Position numbers and translations under genes: made by a program
Notes under the pieces: generated by a model
The model's database searches: none
What the model saw: the letters and a program-made list of their open reading frames with translations, nothing else
What the model was told of the DNA's origin: nothing
Assembly: GCA_050115495.1 (NCBI GenBank)
Contig: JASFQK010000004.1
Span: forward strand, 96,001-160,000
Length of the DNA stretch: 64,000 bases
DNA from: Phycisphaerae bacterium
GTDB taxonomy: Bacteria; Planctomycetota; Phycisphaerae; UBA1845; Fen-1342
Direction of reading: 5' to 3'
Shown: one piece after another, positions 1 to 64,000 of the stretch
Layout of the letters: every line of letters begins with the position of its first letter
Position numbering within the stretch: position 1 is the stretch's first letter

Positions 1-2154
1 CTCGGGTGTATTCCACGCGTCTGTCGCATGGCAGGCCGCGCAGTACGCCGGACCGCCGGGCATGCTCGGCAGCCACCCGGTCGAGAAGTCCTGCAGGCGA
101 TTGCCATGGCCTACCATGTCGTACGCCCCGCCCTCCTGTACGACGTACAGGTCGCGGGCCGCGTGGATCTTGTGGATCATCACCTTGAAGTCGATGGTGT
201 CCGCCGCCGGATCCTGCGTTCCCGAACCGGGCGTCGGCAGGTCTTCGGCACCGGCGGTGTGGCACACGACGCAGTTCTCGACGCCGCGCCGCGTGTTGCC
301 GTGGAAGCGCAGATCACCGTGGCAGTCGTTGCACTTCGCGTCGGTCACGAAGCCAGGATACGCCGCCGCCGTCCCCGCCGAGCCGACGCGGATCGCGTAC
401 ACGCCCGGCATCGACGTGTCGCGGTACGTCGTCCCATCCAGCGTGAACTGGCGGTACGCGTAGACCATCACCGTGTAGCTGCCGGCGCCGAGCGCCCGCC
501 CGCTCAGCTCGCCCCAACCGTCCGCGTACGTGAAGTCCGCCGAGTCATTGAGCGGAGCCGGATACGTCGCCGGAATGGCGTCCGGGCTCGTATACGTGAA
601 CGGTCCCGTGCCCGTCGTCGGCACGCCCCCGGCGCCCTTCAGGCTCACCGTCGACGTGCTGCCGGCGGGGATGATCTTCTGGTAGTTCTCGACCGGGCCG
701 GCGATGACCATGTTCACCGTGTAGTCGCTGATGTCGACCGCGGTGCCGCTCTGATCCAGGATCTGGAACGTAACCACCGGCGTGTCGCCGACCGCGAAGA
801 AGCCCGACCCGCTGTTGCCCGTCACTGACTGGATGACCACCTGCGGGTCGACCGCCAGTGTCGGGTCGATGGCCGGCGGGACGTGCACGGCGGCAACGCC
901 CCACGTCTGGTTGGCCCCGTGGCAGTACGTGCAGGACCCGTCCGGCGCCGCATGGGTGATGCCGCCCGGTTCCGTCCGGTACGCTGCATCAGAGAGCTGA
1001 TCCTTCGTCAGCGTGCCGTTGGCGACAGCGGCGTTGTCCGGATCGAGGATCGTGCCCGCAGTGAAGTCGATGTCGTCGTGGCAGGTCTGGCACTGCTTCC
1101 GCACCAGGTTGCTTTCCGAGTAGATCTCGGCTTCCTGCGTCGCCCCGCCGTGGCAGGCCTGGCAGTTGCGCATCTGCTCGTTGAAGCCGGTGCCGCCCGG
1201 CATGAACGGGAACGCGATCTCGGAGTAGTCGTGGACAGACTCACCGTAGCCGATGACCTCGTAGTGGTACGGGTCCGCCCCGTTGGCCGTGGCTGCGACC
1301 TCGCGCAGCTCTGCCCCGCGGTGCAGCCGGTGGATCAGCTCGGAGAACTCGATCGACACGCCCGTCGTCGCCTTCGCCGCGTCGCTCGAAGTACGGTCTT
1401 CGGAGCCGGCGGTGTGGCACAGCACGCAGCCGGTGACTTTGTAGCGGTTCTCGCCGTGTGCCGAGAGCTCCGCGTGGCACGCGTTGCAGTTCTCTTGCAG
1501 GACGAGCTGCCGCGGCGAGACCGTGGCTGCGCCGATGGCGAAGTCGGCCGTGACGTCGCCGGCCTTGCGGACGCTGGCCCCATCGACCGTGAACGTCCGC
1601 CGGGCCTCGATGCCCACCGTGTACGTTCCATCCATGAGCGCGTCGCCCGTCATCTCACCGTCCGCCGTGCCGAACGCCGCCGAATCGTAGTACGGAGCGG
1701 CGTAGACGCTGGGCATGCCGTCGGCGAACGTATACGTGTAGGAGCCGTCGTCGTTGACGGTGACGCTGTCCGCGTCGCCCTCGGGCTCAATGACACGCTG
1801 GTAGTTGCTCGCCGGCCCGGACACGTAGATGGAGAAGCGGTCGAGATCGTCGAAGTCGATCGTCTCGCCGTCGTCGTCTTCGAGCGTGAACGTCACGCTG
1901 AACGCGCCGCCGGGCGTCACGGCAGCGCCGCCGTTCACGGCGGTGACGGCGACGATGGTTTCCGGCGGCGTGGCGCCTGCGTCGAGACCGGCCGGACCCG
2001 TCGGACCCTGTTCACCCGCCGGGCCTTCCGGCCCTTCCGGGCCTTCCGGGCCTTGCGTCGCCAGGTCCAGCGGACAGCCGCCCAGCCCACATAGCACCAC
2101 CACGGCGAGTCCCAGGATCCCGAGGCTGCGCCATCCCGTCATTACGCGCGCCAT
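1..2154 (-). CDS. OmcA/MtrC-family multiheme c-type cytochrome lipoprotein (probably decaheme; 3' end beyond left edge)
   Basis: Hand translation from ATG 2154 (RBS GAGGAG): MARVMTGWRSLGILGLAVVLCGLGGC lipobox, then a collagen-like GPEGPEGPEGPAGEQGPTGPAG. Heme motifs CNACH, CVLCH, (IHRLH), CQACH, CQTCH, CTYCH, then a second beta-domain and CNDCH, CVVCH, (MIHKIH), CAACH. Two-fold layout typical of MtrC/OmcA; 8 CxxCH visible. Missing from the ORF track because there is no stop in the window. Confidence 0.9.
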   Translation of the reverse strand, partial: MARVMTGWRSLGILGLAVVVLCGLGGCPLDLATQGPEGPEGPEGPAGEQGPTGPAGLDAGATPPETIVAVTAVNGGAAVTPGGAFSVTFTLEDDDGETIDFDDLDRFSIYVSGPASNYQRVIEPEGDADSVTVNDDGSYTYTFADGMPSVYAAPYYDSAAFGTADGEMTGDALMDGTYTVGIEARRTFTVDGASVRKAGDVTADFAIGAATVSPRQLVLQENCNACHAELSAHGENRYKVTGCVLCHTAGSEDRTSSDAAKATTGVSIEFSELIHRLHRGAELREVAATANGADPYHYEVIGYGESVHDYSEIAFPFMPGGTGFNEQMRNCQACHGGATQEAEIYSESNLVRKQCQTCHDDIDFTAGTILDPDNAAVANGTLTKDQLSDAAYRTEPGGITHAAPDGSCTYCHGANQTWGVAAVHVPPAIDPTLAVDPQVVIQSVTGNSGSGFFAVGDTPVVTFQILDQSGTAVDISDYTVNMVIAGPVENYQKIIPAGSTSTVSLKGAGGVPTTGTGPFTYTSPDAIPATYPAPLNDSADFTYADGWGELSGRALGAGSYTVMVYAYRQFTLDGTTYRDTSMPGVYAIRVGSAGTAAAYPGFVTDAKCNDCHGDLRFHGNTRRGVENCVVCHTAGAEDLPTPGSGTQDPAADTIDFKVMIHKIHAARDLYVVQEGGAYDMVGHGNRLQDFSTGWLPSMPGGPAYCAACHATDAWNTPE

Positions 2155-2232
2155 TGTTGATCTCCTCACCGGTTGTTGACTTGGCCCAGTGCGTGAATAC
2201 CAGAGATGCGTCACATCCTTCGGCTCGCGTTC

Positions 2233-2260
2233 ATATTACCGCTTCGCCGCGCGCACGCAA
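2233..2260 (-). promoter_or_regulatory. possible sigma70-type promoter of the mtrC-like gene
   Basis: On the minus strand TTGCGT-16 nt-TAATAT, about 80 nt upstream of the ATG. Confidence 0.3.
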
Positions 2261-2359
2261 GCAGAATGCTCTTCTGAACTGCATGTTTCGTCGCCCATCC
2301 CCCATTGAGGTGAGTGCTATCCCCCCAACTGGTGTCGGAAACTCTCGCGCCGCGCGTCG

Positions 2360-3007
2360 TCAGGCCAGATGTCGTCGCACCGCCTGGCTCACCGCCGCCG
2401 CCCGCGACGTGACGCCCAGTTTGCGATAGACCTTCTTGAGATGCGAGCGAATGGTGGACGTGGCCACCCCCAGCGTTTCCGCCATCTCCTCATTCCGCTG
2501 CCCCGTTCCCAGCAGCCGCAGCACCCGCAGCTCCTGCGCCGTCAGGGCCGTCTCCGGCGGCGGCACCTCCGACCGGGCCGTCAGGTCCAACAGTCGCTGG
2601 GCCACCTCGTTCGTCAGCTCCACCCGGATGTTGCATTCGCTGGTGACGTCGCAGAAGAGCAGGGCCCGGCCGATCTCCCGCCCGTCGTCGTCCACGTACC
2701 GCGTGGCGTTCACCTTAAGCGACAGCCGCTCGGGCCATTGCACTGTCACATCGCCCATGACATTACCGTCGGCCTGCCCGGCTTCCTGCCAGAATGATGC
2801 CAGCCGCAGGTCTTTGAGCAGGGCCGGCAGCGGCTGGCCGCGACACGTCTCGCCCGGAGCTCCCAGCACCCGCTCTGCCGTCCGGTTCAGCCACACGACC
2901 TTCCCCGCCCCGTTCGTGAGAATCAGTCCCACACACAGGCCGGACAGCGCCTGCGTGACCAGGCAGTTCTCCAGGCACTCGCTCTGCAAGTCCTCCACTT
3001 GCCGCAT
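2360..3007 (-). CDS. PAS-domain LuxR-family transcriptional regulator
   Basis: N-terminal PAS-like GLILTNGAGKVVWLNRTAERVLG; C-terminal LuxR HTH LTAQELRVLRLLGTGQRNEEMAETLGVATSTIRSHLKKVYRKLGV. Confidence 0.9.
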   Translation of the reverse strand: MRQVEDLQSECLENCLVTQALSGLCVGLILTNGAGKVVWLNRTAERVLGAPGETCRGQPLPALLKDLRLASFWQEAGQADGNVMGDVTVQWPERLSLKVNATRYVDDDGREIGRALLFCDVTSECNIRVELTNEVAQRLLDLTARSEVPPPETALTAQELRVLRLLGTGQRNEEMAETLGVATSTIRSHLKKVYRKLGVTSRAAAVSQAVRRHLA

Positions 3008-3340
3008 CAGCAGACTCCGCGGGCCATGTTGTCTATCCCGGGCCGCGGGCCCATCGCCCGGCCTGCCCCGGTCCAGAGGAATCGCCCCCCAACGTCACCG
3101 TCGCGGCCCAGACGCCGCCTCGCTCGATGTGTGGATACTCCCGACATGCACCACTCTCTCCCGTAGCATAGCGCTCGGCGGCCCCATGAGCAATACATTC
3201 CGGGCCCCTGGTGTCCGCCCCGGCTGGGCTCATCCGCCGGCGGCAAAGAATGCTCCTGTGCGGGCGACCGGGTTTGAATTGCTCGGCCTCGCCTGTAGAA
3301 TGCCGTTCCCAACTCCGGCGAGCCAAGGGCCGTGTGGCAC

Positions 3341-5260
3341 ATGAGCAGTCTTCCGCCCGCAGTGTCGAGATCCGACCGCCGCGCTGTAGACGTCCGGCCG
3401 TCCCGTTGCGACCGCCTGCGCTGCGGCGCCGCCGTGCTGCTGCTCGCGGGTCTGCTGGCCGGCGTGGCCCGTGGCGACGATCCCGACAACTGCCTCCTGT
3501 GCCATCAGTACCGCGGCCTTGGTCGCTACGATGCCGCCACCGGCGTCTATCATCTCTACGCCGTCAATCCCGCCATCGACCGGCAGCACCTCGGCCCGCA
3601 TTCCCGCGTGGCCTGCACGGCCTGCCATCGGCGTGAAGAAGTCGGTGTCGTGCCGCACCAGCCGGTCACGCCCGTCAACTGCACGCAGCGCTGCCACCTG
3701 CCCAGCACGACGGACATGGTCCGCGAGTTCAGCCACGCCAACGTGGCCGACATGCTCACCCGCAGCGTGCACTCGCCGGAGCTGTTGGCCGGGCTCAGCT
3801 TCACGGGCGGCCCGCTGCTCGGCGCGGGCCAGTCCTTCTGCCTCTATTGCCACGATGAACCGGTCTTCCGCGGCGCCGGCGATCCCGGTCGGACTGTCTG
3901 CCGCGTCGGCGAGCATGCTTTCGACCGCTGCGACGTCTGCCACGGCTCGCAGATCCCCACCGATGCGCCGTACTACTTGCGCCACGTCGCCTCGCGGTTG
4001 CAGCGAGCCCGGCCGCCGCTCGAAGCCGCCCAGATCTGCGCGGTTTGCCACAGCGACCCGCACGTCATCGCCGGCCGTCTGCCCGACACCGTCGCCAGCT
4101 TCGTCCGCAGCTTCCACGGCAAGGCCGCTCTGCTCGGCGAGACGACCACGGCCGATTGTGTCTCCTGCCACGTGCCCGCCGGCGCCAATGCCCACCTGAT
4201 GCTCAGCCGCACGGACCCGCGGTCGGCGACGCATCCGAACCACGTGGCCGATTCCTGCCGCAGCCTCGACTGCCACCCCGGCGCCGACGTCCGCCTGGCC
4301 GCCGCCGCTGTGCACCTGAATCTCTCCGAGGCACGCGGGACGATCGAGTTCGCCGTCGCCGCCGCGTTTATCCTGCTGACCATCTTCACCTTCGGCCCCT
4401 CGCTGGCGATCGCCCTGCTCGAATTGGGCCAGATCGTCATTGGCCGTCACTATCCGGCGGGGCACCAGACGCTCGTCCTGACCCAGGCCGTCCTGCGTCA
4501 TCCCGACGGCCCGCGCCGCCTCCAGCGCTTCACCGTGAACCAGCGCGTCCAGCACTGGATTCTCGCCGTGCTGTTCACGCTGCTCGCCCTCACCGGCTTC
4601 CCCATGAAGTTTGCCGACCAAGCCTGGGCCAAGTCGGTCATCGATACGTTCGGCGGGCTCAGCATGGCCCGCACGATCCACCATTGGGCCGGCCTAGCGC
4701 TCGTCACCGGTCTGCTGGCTCACCTGCTGTATGTGGCCGGCACGCTGCTCCAGCGCTGGCGTACGCGGATGCCCGACGGCAGTCGCCGCGGCCTGATCGG
4801 CACGCTCTTCGACCTGCCCATGTGGGTCTCGCCGCGCGACGGCGTGAAGATGCTGCTGCTGCTCGGCTATCTCGCCGGCCTGCGGCGTGCTCCGCCGACC
4901 TTCGGCCGCTTCAGCGTCAAGGAGAAGTTCGAGTACATCGGCGTGTTCTGGGGCACGATCCTGCTGGGCATCACCGGCATCATGCTTTGGGGCGAGCAGT
5001 TCACCTCCCGCTTCGTCAGCGGCCGCGTGCTCAACATCGCCCTGATCGCCCACACGTACGAGGCGTTCCTGGCGATCATCCACGTCGGCATTCTGCACAT
5101 CTGCAACGTGATCTTCGCCCCCAACGCGTTCCCGCTCTCGCTGGCCACGATTACCGGAGCCACGCCCGTCGCCGAACTGGCCGAGAACCACAGCGAATTC
5201 GTGACCGAGGCCGCCAGTGACCTCGGCGTGGAGATTGAAAGTGATGGCCGGCACCACTAG
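3341..5260 (+). CDS. multiheme cytochrome c fused to FdnI/HydC-type cytochrome b (CbcL-like quinone oxidoreductase)
   Basis: Signal peptide, 6 CxxCH plus CTQRCH and CRSLDCH, a TM helix, then RFTVNQRVQHW..LTGFP, TIHHW, RFSVKEKFEY..VFWG and AHTYEAFLA..ILH, typical of a diheme cytochrome b. Confidence 0.85.
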   Translation: MSSLPPAVSRSDRRAVDVRPSRCDRLRCGAAVLLLAGLLAGVARGDDPDNCLLCHQYRGLGRYDAATGVYHLYAVNPAIDRQHLGPHSRVACTACHRREEVGVVPHQPVTPVNCTQRCHLPSTTDMVREFSHANVADMLTRSVHSPELLAGLSFTGGPLLGAGQSFCLYCHDEPVFRGAGDPGRTVCRVGEHAFDRCDVCHGSQIPTDAPYYLRHVASRLQRARPPLEAAQICAVCHSDPHVIAGRLPDTVASFVRSFHGKAALLGETTTADCVSCHVPAGANAHLMLSRTDPRSATHPNHVADSCRSLDCHPGADVRLAAAAVHLNLSEARGTIEFAVAAAFILLTIFTFGPSLAIALLELGQIVIGRHYPAGHQTLVLTQAVLRHPDGPRRLQRFTVNQRVQHWILAVLFTLLALTGFPMKFADQAWAKSVIDTFGGLSMARTIHHWAGLALVTGLLAHLLYVAGTLLQRWRTRMPDGSRRGLIGTLFDLPMWVSPRDGVKMLLLLGYLAGLRRAPPTFGRFSVKEKFEYIGVFWGTILLGITGIMLWGEQFTSRFVSGRVLNIALIAHTYEAFLAIIHVGILHICNVIFAPNAFPLSLATITGATPVAELAENHSEFVTEAASDLGVEIESDGRHH

Positions 5261-6404
5261 CCCCGGCGGCAAAGGCCCCGCGAAGCGTCGCGGTCTCACC
5301 CGCGCCGCCCTGCGCGGCTTCGGCCGCTTCGCCGGCCAACTCATCCAGCGCGCCTACGCCCTGGCCATCATCGCCGTCGTCGGTTGGCTCAGTTGGCGCG
5401 CCTTGTATTACCTCATCGCCTCGCTGATTCTTCCCGGCGGCATTCCCGTTCAGATCGGCGAATTGCCCCTGCGCCTCGACGAGCAGACGCTCCGCACCGA
5501 ACCCACCAAGTGGGCCGGCATCACCGCCACGCAGAACCCGCGTGCCCCGCTGGCGCACTATCACCGCCTGGACGGCTGGTTCCAGATCGACCGCGCCAAC
5601 GACTGCACCCGCGCCGGCTGCCACGAGCCGCTCCCGCATCAGCGCAGTGCGGCGCTACGCTCGTTCCTGAACATGCACGCCACCACGCTGAACTGCACCG
5701 TCTGCCACCTCGAGCCGGCGGCGCGACCCGTACCGCTCGTCTGGTATACGCTCGACGATGGCCGCGTGACCGGCCCGCCCGCACTGCTGCGTGCTTACGA
5801 CTGGGTCACCGGTCCCGCCGGCGAGGCCGCCCTCGAACATCCGACCGCCGCCGACCAGGATGAGATCGTTGCGCTCCTGCGACAGGCCGCCGACGAGGCC
5901 GACGGTGAGCCCGCGCTCCTCCGCCTCGTCGAGCGCACCCGCGCCGTCCGTCCCGACGGCGACGCCTTCCGCACCGCCCTTACTAATCTTCGCCGTGATT
6001 TGCCCGCCCACTTCCGCGGCGACTACGGCGCGAAGCTCGCCCCTCGTGGCGACGACAGCGGTCAACCGTTGCTGCACCTGCCCGCCACAACCGGCGCCGC
6101 CGAGGAGTTCCTCGCCGCCGGCGAATCGCTGAGCGCGGACCAGCGCCAGGCGCTCGTGACCCGCATGCACGAACCGCTCCGGCCGGCCGGCCCGCTCTGC
6201 ACGGCGTGCCACACGCCGGACGGACCGCTCCTCGACCTCGCCGGCGCCGGCTATCCGCCGCAGCGTCTGGCCACGCTGTACGGCTTGTCCATCGCCCGGG
6301 CGATCGAGGACGTCGCTACCGGCCAGCCGCTGCACATGCCCACGTTCGTTGTGCCGCCCGCGTTGCCGGCCAGTGCCCCGGCATCCTCACAGGTCGAGCC
6401 GTGA
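5244..6404 (+). CDS. membrane-anchored triheme c-type cytochrome
   Basis: N-terminal TM helix; CTRAGCH, CTVCH, CTACH; overlaps the upstream stop. Confidence 0.75.
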   Translation: MAGTTSPGGKGPAKRRGLTRAALRGFGRFAGQLIQRAYALAIIAVVGWLSWRALYYLIASLILPGGIPVQIGELPLRLDEQTLRTEPTKWAGITATQNPRAPLAHYHRLDGWFQIDRANDCTRAGCHEPLPHQRSAALRSFLNMHATTLNCTVCHLEPAARPVPLVWYTLDDGRVTGPPALLRAYDWVTGPAGEAALEHPTAADQDEIVALLRQAADEADGEPALLRLVERTRAVRPDGDAFRTALTNLRRDLPAHFRGDYGAKLAPRGDDSGQPLLHLPATTGAAEEFLAAGESLSADQRQALVTRMHEPLRPAGPLCTACHTPDGPLLDLAGAGYPPQRLATLYGLSIARAIEDVATGQPLHMPTFVVPPALPASAPASSQVEP

Positions 6405-9400
6405 GTCGTGCATCGCGTCATCGTCGATATGCGATCGCGTGCCTGCTGTTGGCCGCATCGTCTGTCGCCGCGCTCGCCCAGACGGCTCCGCCGTTCATCG
6501 CCGAGCCGGCGCTGATCATCACGCTCGAAGGCACCACGCCGATGCGGCTGCCGACCGCGGTGGCCGTCGGTCCCGACGGCACGATCTTCGTGTGCGACGG
6601 CGTCGCCGACCGCGTCCTTTGCTTCTCGCCCGCGGGCGACTTGCTGAGCGAAATCCGCGACGTCGGCGGTAAGGCTCTCTCCCGCCCCACAGGCGTGAAG
6701 GTCGACGCCGCCGGTTTGCTCTGGATTGCCGACACCGGCCACGGCCGCGCCGTTGCTCGCGGGCCCGACGGCCGCCTCGTCCACGAGTTGTCTTGGCCGT
6801 CCGATGCCGCCGCGCCGGCCGACGTCACCGACGTCGCGATCAGCCCCGACGGCACGGTCGCCTGGCTCGTCGACAACGATGCTCACCGCATCGCTCGCTT
6901 TGACATTGCCGCCGGAACCGCGCGTCTCATCGGCGAGCCGGGCCAGTCGCTCGGCCAGTTCTACTATCCGTTCATGCTGGCGACCGGTCCTGCCGGCGAT
7001 CTCTTTGTCAGCGAATCACTCAACGGTCGTGTGCAGATCCTCGCCGCCGGCGGTCGCATCCGCGGCCGCCTCGGCGCATTCGGCGCCGACCCCGGCCAAC
7101 TCTTCCGCCCCAAGGGCCTCGCCGTCGACGCCAACGGTAACATCTGGGTCGCCGACGGCATCTTCGGCGTGATCCAGATCTTCCAACCGACGGGCGTTCT
7201 GCTCGACATACTGCGCGACACGGCGGGCAACCCACTGAAACTCGAGACCCCGTGCGGCATCACCCTCGACGGCGCCGGCCATCTGTACGTCGCCGAGCCC
7301 TGGGCGAATCGCGTCCGCCAGTTCAACCTCACGGTCGATCCGCGGCCGATCCCACCCTGGCCCAGTCGCCCGTCGACGAGCCCACTCACCGCGCAGCCGC
7401 GGGCCTGTGCCGTCTGCCACCTGGAATGGGTCGAGCCGCTGGCCCACGGCGTGGCGACGCCGCTAGCGTCGGTTCCGCCGGACACGGCTGCCGAGCCCAT
7501 CGCCAGCGACCCGCGGATGTGCCTGTCGTGCCATGACGGTTCGGTGCGTGATTCGCGACGCCGCGTGTGGGCAATGGCCGGCCATCACGTCGGCGTACCG
7601 CCGCCCGCGGACGTGCCCGTCCCGCGCGACCTACCCCTCGCGCATGGCCTGCTCGCTTGTCGCACTTGCCATACGGCCCACGCCTTGAGCGAGCCCACCG
7701 CCGCCGGCGAGTCCATCATCTTCCTCCGCGTTCGCGAAACTGCCGGCGAACTCTGCACCGGCTGTCACGCGCAACAAATGGCCGGCCCCGCCGCCGGCAT
7801 GCACAAACTCGGTGACATGCCCGGCGATATACCCGCGAGCCTCCTCGCTGCTGGTGGCCGACCCGGCCGCTCGCCTACTGAGCTCGCCTGCCTCACCTGT
7901 CACGCGACTCACGGCGTTACCGGCGAAACGGCCCTCGTCGTTCCGAGCCACTCGCCGGCCATGTGCGCCGATTGCCACGAACTACAACAGCCGCAGCTCT
8001 TCGGGTCCGGTAACACCGCCGGCCATCCGCCGCACCCAACTCTCGCCGCTCACCAGATCGAAGTCATGCAACAAGTCGGTGGCGTACTCGGACCGCAGAA
8101 CACGCTCGACTGCGCCACGTGCCACCAGCCGCACGCTGGCGACGGCGCGACGCATCTCCTCGCCGCACACTTGAAAGTCGACACCATCTGTCGCGAGTGT
8201 CACGAGCCACAGCGCGCGGTGGAAGGCTCGCTGCACGATATACCGCCCGATAACTCCGCAACGCACAACGCTTGCCGTACTTGCCACAACTACCATACAG
8301 ATGCGCGCACGCCGCAGCCGACCGAGCTCGATCCCGCCGGCCATTGCCTGAGCTGCCACCAGCCCGGCCAGCCCGGCGCGGCCCGCGTCCTGGGCTCGCC
8401 GAACCACCCCGAGGTCGCCTGTGCCGGCTGCCACGATCCGCACGAATCGCAGCACGGCCACTTCCTCTCCGCCCCGGCCGGCCAGCTCTGTAGCAGTTGT
8501 CATGAGGAAGAGGCCCGCGTCGCCGGCGGCACGCACGATTGCCTGACCGATTCGAGCCAGTGGCCGTCAGAAGCCGCCAATACGCACGATACCTGCCTCG
8601 CCTGCCACCGCGCCCACGGCAACGAGCAGACCGGCCTCTACCGCCTCGCCGCCGCCGACTCCACCGGCTCAAGTGGCGTATGCCTCTCCTGCCACCCGTC
8701 GGCTGTGCCCGGCGGTCGCGAGGCGCTGGCCCTGGCGCACCCGCTCCCGGCTGCTAGCGTCGCTGCCGAGATGAGTCTTCCGCTCGATGGCGTCGGTCCC
8801 GACCGCCAGATCGCCTGCCGCACCTGCCACGATCCCCACGCCGGCCCCGGCTCCACGACGATGCTCCGCACGCAAGTGCCCGGCGGCGCCGGCGAGCAGG
8901 TCTGTTTCGCGTGCCACGAGGAAACCGCCAATATCCACAGCATTGGCCACGCAGCAGGTTCCCTCCGCGACGCCGGCTTCGCGTCGGAATCGTGCCAGCC
9001 GTGCCACGTGACGCACGCTGCCGCCGACGCGATCGATCCGCAGCTCCTGTGGCCCAAGGCCCTCGCCGAATACGCCGGCATGCCCGACGTCGCCGTCGCC
9101 GACCAGCCGTGCGTTGCTTGCCATCGTGTTGGCGGCCCGGTGACCCCGCCGACCATCGCCACGCATCCCGAGGCCGAGATGCTTAATCTCGAGTCGCCGA
9201 CCTCGCCGGGGTATCTGCCGCTATTCAACGAGCGCGGCGAGGTCGATCCGCAGGGCCACATCGCCTGCCGCACGTGCCACCTGACGCACGGCCGCAGCAT
9301 GCCGGCGGTACTGCCCGCGGAGGTCCGCAACGTCGCCGGCCGCGAACTCCGGGCCCGCTCCTGGCACGTCCGCTCGTTCGGGCCCGGCAACGTCTGCACG

Positions 9401-9505
9401 ACCTGCCACGGGCCCGATGCCCTCCGACGCTTCATGTACTTCCACAATCCCGCGCGTCGCGGCGGGCCGATCGAAGGCGGCGCCCCGCCCGTGCTCGCGC
9501 CCTGA
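6401..9505 (+). CDS. NHL-repeat beta-propeller fused to a 20-heme cytochrome c
   Basis: GTG start in a GTGA overlap; signal peptide ending AALA; NHL repeats (PTAVAVGPDGTIFVCD, PKGLAVDANGNIWVAD); 20 CxxCH counted, many as doubled CxxCHxxH..CxxCH. Confidence 0.88.
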   Translation: MSRASRHRRYAIACLLLAASSVAALAQTAPPFIAEPALIITLEGTTPMRLPTAVAVGPDGTIFVCDGVADRVLCFSPAGDLLSEIRDVGGKALSRPTGVKVDAAGLLWIADTGHGRAVARGPDGRLVHELSWPSDAAAPADVTDVAISPDGTVAWLVDNDAHRIARFDIAAGTARLIGEPGQSLGQFYYPFMLATGPAGDLFVSESLNGRVQILAAGGRIRGRLGAFGADPGQLFRPKGLAVDANGNIWVADGIFGVIQIFQPTGVLLDILRDTAGNPLKLETPCGITLDGAGHLYVAEPWANRVRQFNLTVDPRPIPPWPSRPSTSPLTAQPRACAVCHLEWVEPLAHGVATPLASVPPDTAAEPIASDPRMCLSCHDGSVRDSRRRVWAMAGHHVGVPPPADVPVPRDLPLAHGLLACRTCHTAHALSEPTAAGESIIFLRVRETAGELCTGCHAQQMAGPAAGMHKLGDMPGDIPASLLAAGGRPGRSPTELACLTCHATHGVTGETALVVPSHSPAMCADCHELQQPQLFGSGNTAGHPPHPTLAAHQIEVMQQVGGVLGPQNTLDCATCHQPHAGDGATHLLAAHLKVDTICRECHEPQRAVEGSLHDIPPDNSATHNACRTCHNYHTDARTPQPTELDPAGHCLSCHQPGQPGAARVLGSPNHPEVACAGCHDPHESQHGHFLSAPAGQLCSSCHEEEARVAGGTHDCLTDSSQWPSEAANTHDTCLACHRAHGNEQTGLYRLAAADSTGSSGVCLSCHPSAVPGGREALALAHPLPAASVAAEMSLPLDGVGPDRQIACRTCHDPHAGPGSTTMLRTQVPGGAGEQVCFACHEETANIHSIGHAAGSLRDAGFASESCQPCHVTHAAADAIDPQLLWPKALAEYAGMPDVAVADQPCVACHRVGGPVTPPTIATHPEAEMLNLESPTSPGYLPLFNERGEVDPQGHIACRTCHLTHGRSMPAVLPAEVRNVAGRELRARSWHVRSFGPGNVCTTCHGPDALRRFMYFHNPARRGGPIEGGAPPVLAP

Positions 9506-10025
9506 CGTCGCCGACACGTAGCGCAAAGATTGGCGCCCTGGGCTCTCGAGAATTATCGGGGGAGGGCGACGATGTGCGGGGCATCGGCCGATAGTTCTCT
9601 TTGTGACGGGCGCGTTGGTCTGTATACTGAGATCAAGGTCTCGGGTGGCGGCACACGGACGCCGCGCCTCAATCACCCGGCATATCTGCGCCACCCATGG
9701 ACCGCAAGGACGGCGAGCCACGACAGGAGCCTCGAACGATGATCGCTCGGGCTGTGCGCCGCACGAACGTCCCTGTCGGGCCTGCGCCGGCCGCGAGGTC
9801 ACCTGACGCGGTCCCTCCGGGGCAGGGGGGACTACACGTCAGCGAATCGATGTCGAGCGAGGCCGAGTGCGCGGCGGCGCACGACGTTCCTCGAGTGCTG
9901 GAATGGGTGTGAGGTGTGAGGGAAAAGCGCGAACCCATCCGAATGTCGCGGCGCCCGTGCGGCCAGGTCGTAACGGCTTGAGCGCGGGCAGCGCGGTGTT
10001 CTCAGGAGCAGACACAGTGTTGCCG

Positions 10026-12482
10026 ATGGACCCACGGTCGTCTCACCGCCTCCGCTGTCGGCGCGTCGCGGTGCTATTCGCCGCCGGCCTGGCGCTGGGG
10101 GCGGGCCTGTTGCCGGCACACGCGTCGGATCGCGTGGTGCTGTGCGAAGAGTTCACCAACTACTACTGCGGTTCGTGCGCATTCGCCGGCCCGGCGCTGG
10201 ACCTGTTGTTGGACACGTACCCCGACTCGCTGGCCTTCATCCAATATCAGATATTTGACGCCGAATATTCGAAACCCTGGGGCGACAACCGCTGGGCGTA
10301 CTACGAGGCGGAGTACACACCCGCGGCCATCTTCGACGGCACGGACAAGCTGGAAGGCGCCATCGAGGACCTCGACCAGCAGTACACCATCTACCGCGCC
10401 AACCACTTCCTGCCCGAACGGGCCAATCCCACCGATGTGACCGTCGAGTTCGACAACGTCCTTCAGCTCGGCGGCCCGAACTACCTCGTCGACGTCGCGG
10501 TCAGCGTCGAGCCCGGCGGTGTCGCCAAGACCATGGACGTCTACATCGTCCAGGTCCTCGATCACTGGCCCGACACCAAGCCTTATCACCGCAACGGCTT
10601 CAAGCAGGCCGCCCCCGTGGAGCAGATCACCGTCGGCCCCGGCCAGACCGGCTACGCCCAGTACATCTTCTCCCTCGACGACGACAGCGCCGAGCGCGAG
10701 GAAGACGTCAAGTTCATCGCCTGGGCCCAGCAGCCTGAGCCCGGCTTTCCCGCAGCCGTGTACCAGGCCGCCGTCCGTGTCTGGCCGCTGATCACCATCC
10801 CCGGCGACGCCGATGCCGACGGCTATCCGGACGCCGTCGACGACTGCCCCAACCGCTACGACCCCGACCAGCTCGACAGCGACGGCGACGGGTTCGGCGA
10901 CGCCTGTGACAACTGCGACGAAACCTGGAACCCGGACCAGACGGACACCGATGAAGACGGCTTCGGCGACGATTGCGACACGTGCCCTGTGCTGCACCAC
11001 TACAACCAGGCCGACACCGACGCGGACACCATTGGCGACGCCTGTGACTCGTGCCCCGACGTTTACGCCCCGGCGGGCGTCGACGCCTTCGGCCGCTCGA
11101 TCGGCTGCCTCGACTTCGACTGCGACGTCGATACGGATGACCTGCTGGTGCTGAACCGCTGTCTGAGCGGCCCGGATGACACCACGCCGCCGGCCACTTG
11201 CACGCCGGCCGAGTTCGCCCGCGCCGACGTCGACGACGACGGCGACGTCGACCTGGCCGACTTCGCCCTGCTTAGTCAGAACTGCACCGGACCGCTCATC
11301 AGCCCGGCCACGTACGTCGGTGCGGCCAACTGCGCCGACTGCCACTCCGGCAACCACGCCGACTGGATGCAGACCATTCACGCCACCGCCTTCAGCACGT
11401 TGGTGAATGACGGCGCGGGCGACAACGTCCTGTGCTTCCCCTGCCACTCCGTCGGCTACGGCAAGGCCAGCGGCTTCGTCGATCTGGACACCACGCCCGA
11501 TCTGGCCAACGTGCAGTGCGAGAACTGCCACGGTCCCGGCAGCAACCACTTGAGCGACCCGTACGGTTTCCCGCTGGAGCGGCCGCTCGATGCGGACCTC
11601 TGCGGCGCCTGTCACCAGTCCTGCCACGGTCTGTGCGGTGAGAACCACCACCCGCAGTACGAGCAGTGGTCCGAGTCGAAGCACTCCACGGCCCTCATCG
11701 ACATCCAGTGGCTGCCCGACACCGAACAGGAATGCCTCCAGTGTCACTCCACCGACTATCGCCTCGCTCCGCCCGGTGAGGAGCCGCAGGTATGGGAGGC
11801 CATCTACGACCTCGAGTGCGTCGCCTGCCACGATCCGCACGGCGGCCCCAACGTCGGACAGCTTCGCCTGCCCCCGTACGAGCTCTGCGCCGAGTGCCAC
11901 ACCATGGGCGACGTGATGCCGCCCGACATGCCCGATCAGCCGCAATCCGAAATGCTGCACGGCTTCGGCGGCTTCGCCCTGGACGGCACGCCGCTTAACG
12001 GCCCATACAGCATGCACTGGTGGGGCATCGCGGACGAGTGCGCCGTCTGCCACGTGCACGAGGAGCCGTACGGCGGCCCACAACAGCCGGTGAACAGCGG
12101 CCACCTCTTCGTGCACAACCTGCGGGCCTGCCTGCCCTGTCACACCGAGGAGACGGCCACGCTGCTCGTCGAGGGCATGCACGCCGAAGTGACGCTGCGC
12201 CTGACGCGGATCGCCCGCTACTTCACGCCGGGCGACCCGCTCTACATCGATCCGGCGACGCTGCCCCCGGCGGAGCTGGCCCGCTACGAGATCGCCCGGT
12301 TCAACTATCTGCTGGTTGAGGCGGACCGTTCGTTCGGCTCGCACAACCCCGAGTACGCCCGGGCCCTGCTGGGCGAGACCGAGGCGTTCCTCGACATTCC
12401 GCCAATCCTCGGTCCGGGTGGTGGCGGCGAAGGCCCCGTACCAATTCCCGCCTGCGACTATTACGCGGAGGGCTGCCCGTGA
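10026..12482 (+). CDS. secreted multidomain multiheme cytochrome (Omp28/thioredoxin-like, TSP3 repeats, dockerin-like, c554/c552-like heme domain)
   Basis: Signal peptide ending PAHA; EEFTNYYCGSC; DxDxDGxGDACDNC repeats; DVDDDGDVDLADF; YVGAANCADCH and 9 CxxCH in total. Confidence 0.82.
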   Translation: MDPRSSHRLRCRRVAVLFAAGLALGAGLLPAHASDRVVLCEEFTNYYCGSCAFAGPALDLLLDTYPDSLAFIQYQIFDAEYSKPWGDNRWAYYEAEYTPAAIFDGTDKLEGAIEDLDQQYTIYRANHFLPERANPTDVTVEFDNVLQLGGPNYLVDVAVSVEPGGVAKTMDVYIVQVLDHWPDTKPYHRNGFKQAAPVEQITVGPGQTGYAQYIFSLDDDSAEREEDVKFIAWAQQPEPGFPAAVYQAAVRVWPLITIPGDADADGYPDAVDDCPNRYDPDQLDSDGDGFGDACDNCDETWNPDQTDTDEDGFGDDCDTCPVLHHYNQADTDADTIGDACDSCPDVYAPAGVDAFGRSIGCLDFDCDVDTDDLLVLNRCLSGPDDTTPPATCTPAEFARADVDDDGDVDLADFALLSQNCTGPLISPATYVGAANCADCHSGNHADWMQTIHATAFSTLVNDGAGDNVLCFPCHSVGYGKASGFVDLDTTPDLANVQCENCHGPGSNHLSDPYGFPLERPLDADLCGACHQSCHGLCGENHHPQYEQWSESKHSTALIDIQWLPDTEQECLQCHSTDYRLAPPGEEPQVWEAIYDLECVACHDPHGGPNVGQLRLPPYELCAECHTMGDVMPPDMPDQPQSEMLHGFGGFALDGTPLNGPYSMHWWGIADECAVCHVHEEPYGGPQQPVNSGHLFVHNLRACLPCHTEETATLLVEGMHAEVTLRLTRIARYFTPGDPLYIDPATLPPAELARYEIARFNYLLVEADRSFGSHNPEYARALLGETEAFLDIPPILGPGGGGEGPVPIPACDYYAEGCP

Positions 12483-13426
12483 GAATCTCGCGACGTGATT
12501 TCCTGAAAGCCGCCGCGGCGGCCACCATGGCCGGGCATCTGGCTCCGGCCGCCCTGGCTCAGTTGCAGAAGGTCCTGGGGCGGGGCGGCGGACCGCGGGT
12601 GATCTGGCTCCAGGGTGCCGGCTGCGACGGCTGCGCCATCTCCGCCCTGAACAGCATTCACTACGCGACGATCGACGACGTCCTGCTCAACACGATCGAT
12701 CTACGCTTCCAGAACAACCTCCAGGCCGCCGCCGGCGACCTCGCCGTCTCGGCCATCGAGGGCGGCACCGCCGAGCCCGGTTACATCCTGATCGTCGAAG
12801 GGGCGATCCCCACCGGCGCCGCGGGCAAGTACTGCCGCTTGTGGCCGGGCATGACCATGCTCGACGCCCTGAACACCTACGCCGCCAACGCCAGCTACAT
12901 CATCGCCCTCGGGGCCTGTGCCTGCTTCGGTGGTGTCACCGGCGGAGCACCCAACCCGACCGCCGCCAGCGGTGTCGGCGGGATCCTCGGCGACGATCCC
13001 CGGTTGATCAACCTGCCCGGCTGCCCGGCGCATCCCGACTGGCTGGTCGGCACGATCACCTACCTGTTGACCAACGGGCACGTGCCGCCGGTCGACGCCC
13101 ATCGCCGACCGCTCCAGTACTTCGGCGAGCGCATCCACGACAACTGCTTCAAGCGCCAGAAGCACTGCGGCGAGTTGACCTTCGCCGAGAAGCTCGGCGA
13201 CGAGGGCTGCATGGAGTACCTCGGCTGCAAGGGCAAGCACACGTACTCCGATTGTCCCATTCGCAAGTGGAACAGCAGCGGCCCGCAACAGTACGGCGTG
13301 AACTGGTGCGTCGGGGCGCACAGCCCGTGCCTGGGCTGCGTGAATCCGACTTTCCCCGACGGCATGTCGCCGTTCTACGTGTACCTGCCCGGTGGGAAGG
13401 ACGAGGGTGAAGGCGGCGAGGGCTAG
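12479..13426 (+). CDS. [NiFe] hydrogenase small subunit (group 1, Tat-exported)
   Basis: SRRDFLK Tat motif; WLQGAGCDGC, GACACFGG, PGCPAHP, HDNC..C..LGCKG, WCVGAHSPCLGC; no C-terminal TM helix. Confidence 0.95.
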   Translation: MRISRRDFLKAAAAATMAGHLAPAALAQLQKVLGRGGGPRVIWLQGAGCDGCAISALNSIHYATIDDVLLNTIDLRFQNNLQAAAGDLAVSAIEGGTAEPGYILIVEGAIPTGAAGKYCRLWPGMTMLDALNTYAANASYIIALGACACFGGVTGGAPNPTAASGVGGILGDDPRLINLPGCPAHPDWLVGTITYLLTNGHVPPVDAHRRPLQYFGERIHDNCFKRQKHCGELTFAEKLGDEGCMEYLGCKGKHTYSDCPIRKWNSSGPQQYGVNWCVGAHSPCLGCVNPTFPDGMSPFYVYLPGGKDEGEGGEG

Positions 13427-13494
13427 GGTACGGTCCGGGCCCGATCGCCGGTTGCTGAAGACGAGCTGATGACCTCGCGAAGAGGAACTGAGCA

Positions 13495-14943
13495 ATGCCG
13501 ACCACGATCACGCTTGACCCCGTGACCCGCATCGAGGGCCACCTGGAAATCGAAGTCACCGTGGACGTTGTCCGCGGTCAGCAGCAGGTCATCAGCGCCC
13601 GCAGCATGGGCAAGATGTTCCGCGGCTTCGAGATCATCCTGGCCGGCCGCGATCCGCGCGACGCCGCCATGTACACGCAGCGCATCTGCGGCGTCTGCCC
13701 CGTCTCGCACGCCATGGCTTCGAGCCTCAACCTCGACAACGCTTTCGGCGTGACACCGCCGGACAACGGCCGCATCCTACGCAACCTCGTGCTCGGGGCG
13801 AACTTCATTCAGTCGCACCTGCTGCACTTCTACCACCTGTCCGTCCTGGACTATGTGAACACCACCGGGCTGCTGGACAAGTCGCCCTGGACGCCGCGCT
13901 ACGTCACCGCCGACATGGCCACGGGCGCGAACGCCGCCACGCTCGTCTCGCACTACGTCGCCGCCCTGGCCATGCGCCGCAAGGCGCACCAGATGGGGGC
14001 GCTCTTCGGCGGCAAGCTGCCCTGTCTCGGCTCCTTCGTCGTCGGCGGCTGCACCGAGGCCGTCACCGCCGAGAAGATCGCCGACTTCCGCAGCCTGCTC
14101 ACCGGGCTGCGGTCCTTCATCAACAACGTCTACCTAGCCGACGCCAACACGCTCGGCGACCTGTTCCCGACGTACTTCACGCTCGGCGGCGGCAACGAGA
14201 ACCTCCTGGCCTTCGGCGTGTTCGACCTCGATTCGTCCGGCGCGAACCGGTTTTTCTCGCCCGGCCGCTACGCCGGCGGGGCGTTTGAGTCGATGGATCC
14301 GGCCCAGATCGCCGAATACGTGATGCACTCGTGGTACACGCCCGCCTCGGGGAACCTGAACCCAGCGCAGGGCGTCACCGAGCCTGACGCCGAGAAGCAG
14401 GGGGCGTACTCCTGGCTCAAGGCGCCGCGCTACGCGGACCTGCCTTACGAGCTCGGCCCGCTGGCCCGCATGTGGATCAACCACGACTACACACGCGGCA
14501 TCTCGGCCATGGACCGCATCATCGCCCGCGCCCAGGAAACCAAGAAGATTGCCGACGCCATGGACGGCTGGCTCGACGAACTAACCCCGGACATGTCCGG
14601 CTACGCCACGAGCGAGATCCCCGTGCAGGCCACCAGCGCCGGCCTGACTGAGGCCCCGCGCGGCGCCCTCGGTCACTGGATGAACATCACAGACTCGACG
14701 ATCAGTCGCTACCAGGTCATCACGCCGACCGCCTGGAACGCCTCGCCCCGCGACGACGTGGACGTGCCCGGTCCGATCGAGGCGGCACTGGTCGGCGTCC
14801 CGGTCGCGGATATCGAACAGCCGGTCGAAGTGCTCCGCATCGTGCACACCTTCGACCCGTGCCTGGCCTGTGCCGTGCACATGGTTCGCCCCGGCGAGCG
14901 CGTGCCCGCCAGCCGTGTGCTGCTCCAGCCCGGACTCGGTTAG
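13495..14943 (+). CDS. [NiFe] hydrogenase large subunit (group 1a-like)
   Basis: DPVTRIEGH, RGFE, L1 RICGVCP, EAPRGALGHW, L2 FDPCLACAVH followed by a cleavable C-terminal extension. Confidence 0.96.
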   Translation: MPTTITLDPVTRIEGHLEIEVTVDVVRGQQQVISARSMGKMFRGFEIILAGRDPRDAAMYTQRICGVCPVSHAMASSLNLDNAFGVTPPDNGRILRNLVLGANFIQSHLLHFYHLSVLDYVNTTGLLDKSPWTPRYVTADMATGANAATLVSHYVAALAMRRKAHQMGALFGGKLPCLGSFVVGGCTEAVTAEKIADFRSLLTGLRSFINNVYLADANTLGDLFPTYFTLGGGNENLLAFGVFDLDSSGANRFFSPGRYAGGAFESMDPAQIAEYVMHSWYTPASGNLNPAQGVTEPDAEKQGAYSWLKAPRYADLPYELGPLARMWINHDYTRGISAMDRIIARAQETKKIADAMDGWLDELTPDMSGYATSEIPVQATSAGLTEAPRGALGHWMNITDSTISRYQVITPTAWNASPRDDVDVPGPIEAALVGVPVADIEQPVEVLRIVHTFDPCLACAVHMVRPGERVPASRVLLQPGLG

Positions 14944-14967
14944 CCGCCCCGACGAGAAGGACGGTTG

Positions 14968-15465
14968 ATGCTCGTGCAAAACGGTCAAGACGAACAGACC
15001 GCCACCGACCGCTGCCCCGTCCTGGTGCTCGGTCTCGGCAACATCCTGTTGCGCGACGAGGGCGTCGGCGTGCGCGTGATCGAGACGCTGCGTGAGCGGT
15101 CTCGGCCGGAGGGCGTCGAGTTCTTCGATGGAGCCACCGCCGGCCTCGACCTGCTGGACGTCCTCGCCGATCGGCGGACCGTCGTCGTCGTGGACGCCAT
15201 CGCCGGCGACTACGCCCCGGGCACGGTCCTGCGCCTGACGCCGGAAGACCTGCTGCCGAGCGATCATCCCGGCGTCTCGCTGCACGAGATGGGCATCCTG
15301 GAGACGCTGACCGTCGCCAGACACCTGGGTAATGCCCCGCACGAAGTTGTCATCATTGGTATTAAGCCGTTCGAGGTCGATTACGGCCTGAACCTCACGG
15401 ATGAAATGCAACGCCTGATGCCGGACATCCTGGCCCTGGTGTCGGCGGAACTGGAGAAGCTGTGA
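14968..15465 (+). CDS. hydrogenase maturation endopeptidase (HyaD/HybD family)
   Basis: [29 protein letters not shown] motifs; follows the large subunit. Confidence 0.93.
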
Positions 15466-15509
15466 CGCGCGGCGGAGCCTGGCCGCGAGTCCGCAAGGGA
15501 AGCTTTACG

Positions 15510-16295
15510 ATGAAACCGCTCGCCTTCATCCCGGTCGTGGTCCTGGTAGCGCTCCCGGTGCTCGTGGCTTTGCTTCCGGCGACGACCCCCGTCGCAGTCG
15601 CCGAGCCGGCCTGGGGCCAGAACTGCTTGGCCTGTCACGACTTACTGCAAATAAACCTGCTCAATGTCGTTGGGGCGGACCTCATCGCCGACCCCGACGA
15701 GAGCGGTACCGGCGCCCCGGATCGCGGGCCGCTCCCGGTGTTCCGCGTCGGCCCGGGCGGGAACAAGACCATCCGTGTCGCGGTCTCCGGCCTGATGACC
15801 GGTGATACCTATGCGGTCGAGCTGTTCCGGCTGCGGTTCCCGGGCGTCGTGCAGGGCGGCGAATTGACTTACTCCGGCGATTGCGCCTGGGCCGAGTGGG
15901 GCAATCACGCTAACTACTTCTCCGATCCGGACGTGTCCGCCCCGTGGCAGCCCGGCGCGACCACGCATGAGTTCGACATTCATATCGGCCCCGATGCCGC
16001 GGAAGACTTCTACGACGTGGCCTTCGCCGTGGCTGGCAAGTTCGGCGGGGACGATTCACAGCTCTTCTACGCCGCAGAACACTTCTATATTCAGGTTCAG
16101 GGGCAAGTCGGTGATGTGAATTGCGATGGGACGGTCGACAACTTCGATATCGCGGCGTTCGTGCTGGCGCTAACCAACCCCAGCGCATACGAGGCCCGCT
16201 ACCCGGACTGCGACCGCATGCTGGCCGATATCAACCAGGACGGTCTGGTGGACAACTTCGACATCAGCGCGTTCATCGACCTGCTGACGGGCTGA
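15510..16295 (+). CDS. secreted monoheme (CLACH) protein with C-terminal dockerin-like domain
   Basis: Signal peptide, GQNCLACH, beta-rich middle, [26 protein letters not shown]. Confidence 0.75.
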
Positions 16296-16474
16296 TGGCG
16301 GGGGGGATCGCTGGTTTGGCGCCTGCCGGCGCTAGCTCAGGCGAGTGAAGGCGTTGCGGTTGGAGCAATCTTTGCCTACAATTAATGTCCTGAGGGGCTC
16401 GGGTGGGAAGGCGAGCGTCGGCAGTGTGCGCGGCCGGCGGCCGAAGTGAAATGCCGTCTCAGGAGACCGGATCA

Positions 16475-17560
16475 GTGACCGGACAACGTAGGTGTTGGGG
16501 CCGGCAGGGGGTCCGGGGGTTCACGCTTATCGAATTGCTGGTGGTGGTGGCGATCATCGCCCTGCTGATCTCGATTCTGCTGCCGGCGCTGTCCGACGCG
16601 CGGGAGCAGGCGAAGGCCGTCAAGTGCGGGGCCAACCTCCAGCAAATCGGTCTCGGCCTGCTGAATTGCATGACTGAGAACCAGGATTGCGTGCCCCTGA
16701 TCGACGACGGCGTTGGGTCGCCCTCCGTGGTGTACACTTGGCTCGACGCCCTGTACGACCTGGATTACACCGGGATTGTGGACATCCAGTGGTGCCCGAC
16801 GGACGATCATCGCTCGCCGGCGATGCTGGAGCGGGTCGCCAATGGCTGGAACTTCTCCTGGGTGCGGAAATTCGGGGCGGGGGAGTCCCTGAAGCCGGGT
16901 TCCCGCTCGAGTTACGCGCTGAACTCGCACATCGCCTACAGCCACCCTCCCTATCCGGAGTGCAGCCCGTCGCGCCAGGTCATGGTGACCGACGGGTTCT
17001 GGAACTGGTTCGGGAACATGAGCGCCCACTACACGATGGCGCCGGCGGCGCTGGGCTACTCTGTTCCGGTGCTCGACACCTACGCCGGCTGGCAGGGCGG
17101 CATGATCGGCTTCCGTCATGGGCGCAACCTCGCCACGAACATGGTCTTCCGCGATGGCCACGTGGTGAAGATCACGCCCCGCCGACCGCACAACGTCCGC
17201 GAGTACCGGGATTTCCTGCCACGCAGCGCCACGCGCATGGTGGATACGGCGAAGTACTACACGTGGCTGCCGGGGGAGACGACCACCCGCCTGGACGTCT
17301 TCGGTTACGACCAGCGCTACTCGGAAATCGAAGACTGGATGCCCAACGGAGCGGATCCGCGCTGGCCGCCGTTTTCGACCGGCACGCAGCTTCCACCGAG
17401 CTGGGAGTATCGAGACTGGGGTTCGACCGGCGCCCCCGAGGCCTGCCGGGAGGCTCGTGCCTGGGTCCCATATTACTACCCGCGTGAGCTGAGCCCTGCG
17501 TGGCGGACCGCGAACGGCAAATGGACCAAGCTCCCGTCCAATCCGGATGATCGGAAGTAG
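16475..17560 (+). CDS. prepilin-type N-terminal cleavage/methylation protein (H-X9-DG-like)
   Basis: [52 protein letters not shown] start after AGGAG (ATG 16451 is an alternative). Confidence 0.88.
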
Positions 17561-17563
17561 GGG

Positions 17564-17983
17564 ATGCAAGGGAACGCTCGACCGATCTGGCTCGGATTGG
17601 CTCTCATCGCGCTCCTGGGCGCCGCCGGTTACTACTACTGGCGGCGAGCTGAGGATCCGCCGGCGCCCGGCCGAGACGTCACGCTGCACGGCTATTGCCT
17701 GGCCTGCAAGCATGAAGTGACCGCCCACTACACGGCGGGAGAAGTGCAGCCGGTGAAGTGCCCCCTCTGCGGAGAGCGGGCTGTCTACAGCCTGTGCTAC
17801 TGCGAGAAGTGCAAGATGCGCATTGTTCCGGTGCTCGAGCCGGCCGAGGCGGGCGGCCTGCCGCGCATGCCGATGATCCGGACGTGTCCGCGCTGCGGCG
17901 GCCCGGCGAGCGCTTATGCGCCGTACGACGAGGAGCAGCAGCAGGCGGCCCTGGGGCCCGTGCCTGAGTGGCCGCCGAAGTAG
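17564..17983 (+). CDS. membrane-anchored protein with four CxxC pairs (double zinc-ribbon-like)
   Basis: N-terminal TM; CLAC, CPLC, CEKC, CPRC; starts 3 nt after the prepilin gene. Confidence 0.75.
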   Translation: MQGNARPIWLGLALIALLGAAGYYYWRRAEDPPAPGRDVTLHGYCLACKHEVTAHYTAGEVQPVKCPLCGERAVYSLCYCEKCKMRIVPVLEPAEAGGLPRMPMIRTCPRCGGPASAYAPYDEEQQQAALGPVPEWPPK

Positions 17984-18244
17984 CCCTGCTTTTCCGGACT
18001 ATCCGGAAGAGACCTTAAAGGGCAGGAGTTGGGAGAAGTGGCGTCAAAGGCGAGCCAAGAGGTTGGCGATGTATCCTTGCGCCATGTCACCGCGCTGGGA
18101 AGGCGACAGAACGCTGTCGCGAGTTCCGATAACGCATTTGCCGCGGCGAGCGACGCTCGCCCGACTCGAGGGGAAGGGTGCATAGATAGATAGTCTCTTT
18201 CTGCTGGACGGGTTCGTGGTGCAAAAGAATCGGAGGTATTCGAC

Positions 18245-21200
18245 ATGCTACGAATGAGATGGATGGGCCTCATGGCCACTCTCGGGCTGATGTGCGTGCC
18301 CGCGGCGGTGGGGCAGGTGGCAATTGACTTTGAGGGTTACTCCCTCGGCGACGTTAACGGGCAGGACGGCTGGTCGATCACGACCCAAACCGGCTCCGCG
18401 TCCGCGGAGATCGTGGTTGATCCGCTCGACGCCAACAACCAGATTCTCCGTATCCGCAACTTCGACGGCATGGGTGGCGATGACGGCGACGTCCGCCTCC
18501 GCAGGACGATCAGCCTCGGCTCCGGCCCGATGCTGATCACGCTCGAATACGACATCGAGCTCGAGAGCAGCGCCGCCGGCACCGCGCTATACCCCCGTCT
18601 GCGCGACGCCAGCAACGACTTCTCTGTCGTCAACAACATGCACTACACCGGCGGCGCCAACGGCACCTTCGCGCATCAGGGCTGGTATGCCCGCCTGCCC
18701 GACGGCACCGAGCAGAACTGGGAGCTCAACGGCGACCCGGGTATCCCGGCCGCCACGCGCGCCCACACCGCCTGGGTGTTCTTCTACTCGGGCACCAGCA
18801 CCGGCAATCACCTGGTCAAGGTGGTCAAGGACGGCGTGTCTTACGACAAGCGCAACGCCTACGGCTCCAGCGTCGGTGTCCTGAACTGCGACTACATCGA
18901 ATTCTCGCTCTACTCCGGCGGCCAGGCGACCTGGAACATCGACAACATCCAGATCACTGCCGAGCCGACCTTTGCCGCCCCGGTGGCCGATGCCGGCGAG
19001 TATCCCGACATGGTCCTGTGCGACTTCGACGGCTGCTTCGTCGACGTGGATGCCTCGCTGAGCACAGGCACGATCTCCAAGTACCAGTGGCTGGAGAGCG
19101 CTGCGACCGCGCAGAACATTCTGTCCCAGGGGCTGGCTCCGATTCAGGAGGTCTCGCTTCCCTACGATACGTCGAACAACGTGGTGCTCAACGTATTCGA
19201 CGCGCGCGGTGTCTACCACAGCGACACGGCCCTGATCATCACCGGTCCTGTCCCGGATCCCTACTCGATCGAGGACCAGGTCTGGGGGCCGTACGGCATC
19301 AAGAACGGCGACATCTACGGCACGGCGCAGTCGGACGTCGTGGTGCCCAGCTCCAACTTGCGGCTGCGCATGATCGACCAGCGCTCCGATCTGCCCGATC
19401 CCACGTCGCACCGGCAGTTGCTCTTCGACGCCCGCGGCAACATCTACTACGTCACGTGGTACCGTAGTGTACGCTCACTGAATCCCGATCTGACCAACCG
19501 CTGGGAGACGGCCAGCCTGGCCAATGGCTGCCTCGAGAACGAGTGCCTGATCGTCGGCGATCGCTACGTGTACGCGGCCGTGCCGCCCACGACCGACGGC
19601 GGCTTCGTGACGATTCCGGCGCAGATCGTTGCCCTGCGCAAGGGCGACGGCTCGATCGCCTGGCAGATACAGTTGCCCGGTGAGGCGTACGTCGACTGTG
19701 CCCCCTCGAAGCCCAAGATGACGCTGTGGAACGACAAGCTGTACTACGTCGGGGCACCCGATATGGCCGGCGTGGACATGATCTACCTGTACCAGGTGGA
19801 TGCGACCTCCGGCAATCTCGACTGGACCGAGCCTCTGGCTTGCGGCACCGAGGCGCCGCAGGGTCGCTGGGGTACGGTCGCCTTCGTCCCCGACCTGTAC
19901 GCGAGCGATCCGGACGGCTACGTGCACGCCCTGTTCTTCCAGGGTCATAGCGAGACCGAGAACGACGGTCTGTCCGACGCGATGGCCGTGCAGATCAACC
20001 CCGCCGTCGGCGCCCGCGTTGTCTGGGGTGTCGACGCCGGTTACGCCCTGCGCAGCCACCCGATCTTTAGTGATGAGACCGGGCTGGTCTACATGTGCAA
20101 CCAGTCGAACTGGAAGGGCCACTCGACGTGGGTCTTCGATCCCTATGCCGGCCTGCTGGCCCACTACGAGACCAGCGGCTATGACCGTCCGCGCGAGGAC
20201 GTCGTCGGCCTCGACTACGACGGCCGCACGATTCACTCGGGCAACGACATGGGCGTCGTCTACTCCGAGGTCGACGCCGACGGCACCGGCCTCAGCCTGA
20301 TCCGCAAACAGCGCCAGTACGACCCGGCCATCCTCAACCCGAACCACCCGGACTTCGGCGGCTACTTCGGCGATCAGGCCATCCTCCTGCAGAACGAGGA
20401 CGGCGACACGCTGATGCTCACCGCCCACCAGCGCTGGTGGTATGATCCCGACGGCTACACTGCCGAGGGCCGCGGCCCCGAGCAGGTTGTGCTGCTCAAC
20501 CTAACGCAGGACGACGGCTCGCCCACCGAAGAGGATCTCGACGACGGCCCGATTTACATCGACAACGTTCGCCTGCTCGAGGACGGCGTGCCGGTCTTCT
20601 CCGACGACTTCGAGTCGTACGACCTCGGCCCGCTGCCGTTCTACCCGGATTCGCCGTGGACCTACACCGGCGACGTCGGCGCCAGCATGCCGATGATCGT
20701 CGATGACGGCGGCAACAAGGTGCTGGCCATCGACCCGTTCGGCGGCTACAGCAACGAGTACGTCGCCATCAAGGCCCTGCTCGGCCAGGAGTATCCGCAG
20801 TCGTCCGAGGCGGTCATGCGCCTGGAATGGATGCAGAAGCGCACCGACCTCACCGACAACGTCGGCATCGAGGTTGTCCCCTACGATCCGACGCCGCCGG
20901 GCTACAACCCGTGGGGCGTGTACGAGTGGGACGGTGGCGGCGAGCCCAGCTACCAGAAGGCCTGGGGCGTGGGCGGCGATCCCGACTGGTCGCCGACGGC
21001 CCTGCTGCAGGTTGATACCTGGGAACCGGGTGTTCTTATCTGGGACTACCTGAACTGGGAATTCAACATGACCATCAACGGGACGAACGAGGGCGGCGTC
21101 CCGCCGGTCTTCGACACCAGCAAGACCATGAACTACATCGAGATCTACATGCAGGCCACGTCCGTTACCAGCAGCAGCTGGACCCCACCGCTGTTCACGC

Positions 21201-21541
21201 CCGTCGCCATGTACAAGGCGAGCGAATGGACCGGCGAGGCCTGGGATTGGAGCGATCTCGATGCCCTTTCGATCTCGCCGACCGGCGACATCTACTTCAT
21301 GCAGTTCGGCGACGGCCGGCGCTACACGCGACTGACCATGACGTTCGTCGGCGATGTGAACTGCGACGGGATCGTCAACAACTTCGACATCCGGGCGTTC
21401 GTCCTGGCGCTCACCAACCCGGAGAGCTATGCGGCGCAGTTCCCGGATTGCGACATCATGAACGCTGACGTGGACGGCGACGGGATCGTCACCAACTTTG
21501 ACATCTCCCCGTTCATCCAGTTGCTCAGCGGCGGCAAGTAA
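18245..21541 (+). CDS. large secreted protein (beta-sandwich, PKD-like, PQQ-type propeller, C-terminal dockerin-like)
   Basis: RBS GGAGG; signal peptide; APVADAG..DASLS..YQW PKD-like; propeller motifs (IVALRKGDGSIAW, YQVDATSGNLDW); C-terminal GDVNCDG tag. Confidence 0.8.
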   Translation: MLRMRWMGLMATLGLMCVPAAVGQVAIDFEGYSLGDVNGQDGWSITTQTGSASAEIVVDPLDANNQILRIRNFDGMGGDDGDVRLRRTISLGSGPMLITLEYDIELESSAAGTALYPRLRDASNDFSVVNNMHYTGGANGTFAHQGWYARLPDGTEQNWELNGDPGIPAATRAHTAWVFFYSGTSTGNHLVKVVKDGVSYDKRNAYGSSVGVLNCDYIEFSLYSGGQATWNIDNIQITAEPTFAAPVADAGEYPDMVLCDFDGCFVDVDASLSTGTISKYQWLESAATAQNILSQGLAPIQEVSLPYDTSNNVVLNVFDARGVYHSDTALIITGPVPDPYSIEDQVWGPYGIKNGDIYGTAQSDVVVPSSNLRLRMIDQRSDLPDPTSHRQLLFDARGNIYYVTWYRSVRSLNPDLTNRWETASLANGCLENECLIVGDRYVYAAVPPTTDGGFVTIPAQIVALRKGDGSIAWQIQLPGEAYVDCAPSKPKMTLWNDKLYYVGAPDMAGVDMIYLYQVDATSGNLDWTEPLACGTEAPQGRWGTVAFVPDLYASDPDGYVHALFFQGHSETENDGLSDAMAVQINPAVGARVVWGVDAGYALRSHPIFSDETGLVYMCNQSNWKGHSTWVFDPYAGLLAHYETSGYDRPREDVVGLDYDGRTIHSGNDMGVVYSEVDADGTGLSLIRKQRQYDPAILNPNHPDFGGYFGDQAILLQNEDGDTLMLTAHQRWWYDPDGYTAEGRGPEQVVLLNLTQDDGSPTEEDLDDGPIYIDNVRLLEDGVPVFSDDFESYDLGPLPFYPDSPWTYTGDVGASMPMIVDDGGNKVLAIDPFGGYSNEYVAIKALLGQEYPQSSEAVMRLEWMQKRTDLTDNVGIEVVPYDPTPPGYNPWGVYEWDGGGEPSYQKAWGVGGDPDWSPTALLQVDTWEPGVLIWDYLNWEFNMTINGTNEGGVPPVFDTSKTMNYIEIYMQATSVTSSSWTPPLFTPVAMYKASEWTGEAWDWSDLDALSISPTGDIYFMQFGDGRRYTRLTMTFVGDVNCDGIVNNFDIRAFVLALTNPESYAAQFPDCDIMNADVDGDGIVTNFDISPFIQLLSGGK

Positions 21542-21741
21542 CCTGACGGGGCACGGCCCCGTTGGACGCCGCCGGAGGGCGGCGGTGTGAGTGTGCCCCT
21601 CCCGTCCCGTGGCCGGTCCGACGTCAACGACGCGGACCGGCGACGGGCGGGGCGGGGTGGTTCGGCGAGCAGGGGAAGGGGGGACGGGGATCCCGGGGGA
21701 CGGTCTGGTCGCCGGTTACGGTGACCGAGGAGACGTCCACT

Positions 21742-24708
21742 GTGCTAGTCAAAACGGCCTCTTCCTGCCTCATTCTTTCCTTACTCGCTCTTGGATCCTC
21801 CTCGGCCCTGGCGGCTGTTCCGCCGGCGCCGGACGTGCTGACCGAATACAGCGCCGCGGACTGGGGTGCGGGGGCCCAGTACGCCACGGCGACGGTCACG
21901 GACGATACGTCGCGCGTGCACGCCGGCAGTGCCTCGGTTCATTTCAACACGGACGGCGGCTTCGACACGTGGGCGTGGGCTCCGGTCGGCTACAACGGCG
22001 ACTGGGATCTTCTCGCGGCCGGGGCGGTCGGCCCGTCGTTCTGGGTATACGCCGTCAACAACAACTCGGGCTTCCAGGGGCCTTCGCCCTGGATTCGCCT
22101 GTACACCAACGCCGGCGGCTACATCGAATACAGCCCTGACCACGACCTGCTCAACGATGCCCGCAATCAGTGGGTTGAGATCCGCGTGCCGCTCAACGGT
22201 GACGACACGTGGAGCCGCACGATCATGGGCGATCCCGACCTGAGCCACGTCAACTACATTGAGATTCACGGCGACACGTGGGAGGCCGGCTTCGACCTGT
22301 GGTTCGACGACCTGGCGTTCGATGTGCCGCTGGCGCCGCCGGGAGCGCTGCGTGCCATCGCGGGCAACGGTCGCGTCCAGCTCTCCTGGGAACCGTTCAA
22401 CGACATCCTCGGGCAGTTTGATCACTACGCCGTGTATCGCGAGACGGCGCCGTTCGATGACGTCACCAGCCTGACGCCGATCGACACGCTCAGCGGTCTC
22501 GGCACGACGAGCTACCTCGACGACACCGCCGTCAACGGCACCCATTACTACTACGCTGTCACGGCCGTTCTCGCGAGCGGGGCCGAGACGAGCGACGTCT
22601 TCGCCGTTGGCCCGCGCACGCCGCGGAACGAGACCGACTTGCAGATCGCCAGTCTGGCGCGTACGCCGCACTACCCCCGCTACCTGCCCAATTACACCTA
22701 CTACGAGGTGACCGAGCCGTCCGGCTTCGGCCCGTACGCCTTCACCGCGGCCACCTCGCTCGGCGGCGGCCAGAACGGCAGCACGCAGCGCTGGTCCGAC
22801 GTCGGCGATCCCGTGACCTACACCGCCAGTATCCGCAACCGCGGCACCAACATCGTCAGCGGCATGCTCTCCGGCACGTGGCGCGTCGACGGCGACGTGG
22901 TGGCCAGCCCGTCGCAGTCCGTGTCGCTCGACCCCGAAGACGTGGTGACGTTCACCTATGTGCTCAACTGGGATGACGAGCTGCACGACGTGACCTTCGC
23001 GATGGACGTGGACGACGCCCGCCCGGAGAACAACACGCTGACCATCAACACGAAGTCGGCCGGCTTCCTGACGTACGTGGACGTCGGTTTCGCTGAGGAC
23101 TTCCGCGAGCTGAGCACACCGGAATACCCGCAGGCGGTCACGGACGACATGATCGACTGGCTCCAGCGGCACGCGGCTCGCATGAACGAGATGTTCGTCG
23201 AGATGGGCAGCCTCAAGCGCGTGCACTATGACGTGCTGGAGATGATCGACGACCGGGCGGCCGACCCGACGATCGACCGCACACCGTTCGCGATCTTCCC
23301 GTTCCGCTATTACAGCGGCTCCCCGTCGTCCGATCCGCGCATTCCGAGCTACTACCACGCCGACGAGGACATCGACTACGGCCTGTGCCACGAGATGTCG
23401 CACCAGCTTGGCATGATTGACCTGTACCGGCTCGACCTGCCCGCCGAGCGGAACTACGTCTCGGGTGAGACGTACTGGGCCACCGACGGCCTCATGCGCA
23501 CGTGCGCCCCGTTCTATTCGCAGCACAGCGCCAACGCCATGAACCACTGGCTGAATACGGCCCACGGGTATTACGGGCAGTATCTCTACAGCCTGCCCGA
23601 GTACGTTGACCTCCGCATCGTCGGCACGGACGGCGAGCCGGTCGTCGGCGCCAACGTCCGCATGTACCAGAAGTGCGAGCGCCCCGGCCAGGGCGAGGTC
23701 ATCACCACGCAGATCAAGGCCCAGGGCGTCACCGGCGAAGATGGCATCTGGCGGCTGCCGAACGTTCCCATCGACTCCGGCATGGTGCCCACCACGTACG
23801 CCGGCGATCAGCTTCGCGACAACCCGTTCGGCTACGTGGCCGTGGTCGGCACCAACGGCCTGCTGCTCTTCCAGATCGAGTACCTCGACGTCGTCTCCTA
23901 CGCCTGGCTCGAAATCACCGAGGTCAACAACGCCTACTGGGCCGGCGACACTGATGTGGTCACCATCGAGCGCGAGATCCCCGTCGCCGGCGGCGTGCAG
24001 CATTTCCCGCCCGAGGACCTCACCGAGCTCAACGCCGTCAACTGGACCGGCTGGGCCCAGTATGTGCCCACCGGCCTCGATCTCTACGACGACACGTACG
24101 TCAAACAGGTCGGCGCCGCCTCGCTCAAGGTCGTCAGCACCGGCTACAGCGACAACGGCCTCCGCTATCCGGCGGGGATCATCGCCGATTGGGATCTCTC
24201 CCACGTCGAGACGATCCACTTCTGGGCGCGGGCCAGCGCGACGGGCTTCCAGAACTACAGCCCCTGGCTGCGCCTGGGCAACCTCGACGACGGCTACTAC
24301 CAGTACACGCCGACCTCGAACCCGCTCACGGCGGCGATCGGCCAATGGGTCGAGTTCGAGGTGCCCATTGCCGGCGACGCGACGTGGACGCGCACGGTCG
24401 GCGGCAACCCGTCGCTCAGCAGCATCAGCTACATCGAGCTGCACGCCGACCCGCAGGGCACCGGCTTCACGCTCTGGCTCGACGGCCTGTGCTTCTATCC
24501 GCAGCCGGGCTACGCGGTGGGCGATCTGAACTGCGACGGCATCGTGAACAACTTCGACATCAGCCCGTTCATCCTGGCCCTGACGAACGAGGCGGGTTAC
24601 GTCGACGCCTATCCGGATTGCGACCGCGACCTGGCGGACGTCAACGACGACGGCATCGTGAACAACTTCGACATCGCCCCGTTCATCGACCTGCTGTTGG
24701 GCAAGTAG
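21742..24708 (+). CDS. secreted putative zinc metalloprotease (CBM-like repeats, FN3, CARDB, HExxH, dockerin-like)
   Basis: GTG after GAGGAG; signal peptide; FN3 (LRAIAGNGRVQLSW..YYYAVTAV); CARDB-like; HEMSHQLGMIDLY; duplicated N- and C-terminal beta-sandwich; GDLNCDG tag. Confidence 0.78.
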   Translation: MLVKTASSCLILSLLALGSSSALAAVPPAPDVLTEYSAADWGAGAQYATATVTDDTSRVHAGSASVHFNTDGGFDTWAWAPVGYNGDWDLLAAGAVGPSFWVYAVNNNSGFQGPSPWIRLYTNAGGYIEYSPDHDLLNDARNQWVEIRVPLNGDDTWSRTIMGDPDLSHVNYIEIHGDTWEAGFDLWFDDLAFDVPLAPPGALRAIAGNGRVQLSWEPFNDILGQFDHYAVYRETAPFDDVTSLTPIDTLSGLGTTSYLDDTAVNGTHYYYAVTAVLASGAETSDVFAVGPRTPRNETDLQIASLARTPHYPRYLPNYTYYEVTEPSGFGPYAFTAATSLGGGQNGSTQRWSDVGDPVTYTASIRNRGTNIVSGMLSGTWRVDGDVVASPSQSVSLDPEDVVTFTYVLNWDDELHDVTFAMDVDDARPENNTLTINTKSAGFLTYVDVGFAEDFRELSTPEYPQAVTDDMIDWLQRHAARMNEMFVEMGSLKRVHYDVLEMIDDRAADPTIDRTPFAIFPFRYYSGSPSSDPRIPSYYHADEDIDYGLCHEMSHQLGMIDLYRLDLPAERNYVSGETYWATDGLMRTCAPFYSQHSANAMNHWLNTAHGYYGQYLYSLPEYVDLRIVGTDGEPVVGANVRMYQKCERPGQGEVITTQIKAQGVTGEDGIWRLPNVPIDSGMVPTTYAGDQLRDNPFGYVAVVGTNGLLLFQIEYLDVVSYAWLEITEVNNAYWAGDTDVVTIEREIPVAGGVQHFPPEDLTELNAVNWTGWAQYVPTGLDLYDDTYVKQVGAASLKVVSTGYSDNGLRYPAGIIADWDLSHVETIHFWARASATGFQNYSPWLRLGNLDDGYYQYTPTSNPLTAAIGQWVEFEVPIAGDATWTRTVGGNPSLSSISYIELHADPQGTGFTLWLDGLCFYPQPGYAVGDLNCDGIVNNFDISPFILALTNEAGYVDAYPDCDRDLADVNDDGIVNNFDIAPFIDLLLGK

Positions 24709-24724
24709 GACGCCGGCACGCGCT

Positions 24725-24827
24725 GTAGCGTCTCCCGACCGGACAGTCTCTGTAGCGTCGGCCCCCCGTGGCCGACGTCGAATGCCGAACGCCGGTGTGG
24801 CATGCCCAAGCGCAGCGCGGGCATGTC
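24725..24827. repeat. GTAG-type REP-like palindrome cluster
   Basis: GTAGCGTCGGCCCCCCGTGGCCGACGTC (copies near 51254 and reversed at 52418) and GTGTGGCATGCCCAAGCGCAGCGCGGGCATGTC (copy at 52288). Confidence 0.75.
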
Positions 24828-24959
24828 GACCGTCGTTGCTGCGGGGCCCTCGCGCTTCACGCTCGCCCGAGTTATTGTTCCTTTCTCGCTAGATTTGCTT
24901 GACAGACTCGCCGATCACGCAAGAATGCCCCTGTCAACCTGGATGGCCAACTGGGAGGC

Positions 24960-25844
24960 GTGGCCGTGGGGCGCATTCCGAGCCTGATCGTTCGTTCTGC
25001 TGTTGGCGGTAGCCGGTCTCGGTCTATCGCGCGGGCCCGCGCGGCTCGTCGGCCGCCGGCGTTCACGTTGATCGAGCTGCTCGTGGTCGTGGCGATCATC
25101 GCCGTGCTGGTGTCCATTCTCCTGCCGGCGATGTCACAGGCGCGGCAGCAGGCCCGGGACGTCCGCTGTGGGACGTACGTACGGCAGTTGGGCCTGGGGA
25201 TGACCGCGTACCACAACGAGTATGACTGCTATCCGGCGCATCAGTGGCGGTTGCCGAACGACGTCCGCTGCCGCTGGTTCAACGCCATGGCCGACATTCT
25301 GTCCGGGCTCAAGGTGCAGGGCTGCCCCTCCGTCGCGGATTGGGAGGTCGGGCGGAACAACTCGTACGGCTACAACTACAAGTACATCGGCAGCGCCCGC
25401 GACAACGAGCTCAGCCCGAAGCATCCCTTCGAGAACTTCCCGGTCAAGGACGTCCACGCGCCGGCGATGACGATCGCCTTCGCCTGCTCCGACGGCACCG
25501 GTTGGAAGATCGAGCACGTCAACGGCGTCAAAAACGTGGACATGATCGGCAACCACGGCTACACGCTCGACCCGACGTACATCCCCACGTACAGCCTCGA
25601 AACGTACAGCGGGGGCGAGCTCGAACCTTATGCCTGGCACGACTACCGCACCTACATCTCCGACCGCCATCGCGGTGGCAGCAACGCCTGTTTCGCCGAT
25701 GGTCACGTGAGCCGTGTCCTGCCGCGCAAGGTGTACCGCGACAACGCCCTATGGAATGGTTGGGGCTGCGAAGACATCGAGCGTGACCCGCATGTGCCGT
25801 TCCGCTACATGGCCGGCGAGTTCCGCTACGTTATTGATGAGTGA
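24960..25844 (+). CDS. prepilin-type N-terminal cleavage/methylation protein (H-X9-DG)
   Basis: [43 protein letters not shown]. Start codon uncertain. Confidence 0.88.
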   Translation: MAVGRIPSLIVRSAVGGSRSRSIARARAARRPPAFTLIELLVVVAIIAVLVSILLPAMSQARQQARDVRCGTYVRQLGLGMTAYHNEYDCYPAHQWRLPNDVRCRWFNAMADILSGLKVQGCPSVADWEVGRNNSYGYNYKYIGSARDNELSPKHPFENFPVKDVHAPAMTIAFACSDGTGWKIEHVNGVKNVDMIGNHGYTLDPTYIPTYSLETYSGGELEPYAWHDYRTYISDRHRGGSNACFADGHVSRVLPRKVYRDNALWNGWGCEDIERDPHVPFRYMAGEFRYVIDE

Positions 25845-25979
25845 TCCATCGCGTCGCCTCGGCGTCTGCGGCCGTCCCTGCGGGACGCGTGACGCACAAT
25901 GCGCTTGAGGTGACGCTGCTCGGGGACTACATTGAAGCTGGCGAGGGCGAAGCGCCATTTATCAGCAGTGGGCCCCCGA

Positions 25980-28208
25980 ATGTGCCAGGATCACGCCGAG
26001 CCACGTGATAGCTCCGCCGCCGACGCGGCGCGGGCTCGTCTCGTCGACGACTACCTCGCCCGGCGGGCAGCCGGCGAGGTTATCGGCCCGGCCACCTTCA
26101 GCGCCGAACACCCCGACGCCGGGCCCGAGCTCGGCGATGCGCTGGCCATGCTTGACCATCTGCGCCCGCCGCCGGACCCGCTCGAACTGCTGCGCGGCCG
26201 CGGCGTGCTCCGCGATGCACCCGACTCGTCGTACCGGGCGTTTCTCGACGACTACGGCATCGTCGGCGTGCTCGGCCTGGGCGGCATGGGGATTGTGCTC
26301 GAAGGCTTCGACCCCTCCGTACAACGCCCCGTCGCCATCAAGCTGCTGCACCCGCTGTACGTCCACGAGCAGGCGGCCGTGGCCCGCTTCCGTCGAGAAG
26401 CGCTCGCCGCCGCCCGCCTCCAACATCCCAACATCGTGACGATTCACGCCGTCGGGCAAAGCGCGGGCGTGCCGTACATCGTCATGGAGTACGTTCCGGG
26501 CTCGGACCTGCGGCAGTTCCTGCGCGCCCACGGCCCGCTTGAGGCCGGTCCCGCCCGGCGTGTGTTCGCCGAGCTGCTCGCCGGCCTGGCCGCGGCCCAC
26601 GCCCAGCACATCATGCATCGCGACATCAAGCCCGCGAACATTCTGCTGACGCGTGCGGCCCTCGCTCGCCTCTCGCCGCAGGCGGACGCCTCTGCGTCGG
26701 GGCGCGAGCCCGACGGTCCGTGGGCGAAGATCGCCGACTTCGGCCTGGCCCGCTGCACGGGCGACCTGACGGCGATGACCGTTCCCGGCGCGTTGCTCGG
26801 CACGCCCGAGTGCATGAGCCCCGAGCAACTCCGCGGCGGCCAGGACGTCGACGAGCGCACGGACCTGTACTCCGCCGGCGTCGTTGCCTACCACATGCTG
26901 ACCGGTCGGCCGCCGTTCGAGGCCACGACCGTCGCCGGCATGTTACAGCGCGTCGTCAGCGAGGAGCCGCCGGCGGCAGCGGCCGTCAGCGCCGGCGCCG
27001 ATCCCGTGCTCAGCAGCATCGCCCGCCGACTGATGGCCCCCATGCCGGCGGACCGTTTCCCGTCGGCCGGTGCGGCGCTGGCGGCTCTGCGAGCGGAGCG
27101 TCCCGTACGTTACACCGGGCGCGGCGGATCGCGCCGTCGGCGACTGGTGCTGCTGGCCGTGCTTGTGGCGGTGGCGGCGGCCGCGCCGTTTCTGCTGCGC
27201 CCCGCAGCGGGCAGCGAGCGCATCCGCGCGTTGGATGTCGACGACGACACGCGCACGTTGCGTGTGTGGTATGGCCGGTCCACCACGCCCACCGTTCCGC
27301 CGGAGCTGCCGGCCACGTTTGAGCGGCTGCGGGCGGCGACACTGTTGGACGTCGATGGCCGCGGGACGCAGCGCATCGCCGTCGGCTCCCTCGACCCGTC
27401 GCGCCGCGAGCACGTCTTCCTGCTCGATACGCAAGGCCGGCCAACGCGCGGCCTGTTCCTCGGCCTCGTCGGCGACTGGCCCGGCTTTCGCCCTGATGAC
27501 CCGTGGGTCTGTCAGGGCCTGGCGGCCGGGCCGCTGGACGCCGAGCCGGGCAACGAGCTGATCGCGGCGACTTCACACGCGTCCAGCCAGCCCTCGCGCG
27601 TGGCCGTCATCGATCCGCGCACGGGCGAAGTCCGGGCCAGCTTCTGGCATCACGGTCACATCAACCGTGTAGTCTACTTGCACGATTTCTTCGGCGACGG
27701 GCAACCGGCGATCTTCGCCTGCGGCTGCACCGAGGAGCCGAACGAGTTCCCCTGCGCCGTCACCGAGCAGGAGCTGCGGACACGCTACGACTTCGTGTAC
27801 GCGTACATGATCCTCGATCCACGGACGATGGTTCCTGCCGAAGCGCCGCCGCCGATCGGGGCCGCCGTTCCGCCGCCCGGCCTGCACGCCTACGCGTTCC
27901 TGGACGTGCCGATTGACTTGACGGCGCATTCGCTGGCATCGGCCCCGGCCGCGACCGCCGAGGCCGACCCGCGGTTGCACCTCTCCACGTATACCGTTCT
28001 GCCGTCGATCGGGCCCGGTCCGGCGGGGCAGCTCATCCAGATCGGGCTGGAGGACCGCGACCACGAGGGCGTTGCTCTGCTGAAGGTCGACGGCAACTTC
28101 AGACTGGTTGAGGTGCAACTGGCCTCGGGGGCGAAGACGGTGGTCAGCGAAACGTTTCTCCGCGACCGCTGGCGCCGCCGCGTCCCGCCACCGACCGGCA
28201 GTGAATGA
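25980..28208 (+). CDS. transmembrane Hanks-type Ser/Thr protein kinase with extracytoplasmic domain
   Basis: LGLGGMGIV, VAIK, HRDIKPANILL, DFGLA, GTPECMSPEQ, DLYSAG; TM helix; FG-GAP-like C-terminal region. Confidence 0.92.
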   Translation: MCQDHAEPRDSSAADAARARLVDDYLARRAAGEVIGPATFSAEHPDAGPELGDALAMLDHLRPPPDPLELLRGRGVLRDAPDSSYRAFLDDYGIVGVLGLGGMGIVLEGFDPSVQRPVAIKLLHPLYVHEQAAVARFRREALAAARLQHPNIVTIHAVGQSAGVPYIVMEYVPGSDLRQFLRAHGPLEAGPARRVFAELLAGLAAAHAQHIMHRDIKPANILLTRAALARLSPQADASASGREPDGPWAKIADFGLARCTGDLTAMTVPGALLGTPECMSPEQLRGGQDVDERTDLYSAGVVAYHMLTGRPPFEATTVAGMLQRVVSEEPPAAAAVSAGADPVLSSIARRLMAPMPADRFPSAGAALAALRAERPVRYTGRGGSRRRRLVLLAVLVAVAAAAPFLLRPAAGSERIRALDVDDDTRTLRVWYGRSTTPTVPPELPATFERLRAATLLDVDGRGTQRIAVGSLDPSRREHVFLLDTQGRPTRGLFLGLVGDWPGFRPDDPWVCQGLAAGPLDAEPGNELIAATSHASSQPSRVAVIDPRTGEVRASFWHHGHINRVVYLHDFFGDGQPAIFACGCTEEPNEFPCAVTEQELRTRYDFVYAYMILDPRTMVPAEAPPPIGAAVPPPGLHAYAFLDVPIDLTAHSLASAPAATAEADPRLHLSTYTVLPSIGPGPAGQLIQIGLEDRDHEGVALLKVDGNFRLVEVQLASGAKTVVSETFLRDRWRRRVPPPTGSE

Positions 28209-28237
28209 TCGGCGCGGCATCTCCACCGCAGATCACG

Positions 28238-28882
28238 TCAACTGGCGGATTGACCATCCGGCGCAGGTGGACCTGGACCCTTACCCACGTATGCCCGCAG
28301 CCTCTTCAAGGCCCGAAAGAGCAACATCGACACGGCGGGTCTGCTGAAGCCGAGACGCTCCGCCACATCCGCCGGCGACCGGCCTTCCATGATCCGCAGG
28401 CGGATCACCTCGCGATACGCTTCAGACAGGCGGGCAAGCGCGATGCGTACCTTCGCCCGCATTTCCTCCTGGGCCATGGCTCCGCTCGGCGTTGTCCCGC
28501 TGGACGTCAGCTTGGCCATGAGGTTACCGTGCGTGTCCGCGTGGCGGTTGCGGTCGATGTCGCGGCGCCGGCGGCGAAGGGCCCGCTGCATGTCGCGCAG
28601 CTTGTTCAGGGCGACCCGCTCCACCCAGCGCTGAAACGCCGCCGGCGAGACGTCACCCTGCGGCGACAGGCCGCCGGCGAACAACGCCGCGTAGGCATCC
28701 TGCAACACATCTTCAGCGTCGACGTAACGCCGGTAGCGCGCGCCGATGGCCTCGTCCACCAGCCGGCGCAAACGGGCGTGTTCACGCACGAGCAGGGTCT
28801 GAAGCGCATCCGCATCACCCGCGCAGGCGCGAGCCACCAACTCATTCGAGTCGTCAGGATTGGGTGGCGATACGCAATTCAT
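28238..28882 (-). CDS. ECF RNA polymerase sigma factor (planctomycete type)
   Basis: LVARACAGDADAL, DAEDVLQD, TTPS, ALARLSEAYREVIRLR..VAERLG..AVSMLLFRALKRL. Confidence 0.92.
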   Translation of the reverse strand: MNCVSPPNPDDSNELVARACAGDADALQTLLVREHARLRRLVDEAIGARYRRYVDAEDVLQDAYAALFAGGLSPQGDVSPAAFQRWVERVALNKLRDMQRALRRRRRDIDRNRHADTHGNLMAKLTSSGTTPSGAMAQEEMRAKVRIALARLSEAYREVIRLRIMEGRSPADVAERLGFSRPAVSMLLFRALKRLRAYVGKGPGPPAPDGQSAS

Positions 28883-28934
28883 ACGGGATTGATCTTAGAT
28901 GGAGGGAGGGTTCAGGACAACTGGGGCCCGGTTT

Positions 28935-30728
28935 TCACCCGCCAGCCTGCTCGAGCTGCACGGCCCGGCGGATCTGCACGTCGGCTTCCGCCGGTTGCCC
29001 CGTGTGGCGGAGGGCCTCCGCCCAGCGACGATGAAGCCCCGCGGCCCAACTGGCGAGCTGCGCCTCAGTCTCGTCGCCGGCCGGCCGGCCCGGCCCCAGC
29101 TCGTGCACGATCGGCGGGGCGAAGTGCAGCGCTTGCTCGAGGGTCCGCGCCGTTCGCGGCCAGTCGCCGGCCTCGCGAGCGGCCTGCTCCGCCGGCAGGT
29201 AGTAGATGTCCTCTGGCACGAGGTAGTCGACCGGCCGGATCGGTGTCTGGCCGTCCGGCGTGGGTCGGGCGATCCACAGCGCCAGCAACGCTACGGCGAC
29301 GATCGTCCCCGCCGCCGGCAGGAAACGCCGCAGACGCACCCAGCGGACCAGCTCGACCACGGCAAAGCCGGCAAACGGCAGCAGGACGGCGAGCAGGGGG
29401 GCGCGGAAACGCGAGATCACGTACAGGATGAGCAGGGCGAGGAGCAGCGTCAGCGCCATCAGGTGTAGCGGCCACGTCGTTCGCAGTCGGCGCAGGGCGA
29501 GCAGCGCCCCGGCCAGCCCCAGTGGCGCCACCAACGTGAACGATACCGCCGCCCAGCGCAGCACCGGCGCGTGCCACCGGAAGTAGTAGAAATTGACGTT
29601 ATTCGGCCGTTCGTACCAGTGCAGCGCCGCGGCCAGCTTGCCGCCGAGCAGCCGCACGTAGCTCCAGACGTTCGGATGGGTCGCCAGCGTCGTCCACACG
29701 GTGGGCAGGAAGTGGCCGTCGCTGTCGGCCATGATCCGCGGGGTATGCTCCCAGCTCACGAAGCCGCCGGCCATCGGCGGGTAATCGACGGTGTTGGCCA
29801 TGACGAAGGTGACGGCCCCTACGCTGTTGAAGGCGAAGGGAGACACGCCGACCGCGACGTTCCGGGCCACGGCCGGGGCGATGCCGAGCGCCACGCCGCC
29901 GAGCAAGGGCAGCAGGCAGCGACAGAGTGCCGCTGGTCGGCGCGCGTGGCCAACAATCAACACGCCGACCACGCCACCGGCGAACAGCACGAACGTCGCC
30001 CGCAGCAGCAGGGCCAGGCCGAGCGTGCTGCCGGTCAGCAGCCACCACGCCCAGTGCGAGCTGCGCGAAGCGCGATCGACCAGCAGCGCACTGACCAGCG
30101 CGAAAAAGACCGTCATCGTCGGACGCAGCAGCACCAGCTCATAGAAGAGCAGTGGGCCGCAGAAGACCGCCGCCAGACCGGCGATCCAGCCGGCGACGTC
30201 GCCGAACCAACGCCGGGCGAGCGTATAGATCAGGACGTTGTTGAGAATGCCGAGAATCGTCTGCACGACGAAGACGCAGCGCGGGTCCGGCCCGATCAGC
30301 CAGTAGATCGCGGCGATGAAATACGCGTAGAGGGGCTCCTGGTGGAACCGCTTGCCGCCGTACCAGTGGTCCCACAGGGCCCGGCCCTGCTCGGCGGTCA
30401 TGTCGCTCGTGCCGAAGTGGCTCTGGGCGATGGTGGCGTGCCAGTCGTGGTAGGGGTGCAGGGCGCGGCCGGTGAGCCAGTCGCCGGCGGCGATCGTGCG
30501 GGCCCACGTATCGAAGAAGTTCATGTCGCTCACGGCCCAGCGGTGGAGCCACACGCAGGGGCCTTCGTTGAGCTGGACGAAGTACACGGCGCGGACGGCC
30601 AGCGAGAGCAGCACAATCACCAGCAGGGCGAACCGGCCGGAGCGCCAGGCCGAGCGTGTCGCCGGTGGGGCAGGGGGGCCGGCGGGGCGGCTGGCAGGGC
30701 ACGGGGCTGGTGGGGCGTCTTGTTGCAT
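28935..30728 (-). CDS. GT-C (PMT/ArnT-like, family 39) membrane glycosyltransferase with C-terminal TPR-like helices
   Basis: Multiple TM helices; SDMNFFDTWA, QEPLYAYF, ISRFRAP motifs. Confidence 0.8.
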   Translation of the reverse strand: MQQDAPPAPCPASRPAGPPAPPATRSAWRSGRFALLVIVLLSLAVRAVYFVQLNEGPCVWLHRWAVSDMNFFDTWARTIAAGDWLTGRALHPYHDWHATIAQSHFGTSDMTAEQGRALWDHWYGGKRFHQEPLYAYFIAAIYWLIGPDPRCVFVVQTILGILNNVLIYTLARRWFGDVAGWIAGLAAVFCGPLLFYELVLLRPTMTVFFALVSALLVDRASRSSHWAWWLLTGSTLGLALLLRATFVLFAGGVVGVLIVGHARRPAALCRCLLPLLGGVALGIAPAVARNVAVGVSPFAFNSVGAVTFVMANTVDYPPMAGGFVSWEHTPRIMADSDGHFLPTVWTTLATHPNVWSYVRLLGGKLAAALHWYERPNNVNFYYFRWHAPVLRWAAVSFTLVAPLGLAGALLALRRLRTTWPLHLMALTLLLALLILYVISRFRAPLLAVLLPFAGFAVVELVRWVRLRRFLPAAGTIVAVALLALWIARPTPDGQTPIRPVDYLVPEDIYYLPAEQAAREAGDWPRTARTLEQALHFAPPIVHELGPGRPAGDETEAQLASWAAGLHRRWAEALRHTGQPAEADVQIRRAVQLEQAGG

Positions 30729-30910
30729 GTGTCGGCGGCGGCGCGCGTGGCGCGTGCGACGATTCTACGGTTGCGGGGGCACCGGGCAAACCGGGGCGGA
30801 GCGCTCCGCCGTACGAGCCGTCCGGTGGGCGACCGGGTTGACAGTCTGCCGCGGCGGTCCTAGCTTCCGGCTGTTTTCGGGCGAACAGGACCTTGCGCGA
30901 GAGTGAACAG

Positions 30911-31474
30911 GTGAAGCAAGTGGATCGGGCGAAATGGCGGGCGTCGGGGGTGAGCCTGGTGCTGGGGCTGTTGTGGGGCTGCGTGCCGCCGACCGGGCCG
31001 AATCCGACGCCTGGTACGCGCGCGAAGCCGGCGTCATCAGCGTCGCCGACATCGCAGCCGACGACCGCACCCGTACGGACCGAGGCACCGCCGCCGTCGG
31101 CGGCTCCCGCCGCTGCGCCAGCGACGGCCGCTAGCGAGGCACAAGCGGCCACCGCCGAGTCGCCCGCCAGTGAAGTGCAGCACCTGATCGCCCAGGCCGC
31201 GGAACTGCAATTCTCCAGCGAGCGGACGGAAGCGCTCTGTGCGCTCGCCCGTCGCTCGGACCTCACCGCCGCGGACGAGACGGCGCTGGTGGAGGCCGCC
31301 TGCGGCCTGGCCTTCAGCGAGCACGTCGCGTCGGTGTTTATCGCTCTTGCTGGCAATCCGCGGCTGACGCCCGAAGGCCGGGCGGTGATCCAGCGGCGGA
31401 TCGGCTGCGTCCGATTTGCGCAGCACCGCGAGCAGGTCATGGCGGCGCTGGAGGGGCACGGCGGGGTCCCTTAG
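30911..31474 (+). CDS. hypothetical lipoprotein with Pro/Ala/Thr linker
   Basis: LVLGLLWGC lipobox-like, low-complexity linker, helical C-terminus. Confidence 0.6.
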   Translation: MKQVDRAKWRASGVSLVLGLLWGCVPPTGPNPTPGTRAKPASSASPTSQPTTAPVRTEAPPPSAAPAAAPATAASEAQAATAESPASEVQHLIAQAAELQFSSERTEALCALARRSDLTAADETALVEAACGLAFSEHVASVFIALAGNPRLTPEGRAVIQRRIGCVRFAQHREQVMAALEGHGGVP

Positions 31475-31475
31475 A

Positions 31476-31928
31476 ATGGCCGGCATGACAGCAAACGCCC
31501 CACGACGCCGGGAGAAACCCGCCGATGATCCATCGGCGGCAGACGATGCGCTGGCCTTCGCCATTGCGGCGGCGCGCATCGCTGCGGACAACAAGACCGC
31601 GGACGTGGAAATCCTCGATTTGCGCGGCCTGAGCGGTTTCGCCGATTTCTTCGTGCTCGGGACGGGCAGCTCGGATCGGCAGATGCACGCGGTGGTGGAC
31701 TTCGTCGAGGAGCACGCCAAGGCGGTCGGCCGATCGCCGTTCAAACTGGCCGATTCGCGCTCGGCGCACTGGATCCTGGCCGACTACGTAGACGTGGTGG
31801 TGCATCTGTTCGACCAGCAGCACCGCGAGTTCTACGATCTCTCCGGGCTATGGGGCGACGCGCCGCGTGTGTCGTGGGAGGAGAACAAGCCCGACAAACA
31901 AGGTCCGCTGAGGCCGGAGAACGATTGA
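31476..31928 (+). CDS. rsfS: ribosome silencing factor
   Basis: DNKTADVEILDL, ADFFVLGTGSSDRQ, WILADYVDVVVHLF, REFYDLSGLWGDAP. Confidence 0.95.
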   Translation: MAGMTANAPRRREKPADDPSAADDALAFAIAAARIAADNKTADVEILDLRGLSGFADFFVLGTGSSDRQMHAVVDFVEEHAKAVGRSPFKLADSRSAHWILADYVDVVVHLFDQQHREFYDLSGLWGDAPRVSWEENKPDKQGPLRPEND

Positions 31929-31971
31929 GCACGCGAAGGCGCTCGCGATCGGCGGAATCGGACGCGGCTGC

Positions 31972-31999
31972 TTGACGTCCCCTCACACCGTACTATGAT
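31972..31999 (+). promoter_or_regulatory. sigma70-type promoter
   Basis: TTGACG-16 nt-TATGAT, close to consensus in a GC-rich genome. Confidence 0.6.
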
Positions 32000-32004
32000 T
32001 CACT

Positions 32005-32080
32005 TGCCGGCACGTGGTCCCCCCCCGCCACGTCCGGCGGGGCGTTGAACGCCATTGGCGTTCGACGCCCTCTTTTTTCC
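32005..32080 (+). ncRNA. candidate small RNA or leader: C8-loop hairpin plus intrinsic terminator
   Basis: GCCGGcACGTGG-TCCCCCCCCG-CCACGTCCGGC, then GGGCGTTGAACGCC-ATT-GGCGTTCGACGCCC-TCTTTTTT, directly after the promoter. Confidence 0.5.
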
Positions 32081-32378
32081 CCTCAGACCAACGACGACCA
32101 TTGGGCAGGCAGGACGCTAGGCCGATCAGAACTCGCGTTCGCCGGCTTCTCCGCTGACCGGCCACACGCACGGGGGGAGGGGGTGTCCGGCGCGGGCCGC
32201 TGGCGGTCGGGACGGACTCATTACCGGGCATACAACTCGTCGTTATGGGCTGGCGAGCGCACGGTGGCGTCGCAGTTCGTGCGGTCCAGCGGATGCAGTA
32301 AACCGCGGCTGGCCGATCACCGATGTTGTTGTCGGCTGTGCCATGGGGCGTGCAGCCAACGTCCAGGAAGGCGGGGCC

Positions 32379-32900
32379 ATGAGAGCCGATTGCATCAATC
32401 CCTTTGTGGAAAGCCTCTGCGATGTCTTTGCGACCATGCTGGATACGCCGGTGAAGCGGCGTAACCTGGAGCTGGGGCAAAGCAGCATTCTCGCCGAGGG
32501 CCGGCACCTGACTTCGTTGATTGGCATCAGCGGTGAGGTCAGTGGTGTCGTGGCGCTGTGCTTCCCGCACGAAACGGCGCTATCGGTCACCACACGGCTG
32601 CTCCACGTCGAGCGCCCCATAGAGGACGAGGCCGTCACGGATGCACTCGCGGAACTGGCGAACATGGTGGCCGGCTCGGCGAAGGCCAAGCTGAACCTGG
32701 CCGTGCCGGCGACGTTGGGGCTGCCGTCGGTCGTTGAAGGTACGAACTACCGCACGCGCTTCCCCGCCAACACCGCCTCGATCAGTCTCGTCTTCGGCTC
32801 CGACGCCGGCGATTTCTCGATGGAGGTCTCGTTCGCCCAGCCCGGGGGGGCCGCTAAGGCGTCCGCGGGATCGGCGGCGACTCCGCAGCCGGTCGCGTAG
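32379..32900 (+). CDS. cheX: CheX-family chemotaxis phosphatase
   Basis: INPFVES..VFATML, SLIGISG..SG, DALAELANMVAGSAK, LGLPSVV. Confidence 0.9.
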   Translation: MRADCINPFVESLCDVFATMLDTPVKRRNLELGQSSILAEGRHLTSLIGISGEVSGVVALCFPHETALSVTTRLLHVERPIEDEAVTDALAELANMVAGSAKAKLNLAVPATLGLPSVVEGTNYRTRFPANTASISLVFGSDAGDFSMEVSFAQPGGAAKASAGSAATPQPVA

Positions 32901-34386
32901 CCGCGTCTTTCAGCCTCTCCTGCCAGATATGCGTCTGCTCGGCGTCGCCGGCCGCTACGTAGTAGTCGACGATGCGCTGGATGGCTTCGCGGCTGCGCTC
33001 GTGCTGCGGCCCGCGGCCCTCAAGGATGTATTGATAGCTATCCAGGAGCAGCGGCTCCGCCTCGGCCAGCCGGCCCAGGTGCGTCAGACACCCGCCCAGC
33101 AGGCTCTCCGTGTACGCCGACCACCATTGGTCTTCGTCCACCAGGTTCCGCCGCAAGGCGAGGCACTCTCGCAGAACCGGTTCGGCGGCGGCGTAGTTGC
33201 CCTGGGCCATCAGCGTCAGGGCTGAGGTCTCGAGCGCCGCGGCCAGTTGCCGCTCGGCACGCTTGGCTCGCCACAGGGCGACGTTCTGGGCACGTTTCTG
33301 GTCGACCAGCTCGGCGCGGGCCGATTGCGCCTCGAGATACAGTATGGTCATCCAGACCGCGAACGTGCTGACCAGCACGAACAGCGCGGCGACGAACGTC
33401 GCCGGCACGACGTGACGGGCGATCAGCTTGCGCAACAGATAGGCTGCGGTGGCGGGGCGGGCGAGGACCGGTTGGTTGGTGAGGTAGCGGTCGACGTCTT
33501 CACCCAGGGCGGTCGCACTCTGGTAACGAGCGATCGGGTCGCAGGCGAGCGCCTTGGCGATGATGACGCGCAGATCCCCGCGCAGGCTCTCGTGCAGCCG
33601 CGGTCCCCCGTTGCCGTTCGGCCCTTCGCTCCGCGGGCGCGGCAAATGGCCGCTGGCCAGCTCGTGCAAAATCACGCCCAGCGAGTACACGTCCGTGCGC
33701 GTGTCGATGTCCTCCGGATTGCCGCGGGCCTGCTCCGGGCTCATGTACGGCAGCGTGCCCATCACCTTGCCCGCCTCGGCGAACATCGTGCGCATGGCCT
33801 CGTCGGCGTCGGTGATCCGCGCCAGGCCGAAGTCCAGGATCTTCGGGTTGCCCTCGCCGTCCACCACGATATTGGAGGGTTTCAGGTCGCGGTGAATCAC
33901 GCCGCGCTGGTGGGCGTATTGCACCGCCGAGCAGATCCGGCAGAACAGGCTGAGCTGCCCGCGCAGCGGAAGCTGCTGTAAGCGCACGTATTCGATCAGC
34001 GGCACGCCGCGAACGAGCTCCATGGCGAAGTAGTGCTGACCCGCTTCGGTCCGGCCCGTTTCGTACAGCGCGGCGATGCTCGGGTGTGACAGGCGCGCGA
34101 GCGTCTCCACCTCCTGCCGGAACAGGCGCAGGCGATGCTTGTCCACCGCACCCCGGCTGCGCATGACCTTGAGGGCAACCGTGCGTGGCGGTTCCTTCTG
34201 CCGCGCCTCGTAGATCACGCCCATGCCACCCCGCCCGATCTCCCGCGTGACGGTATAGCCCGGTATGGAGCCCAGCGGCCGCCGCATGGCCGGGGAGGCA
34301 TTGGCCAGCGCGGCGGCCTCGCGGCGTGCGGCGGCGATGCGCTGCTGTTCGCTGCTGGCGTTCTGCTGGTTGACTGCTCCCTTCAT
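32854..34386 (-). CDS. Ser/Thr protein kinase with TM helix and TPR domain
   Basis: IGRGGMGVIY, VALK, HRDLKPSN, DFGLA, GTLPYMSPEQ, DVYSLG; C-terminal TPR (AEPVLRECLALRR). Confidence 0.93.
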   Translation of the reverse strand: MKGAVNQQNASSEQQRIAAARREAAALANASPAMRRPLGSIPGYTVTREIGRGGMGVIYEARQKEPPRTVALKVMRSRGAVDKHRLRLFRQEVETLARLSHPSIAALYETGRTEAGQHYFAMELVRGVPLIEYVRLQQLPLRGQLSLFCRICSAVQYAHQRGVIHRDLKPSNIVVDGEGNPKILDFGLARITDADEAMRTMFAEAGKVMGTLPYMSPEQARGNPEDIDTRTDVYSLGVILHELASGHLPRPRSEGPNGNGGPRLHESLRGDLRVIIAKALACDPIARYQSATALGEDVDRYLTNQPVLARPATAAYLLRKLIARHVVPATFVAALFVLVSTFAVWMTILYLEAQSARAELVDQKRAQNVALWRAKRAERQLAAALETSALTLMAQGNYAAAEPVLRECLALRRNLVDEDQWWSAYTESLLGGCLTHLGRLAEAEPLLLDSYQYILEGRGPQHERSREAIQRIVDYYVAAGDAEQTHIWQERLKDAATRPAAESPPIPRTP

Positions 34387-34449
34387 AGGGGGCTCCGTGT
34401 CCCGAAAGCGCGGGCGTCCGCCGGCCTGCCGCCACGGACCGTCAGGTCG

Positions 34450-35082
34450 TTAGCCGGCGCCGCTCAGGTAGAGTGAGGCCGTGCCCATGGTCTGACGCAG
34501 GCAACGATGCGCTCGGCTGCGCAGCATGACGACGGCGCCGGGGCTGCGGTTGAGCACGCGGGCCACGTCCGCCGAATGGGCACCTTGCAGGTCGATCATC
34601 CGGATGACGGTCCGGTACTGCTCGGGGAGTTGCTCGATGGCTCGTTCGAGCTGAACGCGGGCCTCGTCGCGGGCGGCGCAGCGGCTCGGAGAGCTGTGCG
34701 TACCGGCCAGACGTTCGTATAGAACGAGGAACGATTCGTCGTCCGGGCGGGCTTCGACGCGTCGCCGGTTCTTGCCGCGCTTCTCTGCGTCGAGCATGCG
34801 CAGGGCGTCCAGCAGGTTGCGTTGGGCCAGTGTCGTGAGCCAGGCGTGAAACGAACCCGCTCCACGTGGCTCGAAATGTTTGATGTCGAGAAACGCGTCG
34901 ATGTAGGTTTCCTGCACGACGTCGTCTATGGAGAGGACCGATTGCCAGCGTGGGGGGATGCTGCCGGCGAGTCGCCGGGCTAAGTCAGGGCCGTGCTGCT
35001 CGAGCAATTGGGCCAAGGCGTCGGCGTCGCCGGCCACCGCCTGATCGAGCAATTGGTCTTCCGAAGCGTTCATTGTCACCAC
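34450..35082 (-). CDS. ECF RNA polymerase sigma factor, upstream of kinase
   Basis: AVAGDADALAQLL, SIDDVVQETY, SSPSR, AIEQLPEQYRTVI..VARVLNRSPGAV. Confidence 0.92.
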   Translation of the reverse strand: MVTMNASEDQLLDQAVAGDADALAQLLEQHGPDLARRLAGSIPPRWQSVLSIDDVVQETYIDAFLDIKHFEPRGAGSFHAWLTTLAQRNLLDALRMLDAEKRGKNRRRVEARPDDESFLVLYERLAGTHSSPSRCAARDEARVQLERAIEQLPEQYRTVIRMIDLQGAHSADVARVLNRSPGAVVMLRSRAHRCLRQTMGTASLYLSGAG

Positions 35083-35451
35083 GCGGGAACCCGGAAGGTG
35101 TGGGTCCCACCAACCAAGCGTAGCAACGCCCCGGTGGCCCTACAAGCGCAGATAGCTGGAATGGGCGAGGTCGCCGTAATTATAGGACCATAGTACATGG
35201 ATGCCGCCGCGGCTCTTGCCGGGATAAAGTTGTCGATTCTTGCGTGGCATGCGATACCGGCCTTCGCTTATAAGGATATGGGGTTCTGCGCGAGGTAGAC
35301 GGCGGCACTCGCCCGACTCGCGTCGTGCTCCGTACCTGGGAGGCTGTGAGACGCCGGGAAGGGTCGCCGGCGCAACTCGCTGGACCATTGCGTGTGATGG
35401 TCCGATAAGCCTGCCACACTTCTGTTTGCCGAGGCGCGAAGGAGAAACGAG

Positions 35452-36504
35452 ATGGTCAAATCTAGACGGAGTGCCTTTACCCTGATTGAGCTGCTCGTGG
35501 TTGTGGCGATCATCGCGCTGCTCATTTCCATCCTGCTGCCGAGCCTGAGCCAGGCCCGTGAGCAGGGCAAGAAGGCCGTGTGCATGTCGAACCTCAAGTC
35601 CCTGGCCCAGGCTTCGCATGCGTACGCGACTGACGACCGGCGGGAGCAGATCGTGCCGTTGCACATCTCGCACGCCAGGATCGCGTCTACCGGATTCGGT
35701 TCCGAGTGGTGCTGGCGGACGGCCGAGCCGTACGCTTACGGCGGTCGCACGCCGACCAAGCCGTTCACCGGCAACGGCGGCAACACGGAAATCATGATGG
35801 ACGAGGATGGCATCTGGGCCGCTCACACCCGCCCGCTCAACCGGTACGTCTACGGTGACATCGACCAGGCGGACTCAAAGAAGCTCGAGATGTACCACTG
35901 CCCGTCGGACAAGGGCTATCCGGACAACGTCCGTTGGGTGCAGGACGCCCCGAACGACTGCGCCGAGATCCCGCTGTACGACATGCTGGGCAACGGCTAC
36001 CGCATCAATACGTGCGGGATGCTGTGGGTGTCCGGGGCGCAGCGGCAGGCGTCCGTGTCGGTCAGTGCTTGGGGCCACGCGGCCTCGACGATCGACAACC
36101 CCTCGCGGACGGTTCTCTACTCCGAGCCGCTGTTCTACAACTTCAGCCGGCAGGAGGCTGATGAGGATCCGACGCTCGTTCCCATTGAGGGTTGGCACCG
36201 CCGCGTGATGTCGGACAACGTCGCCTATTGCGACGGCTCCGGGAAGATGACCCGCGTGGATCAGCTCTCGAAGTTCGACGGCGTGACGATCGGCGCCATG
36301 AACGTGACGCGGGCTTTCCCGTGGAACTACTTCCTGCGTCGTGGCCGGACGTGGCAGACGGACTGCTACCCATCGCCGGGTGCGCTGTTCCTGGTCTTCG
36401 GGCCGACCGGCGCGCCGATCTTTGACGCTATGGGCTACATTGCCACCTCGGGCTATCGCGGCTGGCCGTTCGACGGCATCCGCCCGAACCTTGCCCCAGA
36501 TTAA
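35452..36504 (+). CDS. prepilin-type protein, tandem paralog 1
   Basis: [54 protein letters not shown]. Confidence 0.92.
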   Translation: MVKSRRSAFTLIELLVVVAIIALLISILLPSLSQAREQGKKAVCMSNLKSLAQASHAYATDDRREQIVPLHISHARIASTGFGSEWCWRTAEPYAYGGRTPTKPFTGNGGNTEIMMDEDGIWAAHTRPLNRYVYGDIDQADSKKLEMYHCPSDKGYPDNVRWVQDAPNDCAEIPLYDMLGNGYRINTCGMLWVSGAQRQASVSVSAWGHAASTIDNPSRTVLYSEPLFYNFSRQEADEDPTLVPIEGWHRRVMSDNVAYCDGSGKMTRVDQLSKFDGVTIGAMNVTRAFPWNYFLRRGRTWQTDCYPSPGALFLVFGPTGAPIFDAMGYIATSGYRGWPFDGIRPNLAPD

Positions 36505-36536
36505 GCCGAGCCTCTGCAACCGCAGTCTGTTGAACG

Positions 36537-36572
36537 AGGCCGCCCGGTTCGTCGCCGGGCGGCTTCTTTTTT
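36537..36572 (+). terminator. intrinsic terminator
   Basis: GCCGCCCGG-ttcgtcg-CCGGGCGGC followed by TTCTTTTTT. Confidence 0.8.
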
Positions 36573-36942
36573 CCATGCGCGTGCGGGCGGGTAGGTCGCA
36601 CGGACGCGGGGCGTACCTGTCTGGTGCTGGTTTGATGTTAGTTATTATCGGGCCATGCGCGGCTCGTCGTCGCCGGCCTTTGGCGGGGCCGAAAAAAAAA
36701 TAAAAAGTGACGGTTCCCGCGCGTGGTGTTTGACGCCCGCCTTCGCTTACGAGAAAGTGGAGCTGTCTGGGGGGGATGGGTACGTCCATCCTACAGACCG
36801 CCGCCCGAATGTTGTATTCCGGCCGGCGTTAACCTCCACGTGCGGGGCCTGCGTGCCGCCCGGCGGTGCTGCCGTGACGGTCTGCGGGTTGACCCGAGAG
36901 GCACAATGAATCGTGAGCGCCGAAGCGCAAAGGAGAAACGAA

Positions 36943-37998
36943 ATGGTCAAAGCCAAGCGGAGCGCCTTCACCCTGATTGAGCTGCTGGTGGTCGTGGCGA
37001 TCATCGCGCTGCTCATCTCCATCCTGTTGCCGAGCCTGAGCCAGGCCCGTGAGCAGGGCAAGAAGGCCGTGTGCATGTCGAACCTCAAGTCGATCGCCCA
37101 GGCCTCCCACGCCTATGCGGCCGATGACCGGCGCGAGCAGCTCGTCCCGCTGCATATCTCGCACGTGTCCAGCCAGTCGTCCCAGGGTTTCGGGGCCGAG
37201 TGGTCGTGGCGCACGGCCGAGCCGTATGCGTACGGCGGTCGCACGCCGACCAAGCCGTTCACCGGCAACGGCGGCAACACGGAAGTCATGATGGACGAGA
37301 CCGGCATCTGGGCTGCCCACACGCGTCCGCTCAACCGGTACGTCTACGGCGACATCGACCAGGCGGATTCGAAGAAGCTCGAGATGTACCACTGCCCATC
37401 GGACAAGGGCTATCCGGACAACGACCGCTGGGTACAGGACGCCCCGCCCGATTGCGCTGAGATCCCGCTGTACGACATGCTCGGCAACGGCTACCGCATT
37501 AACACATGCGGTCTGGTCTTCATCTCGGGAAGCCAGAAGAGTGGCTCCGTGTCGGTCAGTGCCTGGGGCCACGCGGCCTCGACGATCGACAACCCCTCAC
37601 GGACGGTGCTCTACTCCGAGCCGCTGTTCTACAACTTCAGCCGCCAGGAGTCCGACGAGGATCCGACGCTTGTTCCCATTGAGGGCTGGCACCGCCGCGT
37701 GATGTCGGACAACGTCGCCTACTGTGACGGCTCCGGGAAGATGACCCGCGTGGACCAGCTCTCGAAGTTCGACGGCGTGACGATCGGCGCGATGAACGTG
37801 ACGCGGGCCTTCGGCTGGCACTACTTCCTGCGTCGCGGCCGCACGTGGCAAACGGACTGCTACCCGTCGCCCGGGGCTGCGATCCAGGTTTACAACGTCA
37901 ACGGCACGCTCTACAGCGACATCCTCAGCCATATTGCCCAGTCGGGCTACCGTGGCTGGCCGTTCGATGGTCTGCGGGCGAATACCACGCCGGAGTAG
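36943..37998 (+). CDS. prepilin-type protein, tandem paralog 2
   Basis: RBS AAGGAG; near-identical to paralogs 1 and 3. Confidence 0.92.
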   Translation: MVKAKRSAFTLIELLVVVAIIALLISILLPSLSQAREQGKKAVCMSNLKSIAQASHAYAADDRREQLVPLHISHVSSQSSQGFGAEWSWRTAEPYAYGGRTPTKPFTGNGGNTEVMMDETGIWAAHTRPLNRYVYGDIDQADSKKLEMYHCPSDKGYPDNDRWVQDAPPDCAEIPLYDMLGNGYRINTCGLVFISGSQKSGSVSVSAWGHAASTIDNPSRTVLYSEPLFYNFSRQESDEDPTLVPIEGWHRRVMSDNVAYCDGSGKMTRVDQLSKFDGVTIGAMNVTRAFGWHYFLRRGRTWQTDCYPSPGAAIQVYNVNGTLYSDILSHIAQSGYRGWPFDGLRANTTPE

Positions 37999-38029
37999 GC
38001 CGACTCTCCGAAACCACAGTCTGCTCTAG

Positions 38030-38065
38030 GAAGCCGCCCGGCTTGTCGCCGGGCGGCTTCTTTTT
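38030..38065 (+). terminator. intrinsic terminator
   Basis: GAAGCCGCCCGGC-ttgtc-GCCGGGCGGCTTC followed by TTTTT. Confidence 0.85.
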
Positions 38066-38440
38066 GTCTTGGAGGGCTGGTCGGGGCGGAAGCGCAAACG
38101 CGCGCAGCGACCGGCGGGGCGGGTGTGACGGCGACAGTTATCGGGCCTTGTGGGCCATGCTCTGACGCCGAACTCAGCCACGGTGGAGAAGAACGCGTGA
38201 CACCGGCTCTTCTCGCGTGGCATGCGACGCCAGCTTTCGCTTAAGAGAACGTGGAGTCGTGTGACGGGCAGACGGCCGCGGCCATCTCGCCCAACGTCGC
38301 CGGGAAGTTCGGTTCCGGTTGGCGACCCGATCCACGAGTGGGGCCTGCGTGTCGACCGGCGGCGTTGCCGGGATGGCGAGCGGGATAGTCCGATAAGTAC
38401 AGGGCACGTCATGGGCGCCTTGCCGTAAAGGAGAATCGAG

Positions 38441-39496
38441 ATGATCAGGTCAAAAAGGGCGGCCTTTACTCTGATTGAGCTGCTGGTGGTGGTGGCGATC
38501 ATCGCGCTGCTCATCTCCATCCTGCTGCCCAGCCTGAGCCAGGCCCGTGAGCAGGGCAAGAAGGCCGTGTGCATGTCGAACCTCAAGTCGATCGCCCAGG
38601 CCTCGCACGCCTACGCCGCCGACGACGTACGCGAGCAGCTCGTCCCGCTGCACATCTCGCACGTGTCGAGCACGTCGTCCCAGGGCTTCGGGGCCGAGTG
38701 GTCGTGGCGCACGGCCGCCCCGTACGCTTTCGGCGGTCGCACGCCGACCAAGCCGTTCGTCGGCAACGGCGGCAACGAGAGCGTCATGATGAACCCGAGC
38801 GGCATCTGGGCCGCCCACACGCGTCCACTCAACCGGTACGTCTACGGCGACATCGACCAGGCGGATTCGAAGAAGCTGGAGATGTATCACTGCCCGTCGG
38901 ACAGAGGCTACCCCGACAACCCCCGGTGGATTCAGGACGCACCGAACGACTGCGCCGAGATCCCGCTGTACGACATGCTGGGCAACGGCTACCGCATCAA
39001 CACGTGCGGCCTGGGCTGGGTCCAGGGCAACCAGGACGCCGGCACCGTGTCGGTCAGTGCCTGGGGCCACGCGGCCTCGACGGTCGACAACCCCTCGCGG
39101 ACGGTGCTCTACTCCGAGCCGCTGTTCTACAACTTCAGCCGGCAGGAAATCGACCAGGACCCGACGCTGGTGCCCATCGAAGGCTGGCACCGCCGCGTGA
39201 TGTCGGACAACGTCGCCTACTGCGACGGCTCCGGGAAAATGACCCGAGTGGATCAGCTCTCGAAGTTCGATGGCGTGACGATCGGCGCGATGAACGTGAC
39301 GCGGGCGTTTGACTGGACCTACTTCCTGCGTCGCGGCCGCACGTGGCAAACGGACTGCTACCCGTCGCCCGGCGCTCTGATCCAGATCTACAACCCCAAC
39401 GGCTCGCTGTTCTTCGACGCCGCCGGCTACATTGCCACCTCGGGTTACCGCGGCTGGCCGTTCGACGGCATTCGCGCGAACACGCCGCCGAACTAG
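38441..39496 (+). CDS. prepilin-type protein, tandem paralog 3
   Basis: RBS AAGGAG; near-identical to paralogs 1 and 2. Confidence 0.92.
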   Translation: MIRSKRAAFTLIELLVVVAIIALLISILLPSLSQAREQGKKAVCMSNLKSIAQASHAYAADDVREQLVPLHISHVSSTSSQGFGAEWSWRTAAPYAFGGRTPTKPFVGNGGNESVMMNPSGIWAAHTRPLNRYVYGDIDQADSKKLEMYHCPSDRGYPDNPRWIQDAPNDCAEIPLYDMLGNGYRINTCGLGWVQGNQDAGTVSVSAWGHAASTVDNPSRTVLYSEPLFYNFSRQEIDQDPTLVPIEGWHRRVMSDNVAYCDGSGKMTRVDQLSKFDGVTIGAMNVTRAFDWTYFLRRGRTWQTDCYPSPGALIQIYNPNGSLFFDAAGYIATSGYRGWPFDGIRANTPPN

Positions 39497-39530
39497 ACCG
39501 GCTCACCGATACCACACTCTACTCAAGAGC

Positions 39531-39567
39531 GCCGCCCGGCCCAGCGCCGGGCGGCTTCATTGTATGT
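39531..39567. terminator. hairpin terminator between convergent genes
   Basis: GCCGCCCGGC-ccagc-GCCGGGCGGC-TT, homologous to the two upstream terminators. Confidence 0.65.
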
Positions 39568-39588
39568 GGCGTTGGCGGGCGGCAGTCG

Positions 39589-41283
39589 TCACGACTTCCT
39601 CGCCTGCTGACGGACTGCAATCAGTTCCTTCATCACGATGTGCAGCGTGTCCTTGTGTCCCGCGACGCCGAAGGCATCGTGCAGTTGCATGTACAGGTGA
39701 TAGAGCTGCGCGTAGACGCCGGCGCGGGCCTTGTCGGGGCGGAAGACCTTGTCCTTGACACCGGTCATCTTGCGCTGCGCGGCCGGGATCGTCTTGTACA
39801 CGCCGCCGACCACCGCTCCGCAGATCGCCGCCCCCAGCGCACACGACTGCGCCGAGCGGCTCAGCTTCATGGGCCGGTTGCACACGTCGGCGTAGATCTG
39901 CATGACGAGGTCGTTCTTCTCGGCGATGCCGCCGCAATTCACGACCTCCTTCACGCGGACGCCGTATTCCTCGAAGCGGTTGATGATGGTCAGGGCGCCG
40001 AAAGCGGTGGCTTCGATGAGGGTGCGGTAGACTTCGGCGGCGGTCGTGTGCAGGGACTGCCCGACGAGCAGGCCGCTGAGCAGGGGGTCGACGAGCACGG
40101 TGCGGTTACCGTTGTTCCAGTCGAGGGCCAGCAGGCCGCTTTCACCGGGACGAAGGCGAGCCGCCTGCTGTGTCAGGGCGGCGTGCGTTTCGGCGGGGCT
40201 GCGACCGCTGGGAGCGAGGTGCCCCACGAACCACTGGAAGATGTCGCCGACGGCGGACTGGCCGGCTTCGAGCCCATACATGCCAGGAATGACCGAGCCG
40301 GGGACGATGCCGCACAGGCCGGGGATGTCGTCCAGGTTCTCGTCCTCGGGCCAGACGGTGACGTCGCACGTGCTGGTGCCGATGATCTTGACCAGCGTTC
40401 CCGGTTTCACGCCGGCGCCGACGGCTCCGAGGTGAGCGTCGAGGGCGCCGACCGCGACGGGGACGCCGGCGGGCAGGCCGACCTTGCGGGCCAGGGCCGC
40501 GGTGAGCGTGCCGGCGGATTGATCGCTCGTCACGGTCTCTTTGGCGTAATGGTCGCGCAGCTCCCCGAGAGCCGGATCGATCGACGCCAGGAACCGCTTC
40601 GGCGGCAGACCGCCCCACGCCTCGTGGAACATCGCCTTGTGACCGGCGGCACAGCGGCAGCGGCACATCGTGTCCGGGTCGGCGTTGCCGGTCAGGTACG
40701 CCGGAATGAGGTCCGCCAGCTCGACCCAGCTATACGCGGCCTTGAACACCTTCGGCGCGGTGCGTTTGCAGTGCAGGGCCTTGGACCAGTACCACTCGCT
40801 CGAATACGTGCCGCCGCACTTGCTGAGCAGGCCCTGGCGGCTGCGCTGCGCCTTCTTCGTGATCTCGGCGGCCTCGGCGTAGCTGGTGTGGTCCTTCCAC
40901 AGCCAGGCCTGGGCGGAGAGGTCGTTCTTGAACGTATCGTGCAGGGCGAGGGCGACGCCGTCGCGGTCCACCGGGATCGGCGTGGAGCCGGTGGTGTCGA
41001 CGCCGATGCCGACGACACGCTGCGGGCTGAAGCCGCGCGTGCCGGCCGCGAGTTGCAGGGCTTTCCTCACCGAAGCGATGAAGCCGCGGATGTAGTCCGC
41101 GGGATTCTGGCGGGCGAGGTTGGGATCACGCGAATCCAGAAGGATGCCGTCCCGGCCGCTCGGATAGGCGTAGACGTGCGTCGCGATCTCGCGTCCGTCG
41201 CTCACGTCGACGATCAGGGCTCGGACGCTGTTCGTTCCGAAATCGACGCCGATGGCGTAGCTGGGAGTCTCCGACTTACTCAC
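39589..41283 (-). CDS. araB: L-ribulokinase (FGGY family)
   Basis: GTG after AAGGAGG; IGVDFGTNSVRAL, GVDTTGSTP, WKDHT, YSSEWYWSK, LDWNNGNRT, EATAFG. Confidence 0.92.
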   Translation of the reverse strand: MSKSETPSYAIGVDFGTNSVRALIVDVSDGREIATHVYAYPSGRDGILLDSRDPNLARQNPADYIRGFIASVRKALQLAAGTRGFSPQRVVGIGVDTTGSTPIPVDRDGVALALHDTFKNDLSAQAWLWKDHTSYAEAAEITKKAQRSRQGLLSKCGGTYSSEWYWSKALHCKRTAPKVFKAAYSWVELADLIPAYLTGNADPDTMCRCRCAAGHKAMFHEAWGGLPPKRFLASIDPALGELRDHYAKETVTSDQSAGTLTAALARKVGLPAGVPVAVGALDAHLGAVGAGVKPGTLVKIIGTSTCDVTVWPEDENLDDIPGLCGIVPGSVIPGMYGLEAGQSAVGDIFQWFVGHLAPSGRSPAETHAALTQQAARLRPGESGLLALDWNNGNRTVLVDPLLSGLLVGQSLHTTAAEVYRTLIEATAFGALTIINRFEEYGVRVKEVVNCGGIAEKNDLVMQIYADVCNRPMKLSRSAQSCALGAAICGAVVGGVYKTIPAAQRKMTGVKDKVFRPDKARAGVYAQLYHLYMQLHDAFGVAGHKDTLHIVMKELIAVRQQARKS

Positions 41284-41524
41284 GCTGTTCAACCTCCTTC
41301 GGATGGGCTGACCCGCAAACGTCACCGGCGCTCGCCGACGCGGCGACAACGTGTGCTTACGTTACCGTGTTTGGCGGCGTAGCGCAAGTCCGCCATATTC
41401 GGTGCCGGTTTGCACGGGCTATCGTGCTTCGCGCCCGCCGGCTGGCTGGCTACGATGCCACCTCGCGGGCGGACGCCGTACGCCGCCCGATTTCGACCGA
41501 CATCTTCCCACAAGAGGTACCAGC

Positions 41525-42556
41525 ATGAGTCAGACCGTAGCGCACGTGTCCTCTCGCCGTTGGCTGTTCGGCGTTTCGCTTTCCCTCCTGCTTGTCGGCG
41601 GCTGTCCGATCATGCCTTGCTGGTTCTGTGACAATCTGATCGAGGAGGCGGTCTGCCGCGTCCGGCGGTCGGAGCTCTGCACGATCGTCTTTCAGGTCAA
41701 CGGCGTCAACGCACTGAACGAGACGACCGGCGTGTATGAAACGCAGTCGTACTCGTTTTTCGCGACCAACCCCGACAACGCCACGGTGTGCTATGAGCTG
41801 CTCTACGATCTGACGAACTGGACCACGACGGTGTCGTCGATGCCGCTGATGGATGTGGCGTATGAAGACCTGCGTGACGTGACCATGACCGAATCCGAGG
41901 CCCGGGCGCTGTTGGTCGCCGCCGGCTTCGAGGAGGATTTCCTCGGCTGGTCGCTCTACCGGCCGGCGTATGCGGGCATGGAAAGCGCGCTGTACGTCTT
42001 CAATTACGGCGACGAAGTCGTGACCGTGGATACGGAGACGGAGGCTGTCGGCGGGCAGATCGTGTCCACCACGCCGCCGGTCAGCGCCGCTCCCGGCGAC
42101 GACAGCGTCAGCCTGGCCATGATTGCTGCCGCCGATACCCGCATCAAGCAGGAGGATCCGGCGGCGATCATCATCTGGGCCGGTGGACGCGTCGGCAGCG
42201 GCGAATCGCTGACCAGCCCCGGCGACACCAACGTCTGGGACTTCGTCGCCGGCGCCCTCGACGCAAATGGCGTCACCGTCTGGCGGCTCTCGTATGACGG
42301 CGAGTGGCAGGTCGCCGAGCTGCCCACGCCGCCGTACGGCATCGTGTTCCTGGATCTGGCGACCCACCTGACGCTCGACGTGGTCGAGGCCTGGGCACTG
42401 GTCGTCGACGCCGGCTACGACCCGCCGTTCTCGTCGTGGGAGGTGTTCCAGCCGCTGAACGCCACTGCGGAGAATCCGATCTACGTGTTCCCCAGCAGCG
42501 CCGGCTACGTGATCGTCGACGCCGCTACCGGCGAGGTCTGGCTCGAGACGCGATAA
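41525..42556 (+). CDS. lipoprotein with duplicated PepSY-like domains
   Basis: LLVGGC lipobox; two related halves ending LYVF..TVDTETEAV and IYVF..IVDAATGEV. Confidence 0.7.
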   Translation: MSQTVAHVSSRRWLFGVSLSLLLVGGCPIMPCWFCDNLIEEAVCRVRRSELCTIVFQVNGVNALNETTGVYETQSYSFFATNPDNATVCYELLYDLTNWTTTVSSMPLMDVAYEDLRDVTMTESEARALLVAAGFEEDFLGWSLYRPAYAGMESALYVFNYGDEVVTVDTETEAVGGQIVSTTPPVSAAPGDDSVSLAMIAAADTRIKQEDPAAIIIWAGGRVGSGESLTSPGDTNVWDFVAGALDANGVTVWRLSYDGEWQVAELPTPPYGIVFLDLATHLTLDVVEAWALVVDAGYDPPFSSWEVFQPLNATAENPIYVFPSSAGYVIVDAATGEVWLETR

Positions 42557-45500
42557 CACACGATCGTGACGCGGCGCGCCGCACGGCGCGCCGCGAAGTC
42601 TTCAGCCCCAGCACGCCCAATAGGCTGAGCGTCAGCAGCGGCAGGCTGACGAAGCCGCATGGCCCGACGAATTGCACGGTGGTCGTCTTGTCCTCGACGA
42701 CGACCCCTCCCGGCTCGTTGTCGGTGGCCTGCTCGGCGAGGATCTCGATGCGGGCGCTCGCACTGCGGGCGGTGCTGCCGTCGGTGGACGCTTCGGCCCA
42801 CAGATCAATCTGGCCGCCGTCGAGCACTTGCAGCACGACCGCCACGTCGAGCTCACCCTCCGCCGGCACGGTGCCCACCTGCACGTAGGCCAGTTCGCCC
42901 TGGAGCACGGCCGATAGCAGGCCGCCGCCGTCGGCCAGCTCGGCGCGGAGGAAGAGCACTTCCGCGGGGACGAGGAGCGTGAGCACGACGTGCTCGGCGG
43001 CGATGTTGCCGGAGTTGCTGAGCCGCCAGATGCAGACGATCTCGTCGCCGATGTCGGCTGCGGTGCTGCTGCCCTGGTGGTCGACGGTCAGGGCGGCGTA
43101 GCCCTGTTCCGTCGAGCTGCGGCGGTTGTTGTCGACGTCGTCGGACTCGGCCACGTTGTTGTCGGCGTCGAGCACGACAACGATGCGCACGTTTTGGCCG
43201 TCGAAGATCTGCCGGGCCAGCAACTGGTTCCCCAGGTCCACCGTGACGATGTGCGGCCCGGGCTGCACCAGCTCGTCACAGGCCGGCGTATCGGTAAACA
43301 CATCGTCGATCGTGCCGTCGCCGTCGGTGTCGAGCCCCAGGCGGATGACGAAGTCGGGCACGGCCGCCGGGCTGTTGACGGCGTAGACGATGCGCGCGGT
43401 GCCGGCTCCGCCCTGGATGTCCGTGACCAGCGATTCGATGGCCAGGTCGACGGTGAGCGTGGCGGTGGCGGTGTTGTCGTCCTCGTTCGCTTCGCGGATG
43501 TCGTCGTCTGCGTCGAGCAGAGCGACCAGCCGATCGCCGCAGCAGATCGCCTGGTTCAGATCGGGTCGCACGTCTCCCAGGTCGATGGCGTGTACGCCGG
43601 GACAACGCAGGGCCACGTCGTCGACGATCACGCCCGCGAAGGGCACATCCAGCGGCGTTCCATTCCCCGTATCGCGCTCGAGGCCGTAAAGGACCGTGAA
43701 CGTGCCGACCGTCTCGCCGGTGATCGAGTAGGTCAGCGTCGCCGTCGTGGTCGTTGCGACGGCGTTGATGACGATGGCGGCGCCCAGAAGGTCGGGGCCG
43801 CTGCTCACGCGGAACGGGCTCGAGTCGACCGAGGTCCGGCCCGCTGCCGAGGCCCGCAGGCGGTAGCTGTCACACACGGGAGCGACCGTTACGTTCTGCG
43901 TGTCGCCGAACGTTCCCAAGCCGGCGACCGTGTTCACGGTCGGGGTGCCCTTGAGCTCGCCGCCGCAGCCGTTCGCATCGAGCAGGCTGAGCGTGATCGC
44001 CTCGCTGACGTTCACCCGGTGGTCGAGGGCGTCGACGATCTCGACCGTAACGGCCAGCGGCGTGGCTACGTTGGTGTCCACCGGTTGCTGCACGAAGCGC
44101 AGATGGTCCGGCGGGCCCGGCGTGAACGTCACGCTGGCCGTCTGCGTGATGACGACGCCGTTGGTATCGTCCGTGGCCCGCAGCGTCACCGTCTTGGGCG
44201 TGATCGAACGCACGGCGAAGGTCACCACACCCGAAGCGTCCGACGGACCCGACGGGGCGCTGACCGTCACGTCCGCCGCTCCGCCGGCGATCACCGTCAG
44301 CGACACGTCGTGGTCGAACACCGCATGCCCGGCGGCGTTGCGCAGCATCACCGTGATCACCTCGACGTCGGCGCCGTCCGCCACGGCTGTGCCGTCCGCG
44401 TTGCCGACCGTCGAATTCCCGGCGTGCGTGACGTTGGCGGTGAAGTTGACGTTCGCCGTCTGCGTGATGACGACGCCGTCGGTGTCGTCCGTGGCCTGGA
44501 AGGTGACCAGCTTGGCCTGCGTCGCGCTCACCGTGAACGTCACCACGCCGGCGGCGCTGGACGGGCCGGACGGGGCGCTGATCGTCACGTTGGCCACGCC
44601 GCCGGCACTTACCGCCAGCGAGACGTTGTGCCCGGCGACGGCGTGCCCCAAGGCGTTGCGCAGCGTGACCGTAATCTGCTCGGTCTCGACCCCGTCCGCC
44701 ACGGCCGCGCCGTCCGTCGCCACGACGGCCGAGTTCCCCGCGTCACTGATATTTGGCGTGAAATCGACCAACGCCGTCTGCGTGATGGTGACGCCGTCGG
44801 TGTCGTCGGTGGCCTCGAAGGTGACGCTCTTGGATTCCGTCGAGGAGACGGTGAACGTCACTACGCCCGAGGCGTCGGACGGCCCCGACGCGGTGCCGAT
44901 CGTGACGTTTGCCGCCCCCCCTGTGGCGACCGCGAGCGCTACGTTGTGGCCGGCCAGCGGATTGCCGGCGGCGTTCAGCACCGTCACCGTGATGAGTTCG
45001 GTATCCACGCCGTCCGCGATGGCCGCTCCGTCAGCCGCCGTCACGGTCGCCACGTTCGCGTCGGTGACGTTCGCCGTAAAGGCCACGTCGGCGGTCTGCG
45101 TGATGACCACGCCGTCGGTTTCATCCGTAGCCTGGAGCGTGATCGTCCTCACCGCGGTCGACGAGACGGTGAATGTCACCACACCGGATCCGTCCGACGC
45201 GCCCGAGGGGGCGCTCACGGTAACGCCGCCGGTACCGCCGGCGATCACGGCCAGGGACACCGTATGCCCCAGGAGCGGATCGTTCGATGCGTTACGCACC
45301 GTTACGGTGATGAGTTCCGTGTCGAGCCCGTCGGCCACGGCACCGCCGTCAGCGGCCACAACCGTCGACGTGTTCGCGTCGACCAGGTTCGGCGTGAAGT
45401 CGACGACCACCGTCTGCGTGATGACGACGGCGTCGGTGTCATCCGTGGCCTGGAAGGTGACGGTCTTGGTTTCGGTCGAGCTGACGGCGAACGTGACCAC

Positions 45501-47723
45501 GCCGGACGCGTCCGACGGGCCCGACGGTGCACCGATCGTGATGTTCGTGGCCCCGCCGGCGATGATCGCCAGCGAGACGTTGTGGCCGGGGACCGGATTG
45601 CCCAGGCCGTTTAGCAGCGTGACCGTGATCGTCTCGGTGTCAACACCGTTGGCGACCGCGCTACCGTCGTTGGTGGTCACGGTGGAGTTGCCCGCATCGG
45701 TGACGTTCTGCGTGAAGTCGACGTCGACCGTCTGCGTGACGGTGACGCCGTCGGTTACGTCCGTGGCCCGCAGCGTCACCGTCTTGGCCTCGGTCGCGCT
45801 GACGGTGAAGGTCGCCACACCCGAGGCGTCCGTCGGACCGGACGGCCCATTGATCGTGACGTTCGCCGAGCCGCCGGCGACGACCGCCAGCAACACGGTG
45901 TGCCCGAAGACGGCGTTGCCGCTGGCGTTTCGCAGGGTCACCGTGATGAGTTCGGCGTCCACGCCGTCGGCTACTGCGGTACCGTCGACGTTGGCCAGCG
46001 TCGAATTGCCGGCGTGGCTGATGTTTGGCGTGAAGTCGACATCCGCCGTCTGTGTGACGACCACGCTGTTCGTGACGTCGGTGGCCTGGAACGTGACCGT
46101 CTTCGACTCGGTGGCGCTGACCGTGAACGTCACGACGCCGCTGGCATCCGACGGGCCGGACGGGGCGCTGATGGTGACGTTGGCTGCGCCGCCGGCGCTC
46201 ACGGCCAGTGACACCGTGTGTCCGAAGACGGCGTGTCCGAGCGCGTTGCGCAGCGTGACCGTGATCGTCTCGGTCTCGACACCGTCGGCGACGGCACTGC
46301 CATCCGCCGCTGCGACCGTCGAGTTCCCGGCGTCCGTGATGTTGGGCGTGAACGTGACGCCCGCGGTCTGCGTGATGACCACGCCGTCCGTGTCGTCGGT
46401 GGCCTGGAACGTGACGGCCTTCGCTTCCGTCGAGCTGACGGTGAACGTCACGACGCCACTGGCGTCCGACGGGCCGGACGGGGCGCTGATGGTGACGTTC
46501 GCGGCTCCGCCGGTGGCCACCGCGAGCGACACGTTGTGCCCGACGAGCGGGTGGTTGGCGGCGTTCAGCAGCGTCACGGTGATCAGCTCGGTGTCGACCC
46601 CATCGGCGACCGCACCGCCGTCGGCGGCGACGACGGTGGCCGCGCCGGCGTCGGTGACGTTGGGCGCGAAGATCACATCCGCCGTCTGCGTGATGACGAT
46701 GCCGTCGGTCTCGTCGGTGGCCTGAAGCGTGACCGTCTTGGCCTCGGTGGCGCTGACGGTGAAGGTGACGATGCCGTCGCTGCCCGATACGCCGGAGGGA
46801 GCGCTGATGTTCACGTTGGCCGCGCCGCCGGCGATGACCGCCAGTGACACCGTCCGCCCGCTGAGCGTCGCGCCCGCGACGTTGCGCACGGTTACCGTGA
46901 TGAGCTCGGTGTCGAGCCCGTCGGCCACGGCCGTACCGTCGGCGGCGACGACGCTGGACGTCCCCGCGTCGGTCAGGTTCGGCGTAAAAGTGATGTCCAC
47001 CGTTTGTGTGACGGCGACGCTGTTCGTGTCGTCCGTCGCCTGGAGCGTGACCACCTTCGATTCGGTCGCCGTCACCGTGAACGTCACGACGCCGTTCATG
47101 GTCGACGGGCCGGACGGGGCGCTGATGTTGACGTTCGCCGCGTCGCCGGCAATCACCGCCAGCGACACGTCGTGCCCGAAGACGGGATGACCCAGGCTGT
47201 TCAGCAGCGTGATGGTGACCAGCTCCGTCTCCACGCCGTTGGCGACCGCGGTCCCGTCCACCGTCGCCACGGTGGAGTTGCCGGCGTCGGTGATGTTCGG
47301 CGTGAAGCTCACGTCGGCGGTTTGCGTGATAACGATGGAGTCGGTCAGGTCGATCGCCTGGAAGGAGACGACCTTGGAGATGGAGGAGCTCACGGCGAAG
47401 GTGACCACGCCGGACGCGTTCGACGAGCCGGAGGGGGCACCGATCGTCACGCCATTAGAACCGCCGGCGGCGATGGCCATCAGCACGTTGTGGCCGACGA
47501 CCGGCGTCGTTCCGTCGGCGGCGAGCAGCGTCACGGTGAGCAGCTCAGTGTCCACATTGTCAGCCACAGCCGCTCCGTCAGCCGCCACGAGGGTGGACTG
47601 GTCGGAGTCGGTCTGGGCGCAGGCGCAGGTGAGTGGACCGACGGCGATGAGCAAGGGCCCGATAACCCCGCCAATGCGCCGCGCCGCAGACTGCGCGACA
47701 AACCCCGGAAGTGACCGAATCAT
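42525..47723 (-). CDS. invasin/intimin-like surface protein: 11 Big_1-like repeats, CARDB/DUF11-like domains, C-terminal TM anchor
   Basis: About 106-aa repeats (TDAGNSTV..AVADG..ITVTL..SDASGVVTFTVS..VTF); C-terminus PCGFVSLPLLTLSLLGVLGLKTSRR. Confidence 0.88.
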   Translation of the reverse strand: MIRSLPGFVAQSAARRIGGVIGPLLIAVGPLTCACAQTDSDQSTLVAADGAAVADNVDTELLTVTLLAADGTTPVVGHNVLMAIAAGGSNGVTIGAPSGSSNASGVVTFAVSSSISKVVSFQAIDLTDSIVITQTADVSFTPNITDAGNSTVATVDGTAVANGVETELVTITLLNSLGHPVFGHDVSLAVIAGDAANVNISAPSGPSTMNGVVTFTVTATESKVVTLQATDDTNSVAVTQTVDITFTPNLTDAGTSSVVAADGTAVADGLDTELITVTVRNVAGATLSGRTVSLAVIAGGAANVNISAPSGVSGSDGIVTFTVSATEAKTVTLQATDETDGIVITQTADVIFAPNVTDAGAATVVAADGGAVADGVDTELITVTLLNAANHPLVGHNVSLAVATGGAANVTISAPSGPSDASGVVTFTVSSTEAKAVTFQATDDTDGVVITQTAGVTFTPNITDAGNSTVAAADGSAVADGVETETITVTLRNALGHAVFGHTVSLAVSAGGAANVTISAPSGPSDASGVVTFTVSATESKTVTFQATDVTNSVVVTQTADVDFTPNISHAGNSTLANVDGTAVADGVDAELITVTLRNASGNAVFGHTVLLAVVAGGSANVTINGPSGPTDASGVATFTVSATEAKTVTLRATDVTDGVTVTQTVDVDFTQNVTDAGNSTVTTNDGSAVANGVDTETITVTLLNGLGNPVPGHNVSLAIIAGGATNITIGAPSGPSDASGVVTFAVSSTETKTVTFQATDDTDAVVITQTVVVDFTPNLVDANTSTVVAADGGAVADGLDTELITVTVRNASNDPLLGHTVSLAVIAGGTGGVTVSAPSGASDGSGVVTFTVSSTAVRTITLQATDETDGVVITQTADVAFTANVTDANVATVTAADGAAIADGVDTELITVTVLNAAGNPLAGHNVALAVATGGAANVTIGTASGPSDASGVVTFTVSSTESKSVTFEATDDTDGVTITQTALVDFTPNISDAGNSAVVATDGAAVADGVETEQITVTLRNALGHAVAGHNVSLAVSAGGVANVTISAPSGPSSAAGVVTFTVSATQAKLVTFQATDDTDGVVITQTANVNFTANVTHAGNSTVGNADGTAVADGADVEVITVMLRNAAGHAVFDHDVSLTVIAGGAADVTVSAPSGPSDASGVVTFAVRSITPKTVTLRATDDTNGVVITQTASVTFTPGPPDHLRFVQQPVDTNVATPLAVTVEIVDALDHRVNVSEAITLSLLDANGCGGELKGTPTVNTVAGLGTFGDTQNVTVAPVCDSYRLRASAAGRTSVDSSPFRVSSGPDLLGAAIVINAVATTTTATLTYSITGETVGTFTVLYGLERDTGNGTPLDVPFAGVIVDDVALRCPGVHAIDLGDVRPDLNQAICCGDRLVALLDADDDIREANEDDNTATATLTVDLAIESLVTDIQGGAGTARIVYAVNSPAAVPDFVIRLGLDTDGDGTIDDVFTDTPACDELVQPGPHIVTVDLGNQLLARQIFDGQNVRIVVVLDADNNVAESDDVDNNRRSSTEQGYAALTVDHQGSSTAADIGDEIVCIWRLSNSGNIAAEHVVLTLLVPAEVLFLRAELADGGGLLSAVLQGELAYVQVGTVPAEGELDVAVVLQVLDGGQIDLWAEASTDGSTARSASARIEILAEQATDNEPGGVVVEDKTTTVQFVGPCGFVSLPLLTLSLLGVLGLKTSRRAVRRAASRSCVIASRARPRR

Positions 47724-47911
47724 CGGGAGTGATTATCGGGTAAGCGGACCCCAGTATTCATAAAACGTGCAGGGTCTTCAATGGGGCGGATTGTTAGTTT
47801 TTATGGCGTAATGGTTTACGTGCGCTTCTCCGCACAAAAAAACGTCGACATCTCATGCCCGGGTTTTGCTCTGTCGCCGGGCGATTCGGGAGCGGTTCAC
47901 TCCCAGCGCAA

Positions 47912-47944
47912 GAAGCCGGCCGGGCGTTCGACCCGGCCGGCTTC
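47912..47944 (-). terminator. hairpin terminator after ALDH
   Basis: GAAGCCGGCCGGG-cgttcga-CCCGGCCGGCTTC. Confidence 0.65.
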
Positions 47945-48001
47945 ACGTGGATCCCAAGTCGCCGCGGGGCTATCCCGCGCCGCGTCTAGCTCACGTCGGC
48001 G

Positions 48002-49570
48002 TTAGTCGCCGAACTTGATGCCCTGGGCCAGCGGCAGTTCCGTGGACCAGTTCATGGTGTTCGTCTGACGGCGCATGTAGGCCTTCCAGGCGTCCGAGCC
48101 GGACTCGCGGCCGCCGCCGGTTTCCTTCTCACCGCCGAACGCACCGCCGATCTCGGCCCCGCTCGTACCGATGTTGACGTTGGCGATGCCGCAGTCGCTG
48201 CCGGTGTGGGCGAGGAAGCGCTCGGATTCGAGCACGTTCGTCGTGAAGACCGCCGAGCTCAGGCCCTGCGGCACGTCGTTGTGGATGCGGATCGCTTCGT
48301 CGATCTCGCTGATGAGCGTCTTGGTGTCGCCGGCCGCGGGCGCCGTCTTGCCGCCGTAGCCGATGATGTACAGGATCGGGGCGAACGTCTCTTCCTGGAC
48401 GATCTTGAACTCGTTCTTCGCCGCGGCGATGCACGGTTTGACGTAGTGGCCGCCGGGGTATTGCGCGCCGTCGAGCTTCTCGCCGCCGTACAGGATCTCG
48501 CCGCCCTCTTCCTTGACGCGGGCGATCGCCTTCTGCATGTCGCTCACGGCGTCGTGCGTGACGAGCGGCCCCATCAGCGTGCCTTCCTTCAGCGGGTCGC
48601 CGATGGGCACCGACTGATAGGCCTTCACCAGCCGCTTGATCAGCTCGTCGCGAACCGCGTTGTGCACGATGATCCGCCGCGTGCTCGTGCAGCGCTGGCC
48701 GGCGGTGCCGACCGCACCGAACAGGATGGCCCGCACGGCCATGTCCATGTCGGCGTTCGGCGTGACGATGATCGCGTTGTTACCGCCGAGCTCGAGGATC
48801 GTGCGGCCGAGACGCTTGCCGACGACCTCACCGACGCGGTAGCCCATCTGGCAGCTACCGGTGGCCGACACGAGCGGAATGCGCTTGTCGTTCAGCAGCT
48901 TCTCGCCGACGGTCGAGCCCTTGCCGACGACCAGCGAGAAGATCGCCGGATCCACGCCGTTGTCCGCGCAGACCTGCTGAGCGATCTTGATGCAGGCGAT
49001 GCCGGTGAGCGGCGCTTTGCTGGCGGGCTTCCACAGCACGCTGTCGCCGCAGACGGCGGCGATGGCGGCGTTCCAGCTCCAGACGGCGACGGGGAAGTTG
49101 AACGCGCTGATGACGCCGACGACGCCGAGCGGATGCCACTGCTCGTACATGCGGTGGTTCGGACGCTCGGAGTGCATGGTCAGGCCGTAGAGCTGGCGGG
49201 ACAGGCCGACGGCGAAGTCACAGATGTCGATCATCTCCTGAACTTCACCCTCACCCTCGGGGCGGATCTTGCCCATCTCGAGGGTAACGAGCTCACCGAG
49301 CGCCTGCTTGTACTCGCGCAGGCGGACACCCAACTGACGCATGAGTTCGCCGCGCTTGGGGGCGGGCACGACGCGCCACTTCAGGAAGGCTTCGTGGGCG
49401 CGAGCGACGATACGGTCGTACTCGGCCTCGGTCACCTGCTTGACCGACCCGATCTTCTTCCCGTCGATGGGCGAGATTACGTCGATGACCGGACCGGAGC
49501 CCAGCCACTCGCCGGCGAATCCGCCCGGATGGTTTTCGGTGATGTTCAACTGCTTGAGGATGTCCGACAT
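48002..49570 (-). CDS. ALDH7-type aldehyde dehydrogenase (alpha-aminoadipate semialdehyde/P6C dehydrogenase-like)
   Basis: GEVQEMIDICDFAVGLSRQL, SAFNFP, LELGGNN, GTAGQRCT, EETFAP, TSGAEIGGAFGGEKETGGGRESGSDAWK. Confidence 0.93.
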   Translation of the reverse strand: MSDILKQLNITENHPGGFAGEWLGSGPVIDVISPIDGKKIGSVKQVTEAEYDRIVARAHEAFLKWRVVPAPKRGELMRQLGVRLREYKQALGELVTLEMGKIRPEGEGEVQEMIDICDFAVGLSRQLYGLTMHSERPNHRMYEQWHPLGVVGVISAFNFPVAVWSWNAAIAAVCGDSVLWKPASKAPLTGIACIKIAQQVCADNGVDPAIFSLVVGKGSTVGEKLLNDKRIPLVSATGSCQMGYRVGEVVGKRLGRTILELGGNNAIIVTPNADMDMAVRAILFGAVGTAGQRCTSTRRIIVHNAVRDELIKRLVKAYQSVPIGDPLKEGTLMGPLVTHDAVSDMQKAIARVKEEGGEILYGGEKLDGAQYPGGHYVKPCIAAAKNEFKIVQEETFAPILYIIGYGGKTAPAAGDTKTLISEIDEAIRIHNDVPQGLSSAVFTTNVLESERFLAHTGSDCGIANVNIGTSGAEIGGAFGGEKETGGGRESGSDAWKAYMRRQTNTMNWSTELPLAQGIKFGD

Positions 49571-49854
49571 TCCAGCACCTGCTTTCCGCAAACGCGAGGC
49601 TACAACCGTCCCGCTCCCGCCGGCCGTCCGCCGGGAGCAGCACGGGCGTCATCCGAATCCAGCAGGTTAACACGGGGCGACCGGCGGGCAAAGAGGGCGC
49701 CGGCGGCAGGAGGGGGCGAATTGTGGGGGTTCGGTTAATCCGTCGTGAGACGTTCACGCAAACGCCGTTTCCGGTTATTTTGCAGGTTTGCCGCCGGACG
49801 GGCGATGCCCCGGGCGGGCTGCCGGCCGGCGGGAAGAGCAGCGGGAGAGTTCGC

Positions 49855-51225
49855 ATGTTTCGCAAAGCCGTTCGAGCAGGCGTGGTGTGGGTCGCCGGGC
49901 TGGTTCTTCTCGGACCCGTGGTCGGCTGCGACCGGTCGGCCGACCGGGCCGTGCCGCCCCCAGCCCAATCCCTCAGGAAGCTGACCATCGTTACGCCTCA
50001 CGGCGACACGATCCGCAACGCCTTCGCCGCGGGCTTCTCGAGCTGGTACCTCAAGAAGCACAGCGACCCCGTCCACGTCGAGTGGATTTCCCACGGCACG
50101 CCGCAGTGCGTCGACTACATCCGCTCCGCCCCGACCATGGCCACCGAGGGCGCCCCGTACCACCGGGCGGACGTGTTCTTCGGCGGCGGCGTCACCGACC
50201 ATGCGCAGTTGGCGGCCGAGGGCTTCTGCCGGCCCCTGAAGATCGAGCTCCCCGCGAACTACCCGGCCGAGGTGAGCGGCCTGCCGACCCGCGACGAGCA
50301 GAATCGCTGGCTGGCCACCGGCCTGAGTAGCTTCGGTATCGTCTACAACGACCGGGCCTGCCGGCAGCGCGAGGTGACGCCGTCCACGAACTGGGCCGAC
50401 CTGGCCACGCCGCGCTTCTACGGCTGGGTGGCCGTCGCCGACCCGACCGCCAGCGGCAGCACGCGCGAGTGCCTGGTGCTGATCCTCGCCCACCACGGCT
50501 GGGACCGGGGCTGGGGCATGCTCATGCCCATTCTGGGCAACGCCCGGGCGCTCGATGAGCGCAGCGGCAACGTGCTCGCCGCGGTGAAGTCCGGCACGTG
50601 CCTGGCCGGGTTCACCGTGAACTTCGAGGGCATGGCCCTGGCCGTGGAGACCGGCGGCGTCGTGAAGTACTCCGATCCGCCGGGCGGCACGGCCGCGACG
50701 CCGGACATCATCAGCGTGCTGTCGACCGCCGAGGCTCCAGAGCTGGCCGAGGAGTTCGTGCGTTACGTGCTCAGCGAGGAGGGGCAGGCGCTGTGGGGCG
50801 TCAGCCGTGAATACCGGGCGGCCTACGTGAACGACCTGTACCACTACCCGATCCTGCCGGACATCTACGAGAAGTACGCCGGCAAGATGTCGGTCCGCAA
50901 CAATCCGTTGCAGGAGGGCTTCGGCGTCGAGATCGATCCGCAGCGCTCCGAGCAGCTCGGCTGGGCGGTGCGGCTGTTCGTGCAGGCGGCGTGCCGCGAC
51001 AACCACGTCGCCCTGCAACGGGCGTGGAAGGCGGCCATCGACGCCGGTCTGCCCGCGCCGGCGGTGGAGCTGCTCACCGCGCCGCCGTGCGATGAGGCGA
51101 CGGCGCTGGCGCTGGCGGAGAAACTGGAGAAGGCGGAGTCCGACGAGGCTGATGCGCTGCTGGCCGAATGGTCCGCGAAGTACGCGGCCCGCTACGCTGA
51201 AGTGATGAAGCTCCTGGGCCAGTAG
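49855..51225 (+). CDS. ABC transporter substrate-binding lipoprotein (AfuA/FbpA-like)
   Basis: VVGC lipobox; ADVFFGGG, GIVYN, WADL, ADPTASGS, AEEFVRYVLSEEGQ. Confidence 0.85.
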   Translation: MFRKAVRAGVVWVAGLVLLGPVVGCDRSADRAVPPPAQSLRKLTIVTPHGDTIRNAFAAGFSSWYLKKHSDPVHVEWISHGTPQCVDYIRSAPTMATEGAPYHRADVFFGGGVTDHAQLAAEGFCRPLKIELPANYPAEVSGLPTRDEQNRWLATGLSSFGIVYNDRACRQREVTPSTNWADLATPRFYGWVAVADPTASGSTRECLVLILAHHGWDRGWGMLMPILGNARALDERSGNVLAAVKSGTCLAGFTVNFEGMALAVETGGVVKYSDPPGGTAATPDIISVLSTAEAPELAEEFVRYVLSEEGQALWGVSREYRAAYVNDLYHYPILPDIYEKYAGKMSVRNNPLQEGFGVEIDPQRSEQLGWAVRLFVQAACRDNHVALQRAWKAAIDAGLPAPAVELLTAPPCDEATALALAEKLEKAESDEADALLAEWSAKYAARYAEVMKLLGQ

Positions 51226-51281
51226 CGTCCGGGCTCCGTACCGGACGTCTTCGGTAGCGTCGGCCCCCCGTGGCTGACGTC
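51222..51281 (+). repeat. 60-bp tandem GTAG-REP unit (left inverted repeat)
   Basis: 55/60 identical to the reverse complement of 52418-52477. Confidence 0.85.
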
Positions 51282-51368
51282 GATCGCGGGGAATGTCCCG
51301 CACGCGCCATACGTCCGAGCCGCAATCGGCAGGGAGTAATCACCGTTGCGTTGGGGAGGAACGCGCGA

Positions 51369-52241
51369 ATGGTTGACGAAGAAAGCCCGGTCTGTGGTTG
51401 CTGTGGCTACATCCTGAGCACGCAGTACCGCCAGGCCGTCGAGGACCAGGCCGAGACGCTGCGCTGCTCCGAATGCGGCGAGGTGCACCACCGCAAGGCG
51501 CTGGCCCAGGACCTGCCCCTGCACTTCGAGGCCGAGCGGCGTTTCGGGGCCATCTTCCGGCGGATGTGGTGGTCGCTCGTGGTACCCCGTCGAACGTACC
51601 GGCACGTCCAGCACTGGTACACGTCCACCCGTTCCGCGCCGCGACACAACGCGCTCTTCGCGTTGGCTCTGGCGGCGTGGTACTTCGTATGCATGCTTGG
51701 CTATGCGCTCGTCGGACTGCTGGATCGGGCGACGATCGATCCGGACTGCTGGTTGTTCTCTGAACGTCGCTTCGCTCCCTGGTCGCGCGAAACGGCCGCG
51801 CAGGCGTGGACGGATCTCAAGGACTCATTTGCGGCCGGCATGCCGCTGCGCATGCTGGGTTTGCTTCTGCTCTTCTTCATCGCGCTGCTGCTCGTGCCGC
51901 GTCTGGTGATGTTCCTCTCGCCGCGCCGCACGCGCAACAAGTGGCTTCAAGTCATCCGCCGAGCCGTCCTGCTGTTTCAACCTGTGTTTCTTGCGTTTCC
52001 GGTCTATCTAACTGCCACGCTGATCGAGGTCATTGTCGAGTGGAGGAGGGGCATCGGGGACGCGATTCGCTGGTCGTCGTGCCTCCTGTTGTTGATCGTG
52101 GCCTGGACGTTTTGCCGCGGCGCTGCGATGGCGTTTGTGGACGGAAACAAGAGCGGTTCGGCGGCGCTGCTCGGAGGGTTCCTGGCTGCGTTCACGGTGG
52201 GGATCTGTCAATTCGTCGCGATGTCGGCGTTCTGGTCCTGA
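51369..52241 (+). CDS. zinc-ribbon (CxxCGY..CxECG) membrane protein
   Basis: RBS GGAGG; CGCCGY..CSECG followed by about five TM helices. Confidence 0.7.
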   Translation: MVDEESPVCGCCGYILSTQYRQAVEDQAETLRCSECGEVHHRKALAQDLPLHFEAERRFGAIFRRMWWSLVVPRRTYRHVQHWYTSTRSAPRHNALFALALAAWYFVCMLGYALVGLLDRATIDPDCWLFSERRFAPWSRETAAQAWTDLKDSFAAGMPLRMLGLLLLFFIALLLVPRLVMFLSPRRTRNKWLQVIRRAVLLFQPVFLAFPVYLTATLIEVIVEWRRGIGDAIRWSSCLLLLIVAWTFCRGAAMAFVDGNKSGSAALLGGFLAAFTVGICQFVAMSAFWS

Positions 52242-52287
52242 AGCAGCGCTGCATTTGGGCACGCCACACTCCGCGCTGCCTTCGGCG

Positions 52288-52477
52288 GTGTGGCATGCCG
52301 AAGCGCAGCGCCGGCATGTCGTTCGTGACACGACAGGAAGACATGCCGGCGCCTAGGGCTTCAGCATGCCACACTCTGAAACCGTCCGGTATCCTGGCGC
52401 GCCGGGACACGCTACAAGACGTCGGCCACGGGGGGCCGACGCTACGGAAGATGTCCGGTGCGGAGCCCGGGCGCTAC
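52288..52477. repeat. REP-like cluster: long hairpin plus right 60-bp inverted repeat
   Basis: GTGTGGCATGCCGAAGC..CCGGCATGTC / GACATGCCGG..GCTTCAGCATGCCACAC hairpin, then reversed GTAG units. Confidence 0.8.
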
Positions 52478-55400
52478 TTGTTCAGCAGCAGGTCGATGAA
52501 CGGGCCGATGTCGAAGTTGTTCACGTCGCCGTCGCCGTTGACGTCGGCGTTCAGGCGATCGCAATTGGGGTACTGGTCGGCGTAGGCCGTCGGGTTCGTC
52601 AGGGCCAGGATGAACGGGCTGATGTCGAAGTTGTTGACGTCGCCGTCACAGTTCAGATCGCCGGGCTGGCCGAAGTGCACTTGTACGACCGTTGTGCTCA
52701 TGACACCGGTGCTCAGACTGCCCGCCACGTGTACGCGGCCCGTCGCCGGATCGTGCGTATACGCCATCGGGACACCGTTCTGCATTACCGCCGACACCGT
52801 CTCGCCGGCAGGAATGCGCGCGTACGTGTCGTAGTCGGCGGCGTTGCCGGTGCGGTTGACGAACGTGTGCGTGCAGGCCAGCGGCGTCTCGGCACAGGTG
52901 ACGTCGAGCCGGTGCGCGCCCAGCCGCAGGTTGTGGAACGTCATCTCCGTCCAGCCCGTCGGCAACTTCGGCTCGATTCGCAGCGTGTTGCCCGGTGCGT
53001 CCGGCGTGTAGTCGAGGAAGAGCATCATCGCATCGACCAGGAACGACATCGACTCCCACGCGTTCGGCCACGCCGCCTGGAGGAGGAAGTCGCTCTGCCC
53101 GGGGTAGAGGAGGCTGTTCGTCGGGGCGATCTGCTCGGCGCCGAAGCCGATGGGCCCGAGGCGGTCGAGCAGCAGGTCGAGCCGGTAGCGGTGATTGTCG
53201 ACGTCGCTGCGGCCGGGGTTGGCGTCCTGCCGCTCGGCGTAGTAGCAGCCGTACCAGAGCGTGCTGAGGAACCACGGGCTGCCGTACGAGTTCGGCGCTG
53301 CCGGGTTGTTCCAGTACGTGTCGCCCCAGTAGCGGTTGATGAGGCCGTCCCACTCGCCCGCCGGGTTGATGACGCTGTGGTAGTCGCCGTAGGTGTCCGG
53401 GGCGACGCCGTTGAGGCGATCGACGACATGCGTCATGAGCGGGTCGGTGCTGCTGTACACGTCGAAGGGGTAGACGGGACCGAGGAACGAGATGTCCGTG
53501 TTCTCGCCGTCCCAGACGAGCCGCGCCGTGATGCCGTTGTGAATGGCGTCGGCGCGGCCGTTGAACAGCGTCGCGTCGCCGGTGTGACCGAGAATGCCGG
53601 CGACCGTCGCCGCATCACGCAGACCGCGCTCGACCGACGCATTCGAGTAGATGAACAGGTCCCACTGGTCTTCCCAGAGGTTGTTGGAGTACATCAGGTC
53701 GTACGTGTCGTCGTAGTAGAGCCGGCTGTCGATGCTGCTGTCCTCACTGGAGGCGCGGGCGGCATCGTAGATCATCGTGTAGTTGTCGCTGAGGAAGCCC
53801 GCATCGCCGGTGACGAGGTAGTGGTAACACGCTCCCCACGGCACGACGGACGTCTCGTCGACCTGCGGCGAGTTCCAGACGATGTAGCCGTCGGTCGTGT
53901 ACTTCTGGTACCAGAAGCCCTTGCCCCACGTGTCATCGGCCCGGTAGGCGACGTCGCGCAGGAAGCGGTAGATCTCGGCGGCCTCGGCCGTGTGCGCGGT
54001 GCGATCGAGCGTGACCGCGGCCCAGCCGGCGTCGCGGGGCCAGATGAACGGATACGCGCCGTTGTGCATGCCGGCGATGACGCCGCCGCCCTCGCCGTCC
54101 AGATGCAACGCCGTGGCCAGCAGACTGCGCTTGAACGTCTCGTCGTACTGGTCGTCAGGGAAATCGATCGTGACGCCGGCGGCGAGCCAGTCGGTCCAGT
54201 AATCGTCGGTCGTCACCTGCGCCGACCACATGCTGCTGCTGAGGAACCAGTCGATGGCAGGGGCGATCTGCCAGTCGTACGTGCTCGTCGCGCCGGCCAT
54301 TTCGTCGAAGCCGCCGGCGATGAGCACGTCGATTTCCTTCGTCTGGCCGACGGGCAGCTCGAGCTCGATACCGATCCAGCCCTGGCCGTTGTCGGTGGAG
54401 CCGTGGGCTCGCCAGGAATCGCTGGCGACGGTGCCGCTGCTGCCGCCGACGGTGTCAAGCAGCTTGAGCGAGGCGGCGAGGTAGACGGAGACGTCCTTCT
54501 CGTAGTCGCCGAAACTGGTCGGGTTGTACTCGCCGGCGCCGACGGCCATGCGGTACGTGTTGTCATAGGCGCACATCACGCCGCGCGGGGCGTCGGCGAA
54601 CATGCCGTCGTAGGCGTCGCCGCCGTTCAGGGCGACATCGGCGTAGTAGTAGAACTGGACGGTCTTCGCTGCGGCGCCGTTGTTGGTGATGAGGTAGCGT
54701 TTGACGTAGAGCCCGCGGTTCGGCTGTCCGCCCTGATCGAGCGGGAACGTGACGCCCTTCGGGCAGAAGTCCCACTGTTGGACGAGGATGTTGTTACCGT
54801 CGGCGGTCAGCGTCGCCGACGTGGCGATGACGTTCGTGTCGGTGATGTACGCCTGGCTGACGTCGCTGTAGCCGACCGCGTTCTGATTACTGAGCCAGTA
54901 CGTCAGGCCGTCGACGCGCAAGCCGCCCATGGCCTGGTTGAGGTTCATCTGGCCGCGGCACTCCGGCGGCAGACCGCCCGGGAACGTGTCGAGCCCGTCT
55001 GAATAACCCTCGTTCTTCGTACCCATGCCGTTGGCGCAGCCGGCGGAGGGATAGTAGATGTCGTACACCGTGCCGTTCTGGTCGAGCATGACGTTCATGT
55101 AGTTGTTGCCGACGACGCCTTCCTCCTTCCAGAGGGAGACGGGCGGATAGCCCTGGTCGGGATTCGCCGAACCGGCCCCGGCGCCGGGCCAGGGCAGCGT
55201 GCCGCCGCCGGGCGCGACGGTGTACATCCACACGGTGGCGGGTGCTGCGGGGTTGTCGCACGTGCCGTCGGCGCAGCCGTAGTTGTTACCGAAGACCTCG
55301 GCGCCGCCGCCGTTGTGCCACGAGCTGACCTTGTATTTCACGACCGTGTCGGCGGGGGCCCCGGGGATCTGGGCCAGGCACCAGTCGATGTTGTCCGGCG

Positions 55401-55734
55401 AATGCGGCTCGTTGCGGACCCACGACGCCCAGACAACCGACGTGGTCCCGGTTGGCGTGCCGTACGCGCCCTGCGGCGTCGAGCCGTCGGTCGTGTAGTA
55501 GACGACCGTGTCGGTCCAGTAGAACGAGTAGCCGAGGCGGACCCAGATATCGACGGGGACGCTGTCGGGCGGGTCCTGCGGGCTGCGCATGGTCACGCCG
55601 GCGGCCTCGCCGTACACGTCGTTGGCCGGCACGTGCTCGACGAAGTCAGCCGTGGCCCACGCCCGCGGCGGCGTGACGACGACGAGGATCACGATGCCCA
55701 GAATGACCGCGCCCAGCTTGATGTTGCGTCGCAT
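52474..55734 (-). CDS. secreted GH15 glucoamylase/glucodextranase-like enzyme with C-terminal dockerin-like domain
   Basis: Signal peptide; [30 protein letters not shown] tag. Confidence 0.88.
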
Positions 55735-55947
55735 GCTCTCTCCCTGTCCTGGCAACCGGCCGCCGACGCAGCACCGGCCCCATGCGGCCGGCCCGACGGC
55801 GGACGAAGCACCCCTCATTGTAGCGGGCCACCCCCCGCCGACGCTGGCCGTTTTCAGCGATTGTCGCCGGCTGGCGGCCTCTGGCGGTGTTTGGCGTGTT
55901 TACGCGGTGTCTGATCCGGAACCGGCAGGGGGGGCTCGTTCGCGGAC

Positions 55948-56841
55948 CTACTCGAATACGTGTAGTTCGACGATCACTCCATCCTGGACCTTCACGTAGT
56001 ACACATAACGGGAGTGGTTTGTGTATAGCCACGTGCCATGTGTCTTGGGTGGGTTCGAGTTTCCGTAGTGGGCTGGCAGCCGTGAGAACAGGCTCTCGGC
56101 ACTGTCGCCGACGTGAACGTCCTTCAGCACTCGGCGGAGTACCCACTCGCGCGTGTCGCTGCTGCTGACGCGGAACGCGAAGTCCGGTGCGACGCGGCAC
56201 GTGATCGGCCAGCCGATGGCCAGCCATGCCAGAATGACGCCGGGGCCGAGCAGCCACAACCTCCCCACGGAATCCGGCATCATGCCTACCGCCGCCCGCA
56301 CGGAGTGGCGGCGAAGCACCAGGCGCGCGGCCAAGCCGGCACCGCCGCCGACCATCGCGGCCCAGATGCTCAGCCAGACCCGTGTCTCGAACAACACACT
56401 TGTTCGAATCTGCCAGCCGCAGGCCAGCCACAGCCACGCAATGGCCCAGACCGCCCCGATCAGCGGCGTGAGCACCGTGGATCTCAGCAACCGGAGAATG
56501 CGCGAGCTGAGCAGCAACGGCAAGACCAGCACCAGCCACCACGCCGCCGTGACGAGTGCTGGTTTAGAGAGCAGCGTTCCCTCTGTGCCGTATGCGAAGC
56601 CATGGTCATAGCCGTACGCGACGGTGTTGATGGCATGGCCGATGGCCCAGCCGAGAGCGGCACCAGAGGAAGAAGCGGCGATGACCGGCGCCCGCTGGAG
56701 TCCGCGCGGACTGTCGGCGAACGTGGTCGCATCATGCTCGTCGAACGCCGCGCCGCACTCGGGGCAGCGTGTCGCCGGAAGCTGATCCAACGGGTAGCCG
56801 CAGTCGATGCAGTACATGCCCCACTCCACCCGATCGGGCAA
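55948..56841 (-). CDS. zinc-ribbon (CxxCGY..CPECG) membrane protein
   Basis: CIDCGYPL..CPECG, several TM helices, small soluble C-terminal domain. Confidence 0.72.
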   Translation of the reverse strand: MPDRVEWGMYCIDCGYPLDQLPATRCPECGAAFDEHDATTFADSPRGLQRAPVIAASSSGAALGWAIGHAINTVAYGYDHGFAYGTEGTLLSKPALVTAAWWLVLVLPLLLSSRILRLLRSTVLTPLIGAVWAIAWLWLACGWQIRTSVLFETRVWLSIWAAMVGGGAGLAARLVLRRHSVRAAVGMMPDSVGRLWLLGPGVILAWLAIGWPITCRVAPDFAFRVSSSDTREWVLRRVLKDVHVGDSAESLFSRLPAHYGNSNPPKTHGTWLYTNHSRYVYYVKVQDGVIVELHVFE

Positions 56842-56910
56842 ACCAGGAACCGGGAGGGCATTCTACACCAGGAGTGCGCCGGCGTGGTGTCCCTGACGCC
56901 CGTTGCCTGC

Positions 56911-58080
56911 TCAGGACCGGCTGACCGTCACGCGGATGTCGTGGTCGCCGAGTTCCGTCAGGTAGCGATCGACGGGCACGCACACTTCGAGCGGATGGGC
57001 GCCGGGGGCGATCAGTTTGCGGGCTTGCATGTACGCGACCAGCGCCGTCGGAAACGCCGTCGCTCGTTCCATCGCCGTGAAGCCGGTGCGTTCATCGTGC
57101 CGGTCGTAGAGGTCGTACTGGATCGTCTGCGGGCGCGACTCGTGTCGGCCGATGACGGTGCAGCGCAGGACGATGCAGTCCCGTACGTGCGGCAGCCGCA
57201 GCCGGTCCTCGAAGAGTTGTCGCAGAATCGGCCGCGGGGCGAGCGTCCGCCCATCTTCGAGCGTCACTTCCGGCTCGAAGCAGCCGAGGGCGAACAGGGC
57301 ACGGATGATGGCGAAGTGCCCCGGGTAGCGCACCGTCTTGTAGTCGTACGATTGCAGCCGGCCGGCGAACGTCTCCGGGGCCGTGCTGGTCGCGCCGGAC
57401 GTCACCGCCGCCTCGCAGTGCCCGAGCGGCGGCGGGAAGTCGATCGCTTCGAGCTCGCTCAGCGCCGGCACCGCGGCCGGCCGGCCGCCGCGCAGAAACT
57501 CGGCGTGTCCGCTGTACTCGTTGATCAGCCCGTCGAAGTTGAACGTCATCTGGTAGCCGAGCGGTCCGACCGGCTCCTGCGGCAGGCCGCCGCAGCGCAG
57601 GTGCACGTGCTCGGGCTCGTCCATTGCGGCGACGCCGTGCGCAGCCAGCAGGTTGCACAGGCCGGGGGCCAGGCCACAGTCGGGTACGACGCTGACGCCG
57701 CGACGCTGGGCCTCCTCGTGCCGGGCCATTTGCTGGCGGACGACGTCGGTGTTCCCGCCGAGGTCGCAGAAGCTCGCGCCGGCGGCGAGGGCGGCATCGG
57801 TGATCTGGATGTTGTAGCGGTAGGGGGCGGCGGAGAGGACGACGTCGGCGCCGGCGACGGCTTGGTTCAGCTCGGCCGGCCGGCGAATGTCACACGTGCG
57901 GGCCTCAAACCGGCACACGCTGTCCGGCAGCAGCTCTCCCAGCCGGGTGACGGCCCGCCGGGCGACGTCGCCGTCCACGTCGGCGAGGACGACCTGCTGG
58001 GCGTCACACGTACGGGCGAGATCATAAGCGAGGGCCGTACCCTGGCGGCCCGCGGCGATGACGGCGTAGCGATACGACAC
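56911..58080 (-). CDS. saccharopine dehydrogenase / lysine 6-dehydrogenase family protein
   Basis: GTG after GGAG; DLGGN, PDCGLAPG, GGLPQ, GLINEY, YKTVRYPGH, TAMERAT. Confidence 0.9.
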   Translation of the reverse strand: MSYRYAVIAAGRQGTALAYDLARTCDAQQVVLADVDGDVARRAVTRLGELLPDSVCRFEARTCDIRRPAELNQAVAGADVVLSAAPYRYNIQITDAALAAGASFCDLGGNTDVVRQQMARHEEAQRRGVSVVPDCGLAPGLCNLLAAHGVAAMDEPEHVHLRCGGLPQEPVGPLGYQMTFNFDGLINEYSGHAEFLRGGRPAAVPALSELEAIDFPPPLGHCEAAVTSGATSTAPETFAGRLQSYDYKTVRYPGHFAIIRALFALGCFEPEVTLEDGRTLAPRPILRQLFEDRLRLPHVRDCIVLRCTVIGRHESRPQTIQYDLYDRHDERTGFTAMERATAFPTALVAYMQARKLIAPGAHPLEVCVPVDRYLTELGDHDIRVTVSRS

Positions 58081-58388
58081 GGCGATACTCCACTGATGCT
58101 CAAGCGGACCCACTCAGCCACGGCCACTCCGCGCCGGTTCCGCGAGTTCGGCCAGTGTACGCTGATGCGCGGGCGGAACGAAGGGGGAAAGGCAAATGCC
58201 GAGTTGGGCGGGTCGATCGCGGACCCGGGGGCCAACCGTAAACCGACGAGCACACCGCTCGATCCGCCTGCCCGGGACGCACAGCGGCCTGACGGGGCGC
58301 CGGCTCTTCGCCGAATAGCGCTCCCACCAGGCCGCCATGGTCCTTGGTTGACGTCAGCGGTTAGATGGAGATCCGGTGCATCTCAGGC

Positions 58389-59909
58389 CTACGCCACCGC
58401 CCGGCCACCACGCCGACGAGCCAGCAGCAACCCACCAAGCGCCAGCATCGCCACGGTCGACGGCTCCGGCACCTGCATCAGGAACAGCCGCTCGTACGAC
58501 GTGCCGGCGTCCATCGGCAGTGTGCCGTCGGCGTCGTAGTAGCCGATGCCGGTAATCCAGCCGTCGTCGCTGATCGCGGCTGCCCACGACAGGACCCAGG
58601 GGCTGTCCGGATCGAGCAACGAGTTGAGGTCGACCAGCACATCATCCGGCGTCCACATGACGGCGTGATTGCGAAGAGCAGGGTAGTCTTCGGTGTAGGT
58701 CATGGAGCTACCGACGATGTAGCCGTCGCTGTTGATGTCATTCACCGTGGCCGAACCCTGTCCGTCGCTGTTCTCGTCGAGAACCGCAAGTTCGATCGGG
58801 TCCGTACTTCCGGCATCCCAACGCACGGCGCGAGTGCCACGGCTGGCACCGGTTGGATCGTACTTCGCCGAGGTGCCCGCGATGATCCCGGCATCGTTGA
58901 TGGTCATTGCGGTCGAGGTACCCATGCCGCTGCCATCGGTTCCCAGGCAGCCCAGGTCCGTCGCGGTCGTGCCGCCGGCATCCCACCGAACGGCTCGGAC
59001 GCCGAGGTAATCGCCCGAGTCGTAGAGACTTGCTTCCCCGACGATCGTACCGGAGTTGTTGATGTCCGTGGTTTTGGCGTCCGTCGAACCGTAGCTGCTT
59101 AACCCGAGGTTGCCGAGTTCGATCGCCGCCGTGTTGTCCGCGTCCCAGCGGATGGCACGAAATCCGCACATCGATCCGTCAACCCACTTCGCCCCTCTCC
59201 CGACGATCGTTCCGGCGTCGTTCATGCGCATCGCGTAGTTGTATGTGCTGCCGCTGTTGTTGGTACCGAGCGTTCCCAATTCGGTTACAGCGGTGCTGCC
59301 CGGCGCCCAACGCATGACACGCCAACCTCGGTCCATGCCATCCGTGTACTTCGAGCCGTGCCCGGCGATCATCCCGCTGCTGTTCACGGCAACGGCTTGA
59401 TTGAACGACCAGCCGGAGGCGTCCGTGCCGAGCGACTCCAACTCAACGGCCGTCGTGCTACCCGGATCCCAGCGCACGGGGCGGTTACCGCGCTCCTGCT
59501 GGGAGGAGTTGTACATCGAGGCATTGCCGACGATCGTTCCGGTGCCGTTCGTGGCGTATGCGAAGCTGTTGTAGTGGCCGTTGGCGTCAAAGCCGAGTCC
59601 GCCAAGTTCGCTGTAGCCGTTGGCGTCCCAGATCAAACCGTGTTTGCCAATACCCGAGCCGTTTACTGCGCGCTGAATGGCGGCGACGCCGTAACCGCTG
59701 CCGGCTGTGTACCCGGGACGCATGGCGAGCTCCGGCATGAAGTAGCCGTCAAAACCCACCGGATCGAGCGAAGGTCCGGGATGGAACAGCGACTCGGCGA
59801 GGGTGGGTGAGGCGCCAAGTGCAAGGGCGGCAATGGCGCCTCCCATCAGGACACGAGCAACGATACTCGACAACGGACTCACGTGTGGGTGGGTCAGGGA
59901 GCGACTCAC
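58389..59909 (-). CDS. PEP-CTERM protein with HAF-like extracellular repeats
   Basis: RBS GAGGAGGAG; repeats (A.AIN..G.IVG..RAVRW..T.A.ELG.LG); VPEPSTVAMLALGGLLLARRR. Confidence 0.9.
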   Translation of the reverse strand: MSRSLTHPHVSPLSSIVARVLMGGAIAALALGASPTLAESLFHPGPSLDPVGFDGYFMPELAMRPGYTAGSGYGVAAIQRAVNGSGIGKHGLIWDANGYSELGGLGFDANGHYNSFAYATNGTGTIVGNASMYNSSQQERGNRPVRWDPGSTTAVELESLGTDASGWSFNQAVAVNSSGMIAGHGSKYTDGMDRGWRVMRWAPGSTAVTELGTLGTNNSGSTYNYAMRMNDAGTIVGRGAKWVDGSMCGFRAIRWDADNTAAIELGNLGLSSYGSTDAKTTDINNSGTIVGEASLYDSGDYLGVRAVRWDAGGTTATDLGCLGTDGSGMGTSTAMTINDAGIIAGTSAKYDPTGASRGTRAVRWDAGSTDPIELAVLDENSDGQGSATVNDINSDGYIVGSSMTYTEDYPALRNHAVMWTPDDVLVDLNSLLDPDSPWVLSWAAAISDDGWITGIGYYDADGTLPMDAGTSYERLFLMQVPEPSTVAMLALGGLLLARRRGGRAVA

Positions 59910-60044
59910 TGAACTCCTCCTCTGCCCCTCTCCAGGGGCATTCTGCCAGAGACTGCGAGGGGCTGGCTTTCCCGTCCTCAGCCGACTGACCGCCTCACAT
60001 GGTTGCGAGTCTACCGAGCGAGTCAGGGCCGAATCAACAGGAAA

Positions 60045-60069
60045 TGAGAATATTTTAAAAATATCCTCA
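60045..60069. promoter_or_regulatory. AT-rich palindromic operator candidate
   Basis: TGAGAATATTTT-A-AAAATATCCTCA (11 of 12 arm positions pair) between divergent genes. Confidence 0.6.
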
Positions 60070-60143
60070 GATCTGCATTGCGTTCCGGCCGGATTCGCGT
60101 AGGTTTACTGGTATCTATGTATGTCCTAAACTGTGCACCGGTT

Positions 60144-61379
60144 ATGGAAATCGGCCCCAGACCTCTGGATGGGCGGGCGCGGGCTTTGCAGGCCAGTGCG
60201 ATCGAGGTGGGTGGACGCCTGCGCTCGGCCATCGCCGACCTGCTGGATCGGCTGGCGGCTACGGGGGCCAGCAAGCAACAGCGCATTCAGTCGGCCTTGG
60301 ACCTCAGCCAGTCGGTCACCAGTCGCCTGATCGCCTCCGTTCGGGTGGATGACCCCCTGGCCACGCTGGCGAGCGCCCCGGCTCCGGAGGGGTTGCGGAA
60401 GATGCTGCGCGGCGCGGCACGGGCGGGGATCGAGCAGGATTACCTGGATCAGTTGGATGCCGCCATCACGGACGTCGAGGGGTTGCTGGATGGCGAGATT
60501 GGCAACCGGCATTTCCTGGATGCTCTGCTGAGCGAGTGGGTGCCGGACTCGCGAGCCAGCTACGAACTGCGTCACAAGGCCGCCGGCTTCCGCACGATGA
60601 CGGCGGTGCGCGGCGTGCAGGCGCGGGCGGTGATCGTGTCCGTCATCATCTATCCGGGCGGCGATGCGAGGGCCTACGATGCCATCGGGTTCGATGCACT
60701 GATCGGTTGTCGGCGTCTGCGTCCCAGCGCGGTTCTGCGCACGCTGACATCGCACCTGGCGCCCGCCACGTCAGGTTTCACCGTTTGCGGTGTGGACGAC
60801 CGTCCGATCACGGACATGCACAATACGTTCATTCCTGAATTCTCGACGATTCCGTGGGAGAGTCTGCAGTCACGGCGATACGACACGTTCATTGAGACGA
60901 CAATCCAGGATCTGCCGCTTGGCAAAGGCAGGGGCGCCGATCTGGTCACGGGGCAGCGTTTTCACCATGCTCACCGGGTCTTCCGCGACGGCGGACCGCC
61001 CACCGCCGGGATCGGCGGACAGGCAGAACCGCCGGCCGAGGTTTTCCTCGTGGATGCCCTGCTGGACGATGATGTGTGGCCGGGTCAGAAACCGGAGCTG
61101 CGGCTGTTCGACACGGTCGTCCGCGGTATCACGCATCCGGACAATCCCCTTCGTCAAGCCGATCGGCTGGATATGCTCGAGTCCATCGTGTACCTGGGAC
61201 GCGGCCTCGGCAACTTCCGCATCGCCGAGTTCCCTCGTTATTCAGAGCTCGTTCAGTATGGCTGCGACAAAGTCGGCCGGGATCCGCAACGGCTCCGTGG
61301 TTTTCGCTGCAAGATCCGCTATCCCATCTACGGCAGCCAGATCGGCTTGGCGTTTCCGTTGCCGGAAGCGCAGCCGTGA
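60144..61379 (+). CDS. uncharacterised protein with N-terminal HTH-like motif (putative regulator)
   Basis: QQRIQSALDLSQSVTSRL resembles an XRE-type HTH; the remainder is unrecognised; start uncertain (60117 or 60144). Confidence 0.65.
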   Translation: MEIGPRPLDGRARALQASAIEVGGRLRSAIADLLDRLAATGASKQQRIQSALDLSQSVTSRLIASVRVDDPLATLASAPAPEGLRKMLRGAARAGIEQDYLDQLDAAITDVEGLLDGEIGNRHFLDALLSEWVPDSRASYELRHKAAGFRTMTAVRGVQARAVIVSVIIYPGGDARAYDAIGFDALIGCRRLRPSAVLRTLTSHLAPATSGFTVCGVDDRPITDMHNTFIPEFSTIPWESLQSRRYDTFIETTIQDLPLGKGRGADLVTGQRFHHAHRVFRDGGPPTAGIGGQAEPPAEVFLVDALLDDDVWPGQKPELRLFDTVVRGITHPDNPLRQADRLDMLESIVYLGRGLGNFRIAEFPRYSELVQYGCDKVGRDPQRLRGFRCKIRYPIYGSQIGLAFPLPEAQP

Positions 61380-62095
61380 GGAAGGTCTGCTGACCGGCCG
61401 GGCTGTTGCGTCATCCCTGGCCGAACGCTGTGCTGCACCTGGGCCAGCGTGTGCGGAGGTCGATCCAACGGGTTTCCCCGGTCGATGGAGTGAGCCCCGA
61501 CTCCGGTGCCGGCAGTCGGGTTAGGCGCGACCGCCTTGCGCCGAGCCCGCAACCCTAGCCGGTGTACCCTGATGCAGCGGTAGAACGAAGGGGGTGCAGC
61601 GAGCTCCGAACAGCCCGGTTCGCGGAGCTGCGGCGTCCTCGCTTCCCTCAGTTCCGGAAGAACGGCTGGTGGTAGCCCATCACGCGGTGTTGGGTTTCGC
61701 GGCGACCGAGTCCCGGGGGGACGACTGAACGCCCCGCCACGCGGCACCGCCCCCCGGCGCGACGAGTTGCAGATCGCCGACCGTGCGTTACGGATCGTCT
61801 CAGACAGGATAAGGACGTTCAGCTTGGTGTGTGACGAGGAAGCAGAATGTCCCCTGTTCCGGTGAACCGACGGCTGTGGGAAGACCGCCGCGTGTGGGGC
61901 ACGCGCAGTCGGCGCAACCGCGCCGGGGTCCGTGTTAACACAACACATGTATCCTCTGTCGCAGAGCCGCCGACAGTCATAACAGATTGCGGATGATGGA
62001 TGCTTGCGGTAGGGTATGCGCGCATCAGTGGTGCGGGCCACCGATCACTTCGATTCCCCGTCCGGGGATGCACTTGAGCCAAAGGAGGAATAGTC

Positions 62096-62929
62096 ATGTC
62101 AAAGCCATACCGCATCGCGCGCCTGGGCTGGCTGCCCGATCCGTTGGACCACCGTGATCTGCGTGTCCAATCGGCGACGGTGAAGACGGCACTGGAGAGA
62201 ACCGCGAAGTTCGCGGCGAAGGGGGCCATCAAGGCCCGGGCCACTACGAAGTTGCCGCCCAGCGTCGACCTGTCCAGCGAATGCACGCGGATCGAGAACC
62301 AGGGTGAGATCGGGTCGTGTACAGCCCACAGCGTCGTCGGACTGCTCGAATACCTGTGGAAGCAGACGTACGGCAAGGCGGTCGATGCCTCACGTCTGTT
62401 TGTCTACAAGGCTACACGCAACCTGCTGGGCTGGACCGGAGACACCGGCGCCTTCGTGCGCAGCACGATCAAGGCGGTACGGCTGTTCGGGGCCTGCCCG
62501 GAGGATTACTGGCCCTATGACGAGCCGGCCTTCGACAACGAGCCGCCCGCGTTCTGCTACGCCTTCGCGCAGAACTTCAAGACGATCATCTACTACCGTC
62601 TCGAGGAGAAGGTGGACGCCCTGCGCGCCTCGCTGGCCCAGGGTGTGCCCTTCGCCTTCGGCTTCACGTGCTTCGAGTCGCTGTTCAACCCGGATGTGGA
62701 AGAGACCGGCGTGATCCCGTTCCCAGGGCCGAATGAGGCCGTCATCGGCGGTCACGCCATCATGGCCGTCGGGTACGAGCAGGCAAAAAAGCGTTTCATC
62801 ATCCGCAATAGCTGGGGCCGCGGCTGGGGTCGCAGGGGCTACGGCTACCTGCCCTATGCGTACGTCGAGCAGGGCCTCGCCGACGACTGCTGGTGCATCG
62901 TGAAGTCGCAGTACGAGGGGCTTGAGTAG
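62096..62929 (+). CDS. C1A papain-like cysteine protease (xylellain-like)
   Basis: RBS AAGGAGG; GWLPDPLDHRD, QGEIGSCTA, SRLFVY, GGHAIMAVGY, IRNSWG. Confidence 0.93.
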   Translation: MSKPYRIARLGWLPDPLDHRDLRVQSATVKTALERTAKFAAKGAIKARATTKLPPSVDLSSECTRIENQGEIGSCTAHSVVGLLEYLWKQTYGKAVDASRLFVYKATRNLLGWTGDTGAFVRSTIKAVRLFGACPEDYWPYDEPAFDNEPPAFCYAFAQNFKTIIYYRLEEKVDALRASLAQGVPFAFGFTCFESLFNPDVEETGVIPFPGPNEAVIGGHAIMAVGYEQAKKRFIIRNSWGRGWGRRGYGYLPYAYVEQGLADDCWCIVKSQYEGLE

Positions 62930-63378
62930 ACACGCCGCGGAGACATACGGACGCGTCGTTTTCCCGAAGTGCCCTGCGGGGGAGAAGGGGACTTGCGCCC
63001 ATTCCGCAATGAAAAAGTAGAATGTCCCCTTTTCTTTGTGTCCCCTTCCCGCTTGCGGGATCGCAGTGCGTGATTGGGCCCGCCGTGCGGCGGATGATTA
63101 TTAGCTCGGCGGATGAGGAACTGGGGGGACCGCCAGCGCGGTTATTAGCTGGCGCAGCTCGGGAAAAATGAGTTGACGAGATTACAGAGGACACGTATAC
63201 TTAATCGCTCAGGAGATGAGAAAATAATAAGTAAGGTGCGCCGCCGGCCGTCTTGAGGCAGACCCCTGTGGATTTTCGGTCGCTGGCGCGCTGATGTGAG
63301 TGGAACGAGGCATAACGGATGCCGCCGAACGTGGAACGGGGGATGGGCCCGACGGGCTCAGGGTGGAGGAAAGTCTTG

Positions 63379-64000
63379 ATGAAAAGAACAGCCGTCGTAG
63401 CAGTGTGTGCGTGCCTGGTGCTGGGTCTGCTCGGAGCAACCGCCGCTCCAGCCCAAACCGTGGAGGGAAGGGTCCACTCGTGGGGCACGCAGGTTGTCGG
63501 GCCCGATCATTCCCAGGGCATCGCGCGAATCTCCGCCGGTCTCTGGCATACCATGGCGCTTCGGGACGACGGTACGCTGGTTGGCTGGGGCTGGAATAGC
63601 TACGGTCAATGCGTCGTGCCGGGCGTCAATGCCGATTTTATCGACGTCCAAGCTGGAGCGAACCACAGTATCGCCCTGAAGAGCGATGGCACGGTCGTTG
63701 TCTGGGGCGGCGAGTTGTACGGCGAGAACGCCACGCCCTCGCCGAACGAGGACTTCATCGCCATCTCGACCCACAGCAACCACAACCTCGCCCTCAAGTC
63801 CGATGGGTCGATCGTTGCCTGGGGTAACAACGCCACCGGCCAATGTGACGTGCCCGAGCCCAACACCGATTTCATCGCGATCGCGGCGGGGCATGGACAC
63901 AGCCTCGGCATCAAATCGAATGGATCCATTGTCGCCTGGGGCGCGGGTGACGAACCGGGCGAAGGCTACGAACAGTGCGTCGTCCCGACGGATCCACCCA
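63379..64000 (+). CDS. secreted RCC1-repeat protein (runs off right edge)
   Basis: Hand translation: MKRTAVVAVCACLVLGLLGATAAPA.. ISAGLWHTMALRDDGTLVGWGWNSYGQC.. HSIALKSDGTVVVWG.. HSLGIKSNGSIVAWG; RBS GGAGG. Confidence 0.88.
   Translation, partial: MKRTAVVAVCACLVLGLLGATAAPAQTVEGRVHSWGTQVVGPDHSQGIARISAGLWHTMALRDDGTLVGWGWNSYGQCVVPGVNADFIDVQAGANHSIALKSDGTVVVWGGELYGENATPSPNEDFIAISTHSNHNLALKSDGSIVAWGNNATGQCDVPEPNTDFIAIAAGHGHSLGIKSNGSIVAWGAGDEPGEGYEQCVVPTDPP

Follow-up and report, generated by a model that had tools for sequence, protein, structure and literature searches.

An OmcE-type cytochrome kit, a CbcL-like unit and a neighbouring hydrogenase cassette in a Phycisphaerae bacterium

Does a cluster of multiheme cytochrome and hydrogenase genes in a planctomycete form one conserved wire from H2 to the quinone pool and the cell surface, or do its parts belong to separate systems? 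Phycisphaerae of this kind are mainly described as degraders of complex carbon (PMC11266412). We analysed a stretch of 64,000 nucleotides from a Phycisphaerae bacterium (the window), whose first 16,295 bases a first-pass annotation had read as a compact H2-cytochrome-quinone/mineral conduit.

Extent and integrity of the heme island

All genes named in that annotation are intact open reading frames in the order and orientation it gave (Table 1). Its estimate of about 49 heme motifs in positions 1-16295 agrees with our count of 46 canonical CxxCH plus three atypical motifs: the c/b cytochrome has a Cx3CH and a Cx4CH, and the triheme a further Cx4CH. The background in 325 other 16.3-kb stretches of the genome is a mean of 0.77 CxxCH (median 0, maximum 30). 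The island extends 11.3 kb to the left of the window and spans ~27.6 kb (G000:C4:84671-112295) with 87 canonical CxxCH. Most of the genome's electron-carrying heme proteins lie within this one 28-kb stretch, which holds 9 of the 14 open reading frames with at least three CxxCH (84 of 128 motifs). The rightward genes had been taken as a single unit; the genes are all there, but they form two units with 520 non-coding bases between them (9506-10025).

A 36-kb Logan contig from run X1, possibly the source sample, covers positions 1-16576 with zero differences and even depth, and an assembly chimera, including one at the 9505-10026 junction, is therefore unlikely; runs X2 and X3 gave short low-depth pieces only. 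GC and GC3 of the island are in line with the rest of the genome, and a recent foreign acquisition was rejected on that ground. A Planctomycetota origin is supported by the 12-heme gene: of its 392 GTDB matches the best 80 were taken and 79 loci retained, and all 79 are titled planctomycetes, many of them Phycisphaerae. Promoter and terminator scans gave no excess over chance, and Rfam gave no match. A multiheme electron-transfer locus crossing the envelope of a planctomycete is supported.

Table 1. Features of the island. Positions are those of the window unless given as contig coordinates (G000:C4).
Feature	Position	Strand	Evidence
MtrC/OmcA-family decaheme lipoprotein, 775 aa	1..2154, +174 bases left of window (G000:C4:95827-98154)	-	TIGR03507, PF22113, MtrF 3PMQ
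PAS + LuxR-HTH regulator, divergent from CbcL-like gene	2360..3007	-	domain matches
CbcL/MtrH/MtoC-like c/b cytochrome, 8 c-heme motifs + FdnI/HydC-type cytochrome b domain	3332..5260, start uncertain	+	PF01292, TIGR01583, invariant His, hydropathy
Membrane-anchored triheme (2 CxxCH + 1 Cx4CH), no named family	5217..6404	+	motifs, hydropathy
Secreted NHL propeller + 20-heme cytochrome, likely periplasmic wire	6401..9505	+	domain and motif matches
Non-coding gap, 520 bases, boundary of conduit module and hydrogenase cassette	9506..10025	.	
9-heme multidomain protein: Omp28/thioredoxin-like (CxxC) + TSP3 repeats + dockerin-like + OcwA/OmhA-related 9-heme domain	10026..12482	+	6I5B, 6QVM
[NiFe] hydrogenase small subunit HydS, Tat signal, no membrane anchor	12479..13426	+	domain matches, hydropathy
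[NiFe] hydrogenase large subunit HydL, HysA-like, Cys not Sec	13495..14943	+	NF033181
Hydrogenase maturation protease	14965..15465	+	PF01750, TIGR00072
Secreted monoheme, C-terminal dockerin-like domain, no named family	15510..16295	+	domain matches
12-heme protein	G000:C4 84671-86374, left of window	-	
NHL lipoprotein	G000:C4 86371-87402, left of window	-	lipoprotein signal read by eye
Beta-barrel	G000:C4 87399-89516, left of window	-	predicted fold
OmcE-like tetraheme	G000:C4 89805-90488, left of window	+	9YUQ/7TFS alignments
NHL/8-heme	G000:C4 90464-92497, left of window	+	lipoprotein signal read by eye
Octaheme lipoprotein	G000:C4 92540-93853, left of window	+	
OTR-family octaheme	G000:C4 93976-95541, left of window	-	OTR family above cut-off

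The barrel kit, the CbcL-like unit and the MtrC-type protein

A look to the left of the window for porin-cytochrome genes had been proposed, and a large predicted outer-membrane barrel with cytochromes indeed lies a short way beyond its left edge. Alignment-based folding predicts 28-30 strands (a single-sequence fold reached only pLDDT 31); the best fold match is MtrB, at an rmsd of 9.1 Å and 10% identity, with TonB receptors next at Z 14. By sequence the barrel is not MtrB: no MtrB family member (PF11854) scored above cut-off in 61 genomes, nor did an MtrA decaheme (TIGR03508) in this genome, which is 92% complete. A single-sequence GTDB scan with the barrel gave zero matches. The four CxxCH of the OmcE-like tetraheme are invariant in 17 of 17 homologues; among its extra histidines, which have counterparts in the 9YUQ/7TFS alignments, H162 and H202 are invariant and H68 and H88 are present in at least 90% of the same set. 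The barrel is encoded by the adjacent divergent gene, and two beta-propellers and two multiheme cytochromes are found, here as an NHL lipoprotein, an NHL/8-heme fusion and a 12-heme protein. Judged by sequence, the kit matches part for part the minimal OmcE cluster, published for five listed phyla that do not include Planctomycetota (PMC13712944). The predicted conduit is of the OmcE/Uet/DFE type rather than the Shewanella type, and the tetraheme may possibly form an extracellular conductive filament. The arrangement recurs in relatives. Of the 79 loci, 59 extend 5 kb or more beyond the 12-heme gene on its upstream side, and among these we found the NHL gene in 58, the barrel in 58, the tetraheme in 55 and the NHL/8-heme gene in 51. 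The barrel is present in 26 of 30 genomes of the same order versus 11 of 170 others of the same class.

The c/b cytochrome matches the FdnI/HydC families (TIGR01583) and PF01292. Members of the CbcL/MtrH/MtoC class carry 3-23 c-heme motifs ahead of a HydC/FdnI-like b domain in which His are conserved, and the protein here has this layout; its Cx3CH and Cx4CH are invariant in 14 of 14 homologues, as are the histidines of the membrane half among homologues. Simple hydropathy places five C-terminal segments above threshold, the class having six transmembrane helices. We call the protein CbcL-like, a label that implies neither orthology to G. sulfurreducens CbcL nor low-potential specificity. The triheme gene follows in the fetched loci (an Atlas search with it returned only unnamed c7-like clusters at low recognition), and a PAS-LuxR gene lies upstream of the CbcL-like gene or genes in eight relatives (G023, G037, G009, G013, G019, G087, G075, G088). 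The CbcL-like protein had no plasmid match. Among 60 relatives, which are kin and not independent samples, the barrel occurs in 45, the CbcL-like gene in 43, both in 41 and neither in 13. In 18 of the 41 genomes a single contig carries the two less than 20 kb apart; they were not seen together in the other 23, many of these drafts being fragmented; they are 224 kb apart in G007 and 2.5 Mb apart in G030. A lineage-wide envelope electron conduit in these Phycisphaerae is supported as a prediction from such gene content.

The MtrC/OmcA-type lipoprotein proposed earlier proved to be a full decaheme of 775 aa. Even the truncated protein scored 242.5 bits against TIGR03507 (cut-off 209.3), and MtrF (3PMQ) is matched at E 1e-9. 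A lipobox, LGGC, is followed by a collagen-like linker; secretin genes are present in the genome, and a surface location of the protein is a prediction only. The gene is a patchy accessory, present in 6 of 67 family genomes; it sits in the conduit locus in 6 of 9 relatives fetched. Its recurrence beside a non-MtrB barrel suggests that conduits of different types can exchange their surface cytochromes. A mix of Shewanella-type and Geobacter-type parts, as proposed in the first-pass annotation, is already in the literature, as are CbcL and DFE-type matches among Phycisphaerae and CbcL homologues next to Mtr genes (PMC6295460; bioRxiv 10.1101/2022.03.26.485925).

The hydrogenase cassette

Five genes make up the cassette, two of them encoding dockerin-bearing cytochromes (9-heme and monoheme), and 20 of the 26 loci fetched have all five in this order. 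HydL scores 600.1 bits against NF033181 (cut-off 600), has intact L1/L2 Cys motifs and ends in DPCLACAVH within an open frame. Its nearest PDB entries are periplasmic [NiFeSe] large subunits (E 5e-132); a [NiFeSe] enzyme was rejected, the C-terminal motif having Cys and no Sec and NF045518 scoring 534 bits against a cut-off of 780. HydS is a three-cluster subunit with a Tat signal for predicted export, and we take the hydrogenase to be of group 1a. The 9-heme protein matches OcwA/OmhA-type structures (6I5B, E 1e-38; 6QVM, E 6e-27). A predicted complex of HydL, HydS and the monoheme scored 0.02, which is uninformative and not evidence, and a promoter-like site at 9601-9628 in the 520-base gap is within chance.

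Could the cassette nevertheless belong to a selected, co-regulated unit that passes electrons from H2 through a cytochrome wire to quinone or mineral, the CbcL-like FdnI/HydC-type domain replacing the missing hydrogenase cytochrome b and MtrC acting as terminal reductase? The genes are adjacent on the same strand of one contig in this genome, HydS has a Tat signal without an anchor, and the c/b protein falls in the FdnI/HydC families. Of the 6 family genomes that carry MtrC, 4 also have the hydrogenase, versus 23 of 67 overall (small numbers), and the CbcL-like gene of G012 has a distant hydrogenase (26% identity) ~7 kb away. Against this stand the gap between the units and the distribution of the genes: with the CbcL-like gene in 50 of the 67 family genomes, 16 carry both where ~17 are expected by chance, none of these 16 has the two on one contig, and 7 of the 23 hydrogenase genomes have no CbcL-like match at E<=1e-100. 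By standard bioenergetics, if periplasmic H2 oxidation were coupled directly to an acceptor outside the cell, no charge would cross the inner membrane and no energy would be conserved unless the electrons passed through the quinone pool. We thus regard such a unit as quite unlikely. With co-occurrence at chance, no shared contig and MtrC in so few genomes, a co-conserved H2-cytochrome-quinone/mineral conduit is not supported, and the claim of a conserved H2-to-mineral operon is to be dropped. The cassette lies beside the conduit only in this genome.

Electron flow and known systems

We consider it probable that two independently inherited modules meet here, a lineage-wide OmcE-type kit with its CbcL-like unit, likely carrying electrons from menaquinol to outside acceptors, and a separate hydrogenase cassette whose products are predicted to be exported. 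The genes with their heme motifs and family matches, and their conservation and linkage, were observed, and the barrel fold is predicted. We infer the following path. Menaquinol (menaquinone (Mqn) and ResB genes are present in the host) would reduce the b hemes and the 8 c hemes of the CbcL-like protein, which would pass electrons to the anchored triheme and the NHL/20-heme periplasmic wire. From there they may reach the 12-heme or NHL/8-heme cytochrome at the barrel and then the OmcE-like tetraheme, which may be filamentous. Whether the acceptor is an Fe(III)/Mn oxide, a humic substance or a partner cell would depend on interchangeable lipoproteins (MtrC-type decaheme, OTR-type and c554-type octahemes). 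The hydrogenase, without a cytochrome b of its own, would deliver electrons to its dedicated 9-heme and monoheme partners and may feed a shared cytochrome pool, as an optional add-on outside the conserved conduit.

In Tenderia and D. ferrophilus, kits of this sort function in electron uptake, and both directions have been proposed for CbcL homologues; the direction of flow would thus not be fixed by sequence. In an inward reading, as proposed for uet and DFE, Fe(II) minerals, reduced humics or partner cells would supply electrons through the barrel and the CbcL-like protein would reduce menaquinone. The uet cluster combines a tetraheme and a 28-strand barrel with two NHL proteins and an undecaheme, D. 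ferrophilus takes up electrons via NHL-linked multihemes, and MtoC-type homologues have been proposed as quinone reductases. We nevertheless judge inward flow improbable: the uet model needs cbb3 oxidases, whereas no heme-copper oxidase was found in the host genome (92% complete), MtrC-type proteins are linked with reduction, and no open reading frames for the UetB PPIase, UetDEG c7 trihemes or UetF cupredoxin were seen among the island genes scanned. A role with soluble substrates, as electron store or as biofilm filament, free of mineral respiration (N/S oxyanion reduction by OTR-/OcwA-like proteins, thiol redox via the Omp28 CxxC domain), would fit the OTR family score above cut-off, the homology of the OcwA/OmhA clade to nitrite and sulfite reductases and the dispute, even in Geobacter, over the function and physiological role of cytochrome filaments (PMC11077965), which also tells against the outward reading. 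Such a role is very unlikely, as it accounts neither for the full MtrC-type decaheme nor for the conservation of a very large barrel in close linkage with OmcE-like cytochromes.

If the outward conduit of the two-module reading is real, it would be near-universal in one order (barrel in 26 of 30 sampled), its members would be candidates for Fe(III)/humic reduction or electrical partnership in wetland, sediment and reactor settings, and OmcE-type nanowires would reach a sixth phylum. A wider picture seems to us unlikely, namely that this whole uncultured order consists of electroactive anaerobes with OmcE-type nanowires fed by a CbcL-like quinol oxidase and MtrC-type decahemes on a non-Mtr barrel, a third of the family using a cytochrome-b-less hydrogenase and dockerin-tethered cytochromes to drive H2-fuelled flow at or near the surface. 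Our literature search, with subscription journals, figures and supplements outside it, found no OmcE cluster and no hydrogenase cassette with dockerin-bearing cytochromes in Planctomycetota, and the latter looks undescribed. The supplements of PMC13712944, PMC10732223 and PMC11266412 and of bioRxiv preprints may list planctomycete examples.

We compared the island to known systems. With the Desulfuromonadia omcE cluster (G. sulfurreducens OmcE 7TFS, D. soudanensis OmcE 9YUQ; PMC13712944) it shares an OmcE-like tetraheme, whose four CxxCH are accompanied by four further His, as well as two multiheme cytochromes, a pair of beta-propellers and one large beta-barrel; here, in contrast, one propeller is fused to an 8-heme domain, the genes lie in two divergent operons, a CbcL-like unit and variable MtrC/OTR lipoproteins are linked to them, and no glycosylation block was seen adjoining. 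CbcL/MtrH/MtoC (PMC6295460) likewise join an N-terminal multiheme c domain to an FdnI/HydC-like b domain with conserved His, whereas the protein here has 8 hemes (two with atypical motifs) instead of 9 and is followed by the anchored triheme and usually the NHL/20-heme gene. The uet cluster of 'Ca. Tenderia electrophaga' and DFE_448-465 of Desulfovibrio ferrophilus have in common with it the tetraheme, a large barrel (of 28 strands in UetC), a pair of NHL proteins and a cytochrome with 11-12 hemes. Here no c7 trihemes, cupredoxin or PPIase were seen, and no heme-copper oxidase was found in the host; those systems are proposed for uptake. Shewanella MtrCAB/OmcA shares the decaheme lipoprotein above the TIGR03507 cut-off and, as MtrB, the barrel's best fold match, but here MtrA and MtrB family members above cut-off are missing and MtrC is an accessory. 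The Desulfovibrio periplasmic HysAB-type hydrogenase, which uses cytochrome c3, provides the nearest solved large subunits and likewise has a Tat-exported small subunit and no cytochrome b; in our cassette Cys replaces Sec, and the enzyme is flanked by a dockerin-bearing OcwA-like 9-heme protein and a dockerin-bearing monoheme.

A heme-rich island and its predicted barrel

Open reading frames and family scans recovered every gene named in the first-pass annotation, and its estimate of about 49 heme motifs in window 1-16295 holds (46 canonical CxxCH and 3 atypical). The CxxCH background is a mean of 0.77 over 325 other equal-sized stretches of the same genome (G000; 5.97 Mb, 92% complete). A wetland run that may derive from the source sample yielded a single Logan contig covering window 1-16295 with zero differences. 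The island is larger than had been reported, with further genes to the left of the window, which corresponds to G000:C4:96001-160000. Its 27.6 kb hold 87 canonical CxxCH motifs and 9 of the 14 G000 ORFs with at least three CxxCH. From the best 80 of 392 GTDB matches to the 12-heme gene, 79 loci were retained; every one carries a planctomycete title, many of them naming Phycisphaerae.

Island genes left of the window on contig C4 of the Phycisphaerae genome (G000)
Feature	Coordinates	Remarks
12-heme cytochrome	G000:C4:84671-86374	divergent from tetraheme
NHL lipoprotein	G000:C4:86371-87402	divergent from tetraheme
705-aa orphan (predicted barrel)	G000:C4:87399-89516	divergent from tetraheme
Tetraheme	G000:C4:89805-90488	
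NHL/8-heme fusion	G000:C4:90464-92497	
Second octaheme lipoprotein	G000:C4:92540-93853	
OTR-family octaheme lipoprotein	G000:C4:93976-95541	TIGR04315 460 bits, cut-off 375

The orphan is predicted from 126 homologues to adopt a confident all-beta fold (pLDDT 89.9), with some 28-30 long strands counted by hand from the DSSP list of the model. Compared with 48,161 chains, the model matches MtrB best (Z 17.4, rmsd 9.1, 427 aligned), with TonB receptors ranking behind (Z 14). The barrel is a model-based prediction, set among parts, motifs, conservation and linkage that were observed directly. The sequence left of the window had been proposed as a place to look for MtrA/MtrB genes; a predicted large barrel with cytochromes does lie there, but neither MtrA nor MtrB scores over its cut-off in G000, and MtrB does so in none of 61 genomes. 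The sole MtrB_PioB match in these genomes (G027:C9:61397-61594; 19 bits, below cut-off) sits within the barrel homologue of a relative, a faint sequence link to MtrB. The tetraheme is homologous to the 12-heme N-terminus and keeps four CxxCH motifs and four further His; strong matches of both are confined to the two OmcE filament structures.

Conservation of the putative conduit and proposed direction of electron flow

We counted synteny in the 59 of 79 loci with at least 5 kb upstream of the 12-heme gene, excluding 20 shorter ones. Near this gene we found the NHL gene and the barrel in 58/59 loci each, the tetraheme in 55/59 and the NHL/8-heme gene in 51/59. Hand counts from our tables place the barrel in 45 of 60 relatives and the CbcL-like gene in 43; 41 relatives have both genes and 13 lack both. 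In 18 of the 41 the pair shares a contig and is no more than 20 kb apart, three of these 18 having weaker (26-34%) CbcL-like matches. The barrel occurs in 26/30 same-order genomes versus 11/170 other genomes of the class, and the 12-heme gene in 4 of 250 genomes sampled from the phylum (E<=1e-100). Between barrel operon and CbcL unit is a variable slot for OTR-type, c554/OcwA-type or MtrC-type cytochromes and the PAS-LuxR gene. MtrC-family genes exceed the cut-off in 10/61 genomes, G000 included, and in 6/67 family genomes; among nine relatives fetched, they lie within the conduit locus in six and elsewhere in three. One relative encodes a double MtrC-type protein of 1606 aa and 18 hemes (G054:C1 ~704500-709400; L028/L029). 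A ~1000-aa, 8-heme CbcL-like paralogue directly precedes the first CbcL-like gene in G009, G075 and G088, and a second paralogue is likely in G001, G005, G017, G072, G082 and G086 too. In loci L016, L020, L058 and L064 an extra 11-heme cytochrome (~610-640 aa) adjoins the 20-heme gene; it has zero matches to the G000 island proteins.

The c/b cytochrome combines 8 c-heme motifs with an FdnI/HydC-like domain that contains invariant His, and menaquinone (Mqn) genes are present in G000. We infer that this cytochrome would oxidize menaquinol: the anchored triheme and the 20-heme wire would relay the electrons to a cytochrome at the predicted barrel, from which they would move on to the OmcE-like tetraheme and to swappable lipoproteins. 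Outward flow is favoured because we found no heme-copper oxidase in G000 and because an MtrC-type protein is present. Electron uptake through the conduit is possible, since CbcL homologues have been proposed to work in both directions (PMC6295460). Elsewhere in G000, a 23-heme protein adjoins an NrfD-like membrane protein with 6 hemes, along with more membrane-redox ORFs (C41:5982-12179), and contig C38 carries an apparent alternative complex III (all named by eye).

The hydrogenase cassette as a second module

The hydrogenase cassette forms a second module, distinct from the conduit. The nearest relatives of its large subunit, which has Cys at the Sec position, are periplasmic HysA enzymes; the small subunit bears a Tat signal but lacks an anchor. 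The complete order 9-heme, small, large, protease, monoheme recurs in 20/26 fetched loci, the other six being two short contigs, two variants with an upstream monoheme and two more distant enzymes. The 9-heme protein has an Omp28-like CxxC domain, TSP3 repeats and a dockerin-like domain, together with a heme domain whose relatives are structures 6I5B and 6QVM, the cell-surface cytochromes OcwA and OmhA (PMC9250108). At window ~11601-11636 (long-ORF residues 579-590) it carries CxxCH-x-S-CH-G-x-C, invariant in 21/21 homologues; the two extra Cys and the His right after heme 4 may make up a tenth heme site of atypical form, or else a disulfide. Outside the family the monoheme-dockerin protein can occur apart from the enzyme: the 9 kb fetched for one homologue (L168; G059:C87) contain no hydrogenase match. 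G000 has three more [NiFe] hydrogenase large subunits (C1:234357, C7:11078, C51:11568).

The dockerin-like motif occurs in 132 G000 ORFs (including window 15510-16295, 18245-21541 and 21562-24708) versus only two cohesin matches, and may serve as an anchoring or sorting tag specific to the lineage. Prepilin-type N-methylation proteins (window 16403-17560 and 24960-25844), presumably of the planctomycete DUF1559 kind, flank large dockerin-bearing secreted proteins.

The first-pass annotation saw conduit and hydrogenase as one compact H2-to-mineral unit, a view not supported by our counts: although 4/6 MtrC-bearing family genomes have the hydrogenase and a distantly related one lies ~7 kb from a CbcL-like gene in G012, hydrogenase (23/67 family genomes) and CbcL-like gene (50/67) co-occur in 16 genomes versus ~17 expected by chance, and share a contig in 0/16. 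No conduit genes lie beside the cassette in the fetched flanks. The cassette contigs of G002 and G019 stop inside the 9-heme gene, but in these genomes no 20-heme gene comes after the CbcL-triheme pair. The pairing in G000, where 520 non-coding bases part the modules, is a local juxtaposition, and synteny shows no selection for it. Electrons from the hydrogenase would go to its own partner cytochromes. Energy conservation from such H2 electrons requires entry into the quinone pool, which the c/b protein could provide in G000.

Comparison with known clusters

Earlier surveys list 2 Planctomycetes among 138 CbcL homologues, and an mtrH gene within an mtrABC cluster (PMC6295460); Phycisphaerae with many DFE or CbcL matches (bioRxiv 10.1101/2022.03.26.485925); and FeGenie DFE, Omc and porin categories, in a figure legend, for a MAG set including UBA1845 (PMC10732223). 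The accessible text of PMC11266412 and PMC12954529 mentions no omcE-like cluster, and among openly available papers, searched by their main text, we found none with an omcE cluster in Planctomycetota or with this hydrogenase cassette. The function of cytochrome filaments is contested (PMC11077965). As described in PMC13712944, the smallest omcE cluster comprises OmcE, a large barrel, two multihemes and two propeller lipoproteins, and is known from five phyla, Planctomycetota not among them; the left part of the island is this kit. It also partly resembles the uet (bioRxiv 10.1101/2022.05.06.490989), DFE (PMC5815863) and occ (bioRxiv 10.1101/695007) clusters.

Follow-up and report, generated by a model that had tools for sequence, protein, structure and literature searches.

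In uncultured Phycisphaerae, an operon encodes a hydrogenase without a membrane anchor together with two dockerin-bearing c-type cytochromes, a nonaheme protein (cytA) and a monoheme protein (cytB). Two lone cysteines, one in the hydrogenase small subunit and the other in cytB, co-occur almost perfectly across related loci, which is a new finding. The reading that we prefer, with a probability of about 0.45, is that the exported, unanchored hydrogenase is disulfide-linked to cytB, probably held at the cell surface among other tagged proteins, and likely feeds cytA. The window, that is, the whole stretch of DNA analyzed, covers 64,000 nt of the Phycisphaerae bacterium GCA_050115495.1 (contig JASFQK010000004.1, positions 96,001-160,000, forward strand; GTDB lineage Bacteria; Planctomycetota; Phycisphaerae; UBA1845; Fen-1342).

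The operon and its hydrogenase

Five ORFs, all on one strand (+), occupy positions 10026-16295 in the order cytA, small subunit, large subunit, protease and cytB, with the following features:

10026..12482, +, cytA: 818 aa, nine CxxCH; signal peptide, Omp28-like thioredoxin/Ig, TSP3, dockerin-like and nonaheme parts
10167..10178, +, CxxC of the Omp28-like domain; the window copy has Cys, not Sec
11106..11294, +, internal type B dockerin-like module of cytA, kept in 25/25 full-length orthologues
11310..12404, +, nine-heme domain of cytA with C-terminal three-helix bundle
11619..11636, +, Cys-His-x-x-Cys insertion of cytA (C533, C537), immediately preceding the His-His motif of heme 2
12479..13426, +, small subunit of the hydrogenase, with a Tat signal, the ligands of three [4Fe-4S] clusters and a polar C-terminal tail
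13166..13168, +, lone extra Cys230 of the small subunit, seven residues past the HxxC of the distal cluster; the surrounding loop is basic
13495..14943, +, [NiFe] large subunit, group 1a-type: C-terminal CxxC with Cys (not Sec), cleavable tail
14965..15465, +, hydrogenase maturation protease
15510..16295, +, cytB: signal peptide, one CxxCH, acidic Ig-like beta-sandwich, C-terminal dockerin
15624-15638, +, N-terminal heme motif CxxCH of cytB
15882..15884, +, lone non-heme Cys125 of cytB, found in hydrogenase-linked copies and absent from unlinked homologues
16110-16292, +, C-terminal type A dockerin of cytB

Gene set, gene order and translational coupling can be read directly from the DNA: the GTGA at 12479-12482, in which the GTG of the small subunit overlaps the stop of cytA, is present as an earlier note on this DNA had described it, and the 4-base overlap is conserved in 22 of 27 operons. 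A comparison of 80 related loci recovered the five-gene operon in 25, all within one LSU clade. Judged by sequence, the carriers are uncultured Phycisphaerae and the unit is conserved. The earlier note was also right that the operon has no cytochrome b gene, as the five ORFs show, and that the small subunit, with its polar tail and no TM helix, has no membrane anchor. Neither absence is special, because no small subunit read among the 80 loci has a hydrophobic tail and the enzymes of known structure that come closest are soluble.

These closest enzymes are the periplasmic NiFeSe hydrogenases, which are the best PDB matches of the two subunits (E 5e-132 and 2e-60) and account for all of the top 11 matches of the large subunit. 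Like HysAB of Desulfovibrio vulgaris and Desulfomicrobium baculatum (PDB 5JSU, 2WPN, 1CC1), the present enzyme has a Tat signal, a Cys-ligated medial cluster, no TM tail and no cytochrome b. It differs in having Cys where HysAB has Sec, an extra lone Cys at the distal cluster, and two dedicated, tagged operon cytochromes in place of free cytochrome c3. Identity as a [NiFeSe] hydrogenase was rejected: a TGC codon specifies Cys at the C-terminal CxxC, and NF045518 stayed below its cut-off. Cys occupies the Sec position in all 81 aligned large subunits. Both CxxC motifs of the large subunit are intact, NF033181 scored 600.1 (cut-off 600), and by closest matches and motifs the hydrogenase is a group 1a-type [NiFe] enzyme, the accompanying tree comprising relatives of this enzyme only.

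The monoheme protein and the two lone cysteines

No known family was found for the beta-sandwich of cytB. Its core is a generic Ig-like sandwich that structure comparison does not single out as a cohesin; around the heme and the cysteine its model scores under 50 (pLDDT). We use "cytochrome f-like" for a beta-sandwich c-type cytochrome with an N-terminal CxxCH, an x-Pro start and the N-terminal amine as a heme ligand.

How is cytB connected with the enzyme? A Cys230-type residue is present in all 51 distinct small-subunit loops from loci with cytB and absent from 38 of the 39 distinct loops without it, the one exception being a locus cut by the contig end; this correlation rests on few independent events, because the linked copies are related by descent, falling into two near-sister clades, with one joint absence in L042/L054. 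Several loci, moreover, were recovered by both searches, and many contigs with unlinked copies have short flanks. Ten sister small subunits have a CxxCH inserted into the same distal-cluster loop instead. Since the lone cysteines co-occur and the sisters graft a heme motif into the loop, cytB is likely a third, heme-bearing hydrogenase subunit, and it is probably tethered to the small subunit by a disulfide. Docking of cytB at the distal cluster appears quite probable, because it is there that sister enzymes lacking cytB graft the CxxCH, and because the loop is basic and cytB acidic. The charge, however, is not specific to docking, since the core of unlinked cytB is acidic too (-12.5). A disulfide between Cys230 and Cys125 in particular is slightly favored as the link; alternatively, one of the two cysteines would be a heme ligand.

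The nonaheme cytochrome and its thiol centers

The nine-heme Omp28/TSP3/dockerin make-up that had been assigned to cytA was confirmed; its structure model is poor (pLDDT 53). From its sequence, cytA can be placed in the OcwA family of nonahemes: it has nine hemes, a c554-like first half, a three-helix bundle and the heme-2 His-His pocket, as do OcwA of Thermincola potens (6I5B) and 6QVM, which we take to be OmhA. In contrast to OcwA, cytA is without the extra beta-sheet domain (the alignment passes over OcwA residues 48-157) and the heme-5 His-His, the latter found in 0/45 hydrogenase-linked nonahemes, and has a heme-2 Cys pair, the Omp28/TSP3/dockerin fusion and the coupling to a hydrogenase. 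The heme-2 pocket reads HH in 41/45 and SH in 4/45 hydrogenase-linked nonahemes, and the C533/C537-type insertion preceding it is present in 45/45 of these versus 0/4 unlinked ones. Hemes are numbered after OcwA, following the available part of PMC6703420.

Of the 24 cytA orthologues that can be read at this site, 12 have an in-frame TGA in place of the first Cys of the CxxC in the Omp28-like domain (UxxC). A SECIS-like hairpin follows the TGA in 11/12, versus 2/12 of the comparison copies (7/7 versus 1/7 in metagenome loci), and SelA was found in 5/5 genomes. A TGA aligned to Cys, a downstream hairpin and the Sec machinery thus mark predicted selenoproteins, and this applies to cytA orthologues only. 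A thiol step cannot be general, however: in a second clade the partner is a multiheme of the tetrathionate-reductase type without an Omp28 domain, and the genome of the window has a UxxC also on an Omp28 paralogue that is not a cytochrome. An Omp28-related selenoprotein, NF045500, shares the thioredoxin-like UxxC/CxxC and Ig domains (E 2e-29, but at 103 of 200 bits below the cut-off), and HBP35 of Porphyromonas gingivalis (5Y1A) shares the thioredoxin-like and Ig domains (fold match E 2e-4); only cytA has the nonaheme fusion. MccSep, the polysulfide reductase of Geobacter sulfurreducens, is a possible working model, being, in the accessible text of PMC13510729, a multiheme cytochrome that cleaves S-S bonds and contains Sec, an Ig-like domain and a Cys at heme 2. 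Unlike cytA it is a pentaheme with Sec outside a thioredoxin motif and, as far as that text goes, has no hydrogenase operon.

Dockerin tags, possible location and proposed electron route

Separate profiles found dockerin tags on 202 ORFs of the genome, 163 of type A and 38 of type B, mostly on secreted hydrolytic proteins (11 peptidases and 3 starch enzymes in a sample of 32). The monoheme protein indeed shares its tag type, A, with secreted enzymes of the window (ORFs 18245, 21562 and 52474). Two dockerin-bearing cytochromes do flank the hydrogenase genes, and no other c-type cytochrome of the genome is tagged, but the two carry different subtypes: that of cytA is internal and of type B (4.3 bits against the type A profile). 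Among 34 copies of cytB the tag is type B in 16, type A in 13, and other or cut in 5, and relatives of cytB end in IPTL-CTERM or PEP-CTERM tails.

The earlier note saw in the tags a means of assembling redox partners. A dedicated cohesin scaffoldin gathering these partners by two tags would agree with the real dockerin fold of the cytB tag found in structure comparison and with the retention of the internal module in all cytA orthologues. The cohesin-like partners that had been called for were found as two single hits over the cut-off elsewhere in the genome, one on a cohesin-HYR-dockerin protein like the adaptor of the "planctosome" proposed for Phycisphaerae (PMC6461901, part available). That hypothesis, whose peptidase dockerins this genome also has, concerns peptide breakdown, with no redox cargo in the part available. 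No cohesin lies in the operon, however, neither hydrogenase subunit carries a dockerin or cohesin, and the cytB sandwich is not specifically cohesin-like; about 200 tags face 2 to 4 single-cohesin hits, the two operon tags differ in subtype, and the cytB tag matches the type of its tagged neighbors in 13 of 14 loci having such neighbors. Such a scaffoldin is very improbable, and assembly through dockerins was not upheld; the ~200 tagged ORFs and a cytB tag whose type changes between genomes speak against an operon-specific scaffold. The paired lone cysteines of the small subunit and cytB suggest a different means of assembly. The note itself had named what would count against its idea, a tag on hundreds of unrelated proteins without enrichment near hydrogenases, together with no interaction or co-transcription; this is half borne out, with 202 tagged ORFs.

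Localization through the tag and dedicated redox partners, the other part of that idea, gain indirect support from the conserved operon, the restriction of tags to cytA and cytB among the genome's cytochromes, and the CTERM tails of relatives. The chances are evenly balanced that the dockerin serves generally for export or anchoring; as such a tag, it would place the complex outside or on the outer membrane via a secretin route for folded proteins.

It is possible, if doubtful, that the enzyme serves ordinary periplasmic uptake: cytB and cytA would do the work that the cytochrome c3 pool does in Desulfovibrio, delivering electrons to a membrane cytochrome b or to porin-cytochrome systems encoded elsewhere, with the dockerins as passengers or only Ca-binding. 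Energy is conserved directly by such a membrane route. The periplasmic nature of the closest solved relatives and, in the available part of PMC13510729, of the selenium-bearing MccSep would fit, as would a multiheme-cytochrome b gene at 3332-5260, on the same strand 5 kb upstream, with a relative in 22/30 operon-bearing genomes, and the position of the operon at the end of a 24-kb island with 9 of the genome's 14 ORFs bearing at least three CxxCH. That gene, however, adjoins 0/80 related loci and was not found in 8/30 operon-bearing genomes (incomplete ones included), OmcA/MtrC occurs in only 10/30, the other 13 ORFs with at least three CxxCH are untagged, and peptidases and amylases, typical secreted cargo, bear the tags as well, which also exchange with exosortase tails.

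The complex might instead run in reverse at the surface, taking electrons from reduced minerals, metallic iron or partner cells via cytA and evolving H2 for use by the cell, which we consider unlikely. OcwA-type hemes are mostly too positive for H2 evolution, and the thiol centers of cytA suit S-S bond reduction. Adhesin-like genes in sister operons and three further hydrogenase large subunits in the genome, which could consume H2, speak for it. So do the surface location of OcwA (PMC6703420, part available) and the precedent of the extracellular MIC hydrogenase FohAB of Methanococcus maripaludis, likewise a Tat-exported [NiFe] dimer without an anchor and proposed to be surface-held (PMC6181927, PMC12667266, parts available). 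FohAB, however, as described there, lies outside groups 1-4, has no cytochrome partners, and comes with its own TatAC and carbonic anhydrase. Identity with it was rejected, the window enzyme being group 1a-type without such an island.

In the preferred reading, then, Tat would export the hydrogenase dimer, the small subunit would be disulfide-linked to cytB as third subunit, and cytB would take electrons from the distal cluster and likely hand them to cytA. More tentatively, H2 would be oxidized and electrons would pass via the hemes to C533/C537 at heme 2 and then to the CxxC/UxxC domain, where an S-S substrate would be reduced, such as polysulfide, a protein disulfide or a small disulfide; alternatively, the hemes might reduce minerals or shuttles. 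Unless some of the electrons reach a membrane cytochrome b module elsewhere, the cell would then profit indirectly, through the removal of H2 or through redox conditioning. The support for this mechanism is all comparative; there is nothing unusual in a group 1a enzyme that is soluble and periplasmic and has c-type partners. The fullest version is speculative and rather unlikely to hold in every part: a surface three-subunit hydrogenase, its dimer bound covalently through a disulfide to a tagged monoheme subunit of cytochrome f-like type, would feed a nonaheme "thioredoxin reductase plus thioredoxin" selenoenzyme so that H2 reduces extracellular S-S bonds, the distal-cluster loop being, clade-wide, a heme slot filled by a subunit or a grafted CxxCH.

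Electron exit from soluble group 1a hydrogenases outside sulfate reducers has mostly been assumed. In this clade a single site offers two new solutions that can be put to the test, a monoheme subunit that is likely bound covalently and a heme motif grafted into the chain itself; in addition, the hydrogenase is coupled with a multiheme protein of the Sec/Cys kind. With such a colored cargo, the function of the dockerin tags that abound in planctomycetes can be tested directly. If the tag sorts proteins to the surface, the enzyme would be a hydrogenase that bacteria display there together with its own wire, and it would bear on the cycling of H2, sulfur and metals in anoxic sediments and digesters.

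The hydrogenase operon and its relatives

The source genome (5.97 Mb, GC 66.7%, completeness 92%), whose relatives are labeled as Phycisphaerae or other planctomycetes, carries on contig C4 an operon of five ORFs:

10026–12482, + strand: cytA, nonaheme cytochrome with an internal dockerin-like module
12479–13426, + strand: hydrogenase small subunit, with Tat signal and polar tail
13495–14943, + strand: hydrogenase large subunit
14965–15465, + strand: protease
15510–16295, + strand: cytB, monoheme cytochrome with a C-terminal dockerin

The best matches of both subunits are soluble periplasmic NiFeSe hydrogenases (E 5e-132 and 2e-60), from which the present enzyme differs in having Cys at their Sec position; judged from sequence, it is of group 1a type, a class assigned by best match. 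TatC and HypD are also encoded in the genome, as are three further [NiFe] large-subunit ORFs (strand not given), which by eye, from neighboring ORFs, have a sensory, Hox-like and Mvh-Hdr-like appearance:

C1:234357–235922
C7:11078–12535
C51:11568–13064

Among 80 loci retrieved by a large-subunit search, cytA occurs in 26 and cytB in 33; both are found together with both subunits in 25, and 23 of these also have the protease. The hydrogenase operon with its flanking cytochromes that the earlier note pointed out is thus a real system and is conserved, and the note's view of the cytochromes as dedicated redox partners is supported indirectly. A quick-search tree of relatives (77 rows) places the window within a clade of 30 rows (98% SH-aLRT), in which cytA is present in 27, two being cut by contig ends and one having a second cytB instead; the 4-base overlap between cytA and the small subunit is kept in 22 of the 27. 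When cytB alone was the query, 11 of 301 class genomes gave matches: five other close matches all lie inside this operon type (three duplicate earlier loci), and no hydrogenase was found within the stretch fetched around each of five distant ones. Such distant homologues without hydrogenase (L087–L091, L140–L146, L150–L157), some in tandem, end in PEP-CTERM or other tails; small, sorted and with a single heme, they appear from sequence to form a family that has no name as yet. The operon was not described in the literature searched, whose coverage excludes most subscription papers.

In a neighboring clade (L032, L033, L037), cytB stands alongside a tetrathionate-reductase-type decaheme with TSP3 and a C-terminal tag, and in Lentisphaerae and other sister enzymes the same slot holds an adhesin-like secreted gene (5/5 scanned). 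Adhesin-like genes within sister operons combine an FGE-sulfatase-like part with Ig, cadherin or InlB repeats (L030, L035, L040, L045, L047); by eye, others occur in L038, L046, L048 and L080, and fibronectin-like ones in L041 and L044. The Tat-bearing small subunits of ten loci (L038, L041, L043, L044, L047, L048, L058, L067, L070, L076), dispersed over the tree and never together with cytB, carry an insertion with a His and a CxxCH in the loop that follows the HxxC of the distal cluster, likely a heme c graft. Long C-terminal extensions, low-complexity Thr/Gly/Asp or other, are seen on the small subunits of L052, L053, L057 and L059–L062, with additional CxxCH motifs in L058 and L061; two small-subunit genes are present at some loci.

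Heme and thiol centers of the nonaheme cytochrome

The nine-heme part of cytA matches OcwA (E 1.6e-20), which is also its top fold match, from a poor predicted model. According to PMC6703420, OcwA has two five-coordinate hemes beneath His-His motifs. In the 45 nonahemes linked to hydrogenase, the heme-2 motif is kept (HH 41, SH 4), the heme-5 motif is lost in all, and a seven-residue insertion with two Cys directly precedes the heme-2 motif in all, compared with 0/4 unlinked copies (one further copy at a contig end was left unassigned). The N-terminal Omp28-like domain has CxxC in the window and UxxC, with in-frame TGA for the first Cys, in 12 of 24 readable orthologues; a conserved hairpin follows in 11/12 TGA orthologues versus 2/12 with a Cys codon, and SelA is present in 5/5 genomes tested. 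A relay from heme to dithiol to UxxC that would reduce disulfide bonds is a reasonable inference, for which MccSep (PMC13510729) provides a precedent; however, UxxC is also found on a non-heme paralogue, and the Omp28-like domain is missing from the second clade with the tetrathionate-reductase-type multiheme.

ARAGORN calls two tRNA-Sec in the source genome, and an Omp28-like paralogue near C14:114980 (− strand) has an in-frame TGA at UxxC. The nonaheme module also occurs in multiheme clusters without hydrogenase (L093, L094, L095, L097), once inside a 24-heme NHL protein.

Membrane modules, tags and the route of electrons

The lack of cytochrome b is clade-wide, because no small subunit read has a hydrophobic tail. 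Relatives of the multiheme-cytochrome b gene upstream in the window adjoin the hydrogenase in 0/80 loci; they are present in 22, and OmcA/MtrC in 10, of 30 operon-bearing genomes. The multiheme island (window 1–9505 and L081, C4:84671–105505) also includes an over-cut-off tetrathionate-reductase-type octaheme and a 778-aa ORF with a beta-barrel-like reading and no Pfam hit. Its members, and further window ORFs, are:

1–2214, − strand: OmcA/MtrC-family decaheme (over cut-off), extending beyond the window edge
3332–5260, + strand: multiheme-cytochrome b fusion, resembling CbcL
6206–9505, strand not given: NHL-multiheme proteins, 20 CxxCH
16403–17560, 24960–25844, 35452–39496, 42525–47723, 58389–59909, strand not given: five prepilin-type ORFs (four with DUF1559), an invasin/Big_1 repeat protein and a PEP-CTERM protein

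The operon's dockerins are the general tag of the source genome, and the idea that they assemble the redox partners is not supported; a dedicated cohesin scaffold is very improbable. Cohesin-HYR(-dockerin) proteins, encoded at L104:1359–4523 (C25) and C3:22998–26012, resemble the proposed planctosome adaptor. An enzyme running in reverse for electron uptake, like the MIC hydrogenase (PMC6181927, PMC12667266), seems unlikely, and a plain periplasmic c3-like module, which the soluble periplasmic best matches would suit, is a less probable though serious competitor. We favor, tentatively and at a probability of about 0.45, an exported three-subunit hydrogenase, in which the monoheme subunit would be tethered by a disulfide and likely sorted to the surface, and the nonaheme cytochrome would be the electron recipient.
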